Shown here: piece by piece, positions 1 through 64,000 of the stretch
Numbering within the stretch: position 1 is the first letter of the stretch
Layout: each line of letters opens with the position of its first letter
Origin: Dehalococcoidia bacterium
Lineage (GTDB): Bacteria > Chloroflexota > Dehalococcoidia > Bin125
Length of the DNA: 64,000 nt
Direction: 5' to 3'
Assembly (NCBI GenBank): GCA_963663235.2
Contig: CAXXNO010000008.1
Coordinates: 168,103 to 232,102 of the forward strand
Made by a program: the position numbers and the translations under genes
The notes under the pieces: model-generated
Told to the model about the DNA's origin: nothing
What the model saw: only the letters and a program-made list of their open reading frames with translations
Database searches by the model: none

Positions 1-600
1 GCCCACCTGGCGGACCTTTCTGCGCCTGCATGCCCCCGAAATCTGGGCGGCCGACTTTTTCACCGTGCAGACGCTTACCTTGCGGACGTTCTACGTCTTC
101 TTCGTGATCAGTCACGACCGCCGCCGGATCCTGCATGGGAACGTGACCGCGCACCCCACGGCGCCCTGGGTCTGGCGGCAGATCATCGCCGCCACCCCGT
201 GGAACACGGCGCCTCGCTTCCTGATCCGCGACCGGGATCGCAACGACGGCGGTCACTTCGTGCCGAAGGCGGCGGCCCTGGGGATCGAAACGATCTTGAC
301 CCCCGTGCGAGCCCCCAAAGCCAACGCGATCGCGGAGCGGGTGATTGGCACGATCCGGCGAGAGTGTCTGGACCATCTCATCGTGCTCACGGAACGGCAT
401 CTCCGGCGGGTGCTCCGCGAGTACGTCGCCTACGACAACGACACGCGTCCCCACCAGTCTCTGGGCGACCAGCCGCCATCCGGTCCGCGGACGCCGACGC
501 TCCGTGGTGGGGCGCAGCGCCTAGCGAGCCGGCCGATTCTGGGCGGCTTACACCATGAGTACTTCTGGGATGCAGCGTGATGAGGTTTTGAAACACCACA
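1..600 (+). mobile_element. 3' part of rve (IS481/IS3-superfamily-like) insertion sequence; transposase ORF ends at 580
   Basis: DFFTV, LIRDRD, ERVIGTIRRECLDH and RPH motifs; right end GAGGTTTTGAAACACCACA at 582-600; identical by eye to 40551-41150. Confidence 0.9.
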
Positions 601-887
601 GGTCTTGCCTGATTGAGCATCAACCTTGTGATTGTGGTCACAACCATCCCGGACGAGGGGGGCACAGACACGCGTCCCGGACTCTGCAGTCGGTCTCAGG
701 ATGATCTAGACTCCCTCGAGTCGTACCGCAGGAGTTCGGGACGCTCCAGCGCATCCGATTATCGATGGGGGGCTACCTACTCGCAGATATCAGTACTCGC
801 TTTTCCACTGTGATCGCTCGTGGCTGGCTTGCACTCGGTTGAGGCGACACAGAAATTAACCGGAGACGCTTCGGAAAGAGGGGAACT

Positions 888-1292
888 TTGAAGAAAACGT
901 ATTCGTCACCGGAGGGCCACTGGATCACTCCGATCAAGATCAATCACTCGCACGGCATCAGGGCGGGGAACATGATCTTCGTGGGAGGGCAAGTCGATTT
1001 CGACGATAAGGGAAATCTGCAGCATCCGGGTGACATCGTGACCCAGACTCGCGCGGCGATGGATAACCTGAAGCGGATAGTGGAAGATCTGGGCGCCACG
1101 ATGGATGACGTGGTGCAGATCAACACCTTCTATGCCGGAGAAGCCACCGAGGAGGACTGGGTACGCTGCGCCGAGATCCGGTTCGGCTACTTCAAAGCCC
1201 CCGGCCCAACGGCTACCGGCATACACGTGGGGAAACAACTGAACCTCCCTGGTCTCATGGTGGAGGTCAATGCCATCGCGGTCGTTGATTAG
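888..1292 (+). CDS. RidA/YjgF/UK114 family protein
   Basis: HSHGIRAGNMIFVGGQ, QTRAAMDNL, P-TAT and MVEVNAIA motifs; RBS GAGGGG upstream of TTG. Confidence 0.85.
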   Translation: MKKTYSSPEGHWITPIKINHSHGIRAGNMIFVGGQVDFDDKGNLQHPGDIVTQTRAAMDNLKRIVEDLGATMDDVVQINTFYAGEATEEDWVRCAEIRFGYFKAPGPTATGIHVGKQLNLPGLMVEVNAIAVVD

Positions 1293-1390
1293 TGGCTATG
1301 CTTCCACGGGCGTGGATGCAGTCGCATTCGCTTGAGCGATCTTTTTTCCACGGCGTTGCCGAGAACATTGAGGAATCGAGAGGGTGACTC

Positions 1391-2611
1391 ATGACACGCA
1401 GGAAGCCTATATGGTTGGCAACCGGAATCCTCGTGGCGTTTGGACTTCTCGGCGTTGCGGCGGCGTGTGGGGACGACGAGGACGAAGCGGAACAAGCCGT
1501 CGCGCATGCAGTACCCGAGGCTGTGGACTCCAGAGCGCAGCTGGTCGCGCAGTTCCCGGCAGACGTTCAGCCCCTACTCGCGGATATTCCGGAACGCGTC
1601 ATCGCGGCTCTCTGGGACGTGCGGCAGCAAGTACCGGGCACCGTGGTGTTCCGGATGTCGGCTGGTGAACTGGAAGATGCCCAAAACCGAGCGTACCGCG
1701 AGGAGTGGGGCAGAATTACGGGCTGGGAGGTTCTTCAGGCGGGCGATTTTCCGACTCTCGCCGACGTGAAGCTCCAGGCAGAGTCGGGCAACCCAGAGTG
1801 GGATATCGTCGAATTAGGTCTCGCGAATGCCGATTTGGCAGCGGACGAGGGTCTGCTTGAGAAGCTAGACCTCAGCCTTCTCCAGCACGCGACCGACCAG
1901 TACCCCGAAGGCTATACGTATACCGACAACTGGATCACCTATACCCAGTCCATGGTGGTCCTTGTGTTCAGGACCGATGTCTACCCGCTTGACGGCCCGC
2001 ATCCTGAGATGGTCACGGACCTCTTCAACACCGCGGACTTTCCCGGTAAGCGGTGCATCTTTGGCTTTCCGCAGTACGCAGGCACGCTCGAATATGCGCT
2101 CGTTGCCGACGGGGTAGCAGTCGACGAACTGTACCCTCTGGATGTCGACCGCGCCCTGGCGAAGTTGGACACTGTCAAGGACGATGTCGTGTGGTGGGGG
2201 ACCGGTGGCGAAGCGATCCAGTTCATCATCGACGGTCAGTGCGACATGGGGGTCGTCTGGCACGGGCGGCCGGCAATTCGGGTCCGAGACGAGCCAGACC
2301 TTCCGATCGCCGCAGTGTGGGATGGCGCCATGCTGGCCCCCGGCGCCCTGATGATTCTCAAGGACGCGCCTCACTACGACGCTGCGATGTCACTCCTCGC
2401 TTACTCGCTCACTCCGCAGAACCAGTGCGACCTGCTGAATGACATTGGCTATGGTGTGCCGTTGGACGAGTCGTGCCTGAGCGATTTTGGGGTGGAGTGG
2501 AGCGTTACGGCAGAACACGTCGCGCAGAGCGCCAGTGACGAAGATGCTGCCTACTATGGAGCGAATATCGACCAGCTCATCGAGAAGTTTAATGCTTGGT
2601 TGACCGGCTAG
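1391..2611 (+). CDS. ABC transporter substrate-binding lipoprotein, PotD/PotF-like
   Basis: Lipobox AAAC-GDD; WDIVE, FPGKR and DVDRALAKLD motifs; clustered with PotA/B/C-like genes. Confidence 0.85.
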   Translation: MTRRKPIWLATGILVAFGLLGVAAACGDDEDEAEQAVAHAVPEAVDSRAQLVAQFPADVQPLLADIPERVIAALWDVRQQVPGTVVFRMSAGELEDAQNRAYREEWGRITGWEVLQAGDFPTLADVKLQAESGNPEWDIVELGLANADLAADEGLLEKLDLSLLQHATDQYPEGYTYTDNWITYTQSMVVLVFRTDVYPLDGPHPEMVTDLFNTADFPGKRCIFGFPQYAGTLEYALVADGVAVDELYPLDVDRALAKLDTVKDDVVWWGTGGEAIQFIIDGQCDMGVVWHGRPAIRVRDEPDLPIAAVWDGAMLAPGALMILKDAPHYDAAMSLLAYSLTPQNQCDLLNDIGYGVPLDESCLSDFGVEWSVTAEHVAQSASDEDAAYYGANIDQLIEKFNAWLTG

Positions 2612-2845
2612 TGAGAGTGGAAGGTCCGATTTTGCGTGGTCATCCCACTGCTGAGGGACGGATCTCTAGGTGAGAGTTGTATGACGGGGCAGGGAACAAC
2701 AGGAGCCTCCGTGTCGGTGTTAAGGCGGAAGTAGCGGGCCGAGAGACGTTGCTGGACGGAGTAGATGTGTGCCTCACACCTAATGGCGACCGCTACATGA
2801 TGGGGCAGTCGCGCTTCGCCTCGGCGAAGTGATTTCGAGCTTCAC

Positions 2846-3883
2846 ATGATGGGCGCCCCATTCGCTCTGAGTGTCATCAGCGACGGACGCCCAGCGCCCG
2901 GAGATCGGAACTACCAGCGACGCTTTGAGGAACTCCTGGAGGAAGCGCGCGTCGCCGATAGGCTCGGATTCCGCGGGTTTTGGACCTGCGAGCAGCATTA
3001 CGCGGCCGACGATGGGCATCTGGGTGCACAGTTCGCAGCCTTGGCCGGCTTGGCGACAAGCACGTCACGGCTGCGGCTCATGACGAATACTCTGCTGTTG
3101 CCGTTGTACCAGTGGAGGCAAGTCGTTGAGCAGGCTGTCGTGGTCGATCTCCTGTCCGGCGGCCGGCTGGAGATCGGGGTCGCGGGGGGTGGCAACGAGC
3201 GCGACTTCGATATGTTCGGTGTCGACTTCCACCGGCGCGGAGAGCTCATGGAACGGGGCATTCCGTTCATACGCCAAGGACTGGTGGCGGGCGAACTCGC
3301 CGACGGGCCGGGCGGTACCCTGTTGCCAATGACCCCCCGCCCAGTGCAAGAGCGTGTCCCAATCCTCGTCGGTGGCCTCTCTCCTCCTGCTGTAGACCGC
3401 GCGGTGCGGTTGGGCGATGGGCATCTCGCTTATGACTACGAACGGTTCGAGGAGAATCTGCCGAAGTTCTGGGACAGTCAACTGCGGCCGGCGATGGACC
3501 GGCACGGTCGGTCCCTCGCAGATTTTCGATTCACGGCCACGGCGCCGTTCTGGGTGTCGGAAGATCCGGAGCGTGATTGGGAGATCCTCTACAAACCCGC
3601 CTACGCATTCCACATGGGCCAGTACCTGAAGCGCTACCGCTTCCGCACAGCGCAAGACGGCCAACAATATGTGCCGCCTGGTGTAGCCACCGACTTCCGG
3701 CGAGAAGATGTGCTCGTCGACACACCAGAGAACATCGCGCACCGCCTCCTGGCTACGTGGCGAAAAGCGCCTTGGCACGAGTTCAGCTTTTTCTGCCGAC
3801 TTCCCGGTATCCCACATGAACGAACGCTGGAGCATCTTGAATTTGTAGCCCATCGACTAGTTCCGCTGCTTACCGCTGGCTGA
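2846..3883 (+). CDS. LLM-class (luciferase-like) flavin-dependent oxidoreductase
   Basis: ADRLGF-W-EQH, DLLSGGRLEIGV and PRPVQ..PILVGG motifs. Confidence 0.9.
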   Translation: MMGAPFALSVISDGRPAPGDRNYQRRFEELLEEARVADRLGFRGFWTCEQHYAADDGHLGAQFAALAGLATSTSRLRLMTNTLLLPLYQWRQVVEQAVVVDLLSGGRLEIGVAGGGNERDFDMFGVDFHRRGELMERGIPFIRQGLVAGELADGPGGTLLPMTPRPVQERVPILVGGLSPPAVDRAVRLGDGHLAYDYERFEENLPKFWDSQLRPAMDRHGRSLADFRFTATAPFWVSEDPERDWEILYKPAYAFHMGQYLKRYRFRTAQDGQQYVPPGVATDFRREDVLVDTPENIAHRLLATWRKAPWHEFSFFCRLPGIPHERTLEHLEFVAHRLVPLLTAG

Positions 3884-4121
3884 CGTCGGCGAGACTGAGC
3901 GGGATTTCGGAGAGGCAAGGGGGTCCCTGTCGGCCGATCTTGCTGAGGGTGATCACCGGCGAACGCCTGATCTACAGGAGTCGGGATGGTGGGTTGGTGG
4001 TCCGGCCCTCATTCGACCGGAGGCGGTGTAGCGTGGACAGGACGCGTGCTGGGCAGGGAGGGCGCCGGCGCGGGCTCCACGAGATGCGCCGCGTCGATCC
4101 CCCCACCTCGGTGACCGCTGC

Positions 4122-5249
4122 ATGAGTCGATCGGCAAGCGCAGAGGGCGCCGCCGAAGTGCGCCTCGAGGGGATTCAGCACCGCTTCGGCGAAGTCTGGG
4201 CCGTCCGCGGGATCTCCCTGACAGTTAAGCCTGGAGAGTTCCTCACCCTCCTCGGTCCGAGCGGATCGGGGAAGACCACGCTGCTCCGCATCATCGGTGG
4301 GCTCCTCCGGCCTTCTGAAGGCCGCGTGTACGTCGCCGGTCAGGACATCACGGCCCACCCGCCTCAAAAGCGCAACATGGGCTTCGTGTTCCAGAACTAT
4401 GCTCTCTTTCCCCACTTGTCGGTGTACGACAACGTGGCCTTTCCTCTGCAGATACGCAGAATGCGGCGCCAAAAAATACGCGATCGGGTGAACGAGGTCC
4501 TGACCCTGGTCCAGCTCACTGGTTTGGAGAACCGGTACCCGGCTCAGCTGAGTGGGGGTCAGCAGCAGCGCGTCTCGCTCGCTCGCGCGATCGTCTTCTA
4601 TCCCAACGTCTTGCTCATGGACGAGCCGTTGGGATCCCTTGATAAGCGCTTGCGTCAGCAGTTGCAGTTGGAGCTTCGGCACCTCCAACACGATCTTGGC
4701 ATCACGGCCATTTACGTCACACACGATCAAGAAGAAGCATTTGCCATGTCTGATCGGATTGCGGTCGTGCACGAGGGAGAACTTCGCCAGCTCGATCAGC
4801 CGTCGCAGGTCTACCGGAAGCCAGGTGACTCCTTCATCGCTGACTTTGTCGGCGACCTGAACCGCTTTGAGGGAGAGCTCGTCCAGAGCAACGGTCCGAC
4901 GGGTGTGTTGAGGACGTCGGACGGGATGGAGATCCTGATCAGCCTGCATGGCGTCGCGCAGGGAAGTCGACAGTTCGTCTGCGGCATCCGACCCGAGCGC
5001 GTGGAGGTCGGCGAAAACGCCGTGGGAGATAATCGCTACCGCGGAGTAGTCCGCGCTCTGACCTTTCAAGGTACCCACTACCGTTGTGAACTCGAGCTCC
5101 CGAACGGGAGGAGGGTATCCGCTTCAATCTACCGAGAAGATCCTGGAGTGCGGGAGGGGGAGGAAGTCTGGTTGGGATGGAACGCCGAGGAGGCACTGGT
5201 ATTTGGCGGAGACTTCAACTCGAATGAGTCCGGCTTCAATGAGCGCTGA
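4122..5249 (+). CDS. ABC transporter ATP-binding protein, PotA-like, with C-terminal TOBE domain
   Basis: Walker A GPSGSGKT, LSGGQQQR, LLMDEP, YVTHDQ. Confidence 0.95.
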   Translation: MSRSASAEGAAEVRLEGIQHRFGEVWAVRGISLTVKPGEFLTLLGPSGSGKTTLLRIIGGLLRPSEGRVYVAGQDITAHPPQKRNMGFVFQNYALFPHLSVYDNVAFPLQIRRMRRQKIRDRVNEVLTLVQLTGLENRYPAQLSGGQQQRVSLARAIVFYPNVLLMDEPLGSLDKRLRQQLQLELRHLQHDLGITAIYVTHDQEEAFAMSDRIAVVHEGELRQLDQPSQVYRKPGDSFIADFVGDLNRFEGELVQSNGPTGVLRTSDGMEILISLHGVAQGSRQFVCGIRPERVEVGENAVGDNRYRGVVRALTFQGTHYRCELELPNGRRVSASIYREDPGVREGEEVWLGWNAEEALVFGGDFNSNESGFNER

Positions 5250-5282
5250 AGGCTGTGAGCCGACGAGGAGCGCGGAACAGTA

Positions 5283-6167
5283 ATGCAGAGAGCGCTCACG
5301 CTCCAGAAGACGATCGTGCAGCCTCGTACGCGCAACGCACTTCTGGCAGCGTGTCTCTTGGGTCCCACGCTTGTCTTGCTCGGCGTTCTGTTCGTCTACC
5401 CTCTTGTCGACGGTGTGTTGATACGAAGTTTTTCTGATCCTGAGGTGGGGTTTCAGAACTATACGCGTCTCTACAGTTCTGTAGCATTCCGGAACATCCT
5501 GCGACTCACGTTCGAGATAGCGTTGTACACGACGCTGGTGTGCCTACTTCTTGCGTATCCATTCGCTTATTTTCTAACGACACTGCCGAAGCGGCGTGCA
5601 CAATTCTTTTTGGCGCTCAGCCTCGTTCCATTCTGGACCGCGATCCTCGCCCGCCTTTATGCCTGGACAGCGATATTAGGGCGCCGCGGTATCATCAACG
5701 ATTGGTTGATAGAGGCCAACCTTATCGATGAGCCGATCGATCTTCTGTTCAACCGTACCGCGGTGATCATCGGCATGGTCCACATTCTGCTTCCATTCAT
5801 GATCATCATTCTCTATTCCACCATGATCGCGATCGACCGCGAGCTGCAAGATGCTGCAAGAAGCCTTGGAGCCAGCGGCTTTCAGACCTTTCGGCGTGTG
5901 TTCCTCCCACTCTCGATGCCTGGCGTCTACGCGGGTGTCCTCCTGGTCTTCATCATCTCGCTTGGATTTTTCATCACACCGGCTGTGCTGGGTGGCGGGG
6001 GCGACATCACTATCGCCATTTTCGTCCAACAGCAGGTGAGCATCTTGAATTGGGGCGTGGCTAGCGCCATGAGCATGGTGCTGCTCGTGGTTACAATCAT
6101 TCTCTTCTTCGTATTCAACCGATTGTTCGGCGCCGAGCGGATGGTAGCGGGAGCCTTGCGCGGATGA
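5283..6167 (+). CDS. ABC transporter permease, PotB-like
   Basis: Multiple TM segments; EAA-like loop DAARSLGAS; FITPAVLGG. Confidence 0.92.
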   Translation: MQRALTLQKTIVQPRTRNALLAACLLGPTLVLLGVLFVYPLVDGVLIRSFSDPEVGFQNYTRLYSSVAFRNILRLTFEIALYTTLVCLLLAYPFAYFLTTLPKRRAQFFLALSLVPFWTAILARLYAWTAILGRRGIINDWLIEANLIDEPIDLLFNRTAVIIGMVHILLPFMIIILYSTMIAIDRELQDAARSLGASGFQTFRRVFLPLSMPGVYAGVLLVFIISLGFFITPAVLGGGGDITIAIFVQQQVSILNWGVASAMSMVLLVVTIILFFVFNRLFGAERMVAGALRG

Positions 6168-6991
6168 CCGTGGTGCGCAGAGTCAGCCCTATGAGAGTCG
6201 TTCTCTACATCGTCTTCGTGGGCGTGCTCATCTTCTTGTTCCTGCCGCTTATCGTGGTGATTCCCATTTCGTTCAACCCCGGAACAGTATTGCGGTTCCC
6301 TCCCGATGGCATCTCGCTGCGCTGGTACAACGACTTCTTTGGCGATCAGCGCTGGCTCGACGCTGCGTGGCTGAGCCTGCGCCTTGGCATCACCGTAGCC
6401 ATTCTTGCAACCGTGTTAGCGCTCGGAGCCGCCGTCGCCCTGACGCGCTTCGTGACCGTGGGGAAGCCGCTGCTGCGGGCATTGATCCTGTCACCCCTCA
6501 TCGTCCCCCTCATCGTCACGTCCATCGCCGTCTTCGAAGTCTTCAATGAACTCGGTCTCCTGCGATCTTTCTGGGGGCTCGTTCTTGCTCACACGATTTT
6601 GGCTCTGCCATTTGGCGTGATCATTATCGAGAGCGCATTGAGGAATTTCGACGTCACGCTGGAAGAGGCGGCTATGAGTCTCGGGGCGTCGCGCCTGGTC
6701 GCGTTCCGCAGGATCACCGTGCCGTTGATCGCGCCTGGTCTGTTCGGCGCAGCGGTCATCGCCTTCATTACTTCATGGGACGAAGTGGTTATGGTTCTGT
6801 TCGTCGGCGGTGCCAGGAACCAGACTCTCCCGGTCAGAATGTTTCAGTTCCTCGAGACGCAGATTCGTCCGACGATTGCGGCGATTTCGACGCTCTTGAT
6901 TGTCGCGTTGCTGATAGCCCTTGTTCTCCGTCAACTCTTAATCCTTCGCCAGCGGCGCCGGATGGGTTCTGTCAGATCTCAGGGCTCGTAA
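6164..6991 (+). CDS. ABC transporter permease, PotC-like (last codons supplied by an IS6 end)
   Basis: EEAAMSLGA, FITSWDE, TLPV motifs; ATGA overlap with the upstream permease. Confidence 0.92.
   Translation: MTVVRRVSPMRVVLYIVFVGVLIFLFLPLIVVIPISFNPGTVLRFPPDGISLRWYNDFFGDQRWLDAAWLSLRLGITVAILATVLALGAAVALTRFVTVGKPLLRALILSPLIVPLIVTSIAVFEVFNELGLLRSFWGLVLAHTILALPFGVIIIESALRNFDVTLEEAAMSLGASRLVAFRRITVPLIAPGLFGAAVIAFITSWDEVVMVLFVGGARNQTLPVRMFQFLETQIRPTIAAISTLLIVALLIALVLRQLLILRQRRRMGSVRSQGS
6965..6985 (+). mobile_element. Solo IS6-family terminal inverted repeat
   Basis: GGTTCTGTCAGATCTCAGGGC matches the ends of the IS6 at 53574-54527. Confidence 0.8.
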
Positions 6992-7084
6992 CTGTAGCGG
7001 AGCCTCGCCCCCGACTCTGACCTGCCCCCCCAAAACTGATCCACGCGGAGTGAGAGGATTCCGGGGATCGGGAAGGGAGCCGGC

Positions 7085-7363
7085 ATGGCACGCAAGCGGT
7101 ACGCGGCCGAGGAGATCATCGGCAATCTGCGGGAAGCGGAAGTGGCCTTGGCCCAGGGCCAGACGATCGGAGCGGTGGCGCGGACGCTTGGGATCAGCGA
7201 GCCGACCTCTTACCGCTGGCGCCGGGAGTACGGCGGGTTGCGGGTCGATCAGGCGAAGCGGCTGAAGGAGCTCGAACGGGAGAACAGCCGCCTGAAGCGG
7301 CTGGTGGCGGACCAGGCGTTGGACAATGCGATGTTGCGAGACGTCGCAGCGGGAAACTTCTGA
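7085..7363 (+). CDS. IS3-family transposase OrfA
   Basis: HTH (YRWRREYGG) plus zipper KRLKELERENSRLKRLVAD; ends in GGGAAACTTCTGA. Confidence 0.92.
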   Translation: MARKRYAAEEIIGNLREAEVALAQGQTIGAVARTLGISEPTSYRWRREYGGLRVDQAKRLKELERENSRLKRLVADQALDNAMLRDVAAGNF

Positions 7364-8230
7364 GCCCGGCCAAGCGGCGCCGGGCGACCACCCATCTCAC
7401 CGACCAGTACGCCGTGTCCGAGCGGCGGGCCTGCCAGGTCACTGGCCAGGCGCGGGCGACGCAGCGCTCTGTGCCCCGGCCGTCCACGGATGAGCCGGCG
7501 CTGATCGCGCGAATCGTCGCCCTGGCCACGCGCTTCGGCCGCTACGGCTACCGCCGCATCACGGCCCTGCTGCGTCAGGAAGGCTGGCGCGTGAACCACA
7601 AGCGGGTCGAACGGCTCTGGCGCCAGGAAGGCCTGCGGGCCCCCGTGAAACAGCCCAAGCGGGGCCGCCTCTGGCTCGGGGACGGCTCGCTGGTGCGGCG
7701 GCGGGCCGAACGGCCCCACCACGTCTGGTCCTACGACTTCGTCTTCGACCGCACCGCCGAGGGGCGCCCGGTGCGGATCCTCGCCATCGTGGACGAGGAC
7801 CACGCGCGAGTGCCTGAGTCTCGACGTGGCCCGCCGGCTGTGCAGCGACGACGTCCTGGCGCGGCTGGCCCAGCTCTTCGTCGAGCGCGGGCCGCCGACG
7901 TTTCTGCGGTCCGACAACGGCCCGGAGTTCACCGCCACCGCGGTGCGGGACTGGCTGCACCGGGTCGGGGTCACGACCCTCTTCATCGAACCGGGCAGTC
8001 CCTGGGAGAACGGCTATGTGGAGTCCTTCAACGGCAAGCTGCGCGACGAGTGCCTCAACCGCGAACGCTTCGACACGCTGCTCGAAGCCCAGGTCCTCAT
8101 AGAGGGCTGGCGGCGGGAATATAACCAGATCCGGCCCCACAGTGCGCTGGGATATCGCCCCCCGGCCCCCGAGACCCAGCAACCCCGGGAAGGTCCCCTG
8201 CCAATCCTCCCGGCGATCGGACTAACTTAA
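7360..8230 (+). pseudogene. IS3-family transposase OrfB, frameshifted near 7800
   Basis: WSYDF in one frame, RSDNGPEF/ESFNGKLRDE in another; extra base at GACGAGGACCACGCGCGAG. Confidence 0.85.
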
Positions 8231-8290
8231 CGACTGGTACAACGATCGGGGGCAGGTCAGACTCACGACCCACGGGCAGAGGAGTGCTCT

Positions 8291-8368
8291 ATGACCGAGG
8301 ACCAGTCGCTCAACCTGCAACTCTACCGCTCCATGCGCAGCATCCGTAGCTTTGAGGAGAAAGTGTAG
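8291..8368 (+). pseudogene. N-terminal fragment of a TPP-dependent dehydrogenase E1 alpha subunit
   Basis: MTEDQSLNLQLYRSMRSIRSFEEKV* fits the LY..M..IR.FE N-terminus; RBS AGAGGAG. Confidence 0.6.
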
Positions 8369-8370
8369 CC

Positions 8371-8790
8371 ATGCCGGATTCTACTGTTCAAGCTCAGACC
8401 GGGATCGAGACCGTAAAGCGCTGGCACAAGGCTATGGCCCGCGCTGATGCAGACGCGATCAAGGCCGCCGTCACCGACGACTTCAGCTGGCACATGGTTG
8501 GGTTGAAGGAGTTTCCGATCGGCCAGCCGCGCGAAGGCGGCCAGGGCATGGTCGACTATCTCACCGACTTGCTCGATGTGTTGGAGGTCCAGAGTGTCAA
8601 CCGGCACACCTACCTAGAGGAGGGTGACACTGTCGTCAGCGTCGGCTCATCCCGACTAACCGCGAAGGCGAGCGGTAGGGCCATCGAGACGGATTACGCT
8701 CAGGTATTCACCGTTCGTGAAGGCAAAGTGGCCCGCGCTCGGGAATACGTCGACGTCGATGCCTTCCGCGACGCGCTGCGAGATGCGTAG
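8371..8790 (+). CDS. SnoaL/NTF2-like family protein
   Basis: 139 aa; EEGDTVV, SGR..ETDYAQVFTVREGKV..REYVD. Confidence 0.85.
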   Translation: MPDSTVQAQTGIETVKRWHKAMARADADAIKAAVTDDFSWHMVGLKEFPIGQPREGGQGMVDYLTDLLDVLEVQSVNRHTYLEEGDTVVSVGSSRLTAKASGRAIETDYAQVFTVREGKVARAREYVDVDAFRDALRDA

Positions 8791-8819
8791 GCCCATCAGG
8801 TGCTATGTCCGCTGCCTGC

Positions 8820-9933
8820 TGTACTGGCCCAAAACTCTGTCCGTCTTGCCCGAGGGCCCTGTGAGGCTGAGCCTCCCGACCGAGGAGATCGGTCATGTGG
8901 CTCTACTTTCGCCTGTTCCTCCTGGGGCTCCGGCTGCTCCGCCGCGATCGCCGGGATCTCGTGCTGGAGAACCTCGCCCTGCGGCAGCAACTGGCGGTTT
9001 TCGAGCGCCGCGGCCGCCGGCCGACGCTCGGACCGGCGCTTCTGGTCGCGCCTCGCCCGGGGCTGGCACCCATGGCGGCGGCATCTCGTCCTGGTCCAGC
9101 CGGACACCGTGGTGCGCTGGCATCGGACCGTGTGGCGGATCCACTGGCGTCGGACGAGTCGGGTGCGCCGACTGGGCCGCCCGCGCGTCGACCCGGCGGT
9201 GATCGCCTTGATCCGGCGGCTGCGACACGAGAACCCGACCTGGGGAACGCGACGGATCCAGGGCGAACTCCATCAGCTGGGGCTCTCCGTGAGCCGCACC
9301 ACGATCCAGCGCTACGGCTCTCGACCCGCGCCCTCGCCGAGCTGGCGCACCTTCCTCCGGCTCCACGCGGCCGAGATCTGGGCCTGCGACTTCTTCACCG
9401 TGCAGACGCTGACGTTCCGCACGCTCCACGTCTTCTTCGTGATCACGCATGCCCGCCGCGCCCTCGTGTATTGGAACGTCACGCGGCACCCCACGGCCGC
9501 TTGGGTTTGGCAGCAGATCCGCGAAGCCACCCCGTGGGGTCAGCACCCGCACTATCTAATCCGCGATCGCGATGCCAAGTTCGGTGGCGATTTCGTCCCG
9601 CGTGCCCGGGGCATCGGGATCGAAACGATCCGCACCCCGTTCCGCGCGCCCCAGGCGAATGCCATCGCCGAGCGCGTCGTCGGCACGCTGCGCCGCGAGT
9701 GCCTCGACCACGTGATCGTGCTCAACGAGCGGCATCTCCGTCGGCTCTTACGCGAGTACGTGGCCTTCTACAACGCGGCGCGTCCGCACCAAGCTCTCGA
9801 CCAAGCGCCCCCTGCCGGCGACCGGGGAAGCGGCGGGCCTGGGACGCGAGTCGTGGGCGAGCCTATCCTCGGCGGCTTGCATCACGTCTACCGATGGGCC
9901 GCCTGACGCCGGACAGGGTTTTGGGCCGCCACA
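8820..9933 (+). mobile_element. rve-type IS; transposase 8895-9906 frameshifted near 9030
   Basis: Ends TGTACTGGCCCAAAACTCTGTCC / GGACAGGGTTTTGGGCCGCCACA; N-terminus MWLYFRL and catalytic core are in different frames. Confidence 0.92.
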
Positions 9934-10542
9934 CAGAGTCGGGACCGTCAGGAAGTCGGCGGCCCAGATCGCGTCGCGGTGATTGGCGAGGAAGGTCCGC
10001 CACCGCTGGGAGGGCGGGCGCCGACGGGCCTGGCGCCGGTAGCGGCGAACGGTCTCGGCACTGACCTCATGGCCCAACACCCGCAGCTCGCCTCGGATGC
10101 GGACCGCGCCCCAACGCGGGTTCTCCCGCGCCAGGCGGAGGATGAGGGCGCGGGCCTCTTCGGGGATCCGCCGTCGACCGGGTCGTCTCGCGCGACTCTT
10201 GCGGGCCCAATACCGGCGCCAGCCCGACCGCTGCCACCGCACCACCGTGTCGGGGTGCAAGACCAGCAGGGACCCACGCCAGCCGGACCAGCGTCCCAAG
10301 ACGTGCGCCCAGAGCACGCGATCGGCGTTCGTCACGCGGGGGTGGCGCTCGCACATCACCAATTGGTGGCGCAGCGCGAGATTCTCGAGGAGCAGGTCAC
10401 GGCGTGAGCGCCCGAAGCGCCCGACGAACCCGAGGAACAAGCTGAGCGCAGTCCGCATTCGAGCCTCCCATCCGTCACGGGAGGTTCCCGGCGAGGCTGC
10501 CGTGGTGCAAGTTCGAAGCGATCCGCATTCTGTGGTCCCACA
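9934..10542 (-). mobile_element. 5' half of another rve-type IS, truncated at 9933 (ORF starts 10458)
   Basis: LLLENLALRHQL...ENPRWG...WAADFLTVPT; left end TGTGGGACCACAGAATGCGGATC on the minus strand from 10542. Confidence 0.88.
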
Positions 10543-10650
10543 GGACCTTCATCAAGCGCGGCGGCTAAGCCGCCCGCAGGCGCGGAATAGGCAGAAGAGC
10601 CAGCACCTCCTGGGCGTCCGGGTAGTGAGGTCAGCGTCTAAGCTCTAGGT

Positions 10651-10842
10651 ATGGGCGACGACGACCACTGGGCACTCCCGCGTGAGGGAGATCTCGATCC
10701 CGACCTAGCCGAGGAAGCCAGCGACTTCGACTGGGAGGCGCCGCGACGAGGCGTGTGGCCGATAGTCCTGCGGATTGTGACGGTTCTGCTCGTAGCGGCG
10801 CTGGCGGTCGTACCGGTCGTGCTTCTGCTGCAGGCATCCTGA
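10651..10842 (+). CDS. Small hypothetical membrane protein
   Basis: 63 aa; acidic N-terminus and one C-terminal hydrophobic helix. Confidence 0.45.
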   Translation: MGDDDHWALPREGDLDPDLAEEASDFDWEAPRRGVWPIVLRIVTVLLVAALAVVPVVLLLQAS

Positions 10843-11011
10843 AGACGCGCGGACCAGCAACAGGCTCGCCGAGCCCTTTCTTCCATCTCACCGCTCCGCG
10901 TGGGTGCCCTGCAGCACTCGTCCAGGCCGAATCACCCGTGCTCGAGGTCTGACCGCCTCCCCGAACACGTCCCCACCCCCGCCACAGCTGTGGTGTCTCA
11001 CAACGTGCGGG

Positions 11012-11140
11012 TGTGGGGCGCCAAGACTGCATCTGTTCTGATCTTGAGTGCTGCCAAGGCGCACTCCTACACTCAGTCACGCCGAGAACAGAACGGGTGG
11101 ATTATTCGTGCCCCAGAGGATGGGGTTTTGGGCCGGCACA
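11012..11140. mobile_element. MITE-like element built from rve-IS ends (two stacked right ends)
   Basis: TGTGGGGCGCCAAGACTGCATC ... GATTATTCGTGCCCCAGA then GATGGGGTTTTGGGCCGGCACA; no ORF. Confidence 0.6.
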
Positions 11141-11459
11141 GGTCGCGATCCGGCTGCGGAAGGCACCCAGGCTCTCGCCGCTGGTCGGCCGCCAGTCCCA
11201 GCGGCGTCCGTCGTCGACGATGGCCGGAAGTTCCGGCGCGATGTACATGCCCAGCGGGATGGGCCCGGGGCCAAAGGGGCCGAGCCGCGTGCCGCCGACC
11301 ACCGTGCCGGTGCGATCGAGCGCGTAGTGCAGCAGGTGGTACTCCATCTCGCAAACGGCGGGGACCCGGTCCAGGTTCCAACGCGCCGCGAAGTGCCGCA
11401 CGCGCTTCTGCGCTGTATCGCGCGCCTGCGGTAGGGCGTCGATCGCGACGAGAATGGCC

Positions 11460-11612
11460 TGTGAGGCACGAAAACTCGATCGACCATCACGCGACGCGAC
11501 GGTAGACGTAATGGAGGCCGCCAAGCACGGGTTGCGCGAGGACTCGGCCATCCCTCGCAGCTGGGGTGGGACGCGGACCGCCTGGCGGCTCCAGGTTCAG
11601 TCCCTTGAGCGC
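11460..11612 (-). mobile_element. 3' remnant of an rve-type IS
   Basis: Minus strand encodes VLGGLHYVYRRVA* followed by the end sequence TGTGAGGCACGAAAACTCGATC at 11460. Confidence 0.8.
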
Positions 11613-11645
11613 TGTATCGGCCCAAAACCCTATCTGGGTCAAGCC

Positions 11646-11710
11646 TGTGGGGCACGAAAACTCCGGACGGCCGGGGCTCCTGGATGAGGATAAGGTTTTG
11701 GCACCCTACA
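11646..11710. mobile_element. 65-bp mini element of two rve-IS ends
   Basis: TGTGGGGCACGAAAAC ... GATAAGGTTTTGGCACCCTACA. Confidence 0.6.
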
Positions 11711-11756
11711 GCCAGGCTCTTGCGCCTTAGTGCACCGATTGGGAAGCAGCGAGGTG

Positions 11757-12162
11757 TTACCCGGCCGCGCCGGCCTCGGTTGCGAGTAAGCGGGCGGCGG
11801 GGCTAAACGCGGCGTGCGCGGCGGCCGCCTTGGCCGCGTCGTAGGTCGCCGAGTAGCGGCGCACCATGGCCGAGGTCGAGTGCCCGAGGAGGTATTGCAC
11901 GTCCAGCTCCCGGGCGTGGTTCCCGATCGCCCAGGTGGCGAAGGTGTGGCGGAAACGGTGGGGATTGGCGTGGACGCCGGCCCGGACCCCCAGGCGCTGG
12001 AAGAGCGTCCCCAAGAGGGACGGGTTCATCGGACGCCGCGGCTGCGTCCGCCGCGGGATGGTGAGGAACAGGGCTCCGGGGACCGCGCCGCGGAAGCGGT
12101 CGACGTAGTCCCGCAAGGCGCCGGCGGGCCCGGCGCCTTGCGGGACTACGCGCTGTTTGCGC
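11757..12162 (-). pseudogene. C-terminal fragment of a tyrosine recombinase (paralog of 29184-30143), cut by an IS
   Basis: HANPHRFRHTFATW..RELDVQYLLGHSTSAMVRRY, nearly identical to the intact integrase. Confidence 0.9.
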
Positions 12163-13277
12163 TGTGGCGGCCCAAAACCCTGTCCGGCGTCAGGGCGGCC
12201 CATCGGTAGACGTGATGCAAGCCGCCGAGGATAGGCTCGCCCACGACTCGCGTCCCAGGCCCGCCGCTTCCCCGGTCGCCGGCAGGGGGCGCTTGGTCGA
12301 GAGCTTGGTGCGGACGCGCCGCGTTGTAGAAGGCCACGTACTCGCGTAAGAGCCGACGGAGATGCCGCTCGTTGAGCACGATCACGTGGTCGAGGCACTC
12401 GCGGCGCAGCGTGCCGACGACGCGCTCGGCGATGGCATTCGCCTGGGGCGCGCGGAACGGGGTGCGGATCGTTTCGATCCCGATGCCCCGGGCACGCGGG
12501 ACGAAATCGCCACCGAACTTGGCATCGCGATCGCGGATTAGATAGTGCGGGTGCTGACCCCACGGGGTGGCTTCGCGGATCTGCTGCCAAACCCAAGCGG
12601 CCGTGGGGTGCCGCGTGACGTTCCAATACACGAGGGCGCGGCGGGCATGCGTGATCACGAAGAAGACGTGGAGCGTGCGGAACGTCAGCGTCTGCACGGT
12701 GAAGAAGTCGCAGGCCCAGATCTCGGCCGCGTGGAGCCGGAGGAAGGTGCGCCAGCTCGGCGAGGGCGCGGGTCGAGAGCCGTAGCGCTGGATCGTGGTG
12801 CGGCTCACGGAGAGCCCCAGCTGATGGAGTTCGCCCTGGATCCGTCGCGTTCCCCAGGTCGGGTTCTCGTGTCGCAGCCGCCGGATCAAGGCGATCACCG
12901 CCGGGTCGACGCGCGGGCGGCCCAGTCGGCGCACCCGACTCGTCCGACGCCAGTGGATCCGCCACACGGTCCGATGCCAGCGCACCACGGTGTCCGGCTG
13001 GACCAGGACGAGATGCCGCCGCCATGGGTGCCAGCCCCGGGCGAGGCGCGACCAGAAGCGCCGGTCCGAGCGTCGGCCGGCGGCCGCGGCGCTCGAAAAC
13101 CGCCAGTTGCTGCCGCAGGGCGAGGTTCTCCAGCACGAGATCCCGGCGATCGCGGCGGAGCAGCCGGAGCCCCAGGAGGAACAGGCGAAAGTAGAGCCAC
13201 ATGACCGATCTCCTCGGTCGGGAGGCTCAGCCTCACAGGGCCCTCGGGCAAGACGGACGGAGTTTTGGGCCAGTACA
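12163..13277 (-). mobile_element. Inverted, near-identical copy of the 8820-9933 IS (same frameshift plus one extra C at the stop)
   Basis: Reverse complement of 8820-9933; same termini. Confidence 0.93.
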
Positions 13278-13393
13278 GGGGTTTTGGCACCCTCCAGCCG
13301 GGCGGAGTAAGCTTCGGGGGCGGAGATGGCCTTACGGGTCGCGGGCTTCGTCTCCGACCGATCTCCGAAGGACTCGCTACGAGGGAGAATCTT

Positions 13394-14164
13394 ATGGGTC
13401 TGGGCGACGAGGTTCTGTTTGACGTCAGTGACGGCGTGGCAGTCATCACACTGAACCGGCCTGAAAAGTTGAATGCGTTCAACGACACGATGCTCGACGG
13501 CATGGATGCCGCATTCGACCGGATCGACCGTGATCGCAGCATTGGGGCGGCGGTGATAACCGGTAGTGGGAATCGCGCGTTCACGGCGGGCATCGACATG
13601 AATATGTTCACGGGCGGTCCCGGAGCGGCGCGGGCCTTCCTCGTGCGCCAGCTGACATCGCTCTATGACCGGGCCGTTCGGCTACGTGTGCCGATCATCG
13701 CTGCAATTGAGGGGCATGCACCGGCAACGGGGTCCGAGTTCACGATGTGCTGCAATTTGGCGTACGCGGGGCAGGGGGCAACTTTTCGCTTCGCGGACTT
13801 GGATATCGGACTGGCGTCGGCCGCGGGCATGTGGCGGGTGAGCGAGAAGCTCAGCCGGATGCGGTTCACCGAGCTCACGCTGACAAGCCGCCCGTTCAGC
13901 GCTCAGGAAGCGTACGAAATTGGTTTGCTGACTCGCGTTGTGCCGGACGGTGAAGCGCTCGCCACAAGCGTGGACGTTGCAAAGACGATCGCGGCCAAGC
14001 CCATGCTCGCACTGGAGGTAACAAAAAAGGCGCTCGACCACGGCTACGCTGATGATTGGCTCGCTTTCCTGGAGCTGCAGGAGACGACGCTCCGCTCCCA
14101 TGATTTCGAGGAAGGGGTAGCGGCCTTCTTAGAAAAGCGGGTACCTTACTTCCGCGGCCGATAG
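13394..14164 (+). CDS. Enoyl-CoA hydratase/isomerase family protein
   Basis: ITLNRPEKLNA, AFTAGID, PIIAAIEG, DFEEGVAAFLEKR; ATG at 13394 after GAGGGAG. Confidence 0.9.
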   Translation: MGLGDEVLFDVSDGVAVITLNRPEKLNAFNDTMLDGMDAAFDRIDRDRSIGAAVITGSGNRAFTAGIDMNMFTGGPGAARAFLVRQLTSLYDRAVRLRVPIIAAIEGHAPATGSEFTMCCNLAYAGQGATFRFADLDIGLASAAGMWRVSEKLSRMRFTELTLTSRPFSAQEAYEIGLLTRVVPDGEALATSVDVAKTIAAKPMLALEVTKKALDHGYADDWLAFLELQETTLRSHDFEEGVAAFLEKRVPYFRGR

Positions 14165-14251
14165 TCCAATGCGGCGAGGCGCTGGTCGACTCCAAAGCGT
14201 GTGTAGATCGCCAGCTGCTGGCGCAAGGCGAGGTTCTCGTGGACGAGGTCG

Positions 14252-14600
14252 CGCCGGGCCGGAGCAGTCCCTTGACGATCACCCCCGTCGCCGCCGAAAA
14301 GCCGCTCTCCATGACCTCCCGCCGCACGTCCGCCGTGCCCCGGTAGTTATCGGTCGTGGTGATGTAGTCGGCGGTCTTTACCACGTCGGCGCAGCTGCCA
14401 CCCGCCGCTGCCAGGATCTGCTCCATCTCCCTGAGGATCTGCCGCGTCTGCGACACGATGTCCAGCCCGACCACGTTCCTATCCTCGTCGGTGCCGGTCA
14501 TCCCAGAGATGAACCGCAGGTTCCCCTTCCGCACCGCGGGAGAGAACGTGTAACGCTCGCGCCACTGCCAGCCAGGGTTCACGACATCAGATGTGGCCAT
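14252..14600 (-). pseudogene. RidA family protein, C-terminally truncated and fused to an rve-transposase N-terminal remnant (~14197-14253)
   Basis: FSPAVRKGN.FISG, DVVKT.DY, AATGVIV..LLRPG, then RDLVHENLALRQQL in another frame. Confidence 0.75.
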
Positions 14601-14778
14601 CCTGCTCTGCTTAGTGTTTAGGCAGATCCTCCGCCAGGCCCGGTGTGCTGGTGGGTCATATAGCTACGGCAGACTGTGGGGAGGATCACCATCGACGGCC
14701 AGCGTTTTACGCTAATGCGCCCCTCAGCCTCGCGATCGCGTCCATCGATAGCCCGCAGCCCGCCGGGGGCGGAGGTCG

Positions 14779-15990
14779 CTAGCCCAGTACCCCGTTCTCT
14801 GCCAGGTCGGCCAGTTCGTCGTCGCTAAGGCCCAGTCCGGACAACACCTCGTGGGTATGCTCACCCGGCGAGGGGGCAGGACCCCGCACCGCCACGTCCG
14901 CACCCCCGATGTGAAACGGCGCTGCTAGCGTCTCGAACCGCCCCGCGACGGGGTGCACAACCGGCGCGAACGCCTTCTGGGACCGCAACTGCGGGTCGCG
15001 GATGACCTCGGGCAGCTCAGCGACCGGGGCCCAGATCATGCCGGCGGCATCCAGCCGTTCGGCCCACGTCGCCACGTCCGCCGCCGCGAAAACGGTATTG
15101 ATCTCCCGCGTCAGTTCCCGGCTCCGCTCGCGCCGCCCTTCCAGCGTGGCGTAGCGAGGGTCGGTGGCCCACCCTGAGCGACCGAGCATCTGGCAGAAGC
15201 GCGGCCAGTAGCGGTCCGGCTGCGGCATCACGAGCATGACCCACCTGCCGTCCGCGCACCGGTAGGAGTTCCAGAGCGGGTTGATGGGCTGCGTGCGGTC
15301 ATGGCGGAGCGGCTGCTGCCCGGCGACCAGCGCGGCGGCGAGGTCGGTGCCGAGGGTCCATGCGCCCGTGCCGAGCAGCGACACTTCTACCAGCTGGCCC
15401 TCGCCCGTCTGGTCACGCAAGCGCAGGGCCACCATGACCGCCGCCAGCAGGTTGAGCGTCGCCGTGTGGTCGCCATGGCCCCCGCGGCAGGGCGGTGGGG
15501 GCGAGGACGGCTCTCCCAATAGCGCCATGCTGCCGGCGCGGGCCCAGAACGCCGCGATGTCGAAACCGGGGCGGTCGGCGTCCGGTCCCTCACTGCCGTA
15601 GCCGGTGACGGACGCGTAGACGAGGCGCGGATTCGCCGCGTGAAGGGCAGCGGGCATGAGGCCGTAACGCTTCCGCCGAGACCCGAACAGGTTGGTGAGG
15701 AGGATATCGGCCGATTCGCAGAGCCGCCGCACCACTTCCGGGCCGCCGGGCCGATCGAGCGCGACAGTGACGGACCGCTTGCCCCGGTTATCCAGTTCAA
15801 AGGCGTAGTTGATCTCGAACTCGTGATCGAAGCCGAGGAGGCCCAGCGCGAAGTGGCGGTACGGATCACCTTCCGGTGGTTCGACCTTGATCACATCGGC
15901 GCCGAGGTCAGCCATGAGCGCGCCAGCACCAGGCGCCGCCAGCCAACTTGCCACCTCCACAACCCGAATGCCGTCCAGCGGAGCGACCAC
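14779..15990 (-). CDS. CaiB/BaiF family (class III) CoA-transferase
   Basis: PLDGIRVVE, ADLGADVIKVEPPEGD, NRGKRS, GPAP..GEHT; GTG start after GGAGG. Confidence 0.93.
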   Translation of the reverse strand: MVAPLDGIRVVEVASWLAAPGAGALMADLGADVIKVEPPEGDPYRHFALGLLGFDHEFEINYAFELDNRGKRSVTVALDRPGGPEVVRRLCESADILLTNLFGSRRKRYGLMPAALHAANPRLVYASVTGYGSEGPDADRPGFDIAAFWARAGSMALLGEPSSPPPPCRGGHGDHTATLNLLAAVMVALRLRDQTGEGQLVEVSLLGTGAWTLGTDLAAALVAGQQPLRHDRTQPINPLWNSYRCADGRWVMLVMPQPDRYWPRFCQMLGRSGWATDPRYATLEGRRERSRELTREINTVFAAADVATWAERLDAAGMIWAPVAELPEVIRDPQLRSQKAFAPVVHPVAGRFETLAAPFHIGGADVAVRGPAPSPGEHTHEVLSGLGLSDDELADLAENGVLG

Positions 15991-16402
15991 AGCCCCCTCC
16001 TTTTCTCTCCCAGAACGATGGGAACCGCGCGGGCGGCCCGCAATCGGTCGTGGCAATCCGTCGGTTGCAATGCTGAGAGCGACCACGCGTCTTATGCTTG
16101 TGTTTCCGCCGCGTGGGTGTCCGCGGTCGTGTCGCAGCAGCGCCGATACTCGGGAAAGCGGGCGCACACCTCGTTCAGATAGGCGCTGTTGTCCAATACT
16201 TGGTGCCTGAATGTCCCCTTCCGTCCTCGGCCACTGTCTCCAGAACCGCGAAGTCCGCCGCTTTCGCTGGGCGGATTCTAGAATCGCCGCGGCGAAGCAG
16301 GTGACCAACTCTCCCGCCAAGCATTCTTCTGCCGTCCACAGTTAGCGCTCCAGCCCTTCTGATCGGTTCCCAGCGGCCGTGTAGGCGAGCACGGGGCGCG
16401 AC

Positions 16403-17233
16403 TTACGCCAGGACTTTCTTTGAGGCCCGGTTGAGAAAGTCGATCACCGCCGCGATCGTCTGCTCCGGGCACTCGACCAGATCGGCGTGGCCAATCTCTT
16501 CGTAAACCTTGACCTCGCAGTCCGGGACGTGCTCGACCACCCACATGGCGCCCGCGCCCGACGGCGCCGCCTCCATGGGAGTGAGCATGTCCTTGGCGGC
16601 CGTGATGACGAGCGTTGGGCTCTTGATCTGACCGCAATCTTCGCGCAGGTCCATCTTCTCAATGGCTAGGATGGCCTGGACGACCGTTTCTACGGCGTTC
16701 GTGCCGACGATCTCGCGCACCGTCTCGATCAGGGCCGGCCCGTTTGGACCCTCAAGGTAGTCGGCCCCCACCGCCTGCGTGAGCACATGATCCGCAAGCT
16801 GCGGGCTGCAGCCCCAGGTTTGTACCATGTGTCGCCAGGTGCGGGCCATCATCCTGCGCATCAGGTCGCATTTGGCAAACGCGCAGTCGCTGACCACGCC
16901 GATGCACTTCTGTGGGTACTTGGCGGCGAACTTGAGTGCGATCATGCCACCGGCCGACGTCCCCATGACGTGAGCACGGTCGATATCCAACGCCTCCAGC
17001 AATGCGGCGAGGTCATCGGCCCAGAGGTCGAGCGAATAGGGCTGAAGTGGACGGTCGCTCAGGCCGTAGCCACGCTGGTCGTAGCTGATCAGCTGGAAGT
17101 GCTTGGCGAGCCCCTCCCACACCATGGCGAAGTTCTGCCGACCGAACAGGGACCCGCCGATCAGCGCCAGCGGCTCACCGGCTCCCATGAGCTCATAGTA
17201 GATATTGATTCCGTTCGCCGACACTTTCGGCAT
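16403..17233 (-). CDS. Alpha/beta fold hydrolase (enol-lactonase-like)
   Basis: YDQRGYGLSD, nucleophile GTSAGG, C-terminal GH. Confidence 0.9.
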   Translation of the reverse strand: MPKVSANGINIYYELMGAGEPLALIGGSLFGRQNFAMVWEGLAKHFQLISYDQRGYGLSDRPLQPYSLDLWADDLAALLEALDIDRAHVMGTSAGGMIALKFAAKYPQKCIGVVSDCAFAKCDLMRRMMARTWRHMVQTWGCSPQLADHVLTQAVGADYLEGPNGPALIETVREIVGTNAVETVVQAILAIEKMDLREDCGQIKSPTLVITAAKDMLTPMEAAPSGAGAMWVVEHVPDCEVKVYEEIGHADLVECPEQTIAAVIDFLNRASKKVLA

Positions 17234-17364
17234 AGCTACTTCTCCTTCCTGGCTTCGATCCTTCGAAGGTAGCGGTCAGCGGAGCGTCGCCGCGCGTCCT
17301 TCGCTCCGCGCAGGATATTCCGGCCTCACCAGCCGCCGAGAGGCGTGACCTCTCTCCCGAAGGT

Positions 17365-17455
17365 CGAGGGCCACTTCCATACCGCCGCCCAGCGCAAATC
17401 CTCCCACGGCCGCGATTACGCTACGCTCGCTCCGCTCCAGGCGTCGCATCAACCC
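17365..17455 (-). pseudogene. Internal fragment of an enoyl-CoA hydratase
   Basis: VIAAVGGFALGGGMEVAL motif only. Confidence 0.65.
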
Positions 17456-17469
17456 TGAACGAACGGATG

Positions 17470-17761
17470 AACACCACGCGGCTGCAACGATCAAGGACCA
17501 CCGCGCCTCAAACAGCGCTACTGCCCCATGCGGGGCTTCGGACGCTTTGCGCCTGCTGCCCGTTTCTGCGCCGCGTTCGAAGAGCTCCCGACAGTACTTT
17601 TGCGGCGGCAGCCGAGGAGGTGCGTACCGCCCGCTCGCGGAGCAGCGGCGGCCTCTTTTCCATCCGCTGGTGCTCCTTGCCACGAAGATGGCCGACTCAT
17701 AAACGCAACCGGCGGCCAGTGCCGTCGGCTGCGCCTCAACGCCTTGAGATCTGACACAGCC
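17470..17761 (+). mobile_element. IS6-family 3' remnant
   Basis: DHRA..QRYCPMRGFGRF..AARFCAAFEEL; degenerate IR TTGAGATCTGACACAGCC. Confidence 0.75.
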
Positions 17762-18032
17762 GGCTGATTGGGCAGATCGGATCAGGTGCCGGACTCCGAG
17801 GCCAATTCTTTCACGCCGGGCCCATGTCCAATCATTTCATGCTCGGCTACAGGTCGCACGCAGGCACCTTCCCGCGCCAGGGTCCGTAACATCGGCGGTA
17901 GCACCATTACCACCCGTCGACATCTATCAAATTCTCCCACAGCCACGCGCTCCGAGCCGTCGTACCCACCACACCCCCTCGGGCACAGGAGCGCCGTGCG
18001 CAAGTGCGCCGCAGCGCAACAATCCTCCAGCG

Positions 18033-19841
18033 CTACGCAAGGCGCATACGGCCATAATCCAGGACGTTGTCGCTCCGGTGCGTGTAGCCCGTGACGTTGC
18101 TACGCAGGATCCATGCCGGCTGCAAGGTGTTGATATAGAAGTACGGGGAGTCTTCCGCTAACCACTGCTGCGCCTCATCCCAGGCCGTTAGCGCCTCAGG
18201 TGAATCGTCGTCGCCGACAGCGATACCTCTCTGCACCGCATCCCAGTACTTCTCGAAGTTGTCGGCAGCAGGGTCGTGACCGTATCCCGGCCAATTGCCC
18301 GGCGAAAACGGCGTGGTGGAGAAGGTCAGAATGTAGGGCACCGTCTGGTAGATCGCAAAGTCGCGGACAACGTGGGGGATCGTCCCTCCAGCCGTACTAT
18401 GTGCTTCATTGAGAGCGGCCGAGGTCAATCCGACCAGATTCAGTGTTATGCCGGCATCGGCGGCAGAGTCGCGCATGAGTATCGCAACCTGCTCCTGGTC
18501 CGGCGTTGTCAAGCTGAATCCAAAATCAAATGAGAACCCGTCGGAGAACCCAGCCTCAGCAAGGAGATCTCGCGCTTTCTGGATGTCCAGCTGATATCCG
18601 CCGTAATGTTTCTCGCCCGCGTAGCCCGGAACTACAGGGGAGATGACGCCGAAGGCCCGCGATCCCCGACCCCGGTAGACCGTGTTGATGATCTCTTCGT
18701 ACGGAATGGTGTGGAGGAATGCCTGTCGGGCCCTCAAGTCGTCGAGTTCCGGTACGTCTGCACTCTTTAGTGGCCCCATGACCATCAGGTTCGTCTGCAG
18801 CGCCGGGACCTGCAACCCTTCTTCGCCCTCAGCCACTTCTTGCTCCCGCGCGAGCATCTGCTTTGCGATGTGCACATCGCCCTGTTGCACGAATGAGAGC
18901 CGTGTGGAGGACTCTGGTGCCAGCCTCCAGATCATTCGGTCGAAGTTTGGTGGGCCATGTACGTAGTTCGGGTTGGTCTTCCAGACCGCTTCATCGCCCG
19001 CGGTGAAACTCTCAAGCGAAAAGGCACCGAACCCGTGACTCTCTTGCGAGGCGAACTTCAGCGCCCACGGATCCTCCTCTGTCGCGTTCGCCTGCAGAAG
19101 CTTGCTGTCAACTATTGTCCCCCCATGCGCGTTCGCGATGCTATGGAGGAACGTCTCAAACGGGAACTCCAGGGTGAACTTGACATGGTCGTCGTCGACT
19201 CTCTGGACCCGATTGGGATCGAGATCCGGCATCGCCAGCGACACAACCATGATGAACGCGCCGATGGCGCCCACGCCGACTCTCCGCCGGAAGGTGTACA
19301 CCACGTCATCAACCGTAAACTCGTTACCCGCTGGGCTGATGACGCCCCGCTTGATTTTGAATGTGTATTCCAAGCCGTCATCGCTCACGGTGGGGAACGA
19401 TTCTGCGAGTTCCGGCTCGAAGCTGTCCGGTGTGCCCGAAAGGTCCTGTCGGTCCCAGCCCGACCCCAACGGATCCGGGATGTACTTTTGGCGGATCAAC
19501 CGTGCGCCCTGGTTGACCTGCGCTTCCTGCGTCTCGTGCTCTGCTGAGAACTCCTGGTCCAGGGTGACCATTAGAGTGGCTTGGGCGACTACGAGGTCCC
19601 TTTCCTCGTCGACCTCCGTAGGCTCAGCGGCCGGCGCGGCTTCTTGCGCGGGGGCCGCCTCGGCAGCAGTCGGTTGCTCCTCGTCGTCGTCACCGCATCC
19701 AACGATGGTCAGGCCCAGAAGGCCCGTGGCCGACGCTCCGCCCGCCTCCAACAGGTGCCGCCGCGATATCCGCTGCTTCGCTAGGGACCAGCGCGATGGG
19801 AGAGAGACTCGATCCTCGTTGCCTGGTGGTTCGTCTGTCAT
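18033..19841 (-). CDS. ABC transporter substrate-binding protein, family 5 (peptide/nickel type), Tat lipoprotein
   Basis: SRRHLL twin-arginine signal, VGCGDD lipobox, PELAES..SDDGLEYTFKI. Confidence 0.88.
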   Translation of the reverse strand: MTDEPPGNEDRVSLPSRWSLAKQRISRRHLLEAGGASATGLLGLTIVGCGDDDEEQPTAAEAAPAQEAAPAAEPTEVDEERDLVVAQATLMVTLDQEFSAEHETQEAQVNQGARLIRQKYIPDPLGSGWDRQDLSGTPDSFEPELAESFPTVSDDGLEYTFKIKRGVISPAGNEFTVDDVVYTFRRRVGVGAIGAFIMVVSLAMPDLDPNRVQRVDDDHVKFTLEFPFETFLHSIANAHGGTIVDSKLLQANATEEDPWALKFASQESHGFGAFSLESFTAGDEAVWKTNPNYVHGPPNFDRMIWRLAPESSTRLSFVQQGDVHIAKQMLAREQEVAEGEEGLQVPALQTNLMVMGPLKSADVPELDDLRARQAFLHTIPYEEIINTVYRGRGSRAFGVISPVVPGYAGEKHYGGYQLDIQKARDLLAEAGFSDGFSFDFGFSLTTPDQEQVAILMRDSAADAGITLNLVGLTSAALNEAHSTAGGTIPHVVRDFAIYQTVPYILTFSTTPFSPGNWPGYGHDPAADNFEKYWDAVQRGIAVGDDDSPEALTAWDEAQQWLAEDSPYFYINTLQPAWILRSNVTGYTHRSDNVLDYGRMRLA

Positions 19842-20339
19842 GATGGTCCGCACTCCTCCCACGGGGAATCCTAGCAGGATTGTCAAGGGCGCCGGGTGAT
19901 GGGAAGGCTCGCGTCTAGGCGGATCAGCCTGAGCTTGTCCGTCGCCGAGCAGACGCGTCTGAGGTTCGGCAAGCGTGGTTGCGCGAGCGTCGGGCCTTCG
20001 AGCATCGGCGAGCGTCCGACCTGAGAGCAACCGGCTGGCAACGTCCCCCGTACCGGACGAAGCGCCGGGAGCTTGATCAGGCGCGGCAGGGCACCAAAGT
20101 TGCTCAGGGGCATCCGGATAAGGCGGAGGAAGAGGATTGTCACAACTGTGGCGTTCTTCGCCCCTGATGGCAGTCTGTCCGAGGCACCTTCTGGCGCTCA
20201 AGGCGGGGCGTGTGCTCCTGGCGGGGAAGCGTGCGATCGCGTCGACTCGGCAGGAACGGTCCGTTGATCCGACGGTAAAGCAGTTGGATCAGCCCCGTCG
20301 AGCCGCCTACCGGAGGGAGGCAGCGATTGGCGGCCTTCG

Positions 20340-20580
20340 CAGGATCGCACAGTTTCCGCAGGGCCCGACGCTCCGTCTGTCGGATCTGCTCGCGCCTCAC
20401 GCCGAGTCCCGCCGCGACCTCCTCGCGCTTTCGCGGCCACGTCGTGGAAGCCAAAGCCATCTCACGAACCCTGCGCTGGCCGGGCGACAGCAACGCGAGG
20501 CGCTCGTCGACTTCCTGGCGCAGCGCCGCGGCCGCCGCTTTGGGGAACGGCAGCACCGACGTGTGATCGGCGACCCGCTC
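20340..20580 (-). pseudogene. Degenerate sigma-70 region 4 fragment
   Basis: LRQEV...LSP.QRRV..REEVA..LGV.REQIRQ.E..ALRKL; no regions 2/3. Confidence 0.6.
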
Positions 20581-20877
20581 CGCCAGCGCCGTCCGCTGCT
20601 CCTCGGATGGGGTGTTGGCACCTGACACCTACCTCTTGGTCGCGATACGCCCGAGCTCTTACCCGCGGACTCACGCCCAGAATTGTGGTCTCCTCTCCGG
20701 GTACCTATACTGTCGGCGCCCCCGGTCGCTCCCGGTACCGTCATGCGGCTATGTCAGACTGCAGCGGACCACACTGGAGCCGAATCCCGGACGTGCCGGA
20801 CCGCGGCCTCGGAAGCCGGTTGACCTTGGGCTGTCGGAAGATCGCCTGGTGCTGGCCGAAGTAGCGAAGGCTCCGCA

Positions 20878-21918
20878 ATGGGGTTGATCGGTTCGCGCTT
20901 CGTTCGACGCAGGCTTCTGTTCTTTATACCGCAACTCCTTCTCGTTACGGTTATCACCTTTTCGCTCATCGAGTTCTTGCCGGGCGACCCGACAGACATC
21001 CTGGTAGGCCCGCTAGCGCTACCGGAAGACAGGCAGCGCCTGCGGGAGAGCCTTGGACTCGATGATCCCGTCGTCGACCGATATTTCCGCTACGTCGGAA
21101 ACGTCGTGACAGGGGACCTTGGCTACTCCTGGTATAACTCGCAGGCTGTGACACGCATCGTCGGCGAACGGCTTCCGCGTACACTCGAGCTGATCACAAT
21201 CACTCTCCTCGTCGCTCTCATAATCATGATTCCGCTGGGCGCGCGCGCAGCAACGCTGCGGAGGACGGGCAAGGCTGCAATCGCTGACAAGGCGATCGGA
21301 AAGGTGATCCAGGTGTATGGGCTGCTTGCTGGATCCTTGGCCGATTTCTGGGTGGCGCTGATCCTCATCTTCGTCTTCTACGCGTCTCTGGGCTGGTCAC
21401 CGCTTCCGAACGGCGCGTTTGGACTGGGCGTGGACAAACCGCCGAATGTTACGGGGTTTCTCACTATCGATACGGTCATCAGCGGAAACGGCGCCGCGTT
21501 AAAGTCGTACTTGGGGCATCTGGTGCTGCCCGTCGCGACGCTGGTTTTTGTCTACGGCGGTGGGATCCTGAAAATCACGATCGCCAGTATGGCGGAGATC
21601 AAAAACAGTCTGTACCTGGAGAATGCGCAGGCCATGGGGCTGAAGAGCAACACTCTGCGTAGCATCCAATTTCGCAACGCACTGCCTCCAGTGCTGACCA
21701 TGATTGGCATGGTGTACGGCTTCCTTCTGGGTGGCGCCGTATTGGTAGAGGCGATCTTCGGCCTCAACGGTTTCGGAAAGTTTGGTGTCGACTCGGTGCT
21801 CCAGTCGGATTTCATCGCTGCGCAGAGCTTCGTCCTCATCGCAGCCGTCTGGGTCATGTTGGTCTACCTGATCGTTGACCTGCTGCTCGCGTGGACCGAT
21901 CCGAGGCTGCGGTTGTGA
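20878..21918 (+). CDS. ABC transporter permease, DppB/OppB-like
   Basis: LPGDP, LGLDDP, GDLGYS, RNALPP, GAVLVEAIFG. Confidence 0.92.
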   Translation: MGLIGSRFVRRRLLFFIPQLLLVTVITFSLIEFLPGDPTDILVGPLALPEDRQRLRESLGLDDPVVDRYFRYVGNVVTGDLGYSWYNSQAVTRIVGERLPRTLELITITLLVALIIMIPLGARAATLRRTGKAAIADKAIGKVIQVYGLLAGSLADFWVALILIFVFYASLGWSPLPNGAFGLGVDKPPNVTGFLTIDTVISGNGAALKSYLGHLVLPVATLVFVYGGGILKITIASMAEIKNSLYLENAQAMGLKSNTLRSIQFRNALPPVLTMIGMVYGFLLGGAVLVEAIFGLNGFGKFGVDSVLQSDFIAAQSFVLIAAVWVMLVYLIVDLLLAWTDPRLRL

Positions 21919-22871
21919 GAAGATCCAGGTTCCTCGCCGCAGTAACTCCACGGCTCGAGTTGCTGGGTGGCACTCGCCTGCTGACTGTGCGTCGACCGGG
22001 ACTGCAGGCGGGGCTGATCTACGGCGGCGTGGTGATCCTCATCATCTTGACAGCGATCGGCCCGGAGCTGGGGAGCTGGCTCGAAGGCTGGGCGCCGAAA
22101 GCGTTCACCTGGGGATCAGAAGAGGTCGACTCCGGCCATGCTCTGGAGGCACCGAGCGGCCGGCATCTCTTCGGGACAGACGCGATCGGAATGGACATCT
22201 TCATGCGTATCCTCGCAGCTCCTCGGATCAACCTGTTCATCGGCCTCACGGCGGGCGCCATCTCTGTGGCTATCGGCTTGCCGTTGGGCTTGATCGCGGG
22301 CTATGTGGGCGGACGCGGCCGGGCGGCGAGCTTCCTCAGCGAGCTGATCATGCGGGCTCAGGACGTGTTGCAGTCGTTTCCCGTGTTTGTCTTCGCCTTG
22401 GTGCTGGTGGCTGTGCGTGGCCTCTCCGTGGAAAACGTTATTATCGCCTTGACGATCGTGAATCTGCCAGCGTTCGCGCGCCTGGCGCGGGCGGAGATGC
22501 TCTTGGTGCGCGAGCAACCCTACGCGGATGCGGCCCGGATCTTGGGTCACTCCAACGCGTGGATCATCTTCCGGCACCTGGCACCGAACTCTATCGCCTC
22601 CAGCCTGGCGACTGTCCCGATGGTTATCGGCTTCGTTATCCTTTTCACGGCGAGCCTGAGCTTCGTGGGCGCCGGCGTGCCGCCCCCCACCCCAGAGTTA
22701 GGTGGGATGATAGCCCGGGGTGCCAACAACATGGTGACAGGTGAGTGGTGGCCGTCCGTCTTCCCCGGCGTCGCGCTCGGCCTGATCGTGCTCATCTTGG
22801 CGTTCGCTGCGCAGGATATCGCGGCGCGCATGCGGAGCGTCAAGCGGCCCGCACAGGTGGCGTCACGGTAG
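21891..22871 (+). CDS. ABC transporter permease, DppC/OppC-like
   Basis: HLFGTDAIGMD, RHLAPN, LSFVGAG.PPPTPELG, WWPSVFPG. Confidence 0.92.
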   Translation: MDRSEAAVVRRSRFLAAVTPRLELLGGTRLLTVRRPGLQAGLIYGGVVILIILTAIGPELGSWLEGWAPKAFTWGSEEVDSGHALEAPSGRHLFGTDAIGMDIFMRILAAPRINLFIGLTAGAISVAIGLPLGLIAGYVGGRGRAASFLSELIMRAQDVLQSFPVFVFALVLVAVRGLSVENVIIALTIVNLPAFARLARAEMLLVREQPYADAARILGHSNAWIIFRHLAPNSIASSLATVPMVIGFVILFTASLSFVGAGVPPPTPELGGMIARGANNMVTGEWWPSVFPGVALGLIVLILAFAAQDIAARMRSVKRPAQVASR

Positions 22872-23114
22872 CCTGGGCCGAACCCGGAAGATCCAGAGGC
22901 GCTCGAGCTTCGGATCGATGGCCCAACAGGCAGCAACCCACGAACAGTGAGAAACGCGAGGCGCTGCTGGAGGAGATCTGTTGACCGCCGAAGGTCGGCA
23001 ATCAGAGGCTCGGTTCACTCAATCCCAGCCGCAAGCTGGACGGCGCACGGTAGCAACGGGTTTCGTCCTTGCGGGCGGGACGTCACCGTGGCACTCCCGC
23101 CGGGAAGTATGTGG

Positions 23115-23325
23115 TGGTGACTACCTGCCAAAGATCGTCGGGATTGCTAGTGCCCTCGAGTTAATGTGGACGGGTCGTGCCTTTGACGCGCAGGAGGCGC
23201 TCCAATTGGGTTACGTATCCCGGGCGATATCCGACGACCCACTCGTGCCGGAGATAAGAGCGTTTGCGCAAACACTCGCCGGCGGCCCCGCAGTCGCGAT
23301 CCAGCTGACCAAGCGCCTCATCGCC
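23115..23325 (+). pseudogene. Enoyl-CoA hydratase C-terminal fragment
   Basis: YLPKIVG...ALELMWTGR.FDAQEA..LG.V, P.AIQLTKRL. Confidence 0.7.
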
Positions 23326-23618
23326 GCCCGCCCCGACTTTACGCATGTCCGCACCCGCCACCGCTCACCCGAGACCAACGCAGTCATCGAACGCTTCGTC
23401 GGGGCGCTGAAGTACGAGCACCGCTACTGGGATGACATGGAGGACGGGGCCATGGTCGCCCGTGCGGTCGCGCGCTCCTGCCAGCTCTCCAACGCCGTCC
23501 GCCCCCCCGCGAGGCCCCCGGCTTCCGCACGCCCCTCACTGCCTGGCAGCACCTCGACCGGCCGCCGACAGCAAAGCTCTCCGGGGGCGGATCTGTCTCA
23601 TCTCGCTGACACGGGACA
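23326..23618 (+). mobile_element. Degenerate integrase-core transposase 3' remnant
   Basis: HVRTR..PETNAVIERF..LKYE..N.VRP. Confidence 0.65.
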
Positions 23619-23778
23619 CATCTTGCGCGCCGAGGCTCTTGCGATTCGCGCGCCGTGAATCTGATCGCCCTGCCTCCTCCAACGCACGGTCGCCAACAAA
23701 CAGCCACGAACGTGCAGTTGTCCCGCTTGACGTCTGTGCTAGCCTCCCACTGCAGTTCACAGGCTGGACGGTGCGAAG

Positions 23779-24732
23779 ATGCTCAAGCCAGGATTCTTGA
23801 TCACGGCGCCGCCGGGCCAGCGTAAAGTCGTCATCGATGTTGCCCAGGAGCTGGAGCATCGAGGCTTTTCGCACATCTTCTGTCCCCATGACACTACGCC
23901 AGCAGTTCTGCACGGGGTTGCCGCGCCATATGACAGCTTGAGCCTCTGCACCGCCATGATCCAGGCCACGAACCGAATCAAAGTCGGCAGCGGGGTGGCC
24001 ATCACGTACACGCGCCATCCGGCGGAGATGGCGGCCGCGGCAGCGTTCAACCACGAGATCAGCGGCGGCCGCTTCTATCTGGGCCTCGGTCCAAGCCATG
24101 ACATTATCCTCAAGCACTTCAACATCGAGTCCGAGAAGCCGCTCGGCCACATGCGCGGCTACGTCGCGCAGGTCCGCGCCGCCGCAGCGGGCCAGCCGAT
24201 GCCGCCTATCATCCTCGGCGCGCTCCGCAGGAAAATGGTCCATCTGGCCGGAGAAATTGCCGATGGAGTGCTCGGTGCCAACTGGGCCCTGTCACATGTG
24301 CCGGAGTCGCTGAACGAGATCCCAAAGGCAAAACCGGACACGTTCCTCATGGGCCATATTGTCCCCGTTTGGATTTGCGAGGATCGGCGCGAAGGTCTCT
24401 CTGTTTTCCAACGGTGGATCGCCTACGCGATGACGATGGCGAATTACGCCCGATACTACCGTGAGGCAGGATACGTGGAGGAAGTCGAGCGGAGCACGGC
24501 GGCCACCAGCGTAAACGACACTGCGGCCGCCGAGGCAGCGATTTCTGAGCGGATGGCTGAGGACATTGGAATCTTTGGCACCCCCCCTCAGGTCCGAGAA
24601 CGGATTGAGGAGTGGCAGGCTGCCGGCGTGAACTGGCTGACCTTGCAACCCGTCTACTCAAGCCGTGCGAGCTTCAGCAGCAAGAAGGGCTATCCGGCGG
24701 CAATTATGGCCCTGGCCGACATCTTTAAATAG
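23779..24732 (+). CDS. LLM-class flavin-dependent oxidoreductase
   Basis: RIKVGSGV, EISGGRFYLGLG, AGEIADG, GTP..V..RI. Confidence 0.9.
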   Translation: MLKPGFLITAPPGQRKVVIDVAQELEHRGFSHIFCPHDTTPAVLHGVAAPYDSLSLCTAMIQATNRIKVGSGVAITYTRHPAEMAAAAAFNHEISGGRFYLGLGPSHDIILKHFNIESEKPLGHMRGYVAQVRAAAAGQPMPPIILGALRRKMVHLAGEIADGVLGANWALSHVPESLNEIPKAKPDTFLMGHIVPVWICEDRREGLSVFQRWIAYAMTMANYARYYREAGYVEEVERSTAATSVNDTAAAEAAISERMAEDIGIFGTPPQVRERIEEWQAAGVNWLTLQPVYSSRASFSSKKGYPAAIMALADIFK

Positions 24733-24893
24733 CGTTCGGAGCTGCTCGCGGTCCTGTGGTGGCGGAAGAGGCCTGGCGAACGGCCCGTACACGCCGCGGC
24801 CACTCGTGGCCGTATCTCCGGTGGTTCGTTTGCTCCTACAGCGGCCGGACGACGAAGCGGTAAGGGTCCGCAGAGACGCCGGCAGAACAGGCC

Positions 24894-25352
24894 ACGGCGG
24901 AAACGACGAAGTCCTTTGAGGACTTTCGAATCGAGGAGAAGTTCTCTATCCCGTCCAAGACGCTGACGGATGCGCACTTCCCGTTCTTCTCCGCACTCAC
25001 CGGCGACACCAACCCGATCCACTACGATCATGAGTTCGCCAAAGGCACCCGGTTCGGCAAGCGGGTGACACACGGCCTGCTGCTCGCAAGCATGACCGCG
25101 GCGGGCGCGTCAACGCTGAACCCGCTGTTTGAGGGTTCGATCGTGGCGTTCGTGGAGCAGGCGTCGCGCTTTCTCCAGCCGGTGTTGATCGGGGACACGA
25201 TCTATCCGGAGCTGGAGGTGAGCGCGCTGGTCCCCAAGACCAAGGTGAGGCTGGTGCGGCTCACCAGTCGACTCACCAATCAGCGGAACGAGCTCTGCCT
25301 GGAGGGCATGCACGCCTCCCTCATTCAGAAGCGCCCGTCGCCAACGGGGTGA
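24894..25352 (+). pseudogene. MaoC-family dehydratase; start codon appears mutated to ACG
   Basis: In frame: K(S)FEDF, LTGDTNPIHYD.EFA..TRFG.R..HG, PV.IGDT, NQRNELCLEG. Confidence 0.75.
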
Positions 25353-25397
25353 CGGCTCGCGAGCGGCGATGCCCGGCAGCGGGGAGGAGGACAGCGA

Positions 25398-25530
25398 TTG
25401 AGCGAGTTTGGGATCATGCTCCCGCGAGCGGGCGAGCGGAGCAATCCGGAGAGCATGCACCGGATGTCGCAGCGGGCGGAGGCGCTGGGCTTCGGGTCCT
25501 GCTGGCTCTCCGACCATACCACTGACGCTA
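25398..25530 (+). pseudogene. N-terminal fragment of an LLM oxidoreductase
   Basis: FGIMLP...RAEALGF.S.WLSDH, after which similarity ends. Confidence 0.7.
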
Positions 25531-25671
25531 TGACCCCCGTGCGGCGCAAGCTGGACATTGAGTTGGGCTGTTACGCGCCGCGCTGAGAACAGCACTGTTC
25601 AGCGCGAGCCCGCTGCTCGTCGCGCGTTGTCCAGCGCCGTCTTACCTGCAGGTGCGAGTCCGCCCTGCCAA

Positions 25672-26511
25672 TTAGGCCACCGGCCGGGGAGCCCCTTCAT
25701 CCTCCTCCGATACGCGGAAGAAATCTTCGATCGCTCCGTTCGGAGGTATCCGTAGCGCTGCGTCAAGACGGATCACGTCGCCGTTGAGATACGGATTGTC
25801 AATGATGTGGCGGACCAAACGAGCAAACTCCTCCGGCCTGCCCATGCGTTGCGGGAAAGGCACGGACTTACGGACCTCACGGAGCACGTCCTGCGCTTCT
25901 TGCGGCACACTGGCTACCATTGGTGTGTCGAACAATCCGGGGGCAATGGCGATCACCCGGATACCGTGAGGAGCGAGATCGCGAGCGATGGGCAGCGTCA
26001 TGGTCGCAATCCCACCCTTCGAGGCGACGTAGGCCGCTTGGCCACTCTGTCCCTCGTAGGCTGCTATCGAAGTGGTACTGATTAACACTCCGCGCTCGCC
26101 GTCCGGACCTGCGTCGTTCTGAGCCATGGCCGCCGCCGCCAGCCGGATCACGTTGAAGGTTCCGACGAGGTTGACTTCAATGATGTTCGTGAACCACTCG
26201 AGCTCGTGCGGCCCGGCTTTGCTCAGGACGCGCTTGCATCCCCCGATCCCGTGGCAGTTGATGGCGACGTCGAGTCTGCCGAAGCGCTCTCTGGCCGTGC
26301 GAATCGCAGCTTCCACCTGTTCGGGGTTGCGGACGTCAGCGGCGACATGCTCAGCGGCCTCTCCTAACTCTGCAGAGAGCGCTTGCCCCTTCTCGCTATC
26401 GACGTCGACGAGGACGACGCTTCCACCTGCCTCTACGATCATGCGGGCCGATGCCTCACCCAGCCCCGAGGCACCTCCGGTGATCAAGGCGACTCTCTGC
26501 GTCGGGTCCAT
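25672..26511 (-). CDS. SDR family, 3-hydroxyacyl-CoA dehydrogenase type II-like
   Basis: TGGASGLG, VNLVGTFNVIRLAA, YVASKGG, VPFP.RMG.PEEF, NPYLNG. Confidence 0.92.
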   Translation of the reverse strand: MDPTQRVALITGGASGLGEASARMIVEAGGSVVLVDVDSEKGQALSAELGEAAEHVAADVRNPEQVEAAIRTARERFGRLDVAINCHGIGGCKRVLSKAGPHELEWFTNIIEVNLVGTFNVIRLAAAAMAQNDAGPDGERGVLISTTSIAAYEGQSGQAAYVASKGGIATMTLPIARDLAPHGIRVIAIAPGLFDTPMVASVPQEAQDVLREVRKSVPFPQRMGRPEEFARLVRHIIDNPYLNGDVIRLDAALRIPPNGAIEDFFRVSEEDEGAPRPVA

Positions 26512-26758
26512 GCTTCATCCTCATCTAGGTTTCGCGCGAGCTGATGTCGGCGCCAAACTATATTGGTGAGCAGACGTGTTGTCCACGATTTCCAGCCGCC
26601 TCGCCGCGGCGGCCTGGACGCTATCATGGCTGGACCGACACGACAAGCGGTTGTCTGTCGAGGACCGAGCTGAGATTGCGAACGGCGCTAGGAGATCCAT
26701 CTTGCCCCGCGGCGAGCGAGCGACGAGCGCCGAGACGAACCGTAAGGAGGAACGCAGC

Positions 26759-27640
26759 ATGGCAAAAGAGATCTTCTGTGCCTTCGGAATCGACGTCGAT
26801 GCCGTCGCCGGCTGGCTGGGATCCTACGGCGGCCAGGACTCCCCGACCGACATCTCCCGCGGGGTCTTCGCCGGCGAGGTCGGAGCACCACGCCTGCTTC
26901 AACTCTTCGAACGGTTTGGCATCAAGACCACCTGGTTTATTCCCGGCCACTCGATCGAGACGTTTCCCGACGAGATGCGCGCGGTAGCCGAGCAGGGCCA
27001 TGAGATCGGCCTGCACGGCTATTCGCACGAGAACCCGGTCGCCATGACCCCAGAGCAGGAAGAGGCCGTCCTCGACAAGTGCATCGAGTTGATCGAGGGA
27101 CTAAGCGGCAGCCGCCCCCGCGGCTACGTGGCGCCCTGGTGGGAGTTCAGCCCGATCACGAACGAACTGCTGCTGAAGAAAGGGATCAAGTACGACCACA
27201 GTCTGCACCACGATGATGTCCACCCCTACTACGCCCGCGTGGGTGATCGCTGGACGAATATTGACTTCTCCAAGTCCGCAAGCGAGTGGATGAAACCGCT
27301 GGTCCGGGGGCAGGAGACCGATCTGATCGAGATTCCAGGAAACTGGTATCTCGACGATCTACCGCCGATGATGTTCATTAAGGCGGCCCCCAACAGCCAT
27401 GGCTTCGTCAATCCGCGCCATCTCGAAGAGATCTGGCGCGATCAGTTCGATTGGGTCTACCGCGAATACGACTACGCGGTCTTCACCATGACCATTCACC
27501 CCGATGTCTCGGGACGCCCGCAGGTGCTGCTCATGCTGGAGCGGCTGTATACGTACATGACCCGCCATCCTGGCGTTCAATTCCGCACCTTCGAAGAGAT
27601 CGCGGATGACTTCGCCCAGCGCAGTCCGCGCGGGGGCTAG
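26759..27640 (+). CDS. Polysaccharide deacetylase family protein (PuuE/HP0310-like)
   Basis: [43 protein letters not shown]; RBS AAGGAGG. Confidence 0.92.
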
Positions 27641-28038
27641 AGGAGAGATAGGCATGCCGGGTCGCCGGCTTGCCGTTCCAGTGCAGTCGCTCCTAAGCGA
27701 TCTTGGCCGGGTTGGCGACCGGGGCTATCATTCCTCATAGTGTCGTCGTGGCGTAGAACTTCGCACGGCATGCGATCCGTGGGAAGCCGCTTCTCTGTCT
27801 GAGCTCCGACAGCGCCGGCGAGCGAATGGAACGCACTCAGATCGTCTAGCGCCGGAGACGCCTGCTCACTTCCATTCCCACATCCTGGTGCGCGTGTTGT
27901 CGGCAGCATCGGTCTCGTGCTCGCCGATCACCAGCGTCTCGTTGAGTCGCGCGAGCTTGCCTCGTGGGAGGACAAAACCCAGGCCGACGCGCATAACAGT
28001 GGTGCCGACCATGCTGGCCGAGCTTCTGGAGGTCGGTC

Positions 28039-28135
28039 ATGCTGCTCCACCTCGGCCTGCTGGTCGCCACACTGCGGCGGGTACTGCGCTCCCGCCACGA
28101 CCTGCTCCTGGAGAATCTCACGCCCAGGCAGCAGC
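28039..28135 (+). pseudogene. rve-transposase N-terminal remnant
   Basis: RSRHDLLLENL..RQQL. Confidence 0.7.
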
Positions 28136-28139
28136 TCCT

Positions 28140-28600
28140 TAAGGACGCGCTTGAGCGTCGTTCGGCTGCCGCGCCCACGAAGGCGCTCCAAGATCTGCGC
28201 CTCCAGCATCGCGCGGGCTTGGTCCAACGGCAGACAGTCCAGAAGGGCCTCCCGGACGTGGTGTGCCTCGACGTTGGGACCCACACCGAGGACCGCGTAG
28301 CGCCGGTCGCGCAGTTCGATAGCCATGCTCGGAGGGATATCATCGAACCGACCGATCGCTTTGAGGACGCGGCGATTCTCGTGACGCCGGCCGGGTGTAC
28401 GGCGCAGCGACATGAGAATGTCCGCCGCTCCGCCCCAAGCGCTACTCCCGCGCGCTGAGTCCCCAATATCGCCCCCGCTTTTTCGACCGTGGCGGACGAC
28501 GATGACCGAAACGCCGGCCTCCGCCAGGCGAGCGACATCCCGCAACGCGGCGAGGGCTTCCCCCGAGGAGTTCTCGCCTTCGCCAGGAATCTCGGCCCAC
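28140..28600 (-). pseudogene. C-terminal fragment of an AAA_25/RepA-like (SF4) helicase of mobile elements
   Basis: VIVVRHGRK..D.ARGSSAW..AAD...L motif; no Walker A visible. Confidence 0.65.
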
Positions 28601-28961
28601 GTCGGAGCCGGGAGCGTGGCGAAGAGAGCGGCCCGCTCCTGCTTCGCCTGCAGGCAGGCGGCCGTGAACGGGGGGTGGCGGTTGTAGCAGTCAAGGAGGT
28701 AGATGAGCCCGGCGGTGTCGAGGGCGCCGGCGAGGCGGGGATGGCTGGGGAAGCGTGCGCCTTGCGGGCTCACGGCCGATCCAGTTCAGTCATACTTGAA
28801 TGATAGTTCGCCGGCGAGGCGGAGATGGCCGGGAACGCGTTCGCACCGAGGGCTCACGGCCCGCTCCAATCGTTCATAGATGAATGATAGCGATCACGCG
28901 CTCCAAAGCCCACGGCGGCACGTCCGTTCGCCCGATTGCCCTCCAGATAGCGCACGGCGCC

Positions 28962-28989
28962 AACCTCGTCCCACAATTCGCAAAATGGC
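28962..28989 (+). repeat. 28-bp direct repeat, copy 1 (copy 2 at 30417-30444, one mismatch)
   Basis: AACCTCGTCCCACAATTC(G/C)CAAAATGGC. Confidence 0.9.
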
Positions 28990-28999
28990 GAGCGGCTGC

Positions 29000-29044
29000 C
29001 TTTTAATCCGAAGGTCCAGGGTTCGAACCCCTGAGGGCCCACCA
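29000..29044 (+). tRNA. 3' half of tRNA-Lys(TTT): att-site remnant, not a full gene
   Basis: Loop CTTTTAA, T-arm CAGGG-TTCGAAC-CCCTG, acceptor 3' strand AGGGCCC-A-CCA; upstream bases cannot pair as 5' anticodon or acceptor stem. Confidence 0.88.
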
Positions 29045-29183
29045 CCACGCTTCTTTATTAGGCCGGGCTGCAATCCGGTCGAAACCGGGTCTGGAGCTTC
29101 GGACTGCAACGGTTCTGCTCCGCGATTCGCTTGACTTCATCCCCCGATCAGAGCGTCCATGGATGGGCGAAAGGGGGGCAATC

Positions 29184-30143
29184 ATGGTCGCGGAACTGGT
29201 ACTTCAGACGGACGACGGCATGGGTCTGGGGGAGGCGATCGCGGCCTACCTCGCCGCCTGCGATGTCGAAGGGAAAAGCCCCCGCACCGTCGACGCCTAC
29301 GCCGAGACCCTGCGCCGCTTCCAGGCCGTCTGCCTCGCCGAGGCCCTGCCGGCCCGGGTCGCCGACTTCCGTCCTCCCCACGTCTACGCGTTCCTCAAGG
29401 CCGTCGCCGACAGCGGCGTCTCGCTGGGCACCCGGCACCGCCGCTTCCGCGAGACCCGCGCCTTCTTCTCCTGGTGCCTGCGCATGGGCGCCTGCGCGCG
29501 CCACCCCTTCACGGGCATCGCCAACGTGCGCGTGGAGCAGAAAGTGATCCAGCCGCTCAGTGAGGAGGACATCCAGGCCCTCCTGGCGGTCTGCGATTCC
29601 GGCGACGAGTTCGGCTGCCGCAACCGGGCCATCATCTTGCTCTTCCTCGACACCGGGATGCGCTACGCGGAGCTGCACCAGCTCACCCTGGCCGACGTGT
29701 CCTGGGAGGACCGCCGGATCCACATCCGCCACGGCAAGGGCCGCAAGCAGCGGGTGGTGCCGTTCGGCGATGGGCCGGAAGCGGCGCTGCGCGGATACAT
29801 CGACCGCTTCCGCGGCGAGGACGAGGGACCGTTGTTTCTGACCATCTCACGCTGGGGGGAGTCGCGGCGCCCGATGAACAAATACCTGTTGGGCACCCTG
29901 TTCGCGCGGCTCGGCGAGCGGGCCGGCGTGCACGCCAACCCGCACCGCTTCCGCCATACGTTCGCTACCTGGGCCATCGAGAACCATGCGCGGGAGCTGG
30001 ACGTGCAATACCTGCTCGGCCACTCGACGTCGGCGATGGTCCGTCGTTACTCCGCGACCTACGATGCCGCGAAAGCGGCCGACGCGCACGCCGCGTTCAG
30101 CCCCGCGGCGCGGTTTCTGGCGAGGTCGAACGGGACCGGTTAA
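29184..30143 (+). CDS. Tyrosine recombinase/integrase (XerC/D-like size)
   Basis: Catalytic set intact: DTGMRYAE (R), GKG (K), HRFRH, LLGH, RRY; SAM-like N-terminus. Confidence 0.93.
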   Translation: MVAELVLQTDDGMGLGEAIAAYLAACDVEGKSPRTVDAYAETLRRFQAVCLAEALPARVADFRPPHVYAFLKAVADSGVSLGTRHRRFRETRAFFSWCLRMGACARHPFTGIANVRVEQKVIQPLSEEDIQALLAVCDSGDEFGCRNRAIILLFLDTGMRYAELHQLTLADVSWEDRRIHIRHGKGRKQRVVPFGDGPEAALRGYIDRFRGEDEGPLFLTISRWGESRRPMNKYLLGTLFARLGERAGVHANPHRFRHTFATWAIENHARELDVQYLLGHSTSAMVRRYSATYDAAKAADAHAAFSPAARFLARSNGTG

Positions 30144-30166
30144 CCCTCTGCTTCCCAAGCAGAGGG
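30144..30166. other. Perfect 8-bp inverted repeat with 7-nt spacer; putative recombinase core site
   Basis: CCCTCTGC-TTCCCAA-GCAGAGGG directly after the integrase stop; no U-tract. Confidence 0.6.
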
Positions 30167-30416
30167 CCCACGGCGCCTGCGGCCAGCGCATGGCTTTCCT
30201 ATCTGGGGAGGCAGACCGCACGGAATAATGAGCCCCCACAGCCCGGGGAAGCGCCCTTTGCGGTCGCTTGCATTCATCCCTGCAGCCTACGGCGGGCGCG
30301 CGTGCCCTGCGGCATGCCGGACAGCGCTGTGCATCCGCTCGGAGGTGGCCGCCCGCGAACAGACGAATGGAGCCCGCCATCGGACGACTCGCGCGGGCAG
30401 GTCACGGATCGACCCG

Positions 30417-30444
30417 AACCTCGTCCCACAATTCCCAAAATGGC
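30417..30444 (+). repeat. 28-bp direct repeat, copy 2
   Basis: AACCTCGTCCCACAATTCCCAAAATGGC. Confidence 0.9.
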
Positions 30445-30490
30445 CGACGTTCTCCCTTATCCTTCATACGACCCACTAGGGAGAACCACG

Positions 30491-32140
30491 ATGCGAATAA
30501 TCCTCATCGCTCTCTTGACGGGGATGCTGCTGCTGGCGTGCAGCCAGGGCACGGGAAGCAATACGCCCGACGATGCGGTTCCTGCCGAAACTCTGGCCAC
30601 GGACAGGAGCCATTCTTCGCGAGTCTTCCCTCGAGGAGAGACCTCGCTCGAAGAGAGGATCGCCAACTACCCCACCGTCGTCAGAGCTCGGATGACCTCC
30701 GAGTCCACCGAGGTGGTCGCCGGGGCGGGGAGGTTTGAGGGTAACTACTACGCTGCCTTGAAGTTCGACCTTGAAGTCGGTGAGTACCTGAATGGGACAG
30801 GTGCCGACAACATCACGGCGATATGGGTCGCAGCCGATGAATTCGGCACCCGCCAGGAAGCCGAAGACGCGTTGCCCGACATCCGCGCCCGAAGGGATAC
30901 GCAATGGGACAATCGGGAGGCGGTCTTCTTCCTGCAAGACCTGGGTGATGCTCAGGCTTTTCCCCTTGATGTCTTACCTACATTGCAGGGTGACAACCAT
31001 TACTACCTGTCGTTCGGTTTCTCTCAGCCCCACCGGGACGGCTACAGCCTGTCCAGCGAATACAGTAAGTTGTGGCTGCCGGCGACCGAGATCGCTTCGG
31101 GCGCTACCGGCCAGAGCGGGACCGTGCGGGACGGCCAGGAGTTCCTCCTGGCCGTCCCGACGGACCCAGCCGGTGCAGGCGCAAGTGGCGCGAGCACACC
31201 GGCGGGTCCAACGATAACGCTGGGCGACCTGAAACAGCGGCTCGCAGCTGTTACCGCTGAGCTTAGCGCCAGCGACGGCTCGGAAGAATACAAAGAATGC
31301 GTCCGGTTTAAATATCAGAATGAGCGCGAGGATAGGTACTTCATAGCCGAGGGTGAGGGTCGGCGAGTCTACGTCACGCATCCTACACATGAATTCGACT
31401 CCGGCCAGCCCGCCGGCACCACGATCTATGAAGACGAAGTCGTCAGCGCCGAATCAACTGAACAGAGATCAAGGCTCTGGTTCGATGGACGGGACTCTGC
31501 CCTATTCGATGTCGTGACTGGCGACCTCGTACCAGAGCGCTCTGCATTTACATTCACCCAGACCGTGGTCTCTGCGCGGCCGATTCCCGCAGGAGAATAC
31601 AAGGTCAATAACAATTACCTTCTGTTGGCCTTCATTCCCTGCAATCACGTCTTCACCTACGAAATGACGATGACCGTGACGGCACCCGAGGGCACTGTTC
31701 ACGAGGCGTTCTTCGATCCGGTGGTGATTGGCGCGGCGGTAGGCGCCGACGGCTCACGTGGTGTTTTGAAGCCGGCGTCGTTTGCCATCGAGGGGGTGGG
31801 CACAACAGACATCAAGCGGATCCGGTGGGAGTCAGCAAGGGTCGAGATGCAGATTGATCCGCCCGGGAGGCCCACAGGCCATCACATCGACTTCATCGCC
31901 CTAGACGGGACGGTCGTGCTGCGGCTGGATTTCGACGACGCTGTCGACGTTGTTGAGGAGGGCCGCACGCGCGCGCTGACCTGGGGGGTATGCGAGCGGT
32001 CTTGGAATGACGGAGACCTTCTGATGCTGCGCATCAGTGAAAGTCCTCCCGGCCTGACTGGCGCGACCAACGATGTGCTATGTCCCCCGCCACCGCCTCA
32101 GAACCTGACGGCTTCCTTTCCTCCACGCAGGACTCGGTGA
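30491..32140 (+). CDS. Uncharacterised lipoprotein; C-terminal fibronectin-III-like start disrupted
   Basis: Signal MRIILIALLTGMLLLA-C; ends PPPPQNLTAS, with SVTLTW continuing in another frame. Confidence 0.75.
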   Translation: MRIILIALLTGMLLLACSQGTGSNTPDDAVPAETLATDRSHSSRVFPRGETSLEERIANYPTVVRARMTSESTEVVAGAGRFEGNYYAALKFDLEVGEYLNGTGADNITAIWVAADEFGTRQEAEDALPDIRARRDTQWDNREAVFFLQDLGDAQAFPLDVLPTLQGDNHYYLSFGFSQPHRDGYSLSSEYSKLWLPATEIASGATGQSGTVRDGQEFLLAVPTDPAGAGASGASTPAGPTITLGDLKQRLAAVTAELSASDGSEEYKECVRFKYQNEREDRYFIAEGEGRRVYVTHPTHEFDSGQPAGTTIYEDEVVSAESTEQRSRLWFDGRDSALFDVVTGDLVPERSAFTFTQTVVSARPIPAGEYKVNNNYLLLAFIPCNHVFTYEMTMTVTAPEGTVHEAFFDPVVIGAAVGADGSRGVLKPASFAIEGVGTTDIKRIRWESARVEMQIDPPGRPTGHHIDFIALDGTVVLRLDFDDAVDVVEEGRTRALTWGVCERSWNDGDLLMLRISESPPGLTGATNDVLCPPPPPQNLTASFPPRRTR

Positions 32141-32333
32141 CCCTGACGTGGACTGACTTGCCCCATCTCCAAGTCGTGGCGACAGGTGCTGTCGCATTGG
32201 AGGCGAGGTGCGCGTCGTTCACCGAGCGGGGGCGAAGCCCGTCGCGCCCCGTATACGCACGCTCCGACGGGGCGTCGCGGTGTTCCTGGCGCCCCAGGGC
32301 CGGGTTGGAGCGTCCGAAGGATCGGCGGGGCCC

Positions 32334-33455
32334 TGTGGTGTCTCAGAAGTCGATCGGCATTGCCTAAATGCTTTGATCGCCGGAGCCTCCAGGCGGAGGC
32401 ACGGCGATGTGGATCTATTGGCGGCTCTTTCTGATCGCGTTGCGCCTGACGGGGCGCCGACGCCAAGACTTTGTCCTAGAGAACCTGGTGCTGCGGCAAC
32501 AGCTGGCGGTCTGGGAGCGCACGGGGCGGCGCCCGACGTTGGCGGCCGCGGATCGGCGCTTCTGGTCCGTGACCGCGCGGCACTGGCGGGGGTGGCGTCG
32601 GCATGTCCAGCTGGTGCAGCCCGCCACCGTGGTCGGTTGGCACCGGACGGCGTGGCGGCGCTACTGGGGTTGGAAGAGCCGCGGACGACCTAGGGGTCGT
32701 CCGCGCATCGATCCCATCATCCGCTGCCTGATCGTCCGGATCGGGGCGGAGAATCCGACCTGGGGCGTGCGGCGCATCGCGGCCGAGCTGGCGGTGCTGG
32801 GCCATCCGGTCAGCGCGGCAACGGTGCAGCGGTATCGCGGGGACCGCCCTCCCTCGCCCAGTTGGCGGACCTTTCTGCGCCTGCACGCGTCCGAGATTTG
32901 GGCGGCCGACTTTTTCACCGTGCAGACGCTTACCTTGCGGACGTTCTACGTCTTCTTCGTGATCAGTCACGACCGCCGCCGGATCCTGCATGGGAACGTG
33001 ACCGCGCACCCCACGGCGCCCTGGGTCTGGCGGCAGATCATCGCCGCCACCCCGTGGAACACGGCGCCTCGCTTCCTGATCCGCGACCGGGATCGCAACG
33101 ACGGCGGTCACTTCGTGCCGAAGGCGGCGGCCCTGGGGATCGAAACGATCTTGACCCCCGTGCGAGCCCCCAAAGCCAACGCGATCGCGGAGCGGGTGAT
33201 TGGCACGATCCGGCGAGAGTGTCTGGACCATCTCATCGTGCTCACGGAACGGCATCTCCGGCGGGTGCTCCGCGAGTACGTCGCCTACGACAACGACACG
33301 CGTCCCCACCAGTCTCTGGGCGACCAGCCGCCATCCGGTCCGCGGACGCCGACGCTCCGTGGTGGGGCGCAGCGCCTAGCGAGCCGGCCGATTCTGGGCG
33401 GCTTACACCATGAGTACTTCTGGGATGCAGCGTGATGAGGTTTTGAAACACCACA
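32334..33455 (+). mobile_element. rve-type IS (chimeric); transposase 32407-33435
   Basis: Ends TGTGGTGTCTCAGAAGTCGATC / GATGAGGTTTTGAAACACCACA; 342-aa full-length ORF. Confidence 0.9.
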
Positions 33456-33742
33456 GGTCTTGCCTGATTGAGCATCAACCTTGTGATTGTGGTCACAACC
33501 ATCCCGGACGAGGGGGGCACAGACACGCGTCCCGGACTCTGCAGTCGGTCTCAGGATGATCTAGACTCCCTCGAGTCGTACCGCAGGAGTTCGGGACGCT
33601 CCAGCGCATCCGATTATCGATGGGGGGCTACCTACTCGCAGATATCAGTACTCGCTTTTCCACTGTGATCGCTCGTGGCTGGCTTGCACTCGGTTGAGGC
33701 GACACAGAAATTAACCGGAGACGCTTCGGAAAGAGGGGAACT

Positions 33743-34147
33743 TTGAAGAAAACGTATTCGTCACCGGAGGGCCACTGGATCACTCCGATCAAGATCAATC
33801 ACTCGCACGGCATCAGGGCGGGGAACATGATCTTCGTGGGAGGGCAAGTCGATTTCGACGATAAGGGAAATCTGCAGCATCCGGGTGACATCGTGACCCA
33901 GACTCGCGCGGCGATGGATAACCTGAAGCGGATAGTGGAAGATCTGGGCGCCACGATGGATGACGTGGTGCAGATCAACACCTTCTATGCCGGAGAAGCC
34001 ACCGAGGAGGACTGGGTACGCTGCGCCGAGATCCGGTTCGGCTACTTCAAAGCCCCCGGCCCAACGGCTACCGGCATACACGTGGGGAAACAACTGAACC
34101 TCCCTGGTCTCATGGTGGAGGTCAATGCCATCGCGGTCGTTGATTAG
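33743..34147 (+). CDS. RidA family protein (copy 2)
   Basis: Same protein as 888-1292. Confidence 0.85.
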   Translation: MKKTYSSPEGHWITPIKINHSHGIRAGNMIFVGGQVDFDDKGNLQHPGDIVTQTRAAMDNLKRIVEDLGATMDDVVQINTFYAGEATEEDWVRCAEIRFGYFKAPGPTATGIHVGKQLNLPGLMVEVNAIAVVD

Positions 34148-34245
34148 TGGCTATGCTTCCACGGGCGTGGATGCAGTCGCATTCGCTTGAGCGATCTTTT
34201 TTCCACGGCGTTGCCGAGAACATTGAGGAATCGAGAGGGTGACTC

Positions 34246-35466
34246 ATGACACGCAGGAAGCCTATATGGTTGGCAACCGGAATCCTCGTGGCGTTTGGAC
34301 TTCTCGGCGTTGCGGCGGCGTGTGGGGACGACGAGGACGAAGCGGAACAAGCCGTCGCGCATGCAGTACCCGAGGCTGTGGACTCCAGAGCGCAGCTGGT
34401 CGCGCAGTTCCCGGCAGACGTTCAGCCCCTACTCGCGGATATTCCGGAACGCGTCATCGCGGCTCTCTGGGACGTGCGGCAGCAAGTACCGGGCACCGTG
34501 GTGTTCCGGATGTCGGCTGGTGAACTGGAAGATGCCCAAAACCGAGCGTACCGCGAGGAGTGGGGCAGAATTACGGGCTGGGAGGTTCTTCAGGCGGGCG
34601 ATTTTCCGACTCTCGCCGACGTGAAGCTCCAGGCAGAGTCGGGCAACCCAGAGTGGGATATCGTCGAATTAGGTCTCGCGAATGCCGATTTGGCAGCGGA
34701 CGAGGGTCTGCTTGAGAAGCTAGACCTCAGCCTTCTCCAGCACGCGACCGACCAGTACCCCGAAGGCTATACGTATACCGACAACTGGATCACCTATACC
34801 CAGTCCATGGTGGTCCTTGTGTTCAGGACCGATGTCTACCCGCTTGACGGCCCGCATCCTGAGATGGTCACGGACCTCTTCAACACCGCGGACTTTCCCG
34901 GTAAGCGGTGCATCTTTGGCTTTCCGCAGTACGCAGGCACGCTCGAATATGCGCTCGTTGCCGACGGGGTAGCAGTCGACGAACTGTACCCTCTGGATGT
35001 CGACCGCGCCCTGGCGAAGTTGGACACTGTCAAGGACGATGTCGTGTGGTGGGGGACCGGTGGCGAAGCGATCCAGTTCATCATCGACGGTCAGTGCGAC
35101 ATGGGGGTCGTCTGGCACGGGCGGCCGGCAATTCGGGTCCGAGACGAGCCAGACCTTCCGATCGCCGCAGTGTGGGATGGCGCCATGCTGGCCCCCGGCG
35201 CCCTGATGATTCTCAAGGACGCGCCTCACTACGACGCTGCGATGTCACTCCTCGCTTACTCGCTCACTCCGCAGAACCAGTGCGACCTGCTGAATGACAT
35301 TGGCTATGGTGTGCCGTTGGACGAGTCGTGCCTGAGCGATTTTGGGGTGGAGTGGAGCGTTACGGCAGAACACGTCGCGCAGAGCGCCAGTGACGAAGAT
35401 GCTGCCTACTATGGAGCGAATATCGACCAGCTCATCGAGAAGTTTAATGCTTGGTTGACCGGCTAG
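34246..35466 (+). CDS. PotD-like substrate-binding lipoprotein (copy 2)
   Basis: Same protein as 1391-2611. Confidence 0.85.
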   Translation: MTRRKPIWLATGILVAFGLLGVAAACGDDEDEAEQAVAHAVPEAVDSRAQLVAQFPADVQPLLADIPERVIAALWDVRQQVPGTVVFRMSAGELEDAQNRAYREEWGRITGWEVLQAGDFPTLADVKLQAESGNPEWDIVELGLANADLAADEGLLEKLDLSLLQHATDQYPEGYTYTDNWITYTQSMVVLVFRTDVYPLDGPHPEMVTDLFNTADFPGKRCIFGFPQYAGTLEYALVADGVAVDELYPLDVDRALAKLDTVKDDVVWWGTGGEAIQFIIDGQCDMGVVWHGRPAIRVRDEPDLPIAAVWDGAMLAPGALMILKDAPHYDAAMSLLAYSLTPQNQCDLLNDIGYGVPLDESCLSDFGVEWSVTAEHVAQSASDEDAAYYGANIDQLIEKFNAWLTG

Positions 35467-35700
35467 TGAGAGTGGAAGGTCCGATTTTGCGTGGTCATCC
35501 CACTGCTGAGGGACGGATCTCTAGGTGAGAGTTGTATGACGGGGCAGGGAACAACAGGAGCCTCCGTGTCGGTGTTAAGGCGGAAGTAGCGGGCCGAGAG
35601 ACGTTGCTGGACGGAGTAGATGTGTGCCTCACACCTAATGGCGACCGCTACATGATGGGGCAGTCGCGCTTCGCCTCGGCGAAGTGATTTCGAGCTTCAC

Positions 35701-36738
35701 ATGATGGGCGCCCCATTCGCTCTGAGTGTCATCAGCGACGGACGCCCAGCGCCCGGAGATCGGAACTACCAGCGACGCTTTGAGGAACTCCTGGAGGAAG
35801 CGCGCGTCGCCGATAGGCTCGGATTCCGCGGGTTTTGGACCTGCGAGCAGCATTACGCGGCCGACGATGGGCATCTGGGTGCACAGTTCGCAGCCTTGGC
35901 CGGCTTGGCGACAAGCACGTCACGGCTGCGGCTCATGACGAATACTCTGCTGTTGCCGTTGTACCAGTGGAGGCAAGTCGTTGAGCAGGCTGTCGTGGTC
36001 GATCTCCTGTCCGGCGGCCGGCTGGAGATCGGGGTCGCGGGGGGTGGCAACGAGCGCGACTTCGATATGTTCGGTGTCGACTTCCACCGGCGCGGAGAGC
36101 TCATGGAACGGGGCATTCCGTTCATACGCCAAGGACTGGTGGCGGGCGAACTCGCCGACGGGCCGGGCGGTACCCTGTTGCCAATGACCCCCCGCCCAGT
36201 GCAAGAGCGTGTCCCAATCCTCGTCGGTGGCCTCTCTCCTCCTGCTGTAGACCGCGCGGTGCGGTTGGGCGATGGGCATCTCGCTTATGACTACGAACGG
36301 TTCGAGGAGAATCTGCCGAAGTTCTGGGACAGTCAACTGCGGCCGGCGATGGACCGGCACGGTCGGTCCCTCGCAGATTTTCGATTCACGGCCACGGCGC
36401 CGTTCTGGGTGTCGGAAGATCCGGAGCGTGATTGGGAGATCCTCTACAAACCCGCCTACGCATTCCACATGGGCCAGTACCTGAAGCGCTACCGCTTCCG
36501 CACAGCGCAAGACGGCCAACAATATGTGCCGCCTGGTGTAGCCACCGACTTCCGGCGAGAAGATGTGCTCGTCGACACACCAGAGAACATCGCGCACCGC
36601 CTCCTGGCTACGTGGCGAAAAGCGCCTTGGCACGAGTTCAGCTTTTTCTGCCGACTTCCCGGTATCCCACATGAACGAACGCTGGAGCATCTTGAATTTG
36701 TAGCCCATCGACTAGTTCCGCTGCTTACCGCTGGCTGA
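35701..36738 (+). CDS. LLM-class oxidoreductase (copy 2)
   Basis: Same protein as 2846-3883. Confidence 0.9.
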   Translation: MMGAPFALSVISDGRPAPGDRNYQRRFEELLEEARVADRLGFRGFWTCEQHYAADDGHLGAQFAALAGLATSTSRLRLMTNTLLLPLYQWRQVVEQAVVVDLLSGGRLEIGVAGGGNERDFDMFGVDFHRRGELMERGIPFIRQGLVAGELADGPGGTLLPMTPRPVQERVPILVGGLSPPAVDRAVRLGDGHLAYDYERFEENLPKFWDSQLRPAMDRHGRSLADFRFTATAPFWVSEDPERDWEILYKPAYAFHMGQYLKRYRFRTAQDGQQYVPPGVATDFRREDVLVDTPENIAHRLLATWRKAPWHEFSFFCRLPGIPHERTLEHLEFVAHRLVPLLTAG

Positions 36739-36976
36739 CGTCGGCGAGACTGAGCGGGATTTCGGAGAGGCAAGGGGGTCCCTGTCGGCCGATCTTGCTG
36801 AGGGTGATCACCGGCGAACGCCTGATCTACAGGAGTCGGGATGGTGGGTTGGTGGTCCGGCCCTCATTCGACCGGAGGCGGTGTAGCGTGGACAGGACGC
36901 GTGCTGGGCAGGGAGGGCGCCGGCGCGGGCTCCACGAGATGCGCCGCGTCGATCCCCCCACCTCGGTGACCGCTGC

Positions 36977-38104
36977 ATGAGTCGATCGGCAAGCGCAGAG
37001 GGCGCCGCCGAAGTGCGCCTCGAGGGGATTCAGCACCGCTTTGGCGAAGTCTGGGCCGTCCGCGGGATCTCCCTGACAGTTAAGCCTGGAGAGTTCCTCA
37101 CCCTCCTCGGTCCGAGCGGATCGGGGAAGACCACGCTGCTCCGCATCATCGGTGGGCTCCTCCGGCCTTCTGAAGGCCGCGTGTACGTCGCCGGTCAGGA
37201 CATCACGGCCCACCCGCCTCAAAAGCGCAACATGGGCTTCGTGTTCCAGAACTATGCTCTCTTTCCCCACTTGTCGGTGTACGACAACGTGGCCTTTCCT
37301 CTGCAGATACGCAGAATGCGGCGCCAAAAAATACGCGATCGGGTGAACGAGGTCCTGACCCTGGTCCAGCTCACTGGTTTGGAGAACCGGTACCCGGCTC
37401 AGCTGAGTGGGGGTCAGCAGCAGCGCGTCTCGCTCGCTCGCGCGATCGTCTTCTATCCCAACGTCTTGCTCATGGACGAGCCGTTGGGATCCCTTGATAA
37501 GCGCTTGCGTCAGCAGTTGCAGTTGGAGCTTCGGCACCTCCAACACGATCTTGGCATCACGGCCATTTACGTCACACACGATCAAGAAGAAGCATTTGCC
37601 ATGTCTGATCGGATTGCGGTCGTGCACGAGGGAGAACTTCGCCAGCTCGATCAGCCGTCGCAGGTCTACCGGAAGCCAGGTGACTCCTTCATCGCTGACT
37701 TTGTCGGCGACCTGAACCGCTTTGAGGGAGAGCTCGTCCAGAGCAACGGTCCGACGGGTGTGTTGAGGACGTCGGACGGGATGGAGATCCTGATCAGCCT
37801 GCATGGCGTCGCGCAGGGAAGTCGACAGTTCGTCTGCGGCATCCGACCCGAGCGCGTGGAGGTCGGCGAAAACGCCGTGGGAGATAATCGCTACCGCGGA
37901 GTAGTCCGCGCTCTGACCTTTCAAGGTACCCACTACCGTTGTGAACTCGAGCTCCCGAACGGGAGGAGGGTATCCGCTTCAATCTACCGAGAAGATCCTG
38001 GAGTGCGGGAGGGGGAGGAAGTCTGGTTGGGATGGAACGCCGAGGAGGCACTGGTATTTGGCGGAGACTTCAACTCGAATGAGTCCGGCTTCAATGAGCG
38101 CTGA
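36977..38104 (+). CDS. PotA-like ABC ATPase (copy 2)
   Basis: Same protein as 4122-5249. Confidence 0.95.
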   Translation: MSRSASAEGAAEVRLEGIQHRFGEVWAVRGISLTVKPGEFLTLLGPSGSGKTTLLRIIGGLLRPSEGRVYVAGQDITAHPPQKRNMGFVFQNYALFPHLSVYDNVAFPLQIRRMRRQKIRDRVNEVLTLVQLTGLENRYPAQLSGGQQQRVSLARAIVFYPNVLLMDEPLGSLDKRLRQQLQLELRHLQHDLGITAIYVTHDQEEAFAMSDRIAVVHEGELRQLDQPSQVYRKPGDSFIADFVGDLNRFEGELVQSNGPTGVLRTSDGMEILISLHGVAQGSRQFVCGIRPERVEVGENAVGDNRYRGVVRALTFQGTHYRCELELPNGRRVSASIYREDPGVREGEEVWLGWNAEEALVFGGDFNSNESGFNER

Positions 38105-38137
38105 AGGCTGTGAGCCGACGAGGAGCGCGGAACAGTA

Positions 38138-39022
38138 ATGCAGAGAGCGCTCACGCTCCAGAAGACGATCGTGCAGCCTCGTACGCGCAACGCACTTCTG
38201 GCAGCGTGTCTCCTGGGTCCCACGCTTGTCTTGCTCGGCGTTCTGTTCGTCTACCCTCTTGTCGACGGTGTGTTGATACGAAGTTTTTCTGATCCTGAGG
38301 TGGGGTTTCAGAACTATACGCGTCTCTACAGTTCTGTAGCATTCCGGAACATCCTGCGACTCACGTTCGAGATAGCGTTGTACACGACGCTGGTGTGCCT
38401 ACTTCTTGCGTATCCATTCGCTTATTTTCTAACGACACTGCCGAAGCGGCGTGCACAATTCTTTTTGGCGCTCAGCCTCGTTCCATTCTGGACCGCGATC
38501 CTCGCCCGCCTTTATGCCTGGACAGCGATATTAGGGCGCCGCGGTATCATCAACGATTGGTTGATAGAGGCCAACCTTATCGATGAGCCGATCGATCTTC
38601 TGTTCAACCGTACCGCGGTGATCATCGGCATGGTCCACATTCTGCTTCCATTCATGATCATCATTCTCTATTCCACCATGATCGCGATCGACCGCGAGCT
38701 GCAAGATGCTGCAAGAAGCCTTGGAGCCAGCGGCTTTCAGACCTTTCGGCGTGTGTTCCTCCCACTCTCGATGCCTGGCGTCTACGCGGGTGTCCTCCTG
38801 GTCTTCATCATCTCGCTTGGATTTTTCATCACACCGGCTGTGCTGGGTGGCGGGGGCGACATCACTATCGCCATTTTCGTCCAACAGCAGGTGAGCATCT
38901 TGAATTGGGGCGTGGCTAGCGCCATGAGCATGGTGCTGCTCGTGGTTACAATCATTCTCTTCTTCGTATTCAACCGATTGTTCGGCGCCGAGCGGATGGT
39001 AGCGGGAGCCTTGCGCGGATGA
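38138..39022 (+). CDS. PotB-like permease (copy 2)
   Basis: Same protein as 5283-6167. Confidence 0.92.
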   Translation: MQRALTLQKTIVQPRTRNALLAACLLGPTLVLLGVLFVYPLVDGVLIRSFSDPEVGFQNYTRLYSSVAFRNILRLTFEIALYTTLVCLLLAYPFAYFLTTLPKRRAQFFLALSLVPFWTAILARLYAWTAILGRRGIINDWLIEANLIDEPIDLLFNRTAVIIGMVHILLPFMIIILYSTMIAIDRELQDAARSLGASGFQTFRRVFLPLSMPGVYAGVLLVFIISLGFFITPAVLGGGGDITIAIFVQQQVSILNWGVASAMSMVLLVVTIILFFVFNRLFGAERMVAGALRG

Positions 39023-39846
39023 CCGTGGTGCGCAGAGTCAGCCCTATGAGAGTCGTTCTCTACATCGTCTTCGTGGGCGTGCTCATCTTCTTGTTCCTGC
39101 CGCTTATCGTGGTGATTCCCATTTCGTTCAACCCCGGAACAGTATTGCGGTTCCCTCCCGATGGCATCTCGTTGCGCTGGTACAACGACTTCTTTGGCGA
39201 TCAGCGCTGGCTCGACGCTGCGTGGCTGAGCCTGCGCCTTGGCATCACCGTAGCCATTCTTGCAACCGTGTTAGCGCTCGGAGCCGCCGTCGCCCTGACG
39301 CGCTTCGTGACCGTGGGGAAGCCGCTGCTGCGGGCATTGATCCTGTCACCCCTCATCGTCCCCCTCATCGTCACGTCCATCGCCGTCTTCGAAGTCTTCA
39401 ATGAACTCGGTCTCCTGCGATCTTTCTGGGGGCTCGTTCTTGCTCACACGATTTTGGCTCTGCCATTTGGCGTGATCATTATCGAGAGCGCATTGAGGAA
39501 TTTCGACGTCACGCTGGAAGAGGCGGCTATGAGTCTCGGGGCGTCGCGCCTGGTCGCGTTCCGCAGGATCACCGTGCCGTTGATCGCGCCAGGTCTGTTC
39601 GGCGCAGCGGTCATCGCCTTCATTACTTCATGGGACGAAGTGGTTATGGTTCTGTTCGTCGGCGGTGCCAGGAACCAGACTCTCCCGGTCAGAATGTTTC
39701 AGTTCCTCGAGACGCAGATTCGTCCGACGATTGCGGCGATTTCGACGCTCTTGATTGTCGCGTTGCTGATAGCCCTTGTTCTCCGTCAACTCTTAATCCT
39801 TCGCCAGCGGCGCCGGATGGGTTCTGTCAGATCTCAGGGCTCGTAA
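39019..39846 (+). CDS. PotC-like permease (copy 2)
   Basis: Same protein as 6164-6991. Confidence 0.92.
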   Translation: MTVVRRVSPMRVVLYIVFVGVLIFLFLPLIVVIPISFNPGTVLRFPPDGISLRWYNDFFGDQRWLDAAWLSLRLGITVAILATVLALGAAVALTRFVTVGKPLLRALILSPLIVPLIVTSIAVFEVFNELGLLRSFWGLVLAHTILALPFGVIIIESALRNFDVTLEEAAMSLGASRLVAFRRITVPLIAPGLFGAAVIAFITSWDEVVMVLFVGGARNQTLPVRMFQFLETQIRPTIAAISTLLIVALLIALVLRQLLILRQRRRMGSVRSQGS

Positions 39847-39872
39847 CTGTAGCGGAGCCTCGCCCCCGACTC

Positions 39873-40025
<153 letters not shown>

Positions 40026-41150
40026 TGTGGTGTTTCAAAACCCTATCGGCCTTGTGTGAGTCGCGTCCGCCAGAGAGTCTTCGCGCGGAGGGACGGCGAT
40101 GTGGCTCTATTGGCGACTGTTTCTGGTCGGGCTGGGAATGCTCGGCCGGCGGCGACGGGATCTGATCCTCGAGAACCTAATTCTGCGCCAGCAGCTGGCG
40201 GTGTGGGAACGGTCCGGACGTCGACCGCGGCTCCAGACGCGCGACCGCCGGTTCTGGTCCGTCACGGCGCGGAACTGGGCCGGCTGGCGTGCGCATCTGC
40301 AGCTCGTTCAACCGGCGACCGTCATCGGGTGGCATCGGTTTGTCTGGCGCCGATACTGGCGCTGGAAGAGCCGGGGCGGTCAGCCCGGCCGGGTGCGGAT
40401 CGATCTGGAGACGCGCCGCCTGATTGACCGGCTGGCAGCGGAGAATCCCACGTGGGGCGTGCGCCGCATCGCAGCCGAGTTAGCTGTGCTGGGGCACCCC
40501 GTGAGTCCCACAACGGTCTATCGTTATCGCCGAATCAGGCCGGCGCCGTCGCCCACCTGGCGGACCTTTCTGCGCCTGCATGCCCCCGAAATCTGGGCGG
40601 CCGACTTTTTCACCGTGCAGACGCTTACCTTGCGGACGTTCTACGTCTTCTTCGTGATCAGTCACGACCGCCGCCGGATCCTGCATGGGAACGTGACCGC
40701 GCACCCCACGGCGCCCTGGGTCTGGCGGCAGATCATCGCCGCCACCCCGTGGAACACGGCGCCTCGCTTCCTGATCCGCGACCGGGATCGCAACGACGGC
40801 GGTCACTTCGTGCCGAAGGCGGCGGCCCTGGGGATCGAAACGATCTTGACCCCCGTGCGAGCCCCCAAAGCCAACGCGATCGCGGAGCGGGTGATTGGCA
40901 CGATCCGGCGAGAGTGTCTGGACCATCTCATCGTGCTCACGGAACGGCATCTCCGGCGGGTGCTCCGCGAGTACGTCGCCTACGACAACGACACGCGTCC
41001 CCACCAGTCTCTGGGCGACCAGCCGCCATCCGGTCCGCGGACGCCGACGCTCCGTGGTGGGGCGCAGCGCCTAGCGAGCCGGCCGATTCTGGGCGGCTTA
41101 CACCATGAGTACTTCTGGGATGCAGCGTGATGAGGTTTTGAAACACCACA
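40026..41150 (+). mobile_element. Full-length rve-type IS; transposase 40099-41130
   Basis: 17-bp perfect TIR TGTGGTGTTTCAAAACC / GGTTTTGAAACACCACA; 343-aa ORF; no TSD. Confidence 0.95.
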
Positions 41151-41624
41151 GGGTGCTCCTCGACTCCATGCGCAGCGAGCACCGGGACAAGCACGCCGCC
41201 CGGCGCTTCCTGCGGCGCCTGGTCGAGGTGGCCGAGCGCAAGCCAGAGCGCGTCACGACGGACAAGCCTCCGCCGTACCGCAGAGCGATCCGCTGGATCC
41301 TGGGACGGAAGGTCGTGCACCGGACGAATCCATACCGCAACAATCCCACGGAACAGGACCACCGCGCGGTGCAGCAGCGCTATTATCCGATGCTCGGTTT
41401 CGGGAGCTTCGCCTCAGCGGCACGCTTCTGCTCGGCGTTTGAGGAGCTCCGCCAGTACTTGCGCGCTCGCGGTCGCCGCGGCGAGGGCGTCCCCCTGGCC
41501 GAGCAGCGACGACGCTTCGTCGGGCGCTGGCATGCACTGATCGCCGAAATGGCGGCGGCGTAGACAGGGCAACAGTGAGGGGGCTTCACTGCGCGTCATC
41601 CGTGCCCTGAGTTCTGACAGAACC
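41151..41624 (+). mobile_element. 3' half of an IS6-family element
   Basis: LLDSM..RDKHAARRF, TTD, EQDHR, GFGSF; IR CCCTGAGTTCTGACAGAACC. Confidence 0.88.
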
Positions 41625-41714
41625 AATGGTGGCATCCCTACAGGGGGACCGCGCTCCAGTATGGGGCGTAACCCCGGCCTCTCGTTTGGCGTGGGAGCGA
41701 GGCGTGCCGACCGC

Positions 41715-42050
41715 TTAGGGCTCAGACCTGCCACGGATCGGGACTTCCCTGAACTCCCCGGGGCGGACCTCATTGAGGGCCGAGCGAATCTCATCGGTGT
41801 GCAGGCGCACGTATGGCCATGCCGTGGACAGCAGTACCACGATCGCCAACCGCCTTCCGGTGAGGTTCTGCTGGTAGCGCATGTTCTGATCGGTGGTGAC
41901 GAGGACGTCATAGCCCTCGTCCTCGGCCCTAGCAATCAAGTCTCCATTGCCCAACTCCGACCACCCTCGCTCCGCCACGGTGTCGACCGTGTGGTCGCCG
42001 AGATGCCGCCGAAGAGGCGCGGGCGTGCCCTGATCGAACAGGATCCTCAC
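41715..42050 (-). CDS. PIN-like (DUF5615/VapC45-type) toxin
   Basis: RILFDQG.P, GWS...NGDL, DVLVTTDQNMRYQQNL; GTG start at 42050. Confidence 0.8.
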   Translation of the reverse strand: MRILFDQGTPAPLRRHLGDHTVDTVAERGWSELGNGDLIARAEDEGYDVLVTTDQNMRYQQNLTGRRLAIVVLLSTAWPYVRLHTDEIRSALNEVRPGEFREVPIRGRSEP

Positions 42051-42052
42051 GA

Positions 42053-42274
42053 CTAGGCGGGCGTTCGTAGGGCCTTGGCCTCGTGCTCGAGAACAGCGCG
42101 CACCTGCCACTCCTCGACGCCTGGGAACCAGTCCAGGAACTCTTCCACCGTGGCCCCGCTCGCCAGGTTCTCGAACAGGGCCGAGACCGGCACCCTCGTC
42201 CCTGTGAAGATGGAGGCGCCGCTGACCTTGCCGGGCACGCTCTCGACCGCGGGGCAGGTCTCCCAATCCGTCAT
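42053..42274 (-). CDS. DUF433 antitoxin-like protein
   Basis: PGKVSG...FTGTRVPV..LFENL.SG.TVEEFL.WFP. Confidence 0.85.
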   Translation of the reverse strand: MTDWETCPAVESVPGKVSGASIFTGTRVPVSALFENLASGATVEEFLDWFPGVEEWQVRAVLEHEAKALRTPA

Positions 42275-42930
42275 GCCGTCACCTCGCTCTCGGTTGAAGA
42301 GCACTCCGCAGGCTCCTCGGAAACGTCGTCGTCGTCACCAAGGGAGTTCCCCAGCGCAGCGTCCTCCAGACAATCGTCGTCTTCCTCGTCCGGCAGGCGC
42401 GACGCCGTCTCCCGCACGTCGAGCTTACCAGTCACCACGTCGGCGACGAGCCTCGTGCGGTACTCCCCCATCAGTTCGATCTGCTGGCGGGCGCGGGCGG
42501 TAGCCGCATCAATGTCGGCGGAGGTCTTATCAATGTGCCCGACGATGGCGAGCTGTTCGTCCATGGGTGGAAGGAGAATTGGGTAGTTCTTCACATCGTC
42601 AAGTGAGAGGCCGTCTTTTGTCCCGCCGTTAGTGTTAATCCGGCCGTGAGTTTGGCCGACCGTTGAGAGGAGCACGTATCCAAGCCATCGCGAAGACGAT
42701 CCTGGCCGTGGTTGGCAACGCGCTACGTGTTGGCTTACATAGGCTTCATCGAGTTCTTCGGGAGCGAGTCCTACTGAGCCGATGTAGGCAGTGACCGAAA
42801 CCAACAAGTCACCCACTCGGATTCGCGTTCGAGTAACTTCTGATGTCTCCGGTAAGTCTAATCTTACGGTGTCGTCGAACCGTAGTTGCAGTGAACCACG
42901 GTTGAGATTCGCGACGCGAATGAACACTCG
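42271..42930 (-). pseudogene. hsdS: C-terminal half of a type I restriction-modification specificity subunit
   Basis: GDLLVSVT..IG, AYVSQHVA, PP..EQ..IV.HID, EYRTRLVADVVTGKLDVR; lower GC; N-terminus missing. Confidence 0.85.
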
Positions 42931-42934
42931 TTGC

Positions 42935-43182
42935 GAAGCCTGATCGCCGGCTGCGACGGCGACCCGGCCGGGCCAGCGCCGGCGGATCCCCCGGCCGCCG
43001 AACCGCCCCCGGAGTCCATGCGGTGCCATCCCGCCTACGATCCCTGCCTGCCCTACCTGTCCGGCGACGCCCTCGACTGCGGTGATCTCACCCAAGCCCA
43101 AAAGCCGGTGCGCGTGCGCGTCATCGGTGTAGACCCCTACCGGCTCGACAGAGACCGCGACGGTCGCGGCTGCACGAGTTGA
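42935..43182 (+). pseudogene. C-terminal fragment with an Excalibur-like calcium-binding domain
   Basis: CHPAY.PCLP..DALDC.D...DPYRLDRDRDG.GC after a Pro-rich linker. Confidence 0.65.
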
Positions 43183-43654
43183 GCCGCCGCGCCGGGACGC
43201 TCCCCCGCTCGCGATGGAGGCCTACCGGAGACCGCCGCCGCTCTCCACTTGCGTCACCGCGTCCCAAGTCGCTCCAACTCGCCCCTTCAGACCTCCGAGG
43301 CTCTTCCAGCAAGGTGAGTCAGTTCCCGTTGCTTGTAGGGCACGATCCTTGAGGAGTGCTGGAAGCCGTCCGTCGCTCGCCACCTGATCCTGCAACAACG
43401 GGGTTCGCCGCGACCCCTTGAACTATCTGGACCACTGCATCACCGCGGCGCCCACAACGGCCGGACGCTCGGCCGCACACCGGATGGCGTGATCGGCAAA
43501 GCCAACCTATGGTCGTGACGCATAGCCCGATGTGTCGGCAGACTCCCGTGTCAGGACAGGCTAGGGGTACAAGATTCCACCAAGTGAGCAAGAACAGCGC
43601 TGCGCGGACGCCATCCGTCATCACCTCAAGCAGACTACGGGGAGTGATTGGCGG

Positions 43655-44527
43655 GTGGAGAGTTGGCCCGACGATCGGTACGACGCGGAGTCCAGCCCAG
43701 ACGTCCTCCTGACCGATGGCGCGGATGCGGTCGCAATCGAGATCAAACAACTCACTGACGGGGAGAGCTTCCACACGCACGACCGGGCGCTGCAGTCGCT
43801 CATAGAGCGACTGGCCCCCGACTCAGCCCGTAGCTATGCGTTGTTTCCGCCACCCTCAATCAGGCTCCCTTTCGACCGCGCACTGGTCAAACAGATCAGG
43901 CCTCGAATAGCTATCGCCGCTACCGAGCTCCGGGTAGGCGAAGCGGTGGAAGTTCCCATACCGCGGCGAGCAACGGTCAGATTCTTGGACCAATCCGACG
44001 TGGGATTCGTCTGCTGCTTCCACGCACGAAGTGACGATGTACGAGCAGTCTCTCGCGAAGTCGCAGGAATCTACTTCCTTGAGGACGGCGGTGGTCCCGA
44101 CCACCAGTTCCTCTCGGAGGAACGCCGCTTATCGTTCCACCAGGCCCTCACGCGGGCCTGCCGAGACAGCGAACGAGGTGAGAGGGCAGAAGTCGAGTGG
44201 TTCGAAGAATGGGAGCTGCGAAGAGGCGAGGACTCCGACGAGGGCGAGGGTGGGGTGCTAGTCATTGCAGCCGTAGCAGGCTTCCTAGAGTCTGCAGCGA
44301 TCGAGAGCGTCGACAAGGCGATCCGCCCGGCCAAGAAGAAGTTCGAGGCGAAGAAGTGGGCGGGGCGTCAGGCAGTGGCGCTCCACGCTGGCGAGCAGCA
44401 GCAGGAACTGTCGCCTGCTCTCTTTGAGAGCGCGATTGCCAGGTTGGAGGCCGCTGATGTGCAGCCTCTCGACTCAGTGTTCCTCGTTAGCGGCACGCAC
44501 GTGCGCCCGTTCAACTTCACTAGGTAG
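43655..44527 (+). CDS. Hypothetical protein with a putative PD-(D/E)XK nuclease motif
   Basis: SPDVLL...AIEIK near the N-terminus; frame is open from ~43565. Confidence 0.55.
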   Translation: MESWPDDRYDAESSPDVLLTDGADAVAIEIKQLTDGESFHTHDRALQSLIERLAPDSARSYALFPPPSIRLPFDRALVKQIRPRIAIAATELRVGEAVEVPIPRRATVRFLDQSDVGFVCCFHARSDDVRAVSREVAGIYFLEDGGGPDHQFLSEERRLSFHQALTRACRDSERGERAEVEWFEEWELRRGEDSDEGEGGVLVIAAVAGFLESAAIESVDKAIRPAKKKFEAKKWAGRQAVALHAGEQQQELSPALFESAIARLEAADVQPLDSVFLVSGTHVRPFNFTR

Positions 44528-44681
44528 CACACCACCTGTCCGGTCTGTCCCATCACCGAGTCGAAGCGACAGGTACTGGTCTTCTGGGGTAAGGGTCAGG
44601 CGGTAAATCCTGCTGTGTGGACAGCGCTCGTACTAGGGTCCCGCTGGGCGTCCCGCCAAAAGCCAAACTGGGAGTATCCAC

Positions 44682-45925
44682 TGACCTGCCCCCCCAGAAC
44701 CGGTCCAGATCCTGTGCGAGGATTCGGGCCGGTGCGAAGGGAGTCGGCATGGCACGCAAGCGGTACGCGGCCGAGGAGATCATCGGCCACCTGCGGGAGG
44801 CGGAGGTGGTGCTCGCGCAGGGGGAATCGGTCGCGCCGGTCGCGCGCCGCCTCGGCGCGGCCGAGCCAACGTATTACCGCTGGCGGCGGGAGGACGGGGG
44901 GCTGCGGGTCGACCCGGCCAAGCGGCTGAAAGAACGGGAGCGCGAGAACAGTCGGCTGAAGCGGGTGGTGGCCGATCAGGCGCGGGCCAACGCGATGGTG
45001 CGGGACGTCGCAGCGGGAAACTTCTGAGCCCGGCCAAGCGGCGCCGGGCGACATCCTACCGCACGGACCCGTACGCGGTGGCGGAGCGGCGGGCCTGCCC
45101 GGTCACCGGCCAGGCGCGGGCGACACAGCGCGACGTGCCCCGGCCGTCCCCGGATGCGCCGGCGCTGATCGCGCGCAGCGTCGCGCTGGCCCCCCGCTGC
45201 GGCCGCTACGGCTCCCGTCGCATCACGGCCCGGCTGCGCCAGGCGGGCTGGCGGGTGAACCCCAAGCGGGTCGAGCGGCGCTGGCGTCAGGAAGGCTGGC
45301 GGGTCCCCGGGAAGCACCCCCAACGGGGCCGCCGCTGGCTCGCGGCCGGCTCGCGGGTGCGGCGGCGGGCCGAGCGGCCGTCCCACGTCTGGTCCGACGC
45401 CTTCGTCTTCGACCGCACCGCCGAGGGGCGCCCGGTGCGGATCCTCGCCCTCGTGGATGAGGACCACCCGCGAGGGCCTGCGTCTCGACGTCGCCCGCCG
45501 ACGGCGCCGCGACGACGGCCTGGCGCGGTTGGCCCAGCTGTTCGTCGAGCGCGGGCCGCCGACGTTTCTGCGGTCCGCCAACGGCCCGGCGTGCACCGCC
45601 ACCGCGGTACGGGACTGGCTGCACCGGGTCGGGGGCACGACCCGCTTCATCGAACCGGGCAGGCCTTGGGCGAACGGCTCTGGGGAATCGTTCAACGGCA
45701 AGCTGCGCGACGCGTGCCTCAATCGCGAGCGCTTCGACACCCTGCTGGAAGCCCAGATCCTCATCGCGGGCTGGCGGCGGGAGGACAACCCGATCCGCCC
45801 CCACCGTGCCCTCGGCTACCGCCCCCCCCGCCCCGGAAACGCAGCAACCCCGGGAACCGTCCCATGACGCGCGTCCCGGCGATCGGACTCACTTAACGAC
45901 TGGTACAACGATCGGGGGCAGGTCA
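44682..45925 (+). mobile_element. Degenerate IS3-family element (relative of 7018-8259)
   Basis: Same termini; orfA 44749-45027; orfB has catalytic SDNG changed to SANG and the same frameshift. Confidence 0.92.
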
Positions 45926-46288
45926 CTACAGCGCGACCTACGGCAGCGCCCAGGCAGCCGAGCGCCACGCTGCCTTCTCGCCCGGCGACCAGATGCTCGT
46001 GTAGCCGCCCGAGGCCGCCCGTCCCATCGGCGCCAGCGCCCCCCAGATTCGCGCGCGGTCTGCACGGGCCCTGCTTCGCTGCCCACGCGGGAGCCACATA
46101 CCCGGACGGGAAAGCACGTCCGCCGGACGCCCCGTAGGGTGCGGCGGTACGCCGGGGAAAACGCGGATCCACGCCGGCAGGCTCCGCGACCTGCTCCATA
46201 CTGCCCCAGTCGTCACCCTGTAACCTCAGGGCAGCAGACTATCGCTTCTCGGATGCCGCGCGCCCCCTGAAGCGGGGAGGGACTCCCA

Positions 46289-49200
46289 ATGGCGCGAACG
46301 GCCGTCCGCCTCGCGCCGTACGGTCCCCCCTCACGGGCTGCGCTCACGGCCGTGATCGCCGACGCGAAGCACAACGACCCACTCGCGCCGGTCACGGTTG
46401 TCGTACCGAGTAATTACGCAGGATTAGCGCTGCGGCGCGCGTTGGCGGTCTCGACGCTTCCCGGTTCCTCGCAGCCTGGGCTCGTCAATGTCCGCTTCAT
46501 GGTGCTCGCCCGCGTGATCGAGTTGGTCGGAGCGCCCCGGCTGGCGGCCCGAGGGCGACGCCCGCTCACCGCACCGTATCGGGCCGAAGCCGTCCGCGCG
46601 GCGGTAGAAGCGAATCCCGGCCCGTTCGCCGACGTCGCCCTCCTCGGGTCAACCGAGCGCAGCCTCCAAGCAACGTTCCGCGACCTTGCGGGCACTTCCA
46701 ACGCGGCGCTCGATGCGTTGGCCACGATCAATGACCGATCCGCCCACATCGTGGCGCTCTACCGTGACTTCCGCGTTCGTACCGCCGACCTCTACGACGA
46801 GCACGACCTGACGCAAGCCGCCGCCGAGTCGACCGCCGCCGGGTCGGCAGCGCTCACGGACATCGGCCGGGTGATCATCTACCTGCCGCGCACGCTGACC
46901 GTCGCCGAGCACGACTTCGTCGCCGCGCTTGCGGCCGTGGAGGGCGTCGACGTCCTCGTCGGGCTGACCGGCGACGAAGACGTCGACGATCCGGTGCGCG
47001 AGGCCTGGGGCGCCCTTGGCACGGTCGATGAGATCGACGGTGCACTGATACCGCCGGTGGGGACCGCCATCGTGGCGGTGCCAGACCCCGAGGAGGAGAT
47101 GCGCGAGGCGGTTCGGCAAATCAGCAGCCTGCTGCTCGCCGGGACGCCGCTTCACCGCATGGCCATCCTCTACCGGCACGCGAGCCCCTATGGACTGCTG
47201 GCGGCCGAGCAATTGCAGGCCGCGAATCTCCCGTGGAACGGTCCCGCGACGCGGCAACTGGGTCAGACGCTGGCGGGACGCACGCTGCTCGGCTTCCTGG
47301 GACTGCCCGAACAACGTTTTCGGCGCGAAGCCGTCGCTGGCTGGCTCAACAGCGCGCCGGTATTTGACATGGCCGGCGGGGCTGTCGCCCCAGCGCACCG
47401 CTGGGAGACACTCGCGCGCGCCGCCGGCGTCGTGGAAGGTATCGCCCAGTGGCGCGGCCGGCTCGCGCAGCACGCGCGTTCGCTGGAGAACGAGCGCACG
47501 CAGCTCGAGAACACCGGCGATGACCAAGCCTGGCGCATCCGTCGCGTCGAGCACGACCGGGACGATCTCGCGCGCCTGCGTACGTTCATCGATGATCTGG
47601 CTGATCAAGCCGCATCGGCCGGGTTACGCACGTGGAGCGACTTCTCAGGCTGGGCGCGAGGCGCGCTGAACCGGTACCTGGGCGGTGAGGGGCACACCGC
47701 CGGCTGGCCGGAGGAAGAGACTGAGGCGTACCGCCAGGTACTACAGGAGCTCGGTCAGCTCAACGAACTTGACGCGGTGCGCGAGGCGATCGATTCCTCG
47801 ACCTTCCGTGCCGCCGTTGCGCAGCTGCTCGAACGCGCAGCCGGCCGCGTGGGGCGCTTCGGCGAAGGTGTCTTCGTCGGACGGCTGGCCGACGCCGTCG
47901 GCGTGGACTTCGACGCGGTGTTCATACTCGGCATGAGCGACGGGGCGATGCCGCCGGGCCAGCGCGAGGACCCCCTGCTCCTGGATAGCGAGCGGGAGGG
48001 CGCCGGGATCGAACCGCGTTCCCACCGCACCGCCACCGAGCGGCGCGAGTATCTGGCTGCGCTCGCCTCGGCCGAGCAACGGACGCTGGTCTTCCCCCGT
48101 GCCGACGTGCGCGGGCGGCGTGCCCGGCGGCCCAGCCGTTGGGTGATCGAGACCGCCTCCGTGCTCGCAGGCGAGCGCATCTTTGCGTCCGAGCTCGATC
48201 CCGACGCCAACCGGCCCTGGTTCCGAGAGCTGCCATCGTTCGAATGGTCAGTGACGGACGGTGGCGAGCCGGCGCAGTCGCAGGAGTACGACCTGCGCAG
48301 CCTGTTGCGCTGGCGTTCCGCCGGGCACGCTGTTGCCAACCACTACCTCGCGGCCTCCGAGCCGGCGCTGGCCAATGGTCTGACACTTACGCTCGCACGC
48401 CGGTCGGGCCGCTTCACGCGCTGGGACGGCCACATCCCGGCCACGCTGGCGCGCTCACCACTCGCCGGTCACCCCGTCTCAGCGACCGCGCTGCAGAGCT
48501 GGGCGGAATGTCCGTTCCGCTACTTCCTCGGCCACGTGCTGCGCGTGTCCGAGCTCGAACTGCCGGAGACCGAACTCCAGATCTCGCCACTCGAGAAGGG
48601 CACGCTGATCCACCGCGTGCTCGACCGATTCCTACGCGAGCTGCCACCGCGCACCGAACCGGCGCAGCCTTGGACGGTCAAGGAACGCGCCCGCATGCGC
48701 CAGATTAGCGAACAGGAATGCGACAGCGTGGAACACTCGGGGCGCTCAGGGCATGTGTTGTTGTGGGAGCTGGAACGGCCGCGGATTCTACGCGACTTAG
48801 AGCGGTTTCTCGATGAGGACGAGGCGCTTCGCCGACGCTTCGGTACCGTCACGGTCGCGAGCGAACTCGCATTCGGGCTCGACGGCGACGAGGCGGCCAC
48901 GGTGGAGCTCGCGCCAGACCGCACGGTTCAGCTGCGTGGCAAGATCGACCGCGTTGACCGAGCCATCGACGGCTCGCAGCTGGTGGTGATCGACTACAAG
49001 ACCGGGAAACTCCGAGATGTCTACAAGGGACTCGATAACGATCCGGTGCAGGGTGGCAGACTGCTGCAACTTCCCATCTACGCGGCCGCCGCGCGCGAAC
49101 GCTACGCGCTGCCGGAGGTGCAGGGCTTCTACTGGTTCGTCGACGAGCAGGGCGACGGTGCTCTGCGCGGTTACCCGCTCGACGCAGAAACGTGACTCGC

Positions 49201-49418
49201 GGTTCGTAACGGTGCTGCGCGTGATCTCCGAAGGCATCGAGGGCGGCGTCTTTCCGCTGCGACCCGGGCCGCAACGCCAAGGCGTCCATGAGCACTGTCG
49301 CTTCTGCCCCTATTCCACGCTCTGCCCCGCCGATCGCGGCGCCACGTGGGAGCGCAAACGCGGTGCACCGGAGATCGCGACGTATCGGGCACTGGCCGAG
49401 CCAGAGGGAGAGGCATGA
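46289..49418 (+). CDS. addB: AddB-like subunit (inactive helicase plus PD-(D/E)XK nuclease, Fe-S cysteines); frameshift near 49192
   Basis: VSAT.L..W.ECPFRYF, RGKIDRVD, VIDYKTG, LQLPIY; CRFCPY..LC in the shifted frame 49017-49418. Confidence 0.75.
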
Positions 49419-52400
49419 CCAAACCGCTCCCCGACCAGGCAGCACGCGATCGGATCCACGACGATCTGGATGCCACAATCTTTCGTCGAAGCAGGCGCCG
49501 GCACGGGGAAGACGTCGGCCCTCGTCGACCGCATCGTGCAGCTCGTGGCAAGTGGGCGAACCATCGCCAACCGCCTGGCCGTTATTACCTTCACCGACGC
49601 TGCGGCGGCCGAGCTGCGGGACCGCGTGCTCGTTGCGCTTGAAGGCGCGGCGGCCGATCCCGCGCGGCCGGAGACGGAGCGCGCACGCTGCACGACCGCG
49701 CTGGGAGTGATCGAGGCGGCGGCGATCGAGACGCTGCACTCCTTCGCTGCGCGCATCCTCTCTACACATCCGCTGGAAGCGGGCCTGCCACCCGGTTTCG
49801 CGGTCGTCGATGAGACTCGAGCCGCCGCCGCGTTCGATCACCGCTGGGCTGGCCATCTCGAGGCGATGCTTGAGGATCCGGCGCTGCGGGAGCCACTCCG
49901 TCGCGCCTTCATGATGGGCCTGACGATCGGCGACCTGCGCACGCTGGCACACGCACTGCACGAGGACTGGGACCGGCTGGAGGCGGAAGCCGCGGCGCTG
50001 CCGTCGCTGCCGATATTCCCCATCGACGTGGCACCCTTCGCGACTGACCTGGCAGGGCTCTGCGCTGAGCGCAAGCACTGCGCCGAGCAGACAGACAAGC
50101 TCTACCTCCGCCTCGAGCAGCTTGCGGTATTCGCGCAGCAGCTGGAGTCCGCTATCGGCGACGATCTCGAGTCCCTCCGCCTGCTGCCGCTCTGCCCGAG
50201 CCTCCGCGTGGGGAATGTCGGCAGCGCCGTGAACTGGGATGACGGCACGCTCGCCGAAGTGCGCGGTGCGCTTGGCGACCTCGGTGAACGCCGCGCCGCG
50301 CTCCTCGAAGGAGCGAAGGCAGCTGTCATCCCACCGCTCTACACCGTGCTGCGCCGCTTCGTGCTCGACTACGCAGAGGAGCGGCGGCGGAGCGGACAGT
50401 TGGAGTTCCATGACCTGCTGGTGCGGGCCCGCGACCTCTTGCGAGGCGATGGCGGCGTGCGCCGCGCCCTGCGCGAACGATTCTCACACCTGCTGATCGA
50501 CGAGTTCCAAGACACCGATCCGCTGCAAACCGAGATCGCGTTCCTGCTGGCAGCCGATCATGACGGCGATCCGCCCCCCTGGCGCACGGCCGCCGTGGAT
50601 GCAGGCCGATTGTTCTTCGTTGGCGACCCGAAACAGTCGATCTACGGATTCCGCCGCGCCGACATCGAACTCTACCAGGCCGTGCAGGATTCGCTTCGCC
50701 ACGGAGACTGAGCAGCTGACACAGAACTTCCGCTCGGTTCCTGCCATCACCGATTGGGTGAACGGCATGGTCGCACCGCTCATGGGCGCCGAACCGCAAC
50801 CAGGGCAGGCGACCTACATTCCCCTCCACGCCCACCGACCGGCGCACCCAGCGGACGTGACCGTGCACCTGCTGGGCGAGCCTCGTGATGTGAACGTGCC
50901 TGAGGTCCGACGTGAGGAGGCGGCGGCGATCGCCCGCGTGGTGCGCGAGACGAAAGACGGCCGCTGGCAGGTGCTCGACCACCGCGATGATGCCGGTCGC
51001 GAGCACTTCCGCGCCGCGCAGTTCCAGGACATCGCGATCCTCGTACCGACACGCACCTCGCTGCCGGGGCTGCTCGCCGCTTTCGAAGAGGCCAGCATCC
51101 CGTACCGGCTGGAGAGCCGATCACTTGTCTATGGGACGCAGGAGGTACAAGACCTGCTCGCGATTCTGCGAGCGATCGACGATCCCACGAATGAAATCGC
51201 GCTGGTCGCGGCGCTGCGCTCACCGGGATTCGGTTGCGGAGACGACGACCTCATGAGCTACGCCGCTGCGGGCGGCCGCTGGGATTATCGGCGAACACCT
51301 CCGGACGCGCTTGCGGCTGATCATCCAGTGGTGGTGGGACTGGCCTGGCTGCGCAGTAGCTATCAGCAACGCTGGTGGCAGCCGGTCAGCACGACCATCG
51401 ATCACGTCATCCGCGATCGGCGTCTGCTCGAGCTCGGGACCGTCGACCGGCGCCCGCGCGAGCGCTGGCAGCGGCTGCGCTTCGTCCTCGACCAATCCCG
51501 CGCTTTCATGGACGCTGGCGGATCCACCCTGCGGGAGTTCCTCGCGTGGGCCGAGCGACAGGCCGACGAGGGCGCTCGCGTCATCGAAACCGTCGTGCCG
51601 GACCCCGACGACGACGCAGTGCGCATCATGACCATCCACGCGGCGAAGGGCCTTCAGTTCCCGATCGTGGTGCTCAGCGGGCTCAACGTGCAGCCGCAAG
51701 ACCGTGCTCGACCGGTGCTCTGGACCGACGGCGGGCGCCCGGACTTGCACCTGCGCCACGACTTCGAGACGGCAGAGTACGACGCGCTGCGGTCACACAA
51801 TCGGGATCTCGAGCAGTTCGAAGACGTACGGTTGTTTTACGTGGCGGCGACGCGCGCGCGCGATCACCTGCTCGTGAGTCTCTTTCATCCAACGAAGGGA
51901 TCAGCTGCGAAGTCGCGCGCCGCCAAGCTGTACGCGCTCGCCCAGCAGCGGCCGGAGTTATGGCGGCGCGGTGGAGCCGTCGACCGCGCCGGCGGTCGCG
52001 GTATCAGCGGCACCGGCACACGCGCCCCGATACGGCCGCCGAGCGAGCGGCGTGGTTTGAACGGCGGGAGCAGGCGGTCGCTCAGCACGGCACTTTGCGC
52101 GCGGTATCCGCGACGGCCCTCGCGAAGGCGTCCGCCACGGACGGCGGACCCGAACCTTGAGAAGGAGCCGCCGCTAGAAGAGGACCCGCCGTGGCGGCGT
52201 GGCCGAGCCGGAACGGCCATCGGGCGCGCCGTGCACTCCGTGCTGCAGACGATCGACTTGGCCACAGGCGATGGGCTCCAAGAGACCGCCCGCGCGCAGG
52301 CGGCGGCCGAGGGCGTGGCGGACAGCGCCTCGGAAATCGAGCGGCTGGCGCGGGCTGCGCTCGGGTCCGCCGTCGTACGCGCCGCTGTCGCTTCGGGGCG

Positions 52401-52758
52401 CTACTGGCGCGAAGTCTATGTCGGTGCGGCCGTCGACGGCGTGCTTGTTGAGGGCTTCATCGATCTGCTGTACGAGGAGCCCAACGGCTACGTGATCGTC
52501 GACTACAAGACCGACGCCCTCCCCGATGACGGCGCGATCGACGGCGCGATGCAGCGTTACCGGCCCCAAGGGGCCGCGTACGCGCTCGCGCTCACTGAAG
52601 CCCTGGGCCAACCGGCGACGCGTTGCGTCTTCGTCTTCCTCACCCCGGTCGATCTGATCGAGCAAGAGATCGCCGACCTGGACGAGGCCATCCGCGACGT
52701 GCGCAGTCGAATCTCGACGCTGCCGGGCGGCCCGTCCGTGGTCGCGCGAACCGCGTGA
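49415..52758 (+). CDS. addA: AddA-like UvrD helicase/nuclease, split by several frameshifts
   Basis: VEAGAGTGKT, ITFT..AA.EL, LIDEFQDTDP.Q, VGDPKQSIY.FR, NFRS, MTIH.AKGLQF, FYVAATRARD, GFIDL..VDYKTD; ATGA coupling to addB. Confidence 0.8.
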
Positions 52759-52999
52759 TCGGCGCCGGGGTTCGCAACGACCGCGCCCGCGGCGGGCTGG
52801 CCGATCGCGACGTGTCATGCACGCGACCACTCAGCGCTTCTTGAACCCTGGTCGCAACACCCCGACGAATCGCTCCATCGTCTTCACACCCATGTCGGTA
52901 CTCCGTCGAGATCGATCGCAGAGCGGTTGATGGAGCCTCCGTCCACTCTCCGAGAATCCGGAGACGAGGGTCGTTCATGGGCGCGCCGCCGTCATTCCC

Positions 53000-53573
53000 A
53001 AAGTGTACGCCCATCGCTTGTTCCGCCTCTCCGTTGGTCGCCCCGCAGCCTGCGAGCCACACGGTGATGGTGGCCTGCTCCGTCGCAGTCAGGGTGAGGC
53101 CCCACTCCTGCTTCACGGCGCGGTGCTGACGCGCATAGGCGCACTGCTCCGCCGCCGTGTCGAGAATCCGGGCCGCGATGCCGTTCAACTGATCCGGCGT
53201 GCGACTCCCCTTGCTCGCGTTGAACGATTGCGCCGTCGGGTTCAGGTTCGCCCGATCACTCGAGAAGCGATCCTTCCTCGCTGCGGGCCAGTCGCAGCCC
53301 CTGAGCGCGACGTGGTGATCGTGCGCGATGGCACGCGAATGCACGGCATCGTGCGGTTTCGTCCAGGTCGGTGCGGCATTGGCGGGAGCGGGTGGGTAAC
53401 CGCCCCACTCGTCACGATCGTAGTCGTCTCCCGTGCACGAGTGAGTGGCGGGGACGGAATCCGGCGGGGGCTCCGGTGTGACCGCTGGCGGCTCGTCCTG
53501 GACTACCGCTGGCGGCCGTTCCTCAACGATAGCGGCTGAACTCGCTCCTTGGCCCTCTGTAGGTTCGCCCGCT
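53000..53573 (-). pseudogene. HNH/DUF1524-like nuclease domain after a Pro-rich linker; 5' end removed by IS6
   Basis: YDRDEW, DHHVAL, D.ANL...N.SKG, C.YA...VK..WGL. Confidence 0.65.
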
Positions 53574-54527
53574 GGTTCTGTCAGATCTGAGGGCAGCGGG
53601 GCCAACGATGCGTGGTGATCCGGCGAGCGTTGATGGTGTCCTAGGCGACCTGCATCTCCTGGATCAGGGACCGCCAGCGGGCGACGAACAGCGGGCGCCG
53701 CGTCGCCAACGGGATCGGTAGTCCGGGCCGGGGCGGAACGCGAAAGTACTGGCGCAGCGCATCGAAGGCCGCGCAGAACTGGGCAGCGGAAGCGAACCGC
53801 CCGAAGCCCCGCATCGGATAGTAGCGCTGCTTGATGGCGCGGTGATCCTGCTCAATCCAGTTGTTGAGGTATTGATTGCAGCGATGTCGCACCTTCCGCC
53901 CGACGATCCACCGGATCGCCTTGCGATACGCGGGATGCGCGTCGGTCGTGATGCGTAAGGGCTTCCGTTCGGCGATCTGTATGAGACCCCGCAGGAAGCG
54001 TCGCGCGGCATGCTTGTCGCGGTGCGCGCTCAGCATCGAATCGAGCAGCGCGCCCTCCCGGTCGATCGCGCGATAGAGGTAGCACCATCGCCCGGCGACC
54101 TTCACGTAGGTCTCATCGATGTACCAGGAGACGCCCGCGCGACCGCGCCGCTTGGCGCGAAGCCGGTCCGCCAGGAGTGGCGCGAAGCGGAACTCCCAAT
54201 CGCGGATCGTCTCATGCGTCACCGTGTAGCCTCGCTCGAGGAGCAGTTCGGCGACGTCCCGGAAGCTGAGCTTGTACCGCAGGCGCCACAGCACGGCGAG
54301 CAGCACGAGGTCCGTCGGGTACTGGAGATCGTTGAAGGGCGTGCCGGTCCGCTCGTTGAAGCGCCGTCCACACGCGCGACAGTTGAATCGCTGGTAGCCT
54401 AGCGTCGTGCGATGCCTGCGCTTGGTCGTCGCAGTCGAGCGGCAGTGCGGACAGTGCATCGGCGTCTCCTCGTTGCGTCATGAACGAGGCGACGCTACGC
54501 CGACGAGCCCTGAGATCTGACAGAACC
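53574..54527 (-). mobile_element. IS6-family insertion sequence; transposase 53641-54459 with N-terminal Zn ribbon
   Basis: TIR GGTTCTGTCAGATCT at both ends; WYIDETYVKV, YLYRAID, ITTD, NNWIEQDHR. Confidence 0.95.
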
Positions 54528-54703
54528 GGATCCCAAAGAGCCGCCGCAGCGCCTAGGCCAAGTAGCGTGCCAGGTCGGTACCGTGGCTGTAGGAGTGATT
54601 GGAGGGAACGGGATCCGGACGCGGATCGAACGTCCCCTCGGCGATCTCGGTCGCGCGGACCTGCGCAGCGCCTTAGACTCTCGGCGCTTGAGAGGCGGCA
54701 CCA

Positions 54704-55618
54704 ATGAGCGAGATCGAGTTCGGGATTCACCTGAGCCTGTTGCATGGGGCCAAGGACGACGCGCGCAACGCCGAGGCGCTGGGCTACGATTACCTGCTCA
54801 CCGGCGAGCACATCATGTTCCACGGCCCCACAACGAACACCCTGATCGCGCTCGCAACGGCGGCCGGCGCGACGCAGCGCATCAAACTGATGAGCAGCAT
54901 CACCCTGGTCCCGCTCTATCCTGCCGTCCTCCTAGCCAAGCAAGCCGCCGTGCTGGACGTGGTCTCCGGCGGACGCTTCCATCTCGGCGTCGGCGTCGGC
55001 GGCGAGTTTCCCAAGGAGTTCGACGCCGTCGGCGTGCCCGTCGGCGAGCGCGGCGCCCGCACGAACGAAGCGCTAGAAGTGATCGACAAGCTCCTGACCG
55101 AGGAAGACGTGTCCTTCCACGGCCGCTTCACGCAGCTCGACGGCGTCACGCTTGCGCCCCGGCCGGTCCAAAAGCCGCGGATGCCGTTCTGGGTGGCCGG
55201 ACGCCGCGACGCGGCGATGCAGCGCGCGGCACGCTACGCCGAGGGCTGGCTGCCCTACATGTACACGCCACAGATGCTGGCCGAGAGCCTGGACAAACTC
55301 GCCCGCTTCACCGCCGAGGCCGGCCGGCCCGCGGGCACGGTGCGAGGCGGTCTCTTCGTCTTCACCTGCGTGCACGAAGACCGCGACACGGCGCTTGACC
55401 TGGCGAACCGGCAGCTCAGTCGTCAGTACAACCAGGACTTCTCGAAGATTGTGGAGAAGTACACGATCGTCGGCACGCCTCAGGACTGCATCGCGCGGAC
55501 GCAGGAGTACGTCGAGGCCGGCGCGCGGACCATCGTGTTCGCCCAAGGCTGTCCGCCCGAGTACGTCCCCGAGAACACCCGGCGGATCGCTGAGACGGTC
55601 ATCCCCGCTGTCCGCTGA
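54704..55618 (+). CDS. LLM-class flavin-dependent oxidoreductase
   Basis: AEALGYD...GEH, LDVVSGGRFHLGVGVG, PRPVQKP, GWLP. Confidence 0.92.
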   Translation: MSEIEFGIHLSLLHGAKDDARNAEALGYDYLLTGEHIMFHGPTTNTLIALATAAGATQRIKLMSSITLVPLYPAVLLAKQAAVLDVVSGGRFHLGVGVGGEFPKEFDAVGVPVGERGARTNEALEVIDKLLTEEDVSFHGRFTQLDGVTLAPRPVQKPRMPFWVAGRRDAAMQRAARYAEGWLPYMYTPQMLAESLDKLARFTAEAGRPAGTVRGGLFVFTCVHEDRDTALDLANRQLSRQYNQDFSKIVEKYTIVGTPQDCIARTQEYVEAGARTIVFAQGCPPEYVPENTRRIAETVIPAVR

Positions 55619-55843
55619 GACGGGCAGGCTGGCCTTGCTTCTGACTTGCCCTGTCCCGGCCCAAAATCCTATCCGTTTTAGGGCGCCAAAACCTCATCGC
55701 TGGCCATGGACAGCGCCGCGTGTCGCGCCGGGGTCGGGCGGCTCATCCGGTCGCGCGGCGGCCCGCGGCTTACCGAACCCCCGACGGGAGAAGGACTCCA
55801 CGTGGCCGTTCTCTCAGGGACTGCCCTGTGGCGGCTCAAACCC

Positions 55844-55929
55844 TGTGGGACCGCAAAATGTAATCCGACGGCTTCGTGGCCATCAATTCCGCTGGGAGAC
55901 GTCGGCGATCCGAGGTTTGTGGTCCCACA
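55844..55929 (-). mobile_element. 86-bp MITE, copy A
   Basis: TIRs TGTGGGACCGCAAA / TTTGTGGTCCCACA; colinear with 62376-62461. Confidence 0.8.
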
Positions 55930-56213
55930 GGCAACCCGGGGCGCGAGTCCTACGCGCCCCCGTCTCCCTCATCGCACTCGACATGAACGCTCCTCGGGCT
56001 CGGCACCTTCGCCCCGCCATTGTGCGCTGCTCTCCGGGAGATCGGCGGTTGTACCTTCGCGTCGAGCGCACTCGAAGAGCGGCCCGTATCCTATGCTCGG
56101 CGTCCGACTTGTAGTGCCCTCGCAGGAAGGCCTCCTGACTGCCCGCAGCACATGTCCGTAACGCCGTTCTGATCGCCAGTGGCCGGCGCCGGATCTACTA
56201 CGGGTGGTGGCTC

Positions 56214-57467
56214 ATGGTCGCCGGTGCCCTCGCCACCGGGCTCCTCGGCGGCCTCCTGTTTTGGTCCTTCGGCCTCTATATCGGCCCGATCGAGGCGCAG
56301 TTCGGCTGGTCGCGCACCGAGGTGTCGCTCGGCGTCTCGGGCGCCTTCCTGGCGAGTGGGCTCGCGTCGCCCTTGGCGGGCCGGTGGATGGACCGCTATG
56401 GCCCGCGGGTCGCCCTCGTGGGCGGGGCGCTCATCTGCGCCGTCGGATTCGTCCTGCTGTCGACAACCAGTGCGCTCTGGCAGTGGTACCTCTATCTGTG
56501 CGTGCTCGGCGTTGGCGTCTCGTTCGCGTTCTTCCTCCCCTTCCAGGTGCTGGCCTCGCGCTGGTTCGATCGCCGCCGGGGCGCCGCGCTGGGCCTGCTT
56601 GGCGTTGGCGCGTCCTTGGGCGGTGTAGTAGTCGTTCCCGTGGTGCGCGTGCTCATCGATACCATCGATTGGGAGGGGGCGCTGCTCGTCTCCGCTGCCC
56701 TCATGCTGGCCTATTACTTGCCGCTGGCCGTGCTGGTCGTGCGCGATCGCCCCGGTGACGGGCACCCCGCTCCCGACGGCCGGCGCGGGGCCGCCTCCGA
56801 ACCGCGTCGCGATTGGACTCCGACGGGCGCGTCGTGGGGGGTAGCGATCCGCACGCCCATCTTCTGGGTGCTGGCGCTGGCGATCTCCCTGTATTTCTAC
56901 GCGACTGTCGGCTTGGTCGTCCATGCCGTGCCGCTCTTCGAGGCGAACGGGATCAGCCCCGGCTGGGCCGCCGGGCTGGTCTCGGCGATGGCAGGGACAA
57001 GCATTCTGGCGCGCCTGCTCGTGGCCGCGGCCACGGATCACGTGCCACGGTTTGAGTGGATCGCGATGCTGCTCGCCGCGTGCGGCATCCTCACCGTCAC
57101 GGTGTTCTTGTTGGACACCAGTGCGTGGAGCCTCGCGCTGTTCGTCGTACTTTGGGCGCTGGCCGACACTGGCCCGGCCGTGGTCGAACCGCTGCCCCTG
57201 GCGGCCGCCTTCGGGGCGGCGTCCTTCGCCACCATCCTCGGCACGGTCGTGCTGCTGCGAACGGTGATTATGCTGATCTCACCCGCCGTCGCCGGCGCAA
57301 TCTTCGACGCGTCCGGCTCGTACACCGGCGCACTCGTGATGTTCCTCAGCGCCTTCGGTTTATCGCTGCTCTTGTTCTATACGGCGATGCGGCTGCATCG
57401 ACCAGTGAGCGTGACCGCTGCGCCGGGATCGCTGGACCCAGGCGCCGCGCCACCTGCCCTGCCGTAG
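56214..57467 (+). CDS. MFS transporter (OFA-like); N-terminus may be damaged
   Basis: RRIYYGW in frame upstream; FGWSR, GRWMDRYGPR, RWFDRRRG.ALG; about 12 TM segments. Confidence 0.9.
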   Translation: MVAGALATGLLGGLLFWSFGLYIGPIEAQFGWSRTEVSLGVSGAFLASGLASPLAGRWMDRYGPRVALVGGALICAVGFVLLSTTSALWQWYLYLCVLGVGVSFAFFLPFQVLASRWFDRRRGAALGLLGVGASLGGVVVVPVVRVLIDTIDWEGALLVSAALMLAYYLPLAVLVVRDRPGDGHPAPDGRRGAASEPRRDWTPTGASWGVAIRTPIFWVLALAISLYFYATVGLVVHAVPLFEANGISPGWAAGLVSAMAGTSILARLLVAAATDHVPRFEWIAMLLAACGILTVTVFLLDTSAWSLALFVVLWALADTGPAVVEPLPLAAAFGAASFATILGTVVLLRTVIMLISPAVAGAIFDASGSYTGALVMFLSAFGLSLLLFYTAMRLHRPVSVTAAPGSLDPGAAPPALP

Positions 57468-57513
57468 GCGAAGGGCCTGAACCGGCCGGCGAACGCAAGC
57501 ACCGTTGACCAGC

Positions 57514-57692
57514 GGTTCTGACGGCCTTCACTATCGCGACTCTCCCCCTGACCGACGACGCGACCCGGATTGATGAAGGCGACGAAGCCGTGACCGTGCT
57601 CCGCGGATCCCCTCGCGGCGCATCCTCGCGACTCCTCGTCGTTGCACTGACGAGGCGACGCCCTCCGGTGGACCCTGAGTTCTGACAGAACC
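57514..57692 (-). mobile_element. IS6-derived internally deleted remnant
   Basis: CCCTGAGTTCTGACAGAACC at the right; degenerate GGTTCTGACGG at the left. Confidence 0.55.
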
Positions 57693-57881
57693 AGTCGGGG
57701 CCGCGTTGAGTGTTGTCTGGGCTGGCGGACGGAGTATCGCGACACCACAGGGCGGATAGGATATTGGCGCCTCACACGAGAGTCGGGCGTCGGCACACCG
57801 GGGTCAAAATCCAGGGTGGGCACGTTGGCGCCGTGGGGAGATCGCCTCCTTCGATGAAGGAGCGCTAGGGAGGACTGGGCA

Positions 57882-59261
57882 ATGGCGCAGCCAGACCGAC
57901 TCCTAATCCGGGGCGGCCGGGTCTTTGATGGGTTGAGCCAAGAGCTGCAGCAACGGGACATCCTCGTTGAGGGGGCACGGATCGCGGCCGTGGGCCCTGG
58001 CCTCGAGGCCGATGCGACCGTGTTCGACGCCAGCGGGAAGTGGATCACGCCCGGGCTGATCGACATGCACGTCCACCTCTGGAACCTGGGCATGGAAGCG
58101 CTACCCGCGATCGTCGGGCACGGCGTCACCACGGTCCGTGACCTGGGCTCCCACTGGACGTGGGGCACCTTTGGTGTGGGCGGCGATGCTCGCCGGGTGC
58201 GGCAAATCAAGCTGGACGTGGAGGCCGGCAAGGTGGTGGGTCCCAACGTCATCTATGCCGGCCCAGTCCTGCACCAGGCAAACCCCGCCATCATGTCGAA
58301 TGCGGCGATGCGCGCGGCGCTCGCCGGCGCGTCCGGCGACCCCGGCTCGCGGCCAATCGAAACGGCAGAGGAGGCTCGCGCCGCGGTCACGTACCTCATC
58401 GAGGCCCAGGGCGTGGGCACCATCAAGATCTACGAGAGCGTCCGCAATCCCGTCACCGCGGCGATCCTGGAAGCGGCCGCGGGTCGAGTGCCCGTCACGG
58501 GCCACCTTGCGCTGACATCCTCCACGTTCGCGATGGAGCACGGTATCGGTGGACTTGAGCATGTCTCCCAGAGTCCCATCCGCGACTTAGCGCCGGCGCA
58601 CCGCCGGATAGACCCCGACGACTGGCTTGGCGTGCCCGGCTACGTCCTGACCGTGCTGCGTGCCTGGGCCGATGTGGACCTGAACGGCCCGGAGGTGGAG
58701 CGCTGGCTGCGAACGCTCCTGGACTCCGGGGCGTTCCTCGACCCCACCATCACCGTCGATGCGGCGCGGCCGAAGCCGGGCGATCCTCGCTGCACGCTCT
58801 TCCCGACGGTCTTCGGCTCATCGGCCGTCCCGCGACCAGCCTCCGCGGATCGGGGAGACGTTCGCGTCTGGGCGGGCGAAGCCGTGACCAGCCGGGCACG
58901 CGCGAACCAGCGCGGCCTGATCCAGCTCATCTATGAGCACGGCGGCGATCTCGTCGTCGGAACGGACCTCCTCGCCGGCGCGCTGCCGGGCTGGAGCTAC
59001 CACGCCGAGTTGGCAGCGCTGCAGCGGCGAGGGATGAAGCCGATCGACATCTTGTACGCTGCCACATCGGTCGCTGCCCGCCACCTCTGGCGAGATGACC
59101 TCGGACGCATTGCACCGAAGGCCAGGGCAGACTTGGTCGTCATGAGCAAGGATCCCACGCTCGACATCACCGATATCAGCAGCATCACGCATGTCGTCAA
59201 AGGCGGCGCCGTGTACGAGTCGGCGAAACTGCTCGCCCTCACACCGGCAGCGTCGGCATGA
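57882..59261 (+). CDS. Amidohydrolase family protein
   Basis: PGLIDMHVH, GVTTVRDLG, IKIY, VGTD, G.I..ADLVV..DP. Confidence 0.92.
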   Translation: MAQPDRLLIRGGRVFDGLSQELQQRDILVEGARIAAVGPGLEADATVFDASGKWITPGLIDMHVHLWNLGMEALPAIVGHGVTTVRDLGSHWTWGTFGVGGDARRVRQIKLDVEAGKVVGPNVIYAGPVLHQANPAIMSNAAMRAALAGASGDPGSRPIETAEEARAAVTYLIEAQGVGTIKIYESVRNPVTAAILEAAAGRVPVTGHLALTSSTFAMEHGIGGLEHVSQSPIRDLAPAHRRIDPDDWLGVPGYVLTVLRAWADVDLNGPEVERWLRTLLDSGAFLDPTITVDAARPKPGDPRCTLFPTVFGSSAVPRPASADRGDVRVWAGEAVTSRARANQRGLIQLIYEHGGDLVVGTDLLAGALPGWSYHAELAALQRRGMKPIDILYAATSVAARHLWRDDLGRIAPKARADLVVMSKDPTLDITDISSITHVVKGGAVYESAKLLALTPAASA

Positions 59262-59349
59262 TCGGGCGCGGATCTTTGTACCTATGACGGTTCGAGACTC
59301 CATCCGTGAAGCGCCGTCGAGTTGAGTCGTCGACATTGCGACGCTGACG

Positions 59350-59655
59350 GTCGCGATTGGCGACGGGTTGATGGAGGAGCAGTGTACTTCGTACGGCTTT
59401 ACGCTCGCTTCTCCGCGTGATGCGGCGTCGCGCGGCAGTCAGGTCTCGTACCGGCATGTCGAGGGGTATCCGATTATGCAGGCGATGATCGCGCGGGGCG
59501 TGATTGGCGACTTCCGCGCGCCCGACCTGCTCCGTTTCGGCTTCGCGCCGCCGTACGTCCGCTATGTGAACGTATGGGATGCCGTCTGCGTGTTGGCGGA
59601 GACCATGCAAACGGGAGAATGGAACCGGGGGAGTACCGGCAGCGGATGGCGGTGA
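59350..59655 (+). pseudogene. kynU: C-terminal fragment of kynureninase
   Basis: SPR...RGSQVS..H..GY.IMQAMIARGVIGDFR.PD.LRFGF.P.Y. Confidence 0.75.
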
Positions 59656-59678
59656 CGTAGCGGATCCAGCGAGGGCGC

Positions 59679-59953
59679 ATGGCAGGCCGCTCGGAGTTGC
59701 TGCGGGTCTTCGTCCGTCAATGCCGGCGTCGCCTGTTCGGCCTCAAGGTGGCGGATTCGACGGGCGCCAGGCTCTCGGGTGGGATGCTTCCGGCCCGCAC
59801 GATGGTCCTGCGACGGCTGCTGACGCGTGCCTACCTGGACCCCGACGAACGAAACGCGGGCCTGCCGCTCCCACCTTCTGCGGGGGGTTTCGTGACGAAC
59901 GTCGCGCTGGCACTGGCCGGCCGGGTCGCGATCATTCTCAACTACTCGCTCTC
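59679..59953 (+). pseudogene. Fragment of an Aas-like AMP-binding enzyme
   Basis: KVADSTG, G..LPPS.G....N.AL...GRV...LNYSL; cut by an IS6 end. Confidence 0.6.
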
Positions 59954-60115
59954 GGTTCTGTCAGATCTCGGGGCGCAGACGCGGTGCCGGCGTGCTGCCC
60001 CCGCCCCGCTCCTCCTAGAGTGCGGCCATCTCCGCGAGCGGCGCATGCCAACGGATGGCAACGAGCCGTCGCTGCTCTGCGAGCGGGACGTACTCGCCGC
60101 GCCGATCGCGGGCGT
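59954..60115 (-). mobile_element. IS6 3' remnant
   Basis: IR GGTTCTGTCAGATCTCGGGGC; minus strand VPLAEQRR...RWH...EMAAL*. Confidence 0.75.
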
Positions 60116-60252
60116 GCCAGAAACAGTCGACTCCCGCGCGGCGGTGAGCGCTGCCAGGCCGTCGCCCCCGCGTGGTAGGCTCTCCGCGTGGAGACGGCGG
60201 TAAGCAGTAGGCCGCTCGTAGCCCGGCACTTGGACCGCAGGAGGAGGCTGGC

Positions 60253-61482
60253 GTGAAGATCGAGATGTTCCACCTCTGTCCGTATCGCGATCTGCCGCCG
60301 GATTTCCGCGAGCGCAATCGCAGCGTATGGGTCGATGTCCCTAGCCACCTGTTCGACGCCCAGACGGCGCACCGGCTCTACAACGAGACTCTGGACGAAC
60401 TTGTCTACGCTAGCGAGGTCGGCTACGACGGCGTCTGCATCAATGAGCATCACCAAAACGCGTATGGTCTGATGCCGTCGCCAAACATCATGGCCGCGGC
60501 TCTGGCGCGCCAAACGAAAGACACGGCGATTATCGTGCTCGGCAACTCCATCGCCTTGTACAATCCACCGCTCCGCGTTGCGGAGGAGTTCGCCATGCTC
60601 GACTGCATCAGCGGAGGACGCCTCGTCGCGGGCTTCCCGGTCGGCAGCACCATGGACACCAACTTCTGCTACGGCATGAATCCGGCAACCCTCCGCGACC
60701 GCTATCGAGAAGCGGAGGAGCTCATTATCAAGGCGTGGACCTGCGACGAAGTCTTCTCCTTCGATGGCGAGTACACCCAGTTGCGCTACGTGAACCTCTG
60801 GCCGCGGCCGCTCCAGGACCCGCATCCTCCAGTCTGGATCCCCGGCGGCGGATCGATCGAGACCTGGGAATGGACGGTGCAGAAGGGCTACAACTACGCC
60901 TACCTGTCATATAGCGGAACGGCGCGTGGCAAGAGAGTCATGGACGGCTTCTGGAAGGTCGCCAACAGCCACGGTGTCGACAACCCCTACCACGCCGGCT
61001 TCCTGCAGCTCGTTGCCGTGGGGAAGAGCGAGCAGGAAGTCGCGGACAAGTTCGGTGCGCACGGCGAATATTTCTATAACAAGATGCTCCACATCTACGA
61101 AGGCTTCTCCGACGCACCCGGCTACAGGACGCTGGACACGATCAAAGCTGGCCTGCTGGCGCAGACCACGGCCTTCGCCGGCGGAGACCCGGTCGAGTTG
61201 ACCTGGAATGATTTGTGCGAGCAGGGCAATATCATCGCCGGAACGCCGTCGCAGGTGACCGAACAGTTGGAGCAAGTCATCAAGGATCTGCGCATCGGAC
61301 ATCTCATGGTGCTGAACCAGTTCGGCTCCATGCCCCATGACCTGGCGATGGAGAACATCCGCATGACCGCGACGGAGGTCGTGCCGAACCTGCGTCACCT
61401 CTGGTCGGAGTACGAGGACCACTGGTGGCCACAGGGCGCGGTTGTCCGGCAGCCGGCCGGAGCAGCGGTAGCGGGCGACTAG
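60253..61482 (+). CDS. LLM-class flavin-dependent oxidoreductase
   Basis: NEHHQ, RVAEEFAMLD.ISGGRLVAGF, WPRPLQ.PHPPVW; RBS GGAGG. Confidence 0.93.
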   Translation: MKIEMFHLCPYRDLPPDFRERNRSVWVDVPSHLFDAQTAHRLYNETLDELVYASEVGYDGVCINEHHQNAYGLMPSPNIMAAALARQTKDTAIIVLGNSIALYNPPLRVAEEFAMLDCISGGRLVAGFPVGSTMDTNFCYGMNPATLRDRYREAEELIIKAWTCDEVFSFDGEYTQLRYVNLWPRPLQDPHPPVWIPGGGSIETWEWTVQKGYNYAYLSYSGTARGKRVMDGFWKVANSHGVDNPYHAGFLQLVAVGKSEQEVADKFGAHGEYFYNKMLHIYEGFSDAPGYRTLDTIKAGLLAQTTAFAGGDPVELTWNDLCEQGNIIAGTPSQVTEQLEQVIKDLRIGHLMVLNQFGSMPHDLAMENIRMTATEVVPNLRHLWSEYEDHWWPQGAVVRQPAGAAVAGD

Positions 61483-61503
61483 GCGGGCGAGGCCGAGGCG
61501 ATC

Positions 61504-62322
61504 GTGCGAGAGACGCACATCCCCGTCCGCGGCGGCGATTTCGCCGTCGATGTGTTTGAGGGTGGCGACGGGTCGCCGCTGCTTTTCCTCCACGGGATTC
61601 GTGGCCTGCAATGGAACGGCTTCCTCGAACGTCTCTCCCTTGAGCACCGCGTGATCGCGCCGTGTACGCCCGGGTTCCCCGGCTCGACCGGTGGCGAGCG
61701 ACTGCAGGACGTGCACGATCTCATCTACTTCTACCTTGATCTGCTCGACGAGCTGGGCCTGCACCGCCTGCCGATCGTCGGCCATTCCTTCGGCGGGATG
61801 ATCGCGGCGGAGCTGGCGGCGGTACAGCCGGAGCGGTTCTCGGCGGTTGTGCTGATCGCGGCCTTCGGGCTGTGGCGTTCGGACGTTCCGGCCCTGGACA
61901 TCTTCTCAGCGCTCCCCCAGGATTTCACGCGCGCTATGTTCTACGACCTTGAGTCACCGGCGGCCAAAGTCATGACCGCCAACGAGCCGGAAGCCCTCAC
62001 CGAAATCGATGCCGACTCCCCCGCCGGCCAGAGAACTATCGACTACCACCTTGATCGAGCACAGTCGCTCGCGACGGTTGCCCGCTACCTATTCCCGATC
62101 CCGAATCGCGGCTTGAGTAAGCGCTTACACCGGCTGACGCAGCCGACCCTGCTCGTGTGGGGCCGGCACGACACCATTTGCCCCCCGGCCTACGGCGACG
62201 CCTTCCAGGCCGCGATCGCCGGCGCGCGCTTGGAGATCGTGCCGGAGGCGGCGCATATGGTCGTGGCGGAACAGCCTGAGCGCGTTGCCGCTCTCATCGA
62301 ACCCTTCCTCGCCGGCTCGTAG
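61504..62322 (+). CDS. Alpha/beta fold hydrolase
   Basis: FLHG, GHSFGG, PTLLVWG..D, AAH. Confidence 0.9.
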   Translation: MRETHIPVRGGDFAVDVFEGGDGSPLLFLHGIRGLQWNGFLERLSLEHRVIAPCTPGFPGSTGGERLQDVHDLIYFYLDLLDELGLHRLPIVGHSFGGMIAAELAAVQPERFSAVVLIAAFGLWRSDVPALDIFSALPQDFTRAMFYDLESPAAKVMTANEPEALTEIDADSPAGQRTIDYHLDRAQSLATVARYLFPIPNRGLSKRLHRLTQPTLLVWGRHDTICPPAYGDAFQAAIAGARLEIVPEAAHMVVAEQPERVAALIEPFLAGS

Positions 62323-62375
62323 CGTCCGGATGCGGTGTAGTTGGACGTCGTACATCCCCGCGCTTGGGGTGACCG

Positions 62376-62461
62376 TGTGGGACCACAAAACTCGGATCGC
62401 TGACGATTCCCGGCCGATCTGAAGGCGACGAGGCCGTCGTATGAGAGTTTTTGGCCCCGCG
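62376..62461 (+). mobile_element. 86-bp MITE, copy B (right end degenerate)
   Basis: Ungapped similarity to the reverse complement of 55844-55929. Confidence 0.75.
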
Positions 62462-62565
62462 GATGTAGGTTCGTGGCGGAAGGATTACGGGAACTCGAGC
62501 TGATGGCTTGTAGGAGCCTCGCGACCACGGACGATCAGCGACCCAGCGGCGATCTTGGAGGGCGG

Positions 62566-63255
62566 ATGTACTGGACGGTCGTCAAGGCCAACCTGCGTGA
62601 GCGAAGGTTGGTCGGGGAATTCAACGATTGGTACAATACCGTGCACATGCCGGCCTTCGTGCGTATGGACGGCTTTACGCGTGGCTGGCGGATTCGGCGG
62701 ATTGAGCATCCCGAACAGCGTGGGACCCCAGGCCAGGAGTTCCTGGCAATCTACGAAGTCGAATCGATCGAGGCGTTCGTCGCAGCTCTCCGCAAGACGG
62801 AGGCAGAAAGCGGACATGGGTGGGAGAGGTGGGAACGACACCTCACCGACTGGCAGCGCAGCTACCACCGCGTGATCGCAGCCTGGCATGATGCACCCCA
62901 CGTTGCGGATGCCACTGGGCGGTACTGGGCTGCCGTGAAGGTTGACTTCGTCCCGCACGCCGACCGCCGTGAGCCGGCGTTCAACGCTTGGTACAACGAT
63001 GTCCACGTACCGGAGGTGACGAGCAATCCCGGGTTTCGGCGCGCTTGGCGCCTCGAGTCCGTCCCCCATGACAGCCAGCTCGGCGTCGTGAGCCAGAAGT
63101 ACTGGGCCGTGTACGAGAGCGACCGGATTGATGATCTCCCCGCCGCCCGACGTGGCATGGTCCCCTGGGATGGCGACTGGGAACCGTGCATCCGCAATTG
63201 GGAGCAGATGTATCACGAAGTCCTCTACCAACACCTCCACGACAATGCCCGCTAG
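62566..63255 (+). CDS. Tandem EthD/DUF4286-like dimeric alpha-beta barrel protein
   Basis: Two internal repeats: FNDWYNTVHMP..GF...WR and FNAWYNDVHVP..GF...WR; ATG after GGAGG. Confidence 0.7.
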   Translation: MYWTVVKANLRERRLVGEFNDWYNTVHMPAFVRMDGFTRGWRIRRIEHPEQRGTPGQEFLAIYEVESIEAFVAALRKTEAESGHGWERWERHLTDWQRSYHRVIAAWHDAPHVADATGRYWAAVKVDFVPHADRREPAFNAWYNDVHVPEVTSNPGFRRAWRLESVPHDSQLGVVSQKYWAVYESDRIDDLPAARRGMVPWDGDWEPCIRNWEQMYHEVLYQHLHDNAR

Positions 63256-63520
63256 CCTCGGTGGCTCGCGGCTTCTGGCGGTCAGAAAGCGACCTGTGGG
63301 ACGCCAAAACCACATCGGTTCTCAATTCGGGTCGTGGGGGTGCAAAACCACATCCGTTCTGATCTCAACGGGCCTGCTCACTAGACCAACCGCGATTCGC
63401 GCCCGGCAAACGGATGTAAGGAATAGTGGGCCAATACAGGCAGGTCAAACGGACGAGCCTTCCGATCTCGGTCGCCTGCTACTCTCATCTGGTCGGCGGC
63501 GCGGCGATTAGTGAGGGCCC

Positions 63521-64000
63521 ATGTTTCCGTTCCGCAAATGGCGTTCCCGTAGGGGCGCCCCCAGCGATGCGTCTGAGCCGCAACGCCGGACGTCAGCGCA
63601 CTCTCGAGCGACACTGATCGTCCTCCTCCTTGCCGCCGCCGTCCTCGCGCTGGCCCTCCCACCGACGCGAACTGTCCCCGCTCAGGCTCCGCAGGTCGGG
63701 GCGGTCACCCTGGACGCCAGTGCGAGCACCGTCCCCTGCTGCGCCGGTTCAGCCACGATCACCGTCACGGTGACGAGCGTCGCCGGAAACCCACTGCCGA
63801 ACATCGCCGTCATCTTCTCCACCACCCTCGGTCGGTTCAGTACCGCGAACGTGACGACGAATGACAACGGGCAGGCCTCCGTCACGCTCTTTCATGCCGG
63901 AATCCCCGGCGACGCGACGGTCAACGCGACCGCCCAGGGCGCCGGGAGCGCCGTATCCGCCAGCACGACGGTCACCCTTCTCGGGCCGCCTGCCTTCGTG
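63521..64000 (+). CDS. Secreted protein with a bacterial Ig-like (Big_1/invasin-type) domain; runs off the window
   Basis: ATG at 63521, hydrophobic signal LIVLLLAAAVLALAL, then ATITVTV...GNPL...V.F.TT.G....VTTND.GQASVTL. Confidence 0.7.
   Translation, partial: MFPFRKWRSRRGAPSDASEPQRRTSAHSRATLIVLLLAAAVLALALPPTRTVPAQAPQVGAVTLDASASTVPCCAGSATITVTVTSVAGNPLPNIAVIFSTTLGRFSTANVTTNDNGQASVTLFHAGIPGDATVNATAQGAGSAVSASTTVTLLGPPAFV

Follow-up and report, generated by a model that had tools for sequence, protein, structure and literature searches.

The intact tyrosine recombinase gene int2 probably encodes the integrase of the second island of a tandem array in tRNA-Lys(TTT), and would carry an extra core of the tRNA-Gly(CCC) type. 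This amounts mostly to known island biology, plus one unexplained extra site. The gene was analyzed within a stretch of 64,000 nt (the window) of Dehalococcoidia bacterium GCA_963663235.2 (contig CAXXNO010000008.1, 168,103 to 232,102, forward strand). The window's own assembly, G000, consists of 14 contigs and is 92% complete, with the window located on contig C8. The relevant features, in window coordinates, are the following.

1-28999 (+): body of island 1, with its onset outside the window, directly after the intact tRNA-Lys(TTT) gene G000:C8:166355-166430
11739-12161 (-): 3' fragment of an integrase paralog (about residues 187-310), ending TAA-CACCTCGCTGC-TTCCCAA, then unrelated DNA
28725-28890 (no strand assigned): tandem pair of 84-bp units (76% alike) where island 1 ends on the right
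28955-28989 (+): arm motif D2a (..CTCGTCCCACAATTCGCAAAATGGC), with 10 nt between its end and the Lys loop
28990-28999 (+): left half of the Lys site, element-borne (GAGCGGCTGC), 7 of 10 positions identical to the tRNA 5' side (counted by eye)
29000-29044 (+): tRNA-Lys(TTT) 3' fragment from loop CTTTTAA (29000-29006) through CCA, the att repeat separating island 1 from island 2
29045-29183 (+): leader with the family-wide motif TTGACT (29131-29136) ... GAGCGTCCATG and a GGGGGG ribosome-binding stretch
29184-30143 (+): int2, an intact 319-aa Xer-like tyrosine recombinase with Phage_integrase and SAM-like N-terminal domains
30144-30166 (+): tRNA-Gly(CCC)-type core, composed of CCCTCTGC (30144-30151), TTCCCAA (30152-30158), and GCAGAGGG (30159-30166)
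30167-30241 (+): 75 nt after the Gly core, also present in G001 (L013) and G005 (L100, L102)
30410-30444 (+): D2b, the arm motif once more (89% to D2a)
30445-30462 (+): junction after D2b (CGACGTTCTCC-CTTATCC), the left part of which resembles the left half of the G001 Lys repeat (L094)
30491-32140 (+): predicted lipoprotein of 549 aa (MRIILIALLTGMLLLAC...), cargo beside int2

The preliminary description had placed three short sites in the window. All three were recovered, and the left and right ones lie far beyond chance. The left site, GGCTGC-CTTTTAA-TCCGA at 28994 to 29011, runs on through the variable loop, T arm, acceptor strand, and CCA, a continuation that had been overlooked. The full fragment (C8:197102-197146, forward strand) matches the genome's own tRNA-Lys(TTT) in 44 of 45 nt, with one mismatch; this intact gene is found 30.7 kb upstream in the same orientation. 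The left half of the site is not complementary to the right half, making it asymmetric. The sites had been thought to mimic tRNAs; they are instead pieces of tRNA genes, left behind or carried by integration. No whole tRNA was found in the window by ARAGORN, and an Rfam scan of 27000 to 32000 (E up to 1) returned only a chance microRNA match and no tRNA, because the fragments are too short for Rfam.

A full tRNA gene and its cognate 3' fragment thus share one replicon and orientation, and the interval between them contains an integrase gene (int1) and falls within the 2- to 200-kb range used by Islander. Located outside the window, int1 is a frameshifted paralog, a pseudogene that directly follows the intact tRNA-Lys(TTT); island 1 further contains ABC-transport and oxidoreductase cargo and many IS copies. 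int2, carried by island 2, follows the Lys fragment with the same leader as int1. The two genes share 79.7% identity over 1,192 nt, a stretch bounded exactly by the Lys loop on the left and by the Gly arm, included in full, on the right. Homology to G005 (98.9% over 2,662 nt) sets in precisely at 29000; the leader differs from its G005 copy at 22 positions, whereas the remaining cassette is nearly identical. Of the four public runs whose Logan contigs were compared with the window, three (X8, X10, and X1) contain contigs that break at 29000, and loose contig ends left of this position read like tRNA-Lys 5' halves. This common break in the G000 copies, G005, and community contigs is that of an A-type att site. 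A direct repeat of this kind is the classic mark of islands inserted one behind the other in a tRNA gene.

This arrangement was compared with known islands. The Islander paper describes anticodon-centered attP sites and tandem arrays as common among tRNA islands (2,083 of 3,919 islands and 125 arrays, respectively). The window shares with these islands the intact tRNA with a same-strand 3' fragment, the integrase beside the tRNA, an identity block that sets in at the anticodon loop, and a probable tandem layout. What had been suspected to be an undescribed system is of a kind already known, namely, ordinary tRNA-targeting islands. It differs from them in its short (319 aa) Xer-like integrase, in the second core from a different tRNA that abuts the stop codon, and in the far end of island 2, as no distal Lys fragment closing this island was found downstream on C8, which ends 35 kb further on in repeats. 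The Dehalococcoides ssrA islands, described by McMurdie et al. 2011 (PMC3146451), lie in tandem behind a small RNA gene with direct repeats, and the integrase 3' end overlaps the repeat. They share with the window the bacterial class, the probable tandem layout, the direct repeats, and the integrase 3' end at the repeat. However, they rely on the large serine recombinase DsiB and the tmRNA gene, in contrast to the tyrosine recombinase at tRNA-Lys/tRNA-Gly in the window, which does not match the ssrA-GI module.

In the complete genome G001, tRNA-Lys and tRNA-Gly(CCC) are each accompanied by same-strand fragments tens of kilobases downstream. The native flank of tRNA-Lys in G000 was sought through the flanks in G001 and G002, which showed no nucleotide-level synteny. 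Neither an excised circle nor an empty target site was seen among the assembled Logan contigs. Since the int1 and L013 copies are pseudogenes, the array may be fixed.

int2 encodes a two-domain protein without an arm-binding domain. Its Phage_integrase match (Pfam, E = 1.3e-35, next to SAM-like N-terminal domains) reaches 123.2 bits against the curated PF00589 cut-off of 27.1, covering residues 132 to 300 and profile positions 3 to 169 of 172, which places it in the tyrosine recombinase superfamily by its catalytic domain. RNRAI, HGKGRKQR, HRFRHT, and LLGHS...VRRY, spotted by eye in the translation, are candidate motifs for the catalytic residues Arg..Lys..His-x-x-Arg..His/Trp..Tyr. In agreement with the compact, Xer-sized recombinase proposed in the preliminary description, the NCBIfam XerC, XerD, and XerA models, its best matches in that library, span the whole length of the protein, although below their cut-offs, and its best PDB matches are XerC-like, XerA, and XerD. 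This length and domain content could also belong to a housekeeping Xer acting in chromosome dimer resolution or to the invertase of a local switch, and the inverted tRNA-Lys copies in G002 and the 5' half of tRNA-Lys ahead of the integrase homolog L008 would suit these readings as well. Nevertheless, int2 stays far below the equivalog cut-offs (146.6 bits versus 335.15 for XerC and 139.1 versus 329.6 for XerD), and two more distant Xer-like genes reside on C6 of G000. In addition, the gene is multicopy (two intact copies per genome besides at least 10 broken or fragmentary ones, with many copies in relatives as well), and the copies adjoin tRNA fragments and cargo, not a dif-like site. It is therefore highly improbable that int2 is such a housekeeping Xer or invertase and not an island integrase.

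Nearly all int2 relatives derive from Dehalococcoidia/Chloroflexota MAGs. Sites from more than one tRNA, as proposed previously, do occur at the family level: the tRNA neighbors are Lys(TTT), Gly(CCC), Gly(TCC), or Met(CAT) depending on the clade, their fragments begin at the anticodon loop, and tRNA type groups by integrase clade, as read from a quick tree. That one enzyme uses both Lys and Gly is unproven, since int2 belongs to an otherwise Lys-associated clade, and identity to the clade found with Gly(CCC) reaches only about 46%. A same-strand tRNA 3' fragment lies 100 to 255 nt downstream in 13 of 69 near-full-length homologs, and an intact tRNA lies upstream in six of the 69. The close homologs L006 and L013 (80 to 81%) are likewise positioned directly downstream of intact tRNA-Lys(TTT).

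The right site begins 1 nt past the int2 TAA stop codon (30141-30143). Its segment TCTGCTTCCCAAGCAGAGGG is identical in 20 of 20 nt to the anticodon arm plus GGG of intact tRNA-Gly(CCC) genes in related genomes (L074, L085, and L086), which bears out the suspected kinship of the right dyad with this arm; in the 14-contig, 92%-complete G000 assembly, ARAGORN found no intact tRNA-Gly(CCC). As described before, no T arm follows in the window. Copies of the integrase tail with TTCCCAA occur seven times in G000, in L013, and three times in G005, and in a further G000 copy (C4:34584), about 165 nt separate TTCCCAA from the integrase remnant upstream. The heptamer is invariant in all 12 integrase-adjacent copies seen, and all Gly fragments begin with it. 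Two degenerate-pattern scans for the integrase tail with TTCCCAA in metagenome contigs gave zero matches.

To the right of TTCCCAA, int1, C14, and C4:34584 continue with the full Gly 3' part; int2, L013, and two G005 copies with the arm and then CCCACGG; L097 with the arm and then TTTGCC; C4:941361 and C4:943499 with decayed Gly-like DNA; and window position 11739 and C4:484841 with unrelated DNA. As the global identity measure has a baseline of 40 to 60% for unrelated GC-rich DNA, only clear cases of right flanks are cited. The DNA beyond the spacer therefore varies at both the Lys and Gly sites, a positive outcome of the test proposed in the preliminary description. Its third site, GCTGC-TTCCCAA, lies on the minus strand (11750-11739) behind the 3' fragment of an integrase gene, which is truncated by an IS copy at 12162/12163.

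The dyad is perfect in the window only and shows one or two uncompensated mismatches in the three other lineages compared, L013, C14, and G005; it is not conserved among close copies. Between G005 and the window, two changes fall inside the 23-nt Gly core and none in the next 1,434 nt. The core is kept by paralogs, L013, and G005; it is absent in the close relatives C11 and L006. The stop-to-core distance is 6 to 11 nt in the int2 lineage versus 100 to 255 nt in other clades. A distant integrase of the Gly clade was rejected as the source of the core through homologous exchange, as int2 is 80% identical to the coreless L006 over residues 1 to 313. That paralogs continue past the loop or arm with the whole Gly 3' part or with different DNA indicates that the Gly-type core recombined in the past. 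Judged by its sequence, the right site is a tRNA-Gly-type attachment core with past recombination, neither a chance hairpin nor a typical terminator.

In the island integrase model, int2 would exchange strands inside the 7-nt anticodon loop and the two anticodon-stem halves would serve as its core binding sites, as suggested by its family and the positions of the homology breaks. The left site would be the att repeat, an element-borne tRNA-Lys 3' part that leaves the tRNA complete once the island is inserted and marks the junction between islands 1 and 2, followed by the conserved leader and int2. The right site would supply the core for a further attachment site, of the tRNA-Gly(CCC) type, carried against the int2 stop codon. 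This core recombined in the past.

Three other accounts of the right site were weighed. A transcription terminator of int2 with chance likeness to tRNA-Gly has hardly any probability and is already contradicted as the sole explanation of the dyad. The GC-rich stem of 10 pairs around a 3-nt loop, 1 nt past the stop codon, would fit such a role. However, the T run is absent (CCCACGGCGCC follows the hairpin), the terminator scan reports none, the fold z-score is only -1.58 with 13 of 200 shuffles folding equally well, int1 has the full tRNA-Gly 3' part at this position in place of a dyad, and the identity to a real tRNA-Gly(CCC) is complete. An inert scar, the leftover of one old ancestral event that was copied along with the gene and now at most forms a hairpin, is a serious minority possibility. 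A single origin would be enough, as the integrase tail accompanies every core copy; the arms drift, as seen from their uncompensated mismatches, many integrase copies are pseudogenes or fragments, and the arm region typical of the family between stop codon and core is missing. Random decay does not, however, predict the conservation of TTCCCAA described above or the at least four continuations that start exactly at the loop edge or after GCAGAGGG.

The 1.17-kb stretch bounded by the tRNA-Lys and tRNA-Gly loops could tentatively be regarded as a minimal integrase cassette with two tRNA-derived attachment cores. It would then form either the constant arc of a small circle with two working cores, able to enter tRNA-Lys, tRNA-Gly(CCC), or Gly-like secondary sites, or a unit whose Gly core is a docking site for other elements or cargo behind the integrase; we consider this less likely than not. 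The conserved unit of int1 and int2 spans exactly loop to loop, and the partner DNA changes at the Lys loop on the left and at or behind the Gly core on the right. G000 and G005 have scattered short relics consisting solely of the integrase tail and TTCCCAA, which is what elements entering via the Gly core should leave as their right ends, and C3 contains a degenerate tRNA-Gly(CCC), a second Gly fragment, a Lys fragment, and an integrase copy within 400 nt. Island 1 cargo lies between the Gly fragment of int1 and D2a. Two joints occur in community contigs, one running from the 3' end of the integrase (30113) back into the Lys fragment (29005) and the other from D2 and 15 further nt into TGC-TTCCCAA, but these joints are at 90% likeness or higher with unknown letters between and may stem from other organisms. 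An 18-nt look-alike of the right flank of the Gly core abuts D2a and is matched or beaten by 11 of 2,000 shuffles, although this match was chosen after being seen. Against the cassette, the Lys and Gly loops agree at only three of seven positions and their half-sites differ, int2 falls in a Lys clade, the dyad is unconserved, and C11 and L006 do without the core. The int2/L013 version has no T arm, and hence entry into tRNA-Gly would not restore the tRNA.

In pSAM2-type elements of actinomycetes, the integrase gene is read towards an att segment that extends from the anticodon loop to the tRNA 3' end. The same arrangement is found in the 13 homologs with a downstream fragment and in int1 with its Gly fragment. 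int2 differs in phylum and tRNA and in its core, which lies 6 to 11 nt from the stop codon and not behind an arm region; no excisionase or replication genes were seen beside it. With integrons, the locus has in common a tyrosine recombinase, an adjacent recombination site, and variable DNA beyond. In contrast, int2 scores only 65 bits against 265 with the integron integrase model TIGR02249 (residues 32 to 208 only), the gene points towards the site, the sites derive from tRNAs, and no attC-like repeats were found.

The locus provides a concrete, uncharacterized family of short Xer-like integrases that would assemble large arrays of tandem islands in Dehalococcoidia, at tRNA-Lys and tRNA-Gly, unlike the published island system of this class with its serine recombinase at the tmRNA gene. 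Clades of the int2 family with similar arm motifs adjoin different tRNAs, and one lineage has cores from two tRNAs around a single integrase gene, making the family a good natural series for changes in tRNA target specificity. If the second core were active, it would offer a simple route to island accretion. With two working sites, the Lys core would direct entry into tRNA-Lys, and the core at the stop codon would allow tRNA-Gly(CCC)-like entry or DNA docking, which would explain the origin of composite islands and the tRNA-target switches in the int2 family.

D2a and D2b are the only two copies of the arm motif in the assembly, and in L057 and L046, look-alikes of D2a directly precede Gly(CCC) fragments. 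A supposed decayed tRNA-Lys fragment after D2b was rejected, as 1,364 of 2,000 shuffles reach the same local alignment score. The predicted lipoprotein has no Pfam or NCBIfam match. Its capture by the integrase, as envisaged previously, is not supported: the gene travels together with the integrase in two genomes and is contiguous with int2 in G005 as well, but the junction is next to D2b and not at the Gly dyad. Community contigs with the lipoprotein gene diverge left of 30459.

The assembly G000 (2.75 Mb, 14 contigs, 68% G+C) ends its contig C8 with the 64 kb of the window, where the integrase gene int2 lies between two tRNA-derived sites. Its most likely start is the ATG at 29184 behind a GGGGGG stretch, where the alignment with its paralogues begins. 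In the 319-aa product a Phage_integrase domain (1.3e-35) is accompanied by SAM-like N-terminal domains that start at residue 29. Because of these domain matches, the alignment of the NCBIfam XerC, XerD and XerA models over almost its full length and its closest solved structures (an XerC-like protein, XerA and XerD), int2 is classed as a two-domain, Xer-like tyrosine recombinase without room for a lambda-type arm-binding domain. Its homologues come nearly all from metagenome-assembled genomes of Dehalococcoidia/Chloroflexota. Assignment to XerC/D was rejected, with the XerC, XerD and XerA models all scoring far under their NCBIfam cut-offs, as was an integron integrase on the NCBIfam family comparison. 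Two Xer-like genes on contig C6 are much more distant from int2.

Features around int2 and at the third site (window coordinates)
29000-29044: copy of the 3' part of tRNA-Lys, beginning with the Lys site
29184-30143, plus strand: int2
30144-30166: Gly core, a dyad around TTCCCAA
30491-32140: predicted lipoprotein gene
11739-11750, minus strand: third site, behind the 3' fragment of a paralogous integrase gene cut by an IS copy

All three sites of the preliminary description are present as it gave them. ARAGORN found no whole tRNA in the window; across the whole assembly it placed a tRNA-Lys(TTT) at C8:166355-166430, on the same strand and 1.7 kb upstream of the window start, and called no tRNA-Gly(CCC). 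The left site begins a 45-nt copy of the tRNA-Lys 3' part that has one mismatch and spans the anticodon loop CTTTTAA, variable loop, T arm, acceptor strand and CCA. The right site matches intact tRNA-Gly(CCC) genes of related genomes (L074, L085, L086) at 20 of 20 nt, covering the anticodon arm and the next three bases.

The Lys site is an island repeat, probably of a tandem array. The intact tRNA-Lys is followed directly by the same leader and a paralogue, int1, frameshifted just upstream of its HRFRHT motif. The two cassettes share 79.7% identity over 1192 nt; the matching stretch starts precisely at the Lys anticodon loop (28986) and stops where the Gly arm ends (30166). Since int1 follows the intact tRNA and int2 the fragment, the intact tRNA-Lys and the int1 pseudogene come first, with 30.7 kb of DNA between them and the Lys fragment, which precedes int2 and further DNA. 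Both island stretches are rich in IS copies and hold genes for transport and for oxidoreductases, and each contains one copy of a 7.7-kb block (1-7145 and 32333-40025; 97.5% identical). Passages of the Islander paper list 2083 of 3919 tRNA islands as anticodon-centred, along with 125 tandem arrays; the int1/int2 arrangement has the signature used there.

Breaks in homology at the loop recur elsewhere. Lys fragments with an integrase copy behind them also occur on C11 (gene intact) and C3 (partial, at the contig end); their left flanks are unlike each other and the tRNA, and the difference sets in at the loop. Two close homologues (L006 and L013; 80-81%) likewise lie downstream of an intact tRNA-Lys. 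The copy in the related genome G005, whose protein is 99.7% identical, begins to match the window precisely at 29000 (2662 nt at 98.9%) and is unrelated to its left. In three of the four public runs compared, community contigs also break at 29000, and their left parts read like 5' halves of tRNA-Lys genes. A search downstream on C8 found no final Lys fragment closing island 2.

We classify int2 as a new, uncharacterised member of the known island integrases that target tRNA genes, its sites being anticodon-centred and probably part of a tandem array. The literature listings and selected passages searched contained no description of its family. The ssrA system of Dehalococcoides, which uses a serine recombinase, is a different one from the tyrosine recombinase int2. 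What is directly observed is the domain family together with the repeats, the places where homology breaks off and the distribution; by analogy with established tyrosine integrases, strand exchange would occur within the 7-nt loop, the stem halves would act as core sites, and the element-borne 3' part would restore the tRNA.

Unusually, a second core, derived from another tRNA, abuts the int2 stop codon. Six bases separate the int1 stop from TTCCCAA, and the complete tRNA-Gly 3' part continues as far as the acceptor strand, where an IS copy begins. The assembly contains seven tRNA-Gly(CCC) pieces, every one starting at the loop. The preliminary description suggested testing whether DNA beyond the spacer varies among homologues, and at the Gly core it does.

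DNA following TTCCCAA in copies sharing the integrase tail and this loop
Full Gly 3' part: int1, C14, C4:34584
Arm, then CCCACGG...: int2, L013 of genome G001, two G005 copies
Arm, then TTTGCC...: L097 of G005
Decayed Gly-like DNA: C4:941361, C4:943499
Unrelated DNA directly behind the loop: window 11739, C4:484841

On the left C14 and L013 resemble each other (81%) and on the right they differ; int2 and L013 are 98% identical on the right. This is the pattern that strand exchange in or beside the loop would be expected to leave. A role of the hairpin as terminator finds little in its favor: the terminator scan did not report it, no T run follows, and its fold is unremarkable (z = -1.58). The perfect 8-bp dyad occurs in the window only; in L013 and C14 it is disturbed by a single mismatch or an added base, int1 lacks any dyad at the equivalent place, and C11 and L006 are without the Gly core. 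The near-identical G005 copy has two uncompensated changes inside the 23-nt core and none in the next 1434 nt. The core lies 6-11 nt behind the stop here, and in other clades the fragment lies at 100-255 nt, behind repeated arm motifs. The enzyme that acted on the Gly core may be int2 or that of another clade, and a dual-site cassette seems to us a possible but less likely reading of these sequences.

The homologues of near-full length number 69. A tRNA 3' fragment, non-intact and on the same strand, follows 13 of them at a distance of 100-255 nt (five Lys-TTT, two Gly-TCC, six Gly-CCC); six have an intact tRNA upstream (three Lys, three Met) and one has an inverted intact tRNA-Gly(CCC) downstream; L055 has an additional upstream tRNA-Val detected by ARAGORN only. 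None of the 69 had pieces on both sides in this fragment scan, which demands a perfect T stem and therefore overlooks degenerate pieces. In the 75 nt before the fragments, motifs are shared regardless of the tRNA (tandem TTTCACCCCG-like repeats, GAATCT, CAATTAG). The window's arm motif D2 (28955-28989) ends 10 nt upstream of the Lys loop, and L057 and L046 have look-alikes immediately upstream of their Gly(CCC) fragments. In a quick tree with 63 rows, the tRNA labels cluster (15 changes, where shuffling gave a mean of 21.1; 0 of 200 shuffles as low), and the five-row clade of int2 (support 99) has four members beside Lys. The complete genome G001 has downstream fragments at both tRNA-Gly(CCC) and tRNA-Lys and thus arrays at both genes; in G002 a single clean tRNA-Gly(CCC) is accompanied by two tRNA-Lys copies in inverted orientation.

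Behind the Gly core, 75 nt shared with G001 and G005 and then 121 nt shared with C12 precede the sole other D2 copy in the assembly (30410-30444). The junction after it shares its left part (GACGTTCT.C) with the left half of the G001 Lys repeat. The lipoprotein gene, earlier proposed as possibly captured cargo, is contiguous with int2 in G005 too, but its junction in the island lies beside the arm motif, not at the Gly dyad. In the runs compared, contigs with an approximately 3% different lipoprotein gene part from the window sequence to the left of 30459 and beyond 32151 on the right. This module reaches, in runs X8 and X10, depths of 1200-5000 versus 5-8 for unique island DNA, summed over all contigs at ≥90% likeness and hence not copy numbers. 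The gene is therefore also present in other, far more abundant contexts of the same communities.

Several further observations were made at related loci. L003 (C3:7930-8023) is a tRNA-Gly(CCC)-like gene, not called by ARAGORN, with an intact 3' part and, by eye, about 16 extra bases in its 5' part; a second degenerate Gly fragment, a Lys fragment and an integrase copy lie downstream in that order. At L008 (OZ244557.1), a tRNA-Lys 5' half ending in the anticodon loop is followed by unrelated DNA and a 68% int2 homologue; that genome also contains a pair of intact tRNA-Lys genes, inverted relative to each other at a distance of 125 kb. The complete genome OZ240228.1 carries at least eight integrase copies in one orientation within 154 kb (538-692 kb; L020, L022, L028, L030, L031, L037, L064, L083), with Lys fragments between some, and so a very long tandem array. 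Some clades have a small ORF behind the integrase, as in L025 (4935-5050; MQPACLTPEEAARVLGIGRTFVYQLL...), resembling an excisionase-type helix-turn-helix protein; nothing similar lies downstream of int2.

Within the window, the leader (29049-29146) differs from the G005 copy at 22 positions in about 100 nt, against four in the integrase gene, and looks like a local, mosaic replacement. Island 1 has, just before its right end, an 84-bp unit in two tandem copies (28725-28890; 76% alike), and no further copy turned up among the assembly comparisons made. The final 10.3 kb of C8 (53574-63858) matches the beginning of C12 at 99.9% identity, which leaves the assembly ambiguous there. The 7.7-kb block encodes an IS481-like element, RidA-like, solute-binding and luciferase-like monooxygenase proteins and an ABC transporter, and a third copy of its IS lies at 40026-41152. 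Inverted IS copies with an rve_3 transposase (8819-9933 and 12163-13278; 99.8% identical) flank 2.2 kb with the integrase fragment, which looks like a composite transposon. A 0.96-kb IS6-type element (53574-54528) has several copies, and a 1.25-kb IS (44681-45925) is spread over the contigs, frequently at their ends, in about 20 near-identical copies, some whole and some partial.
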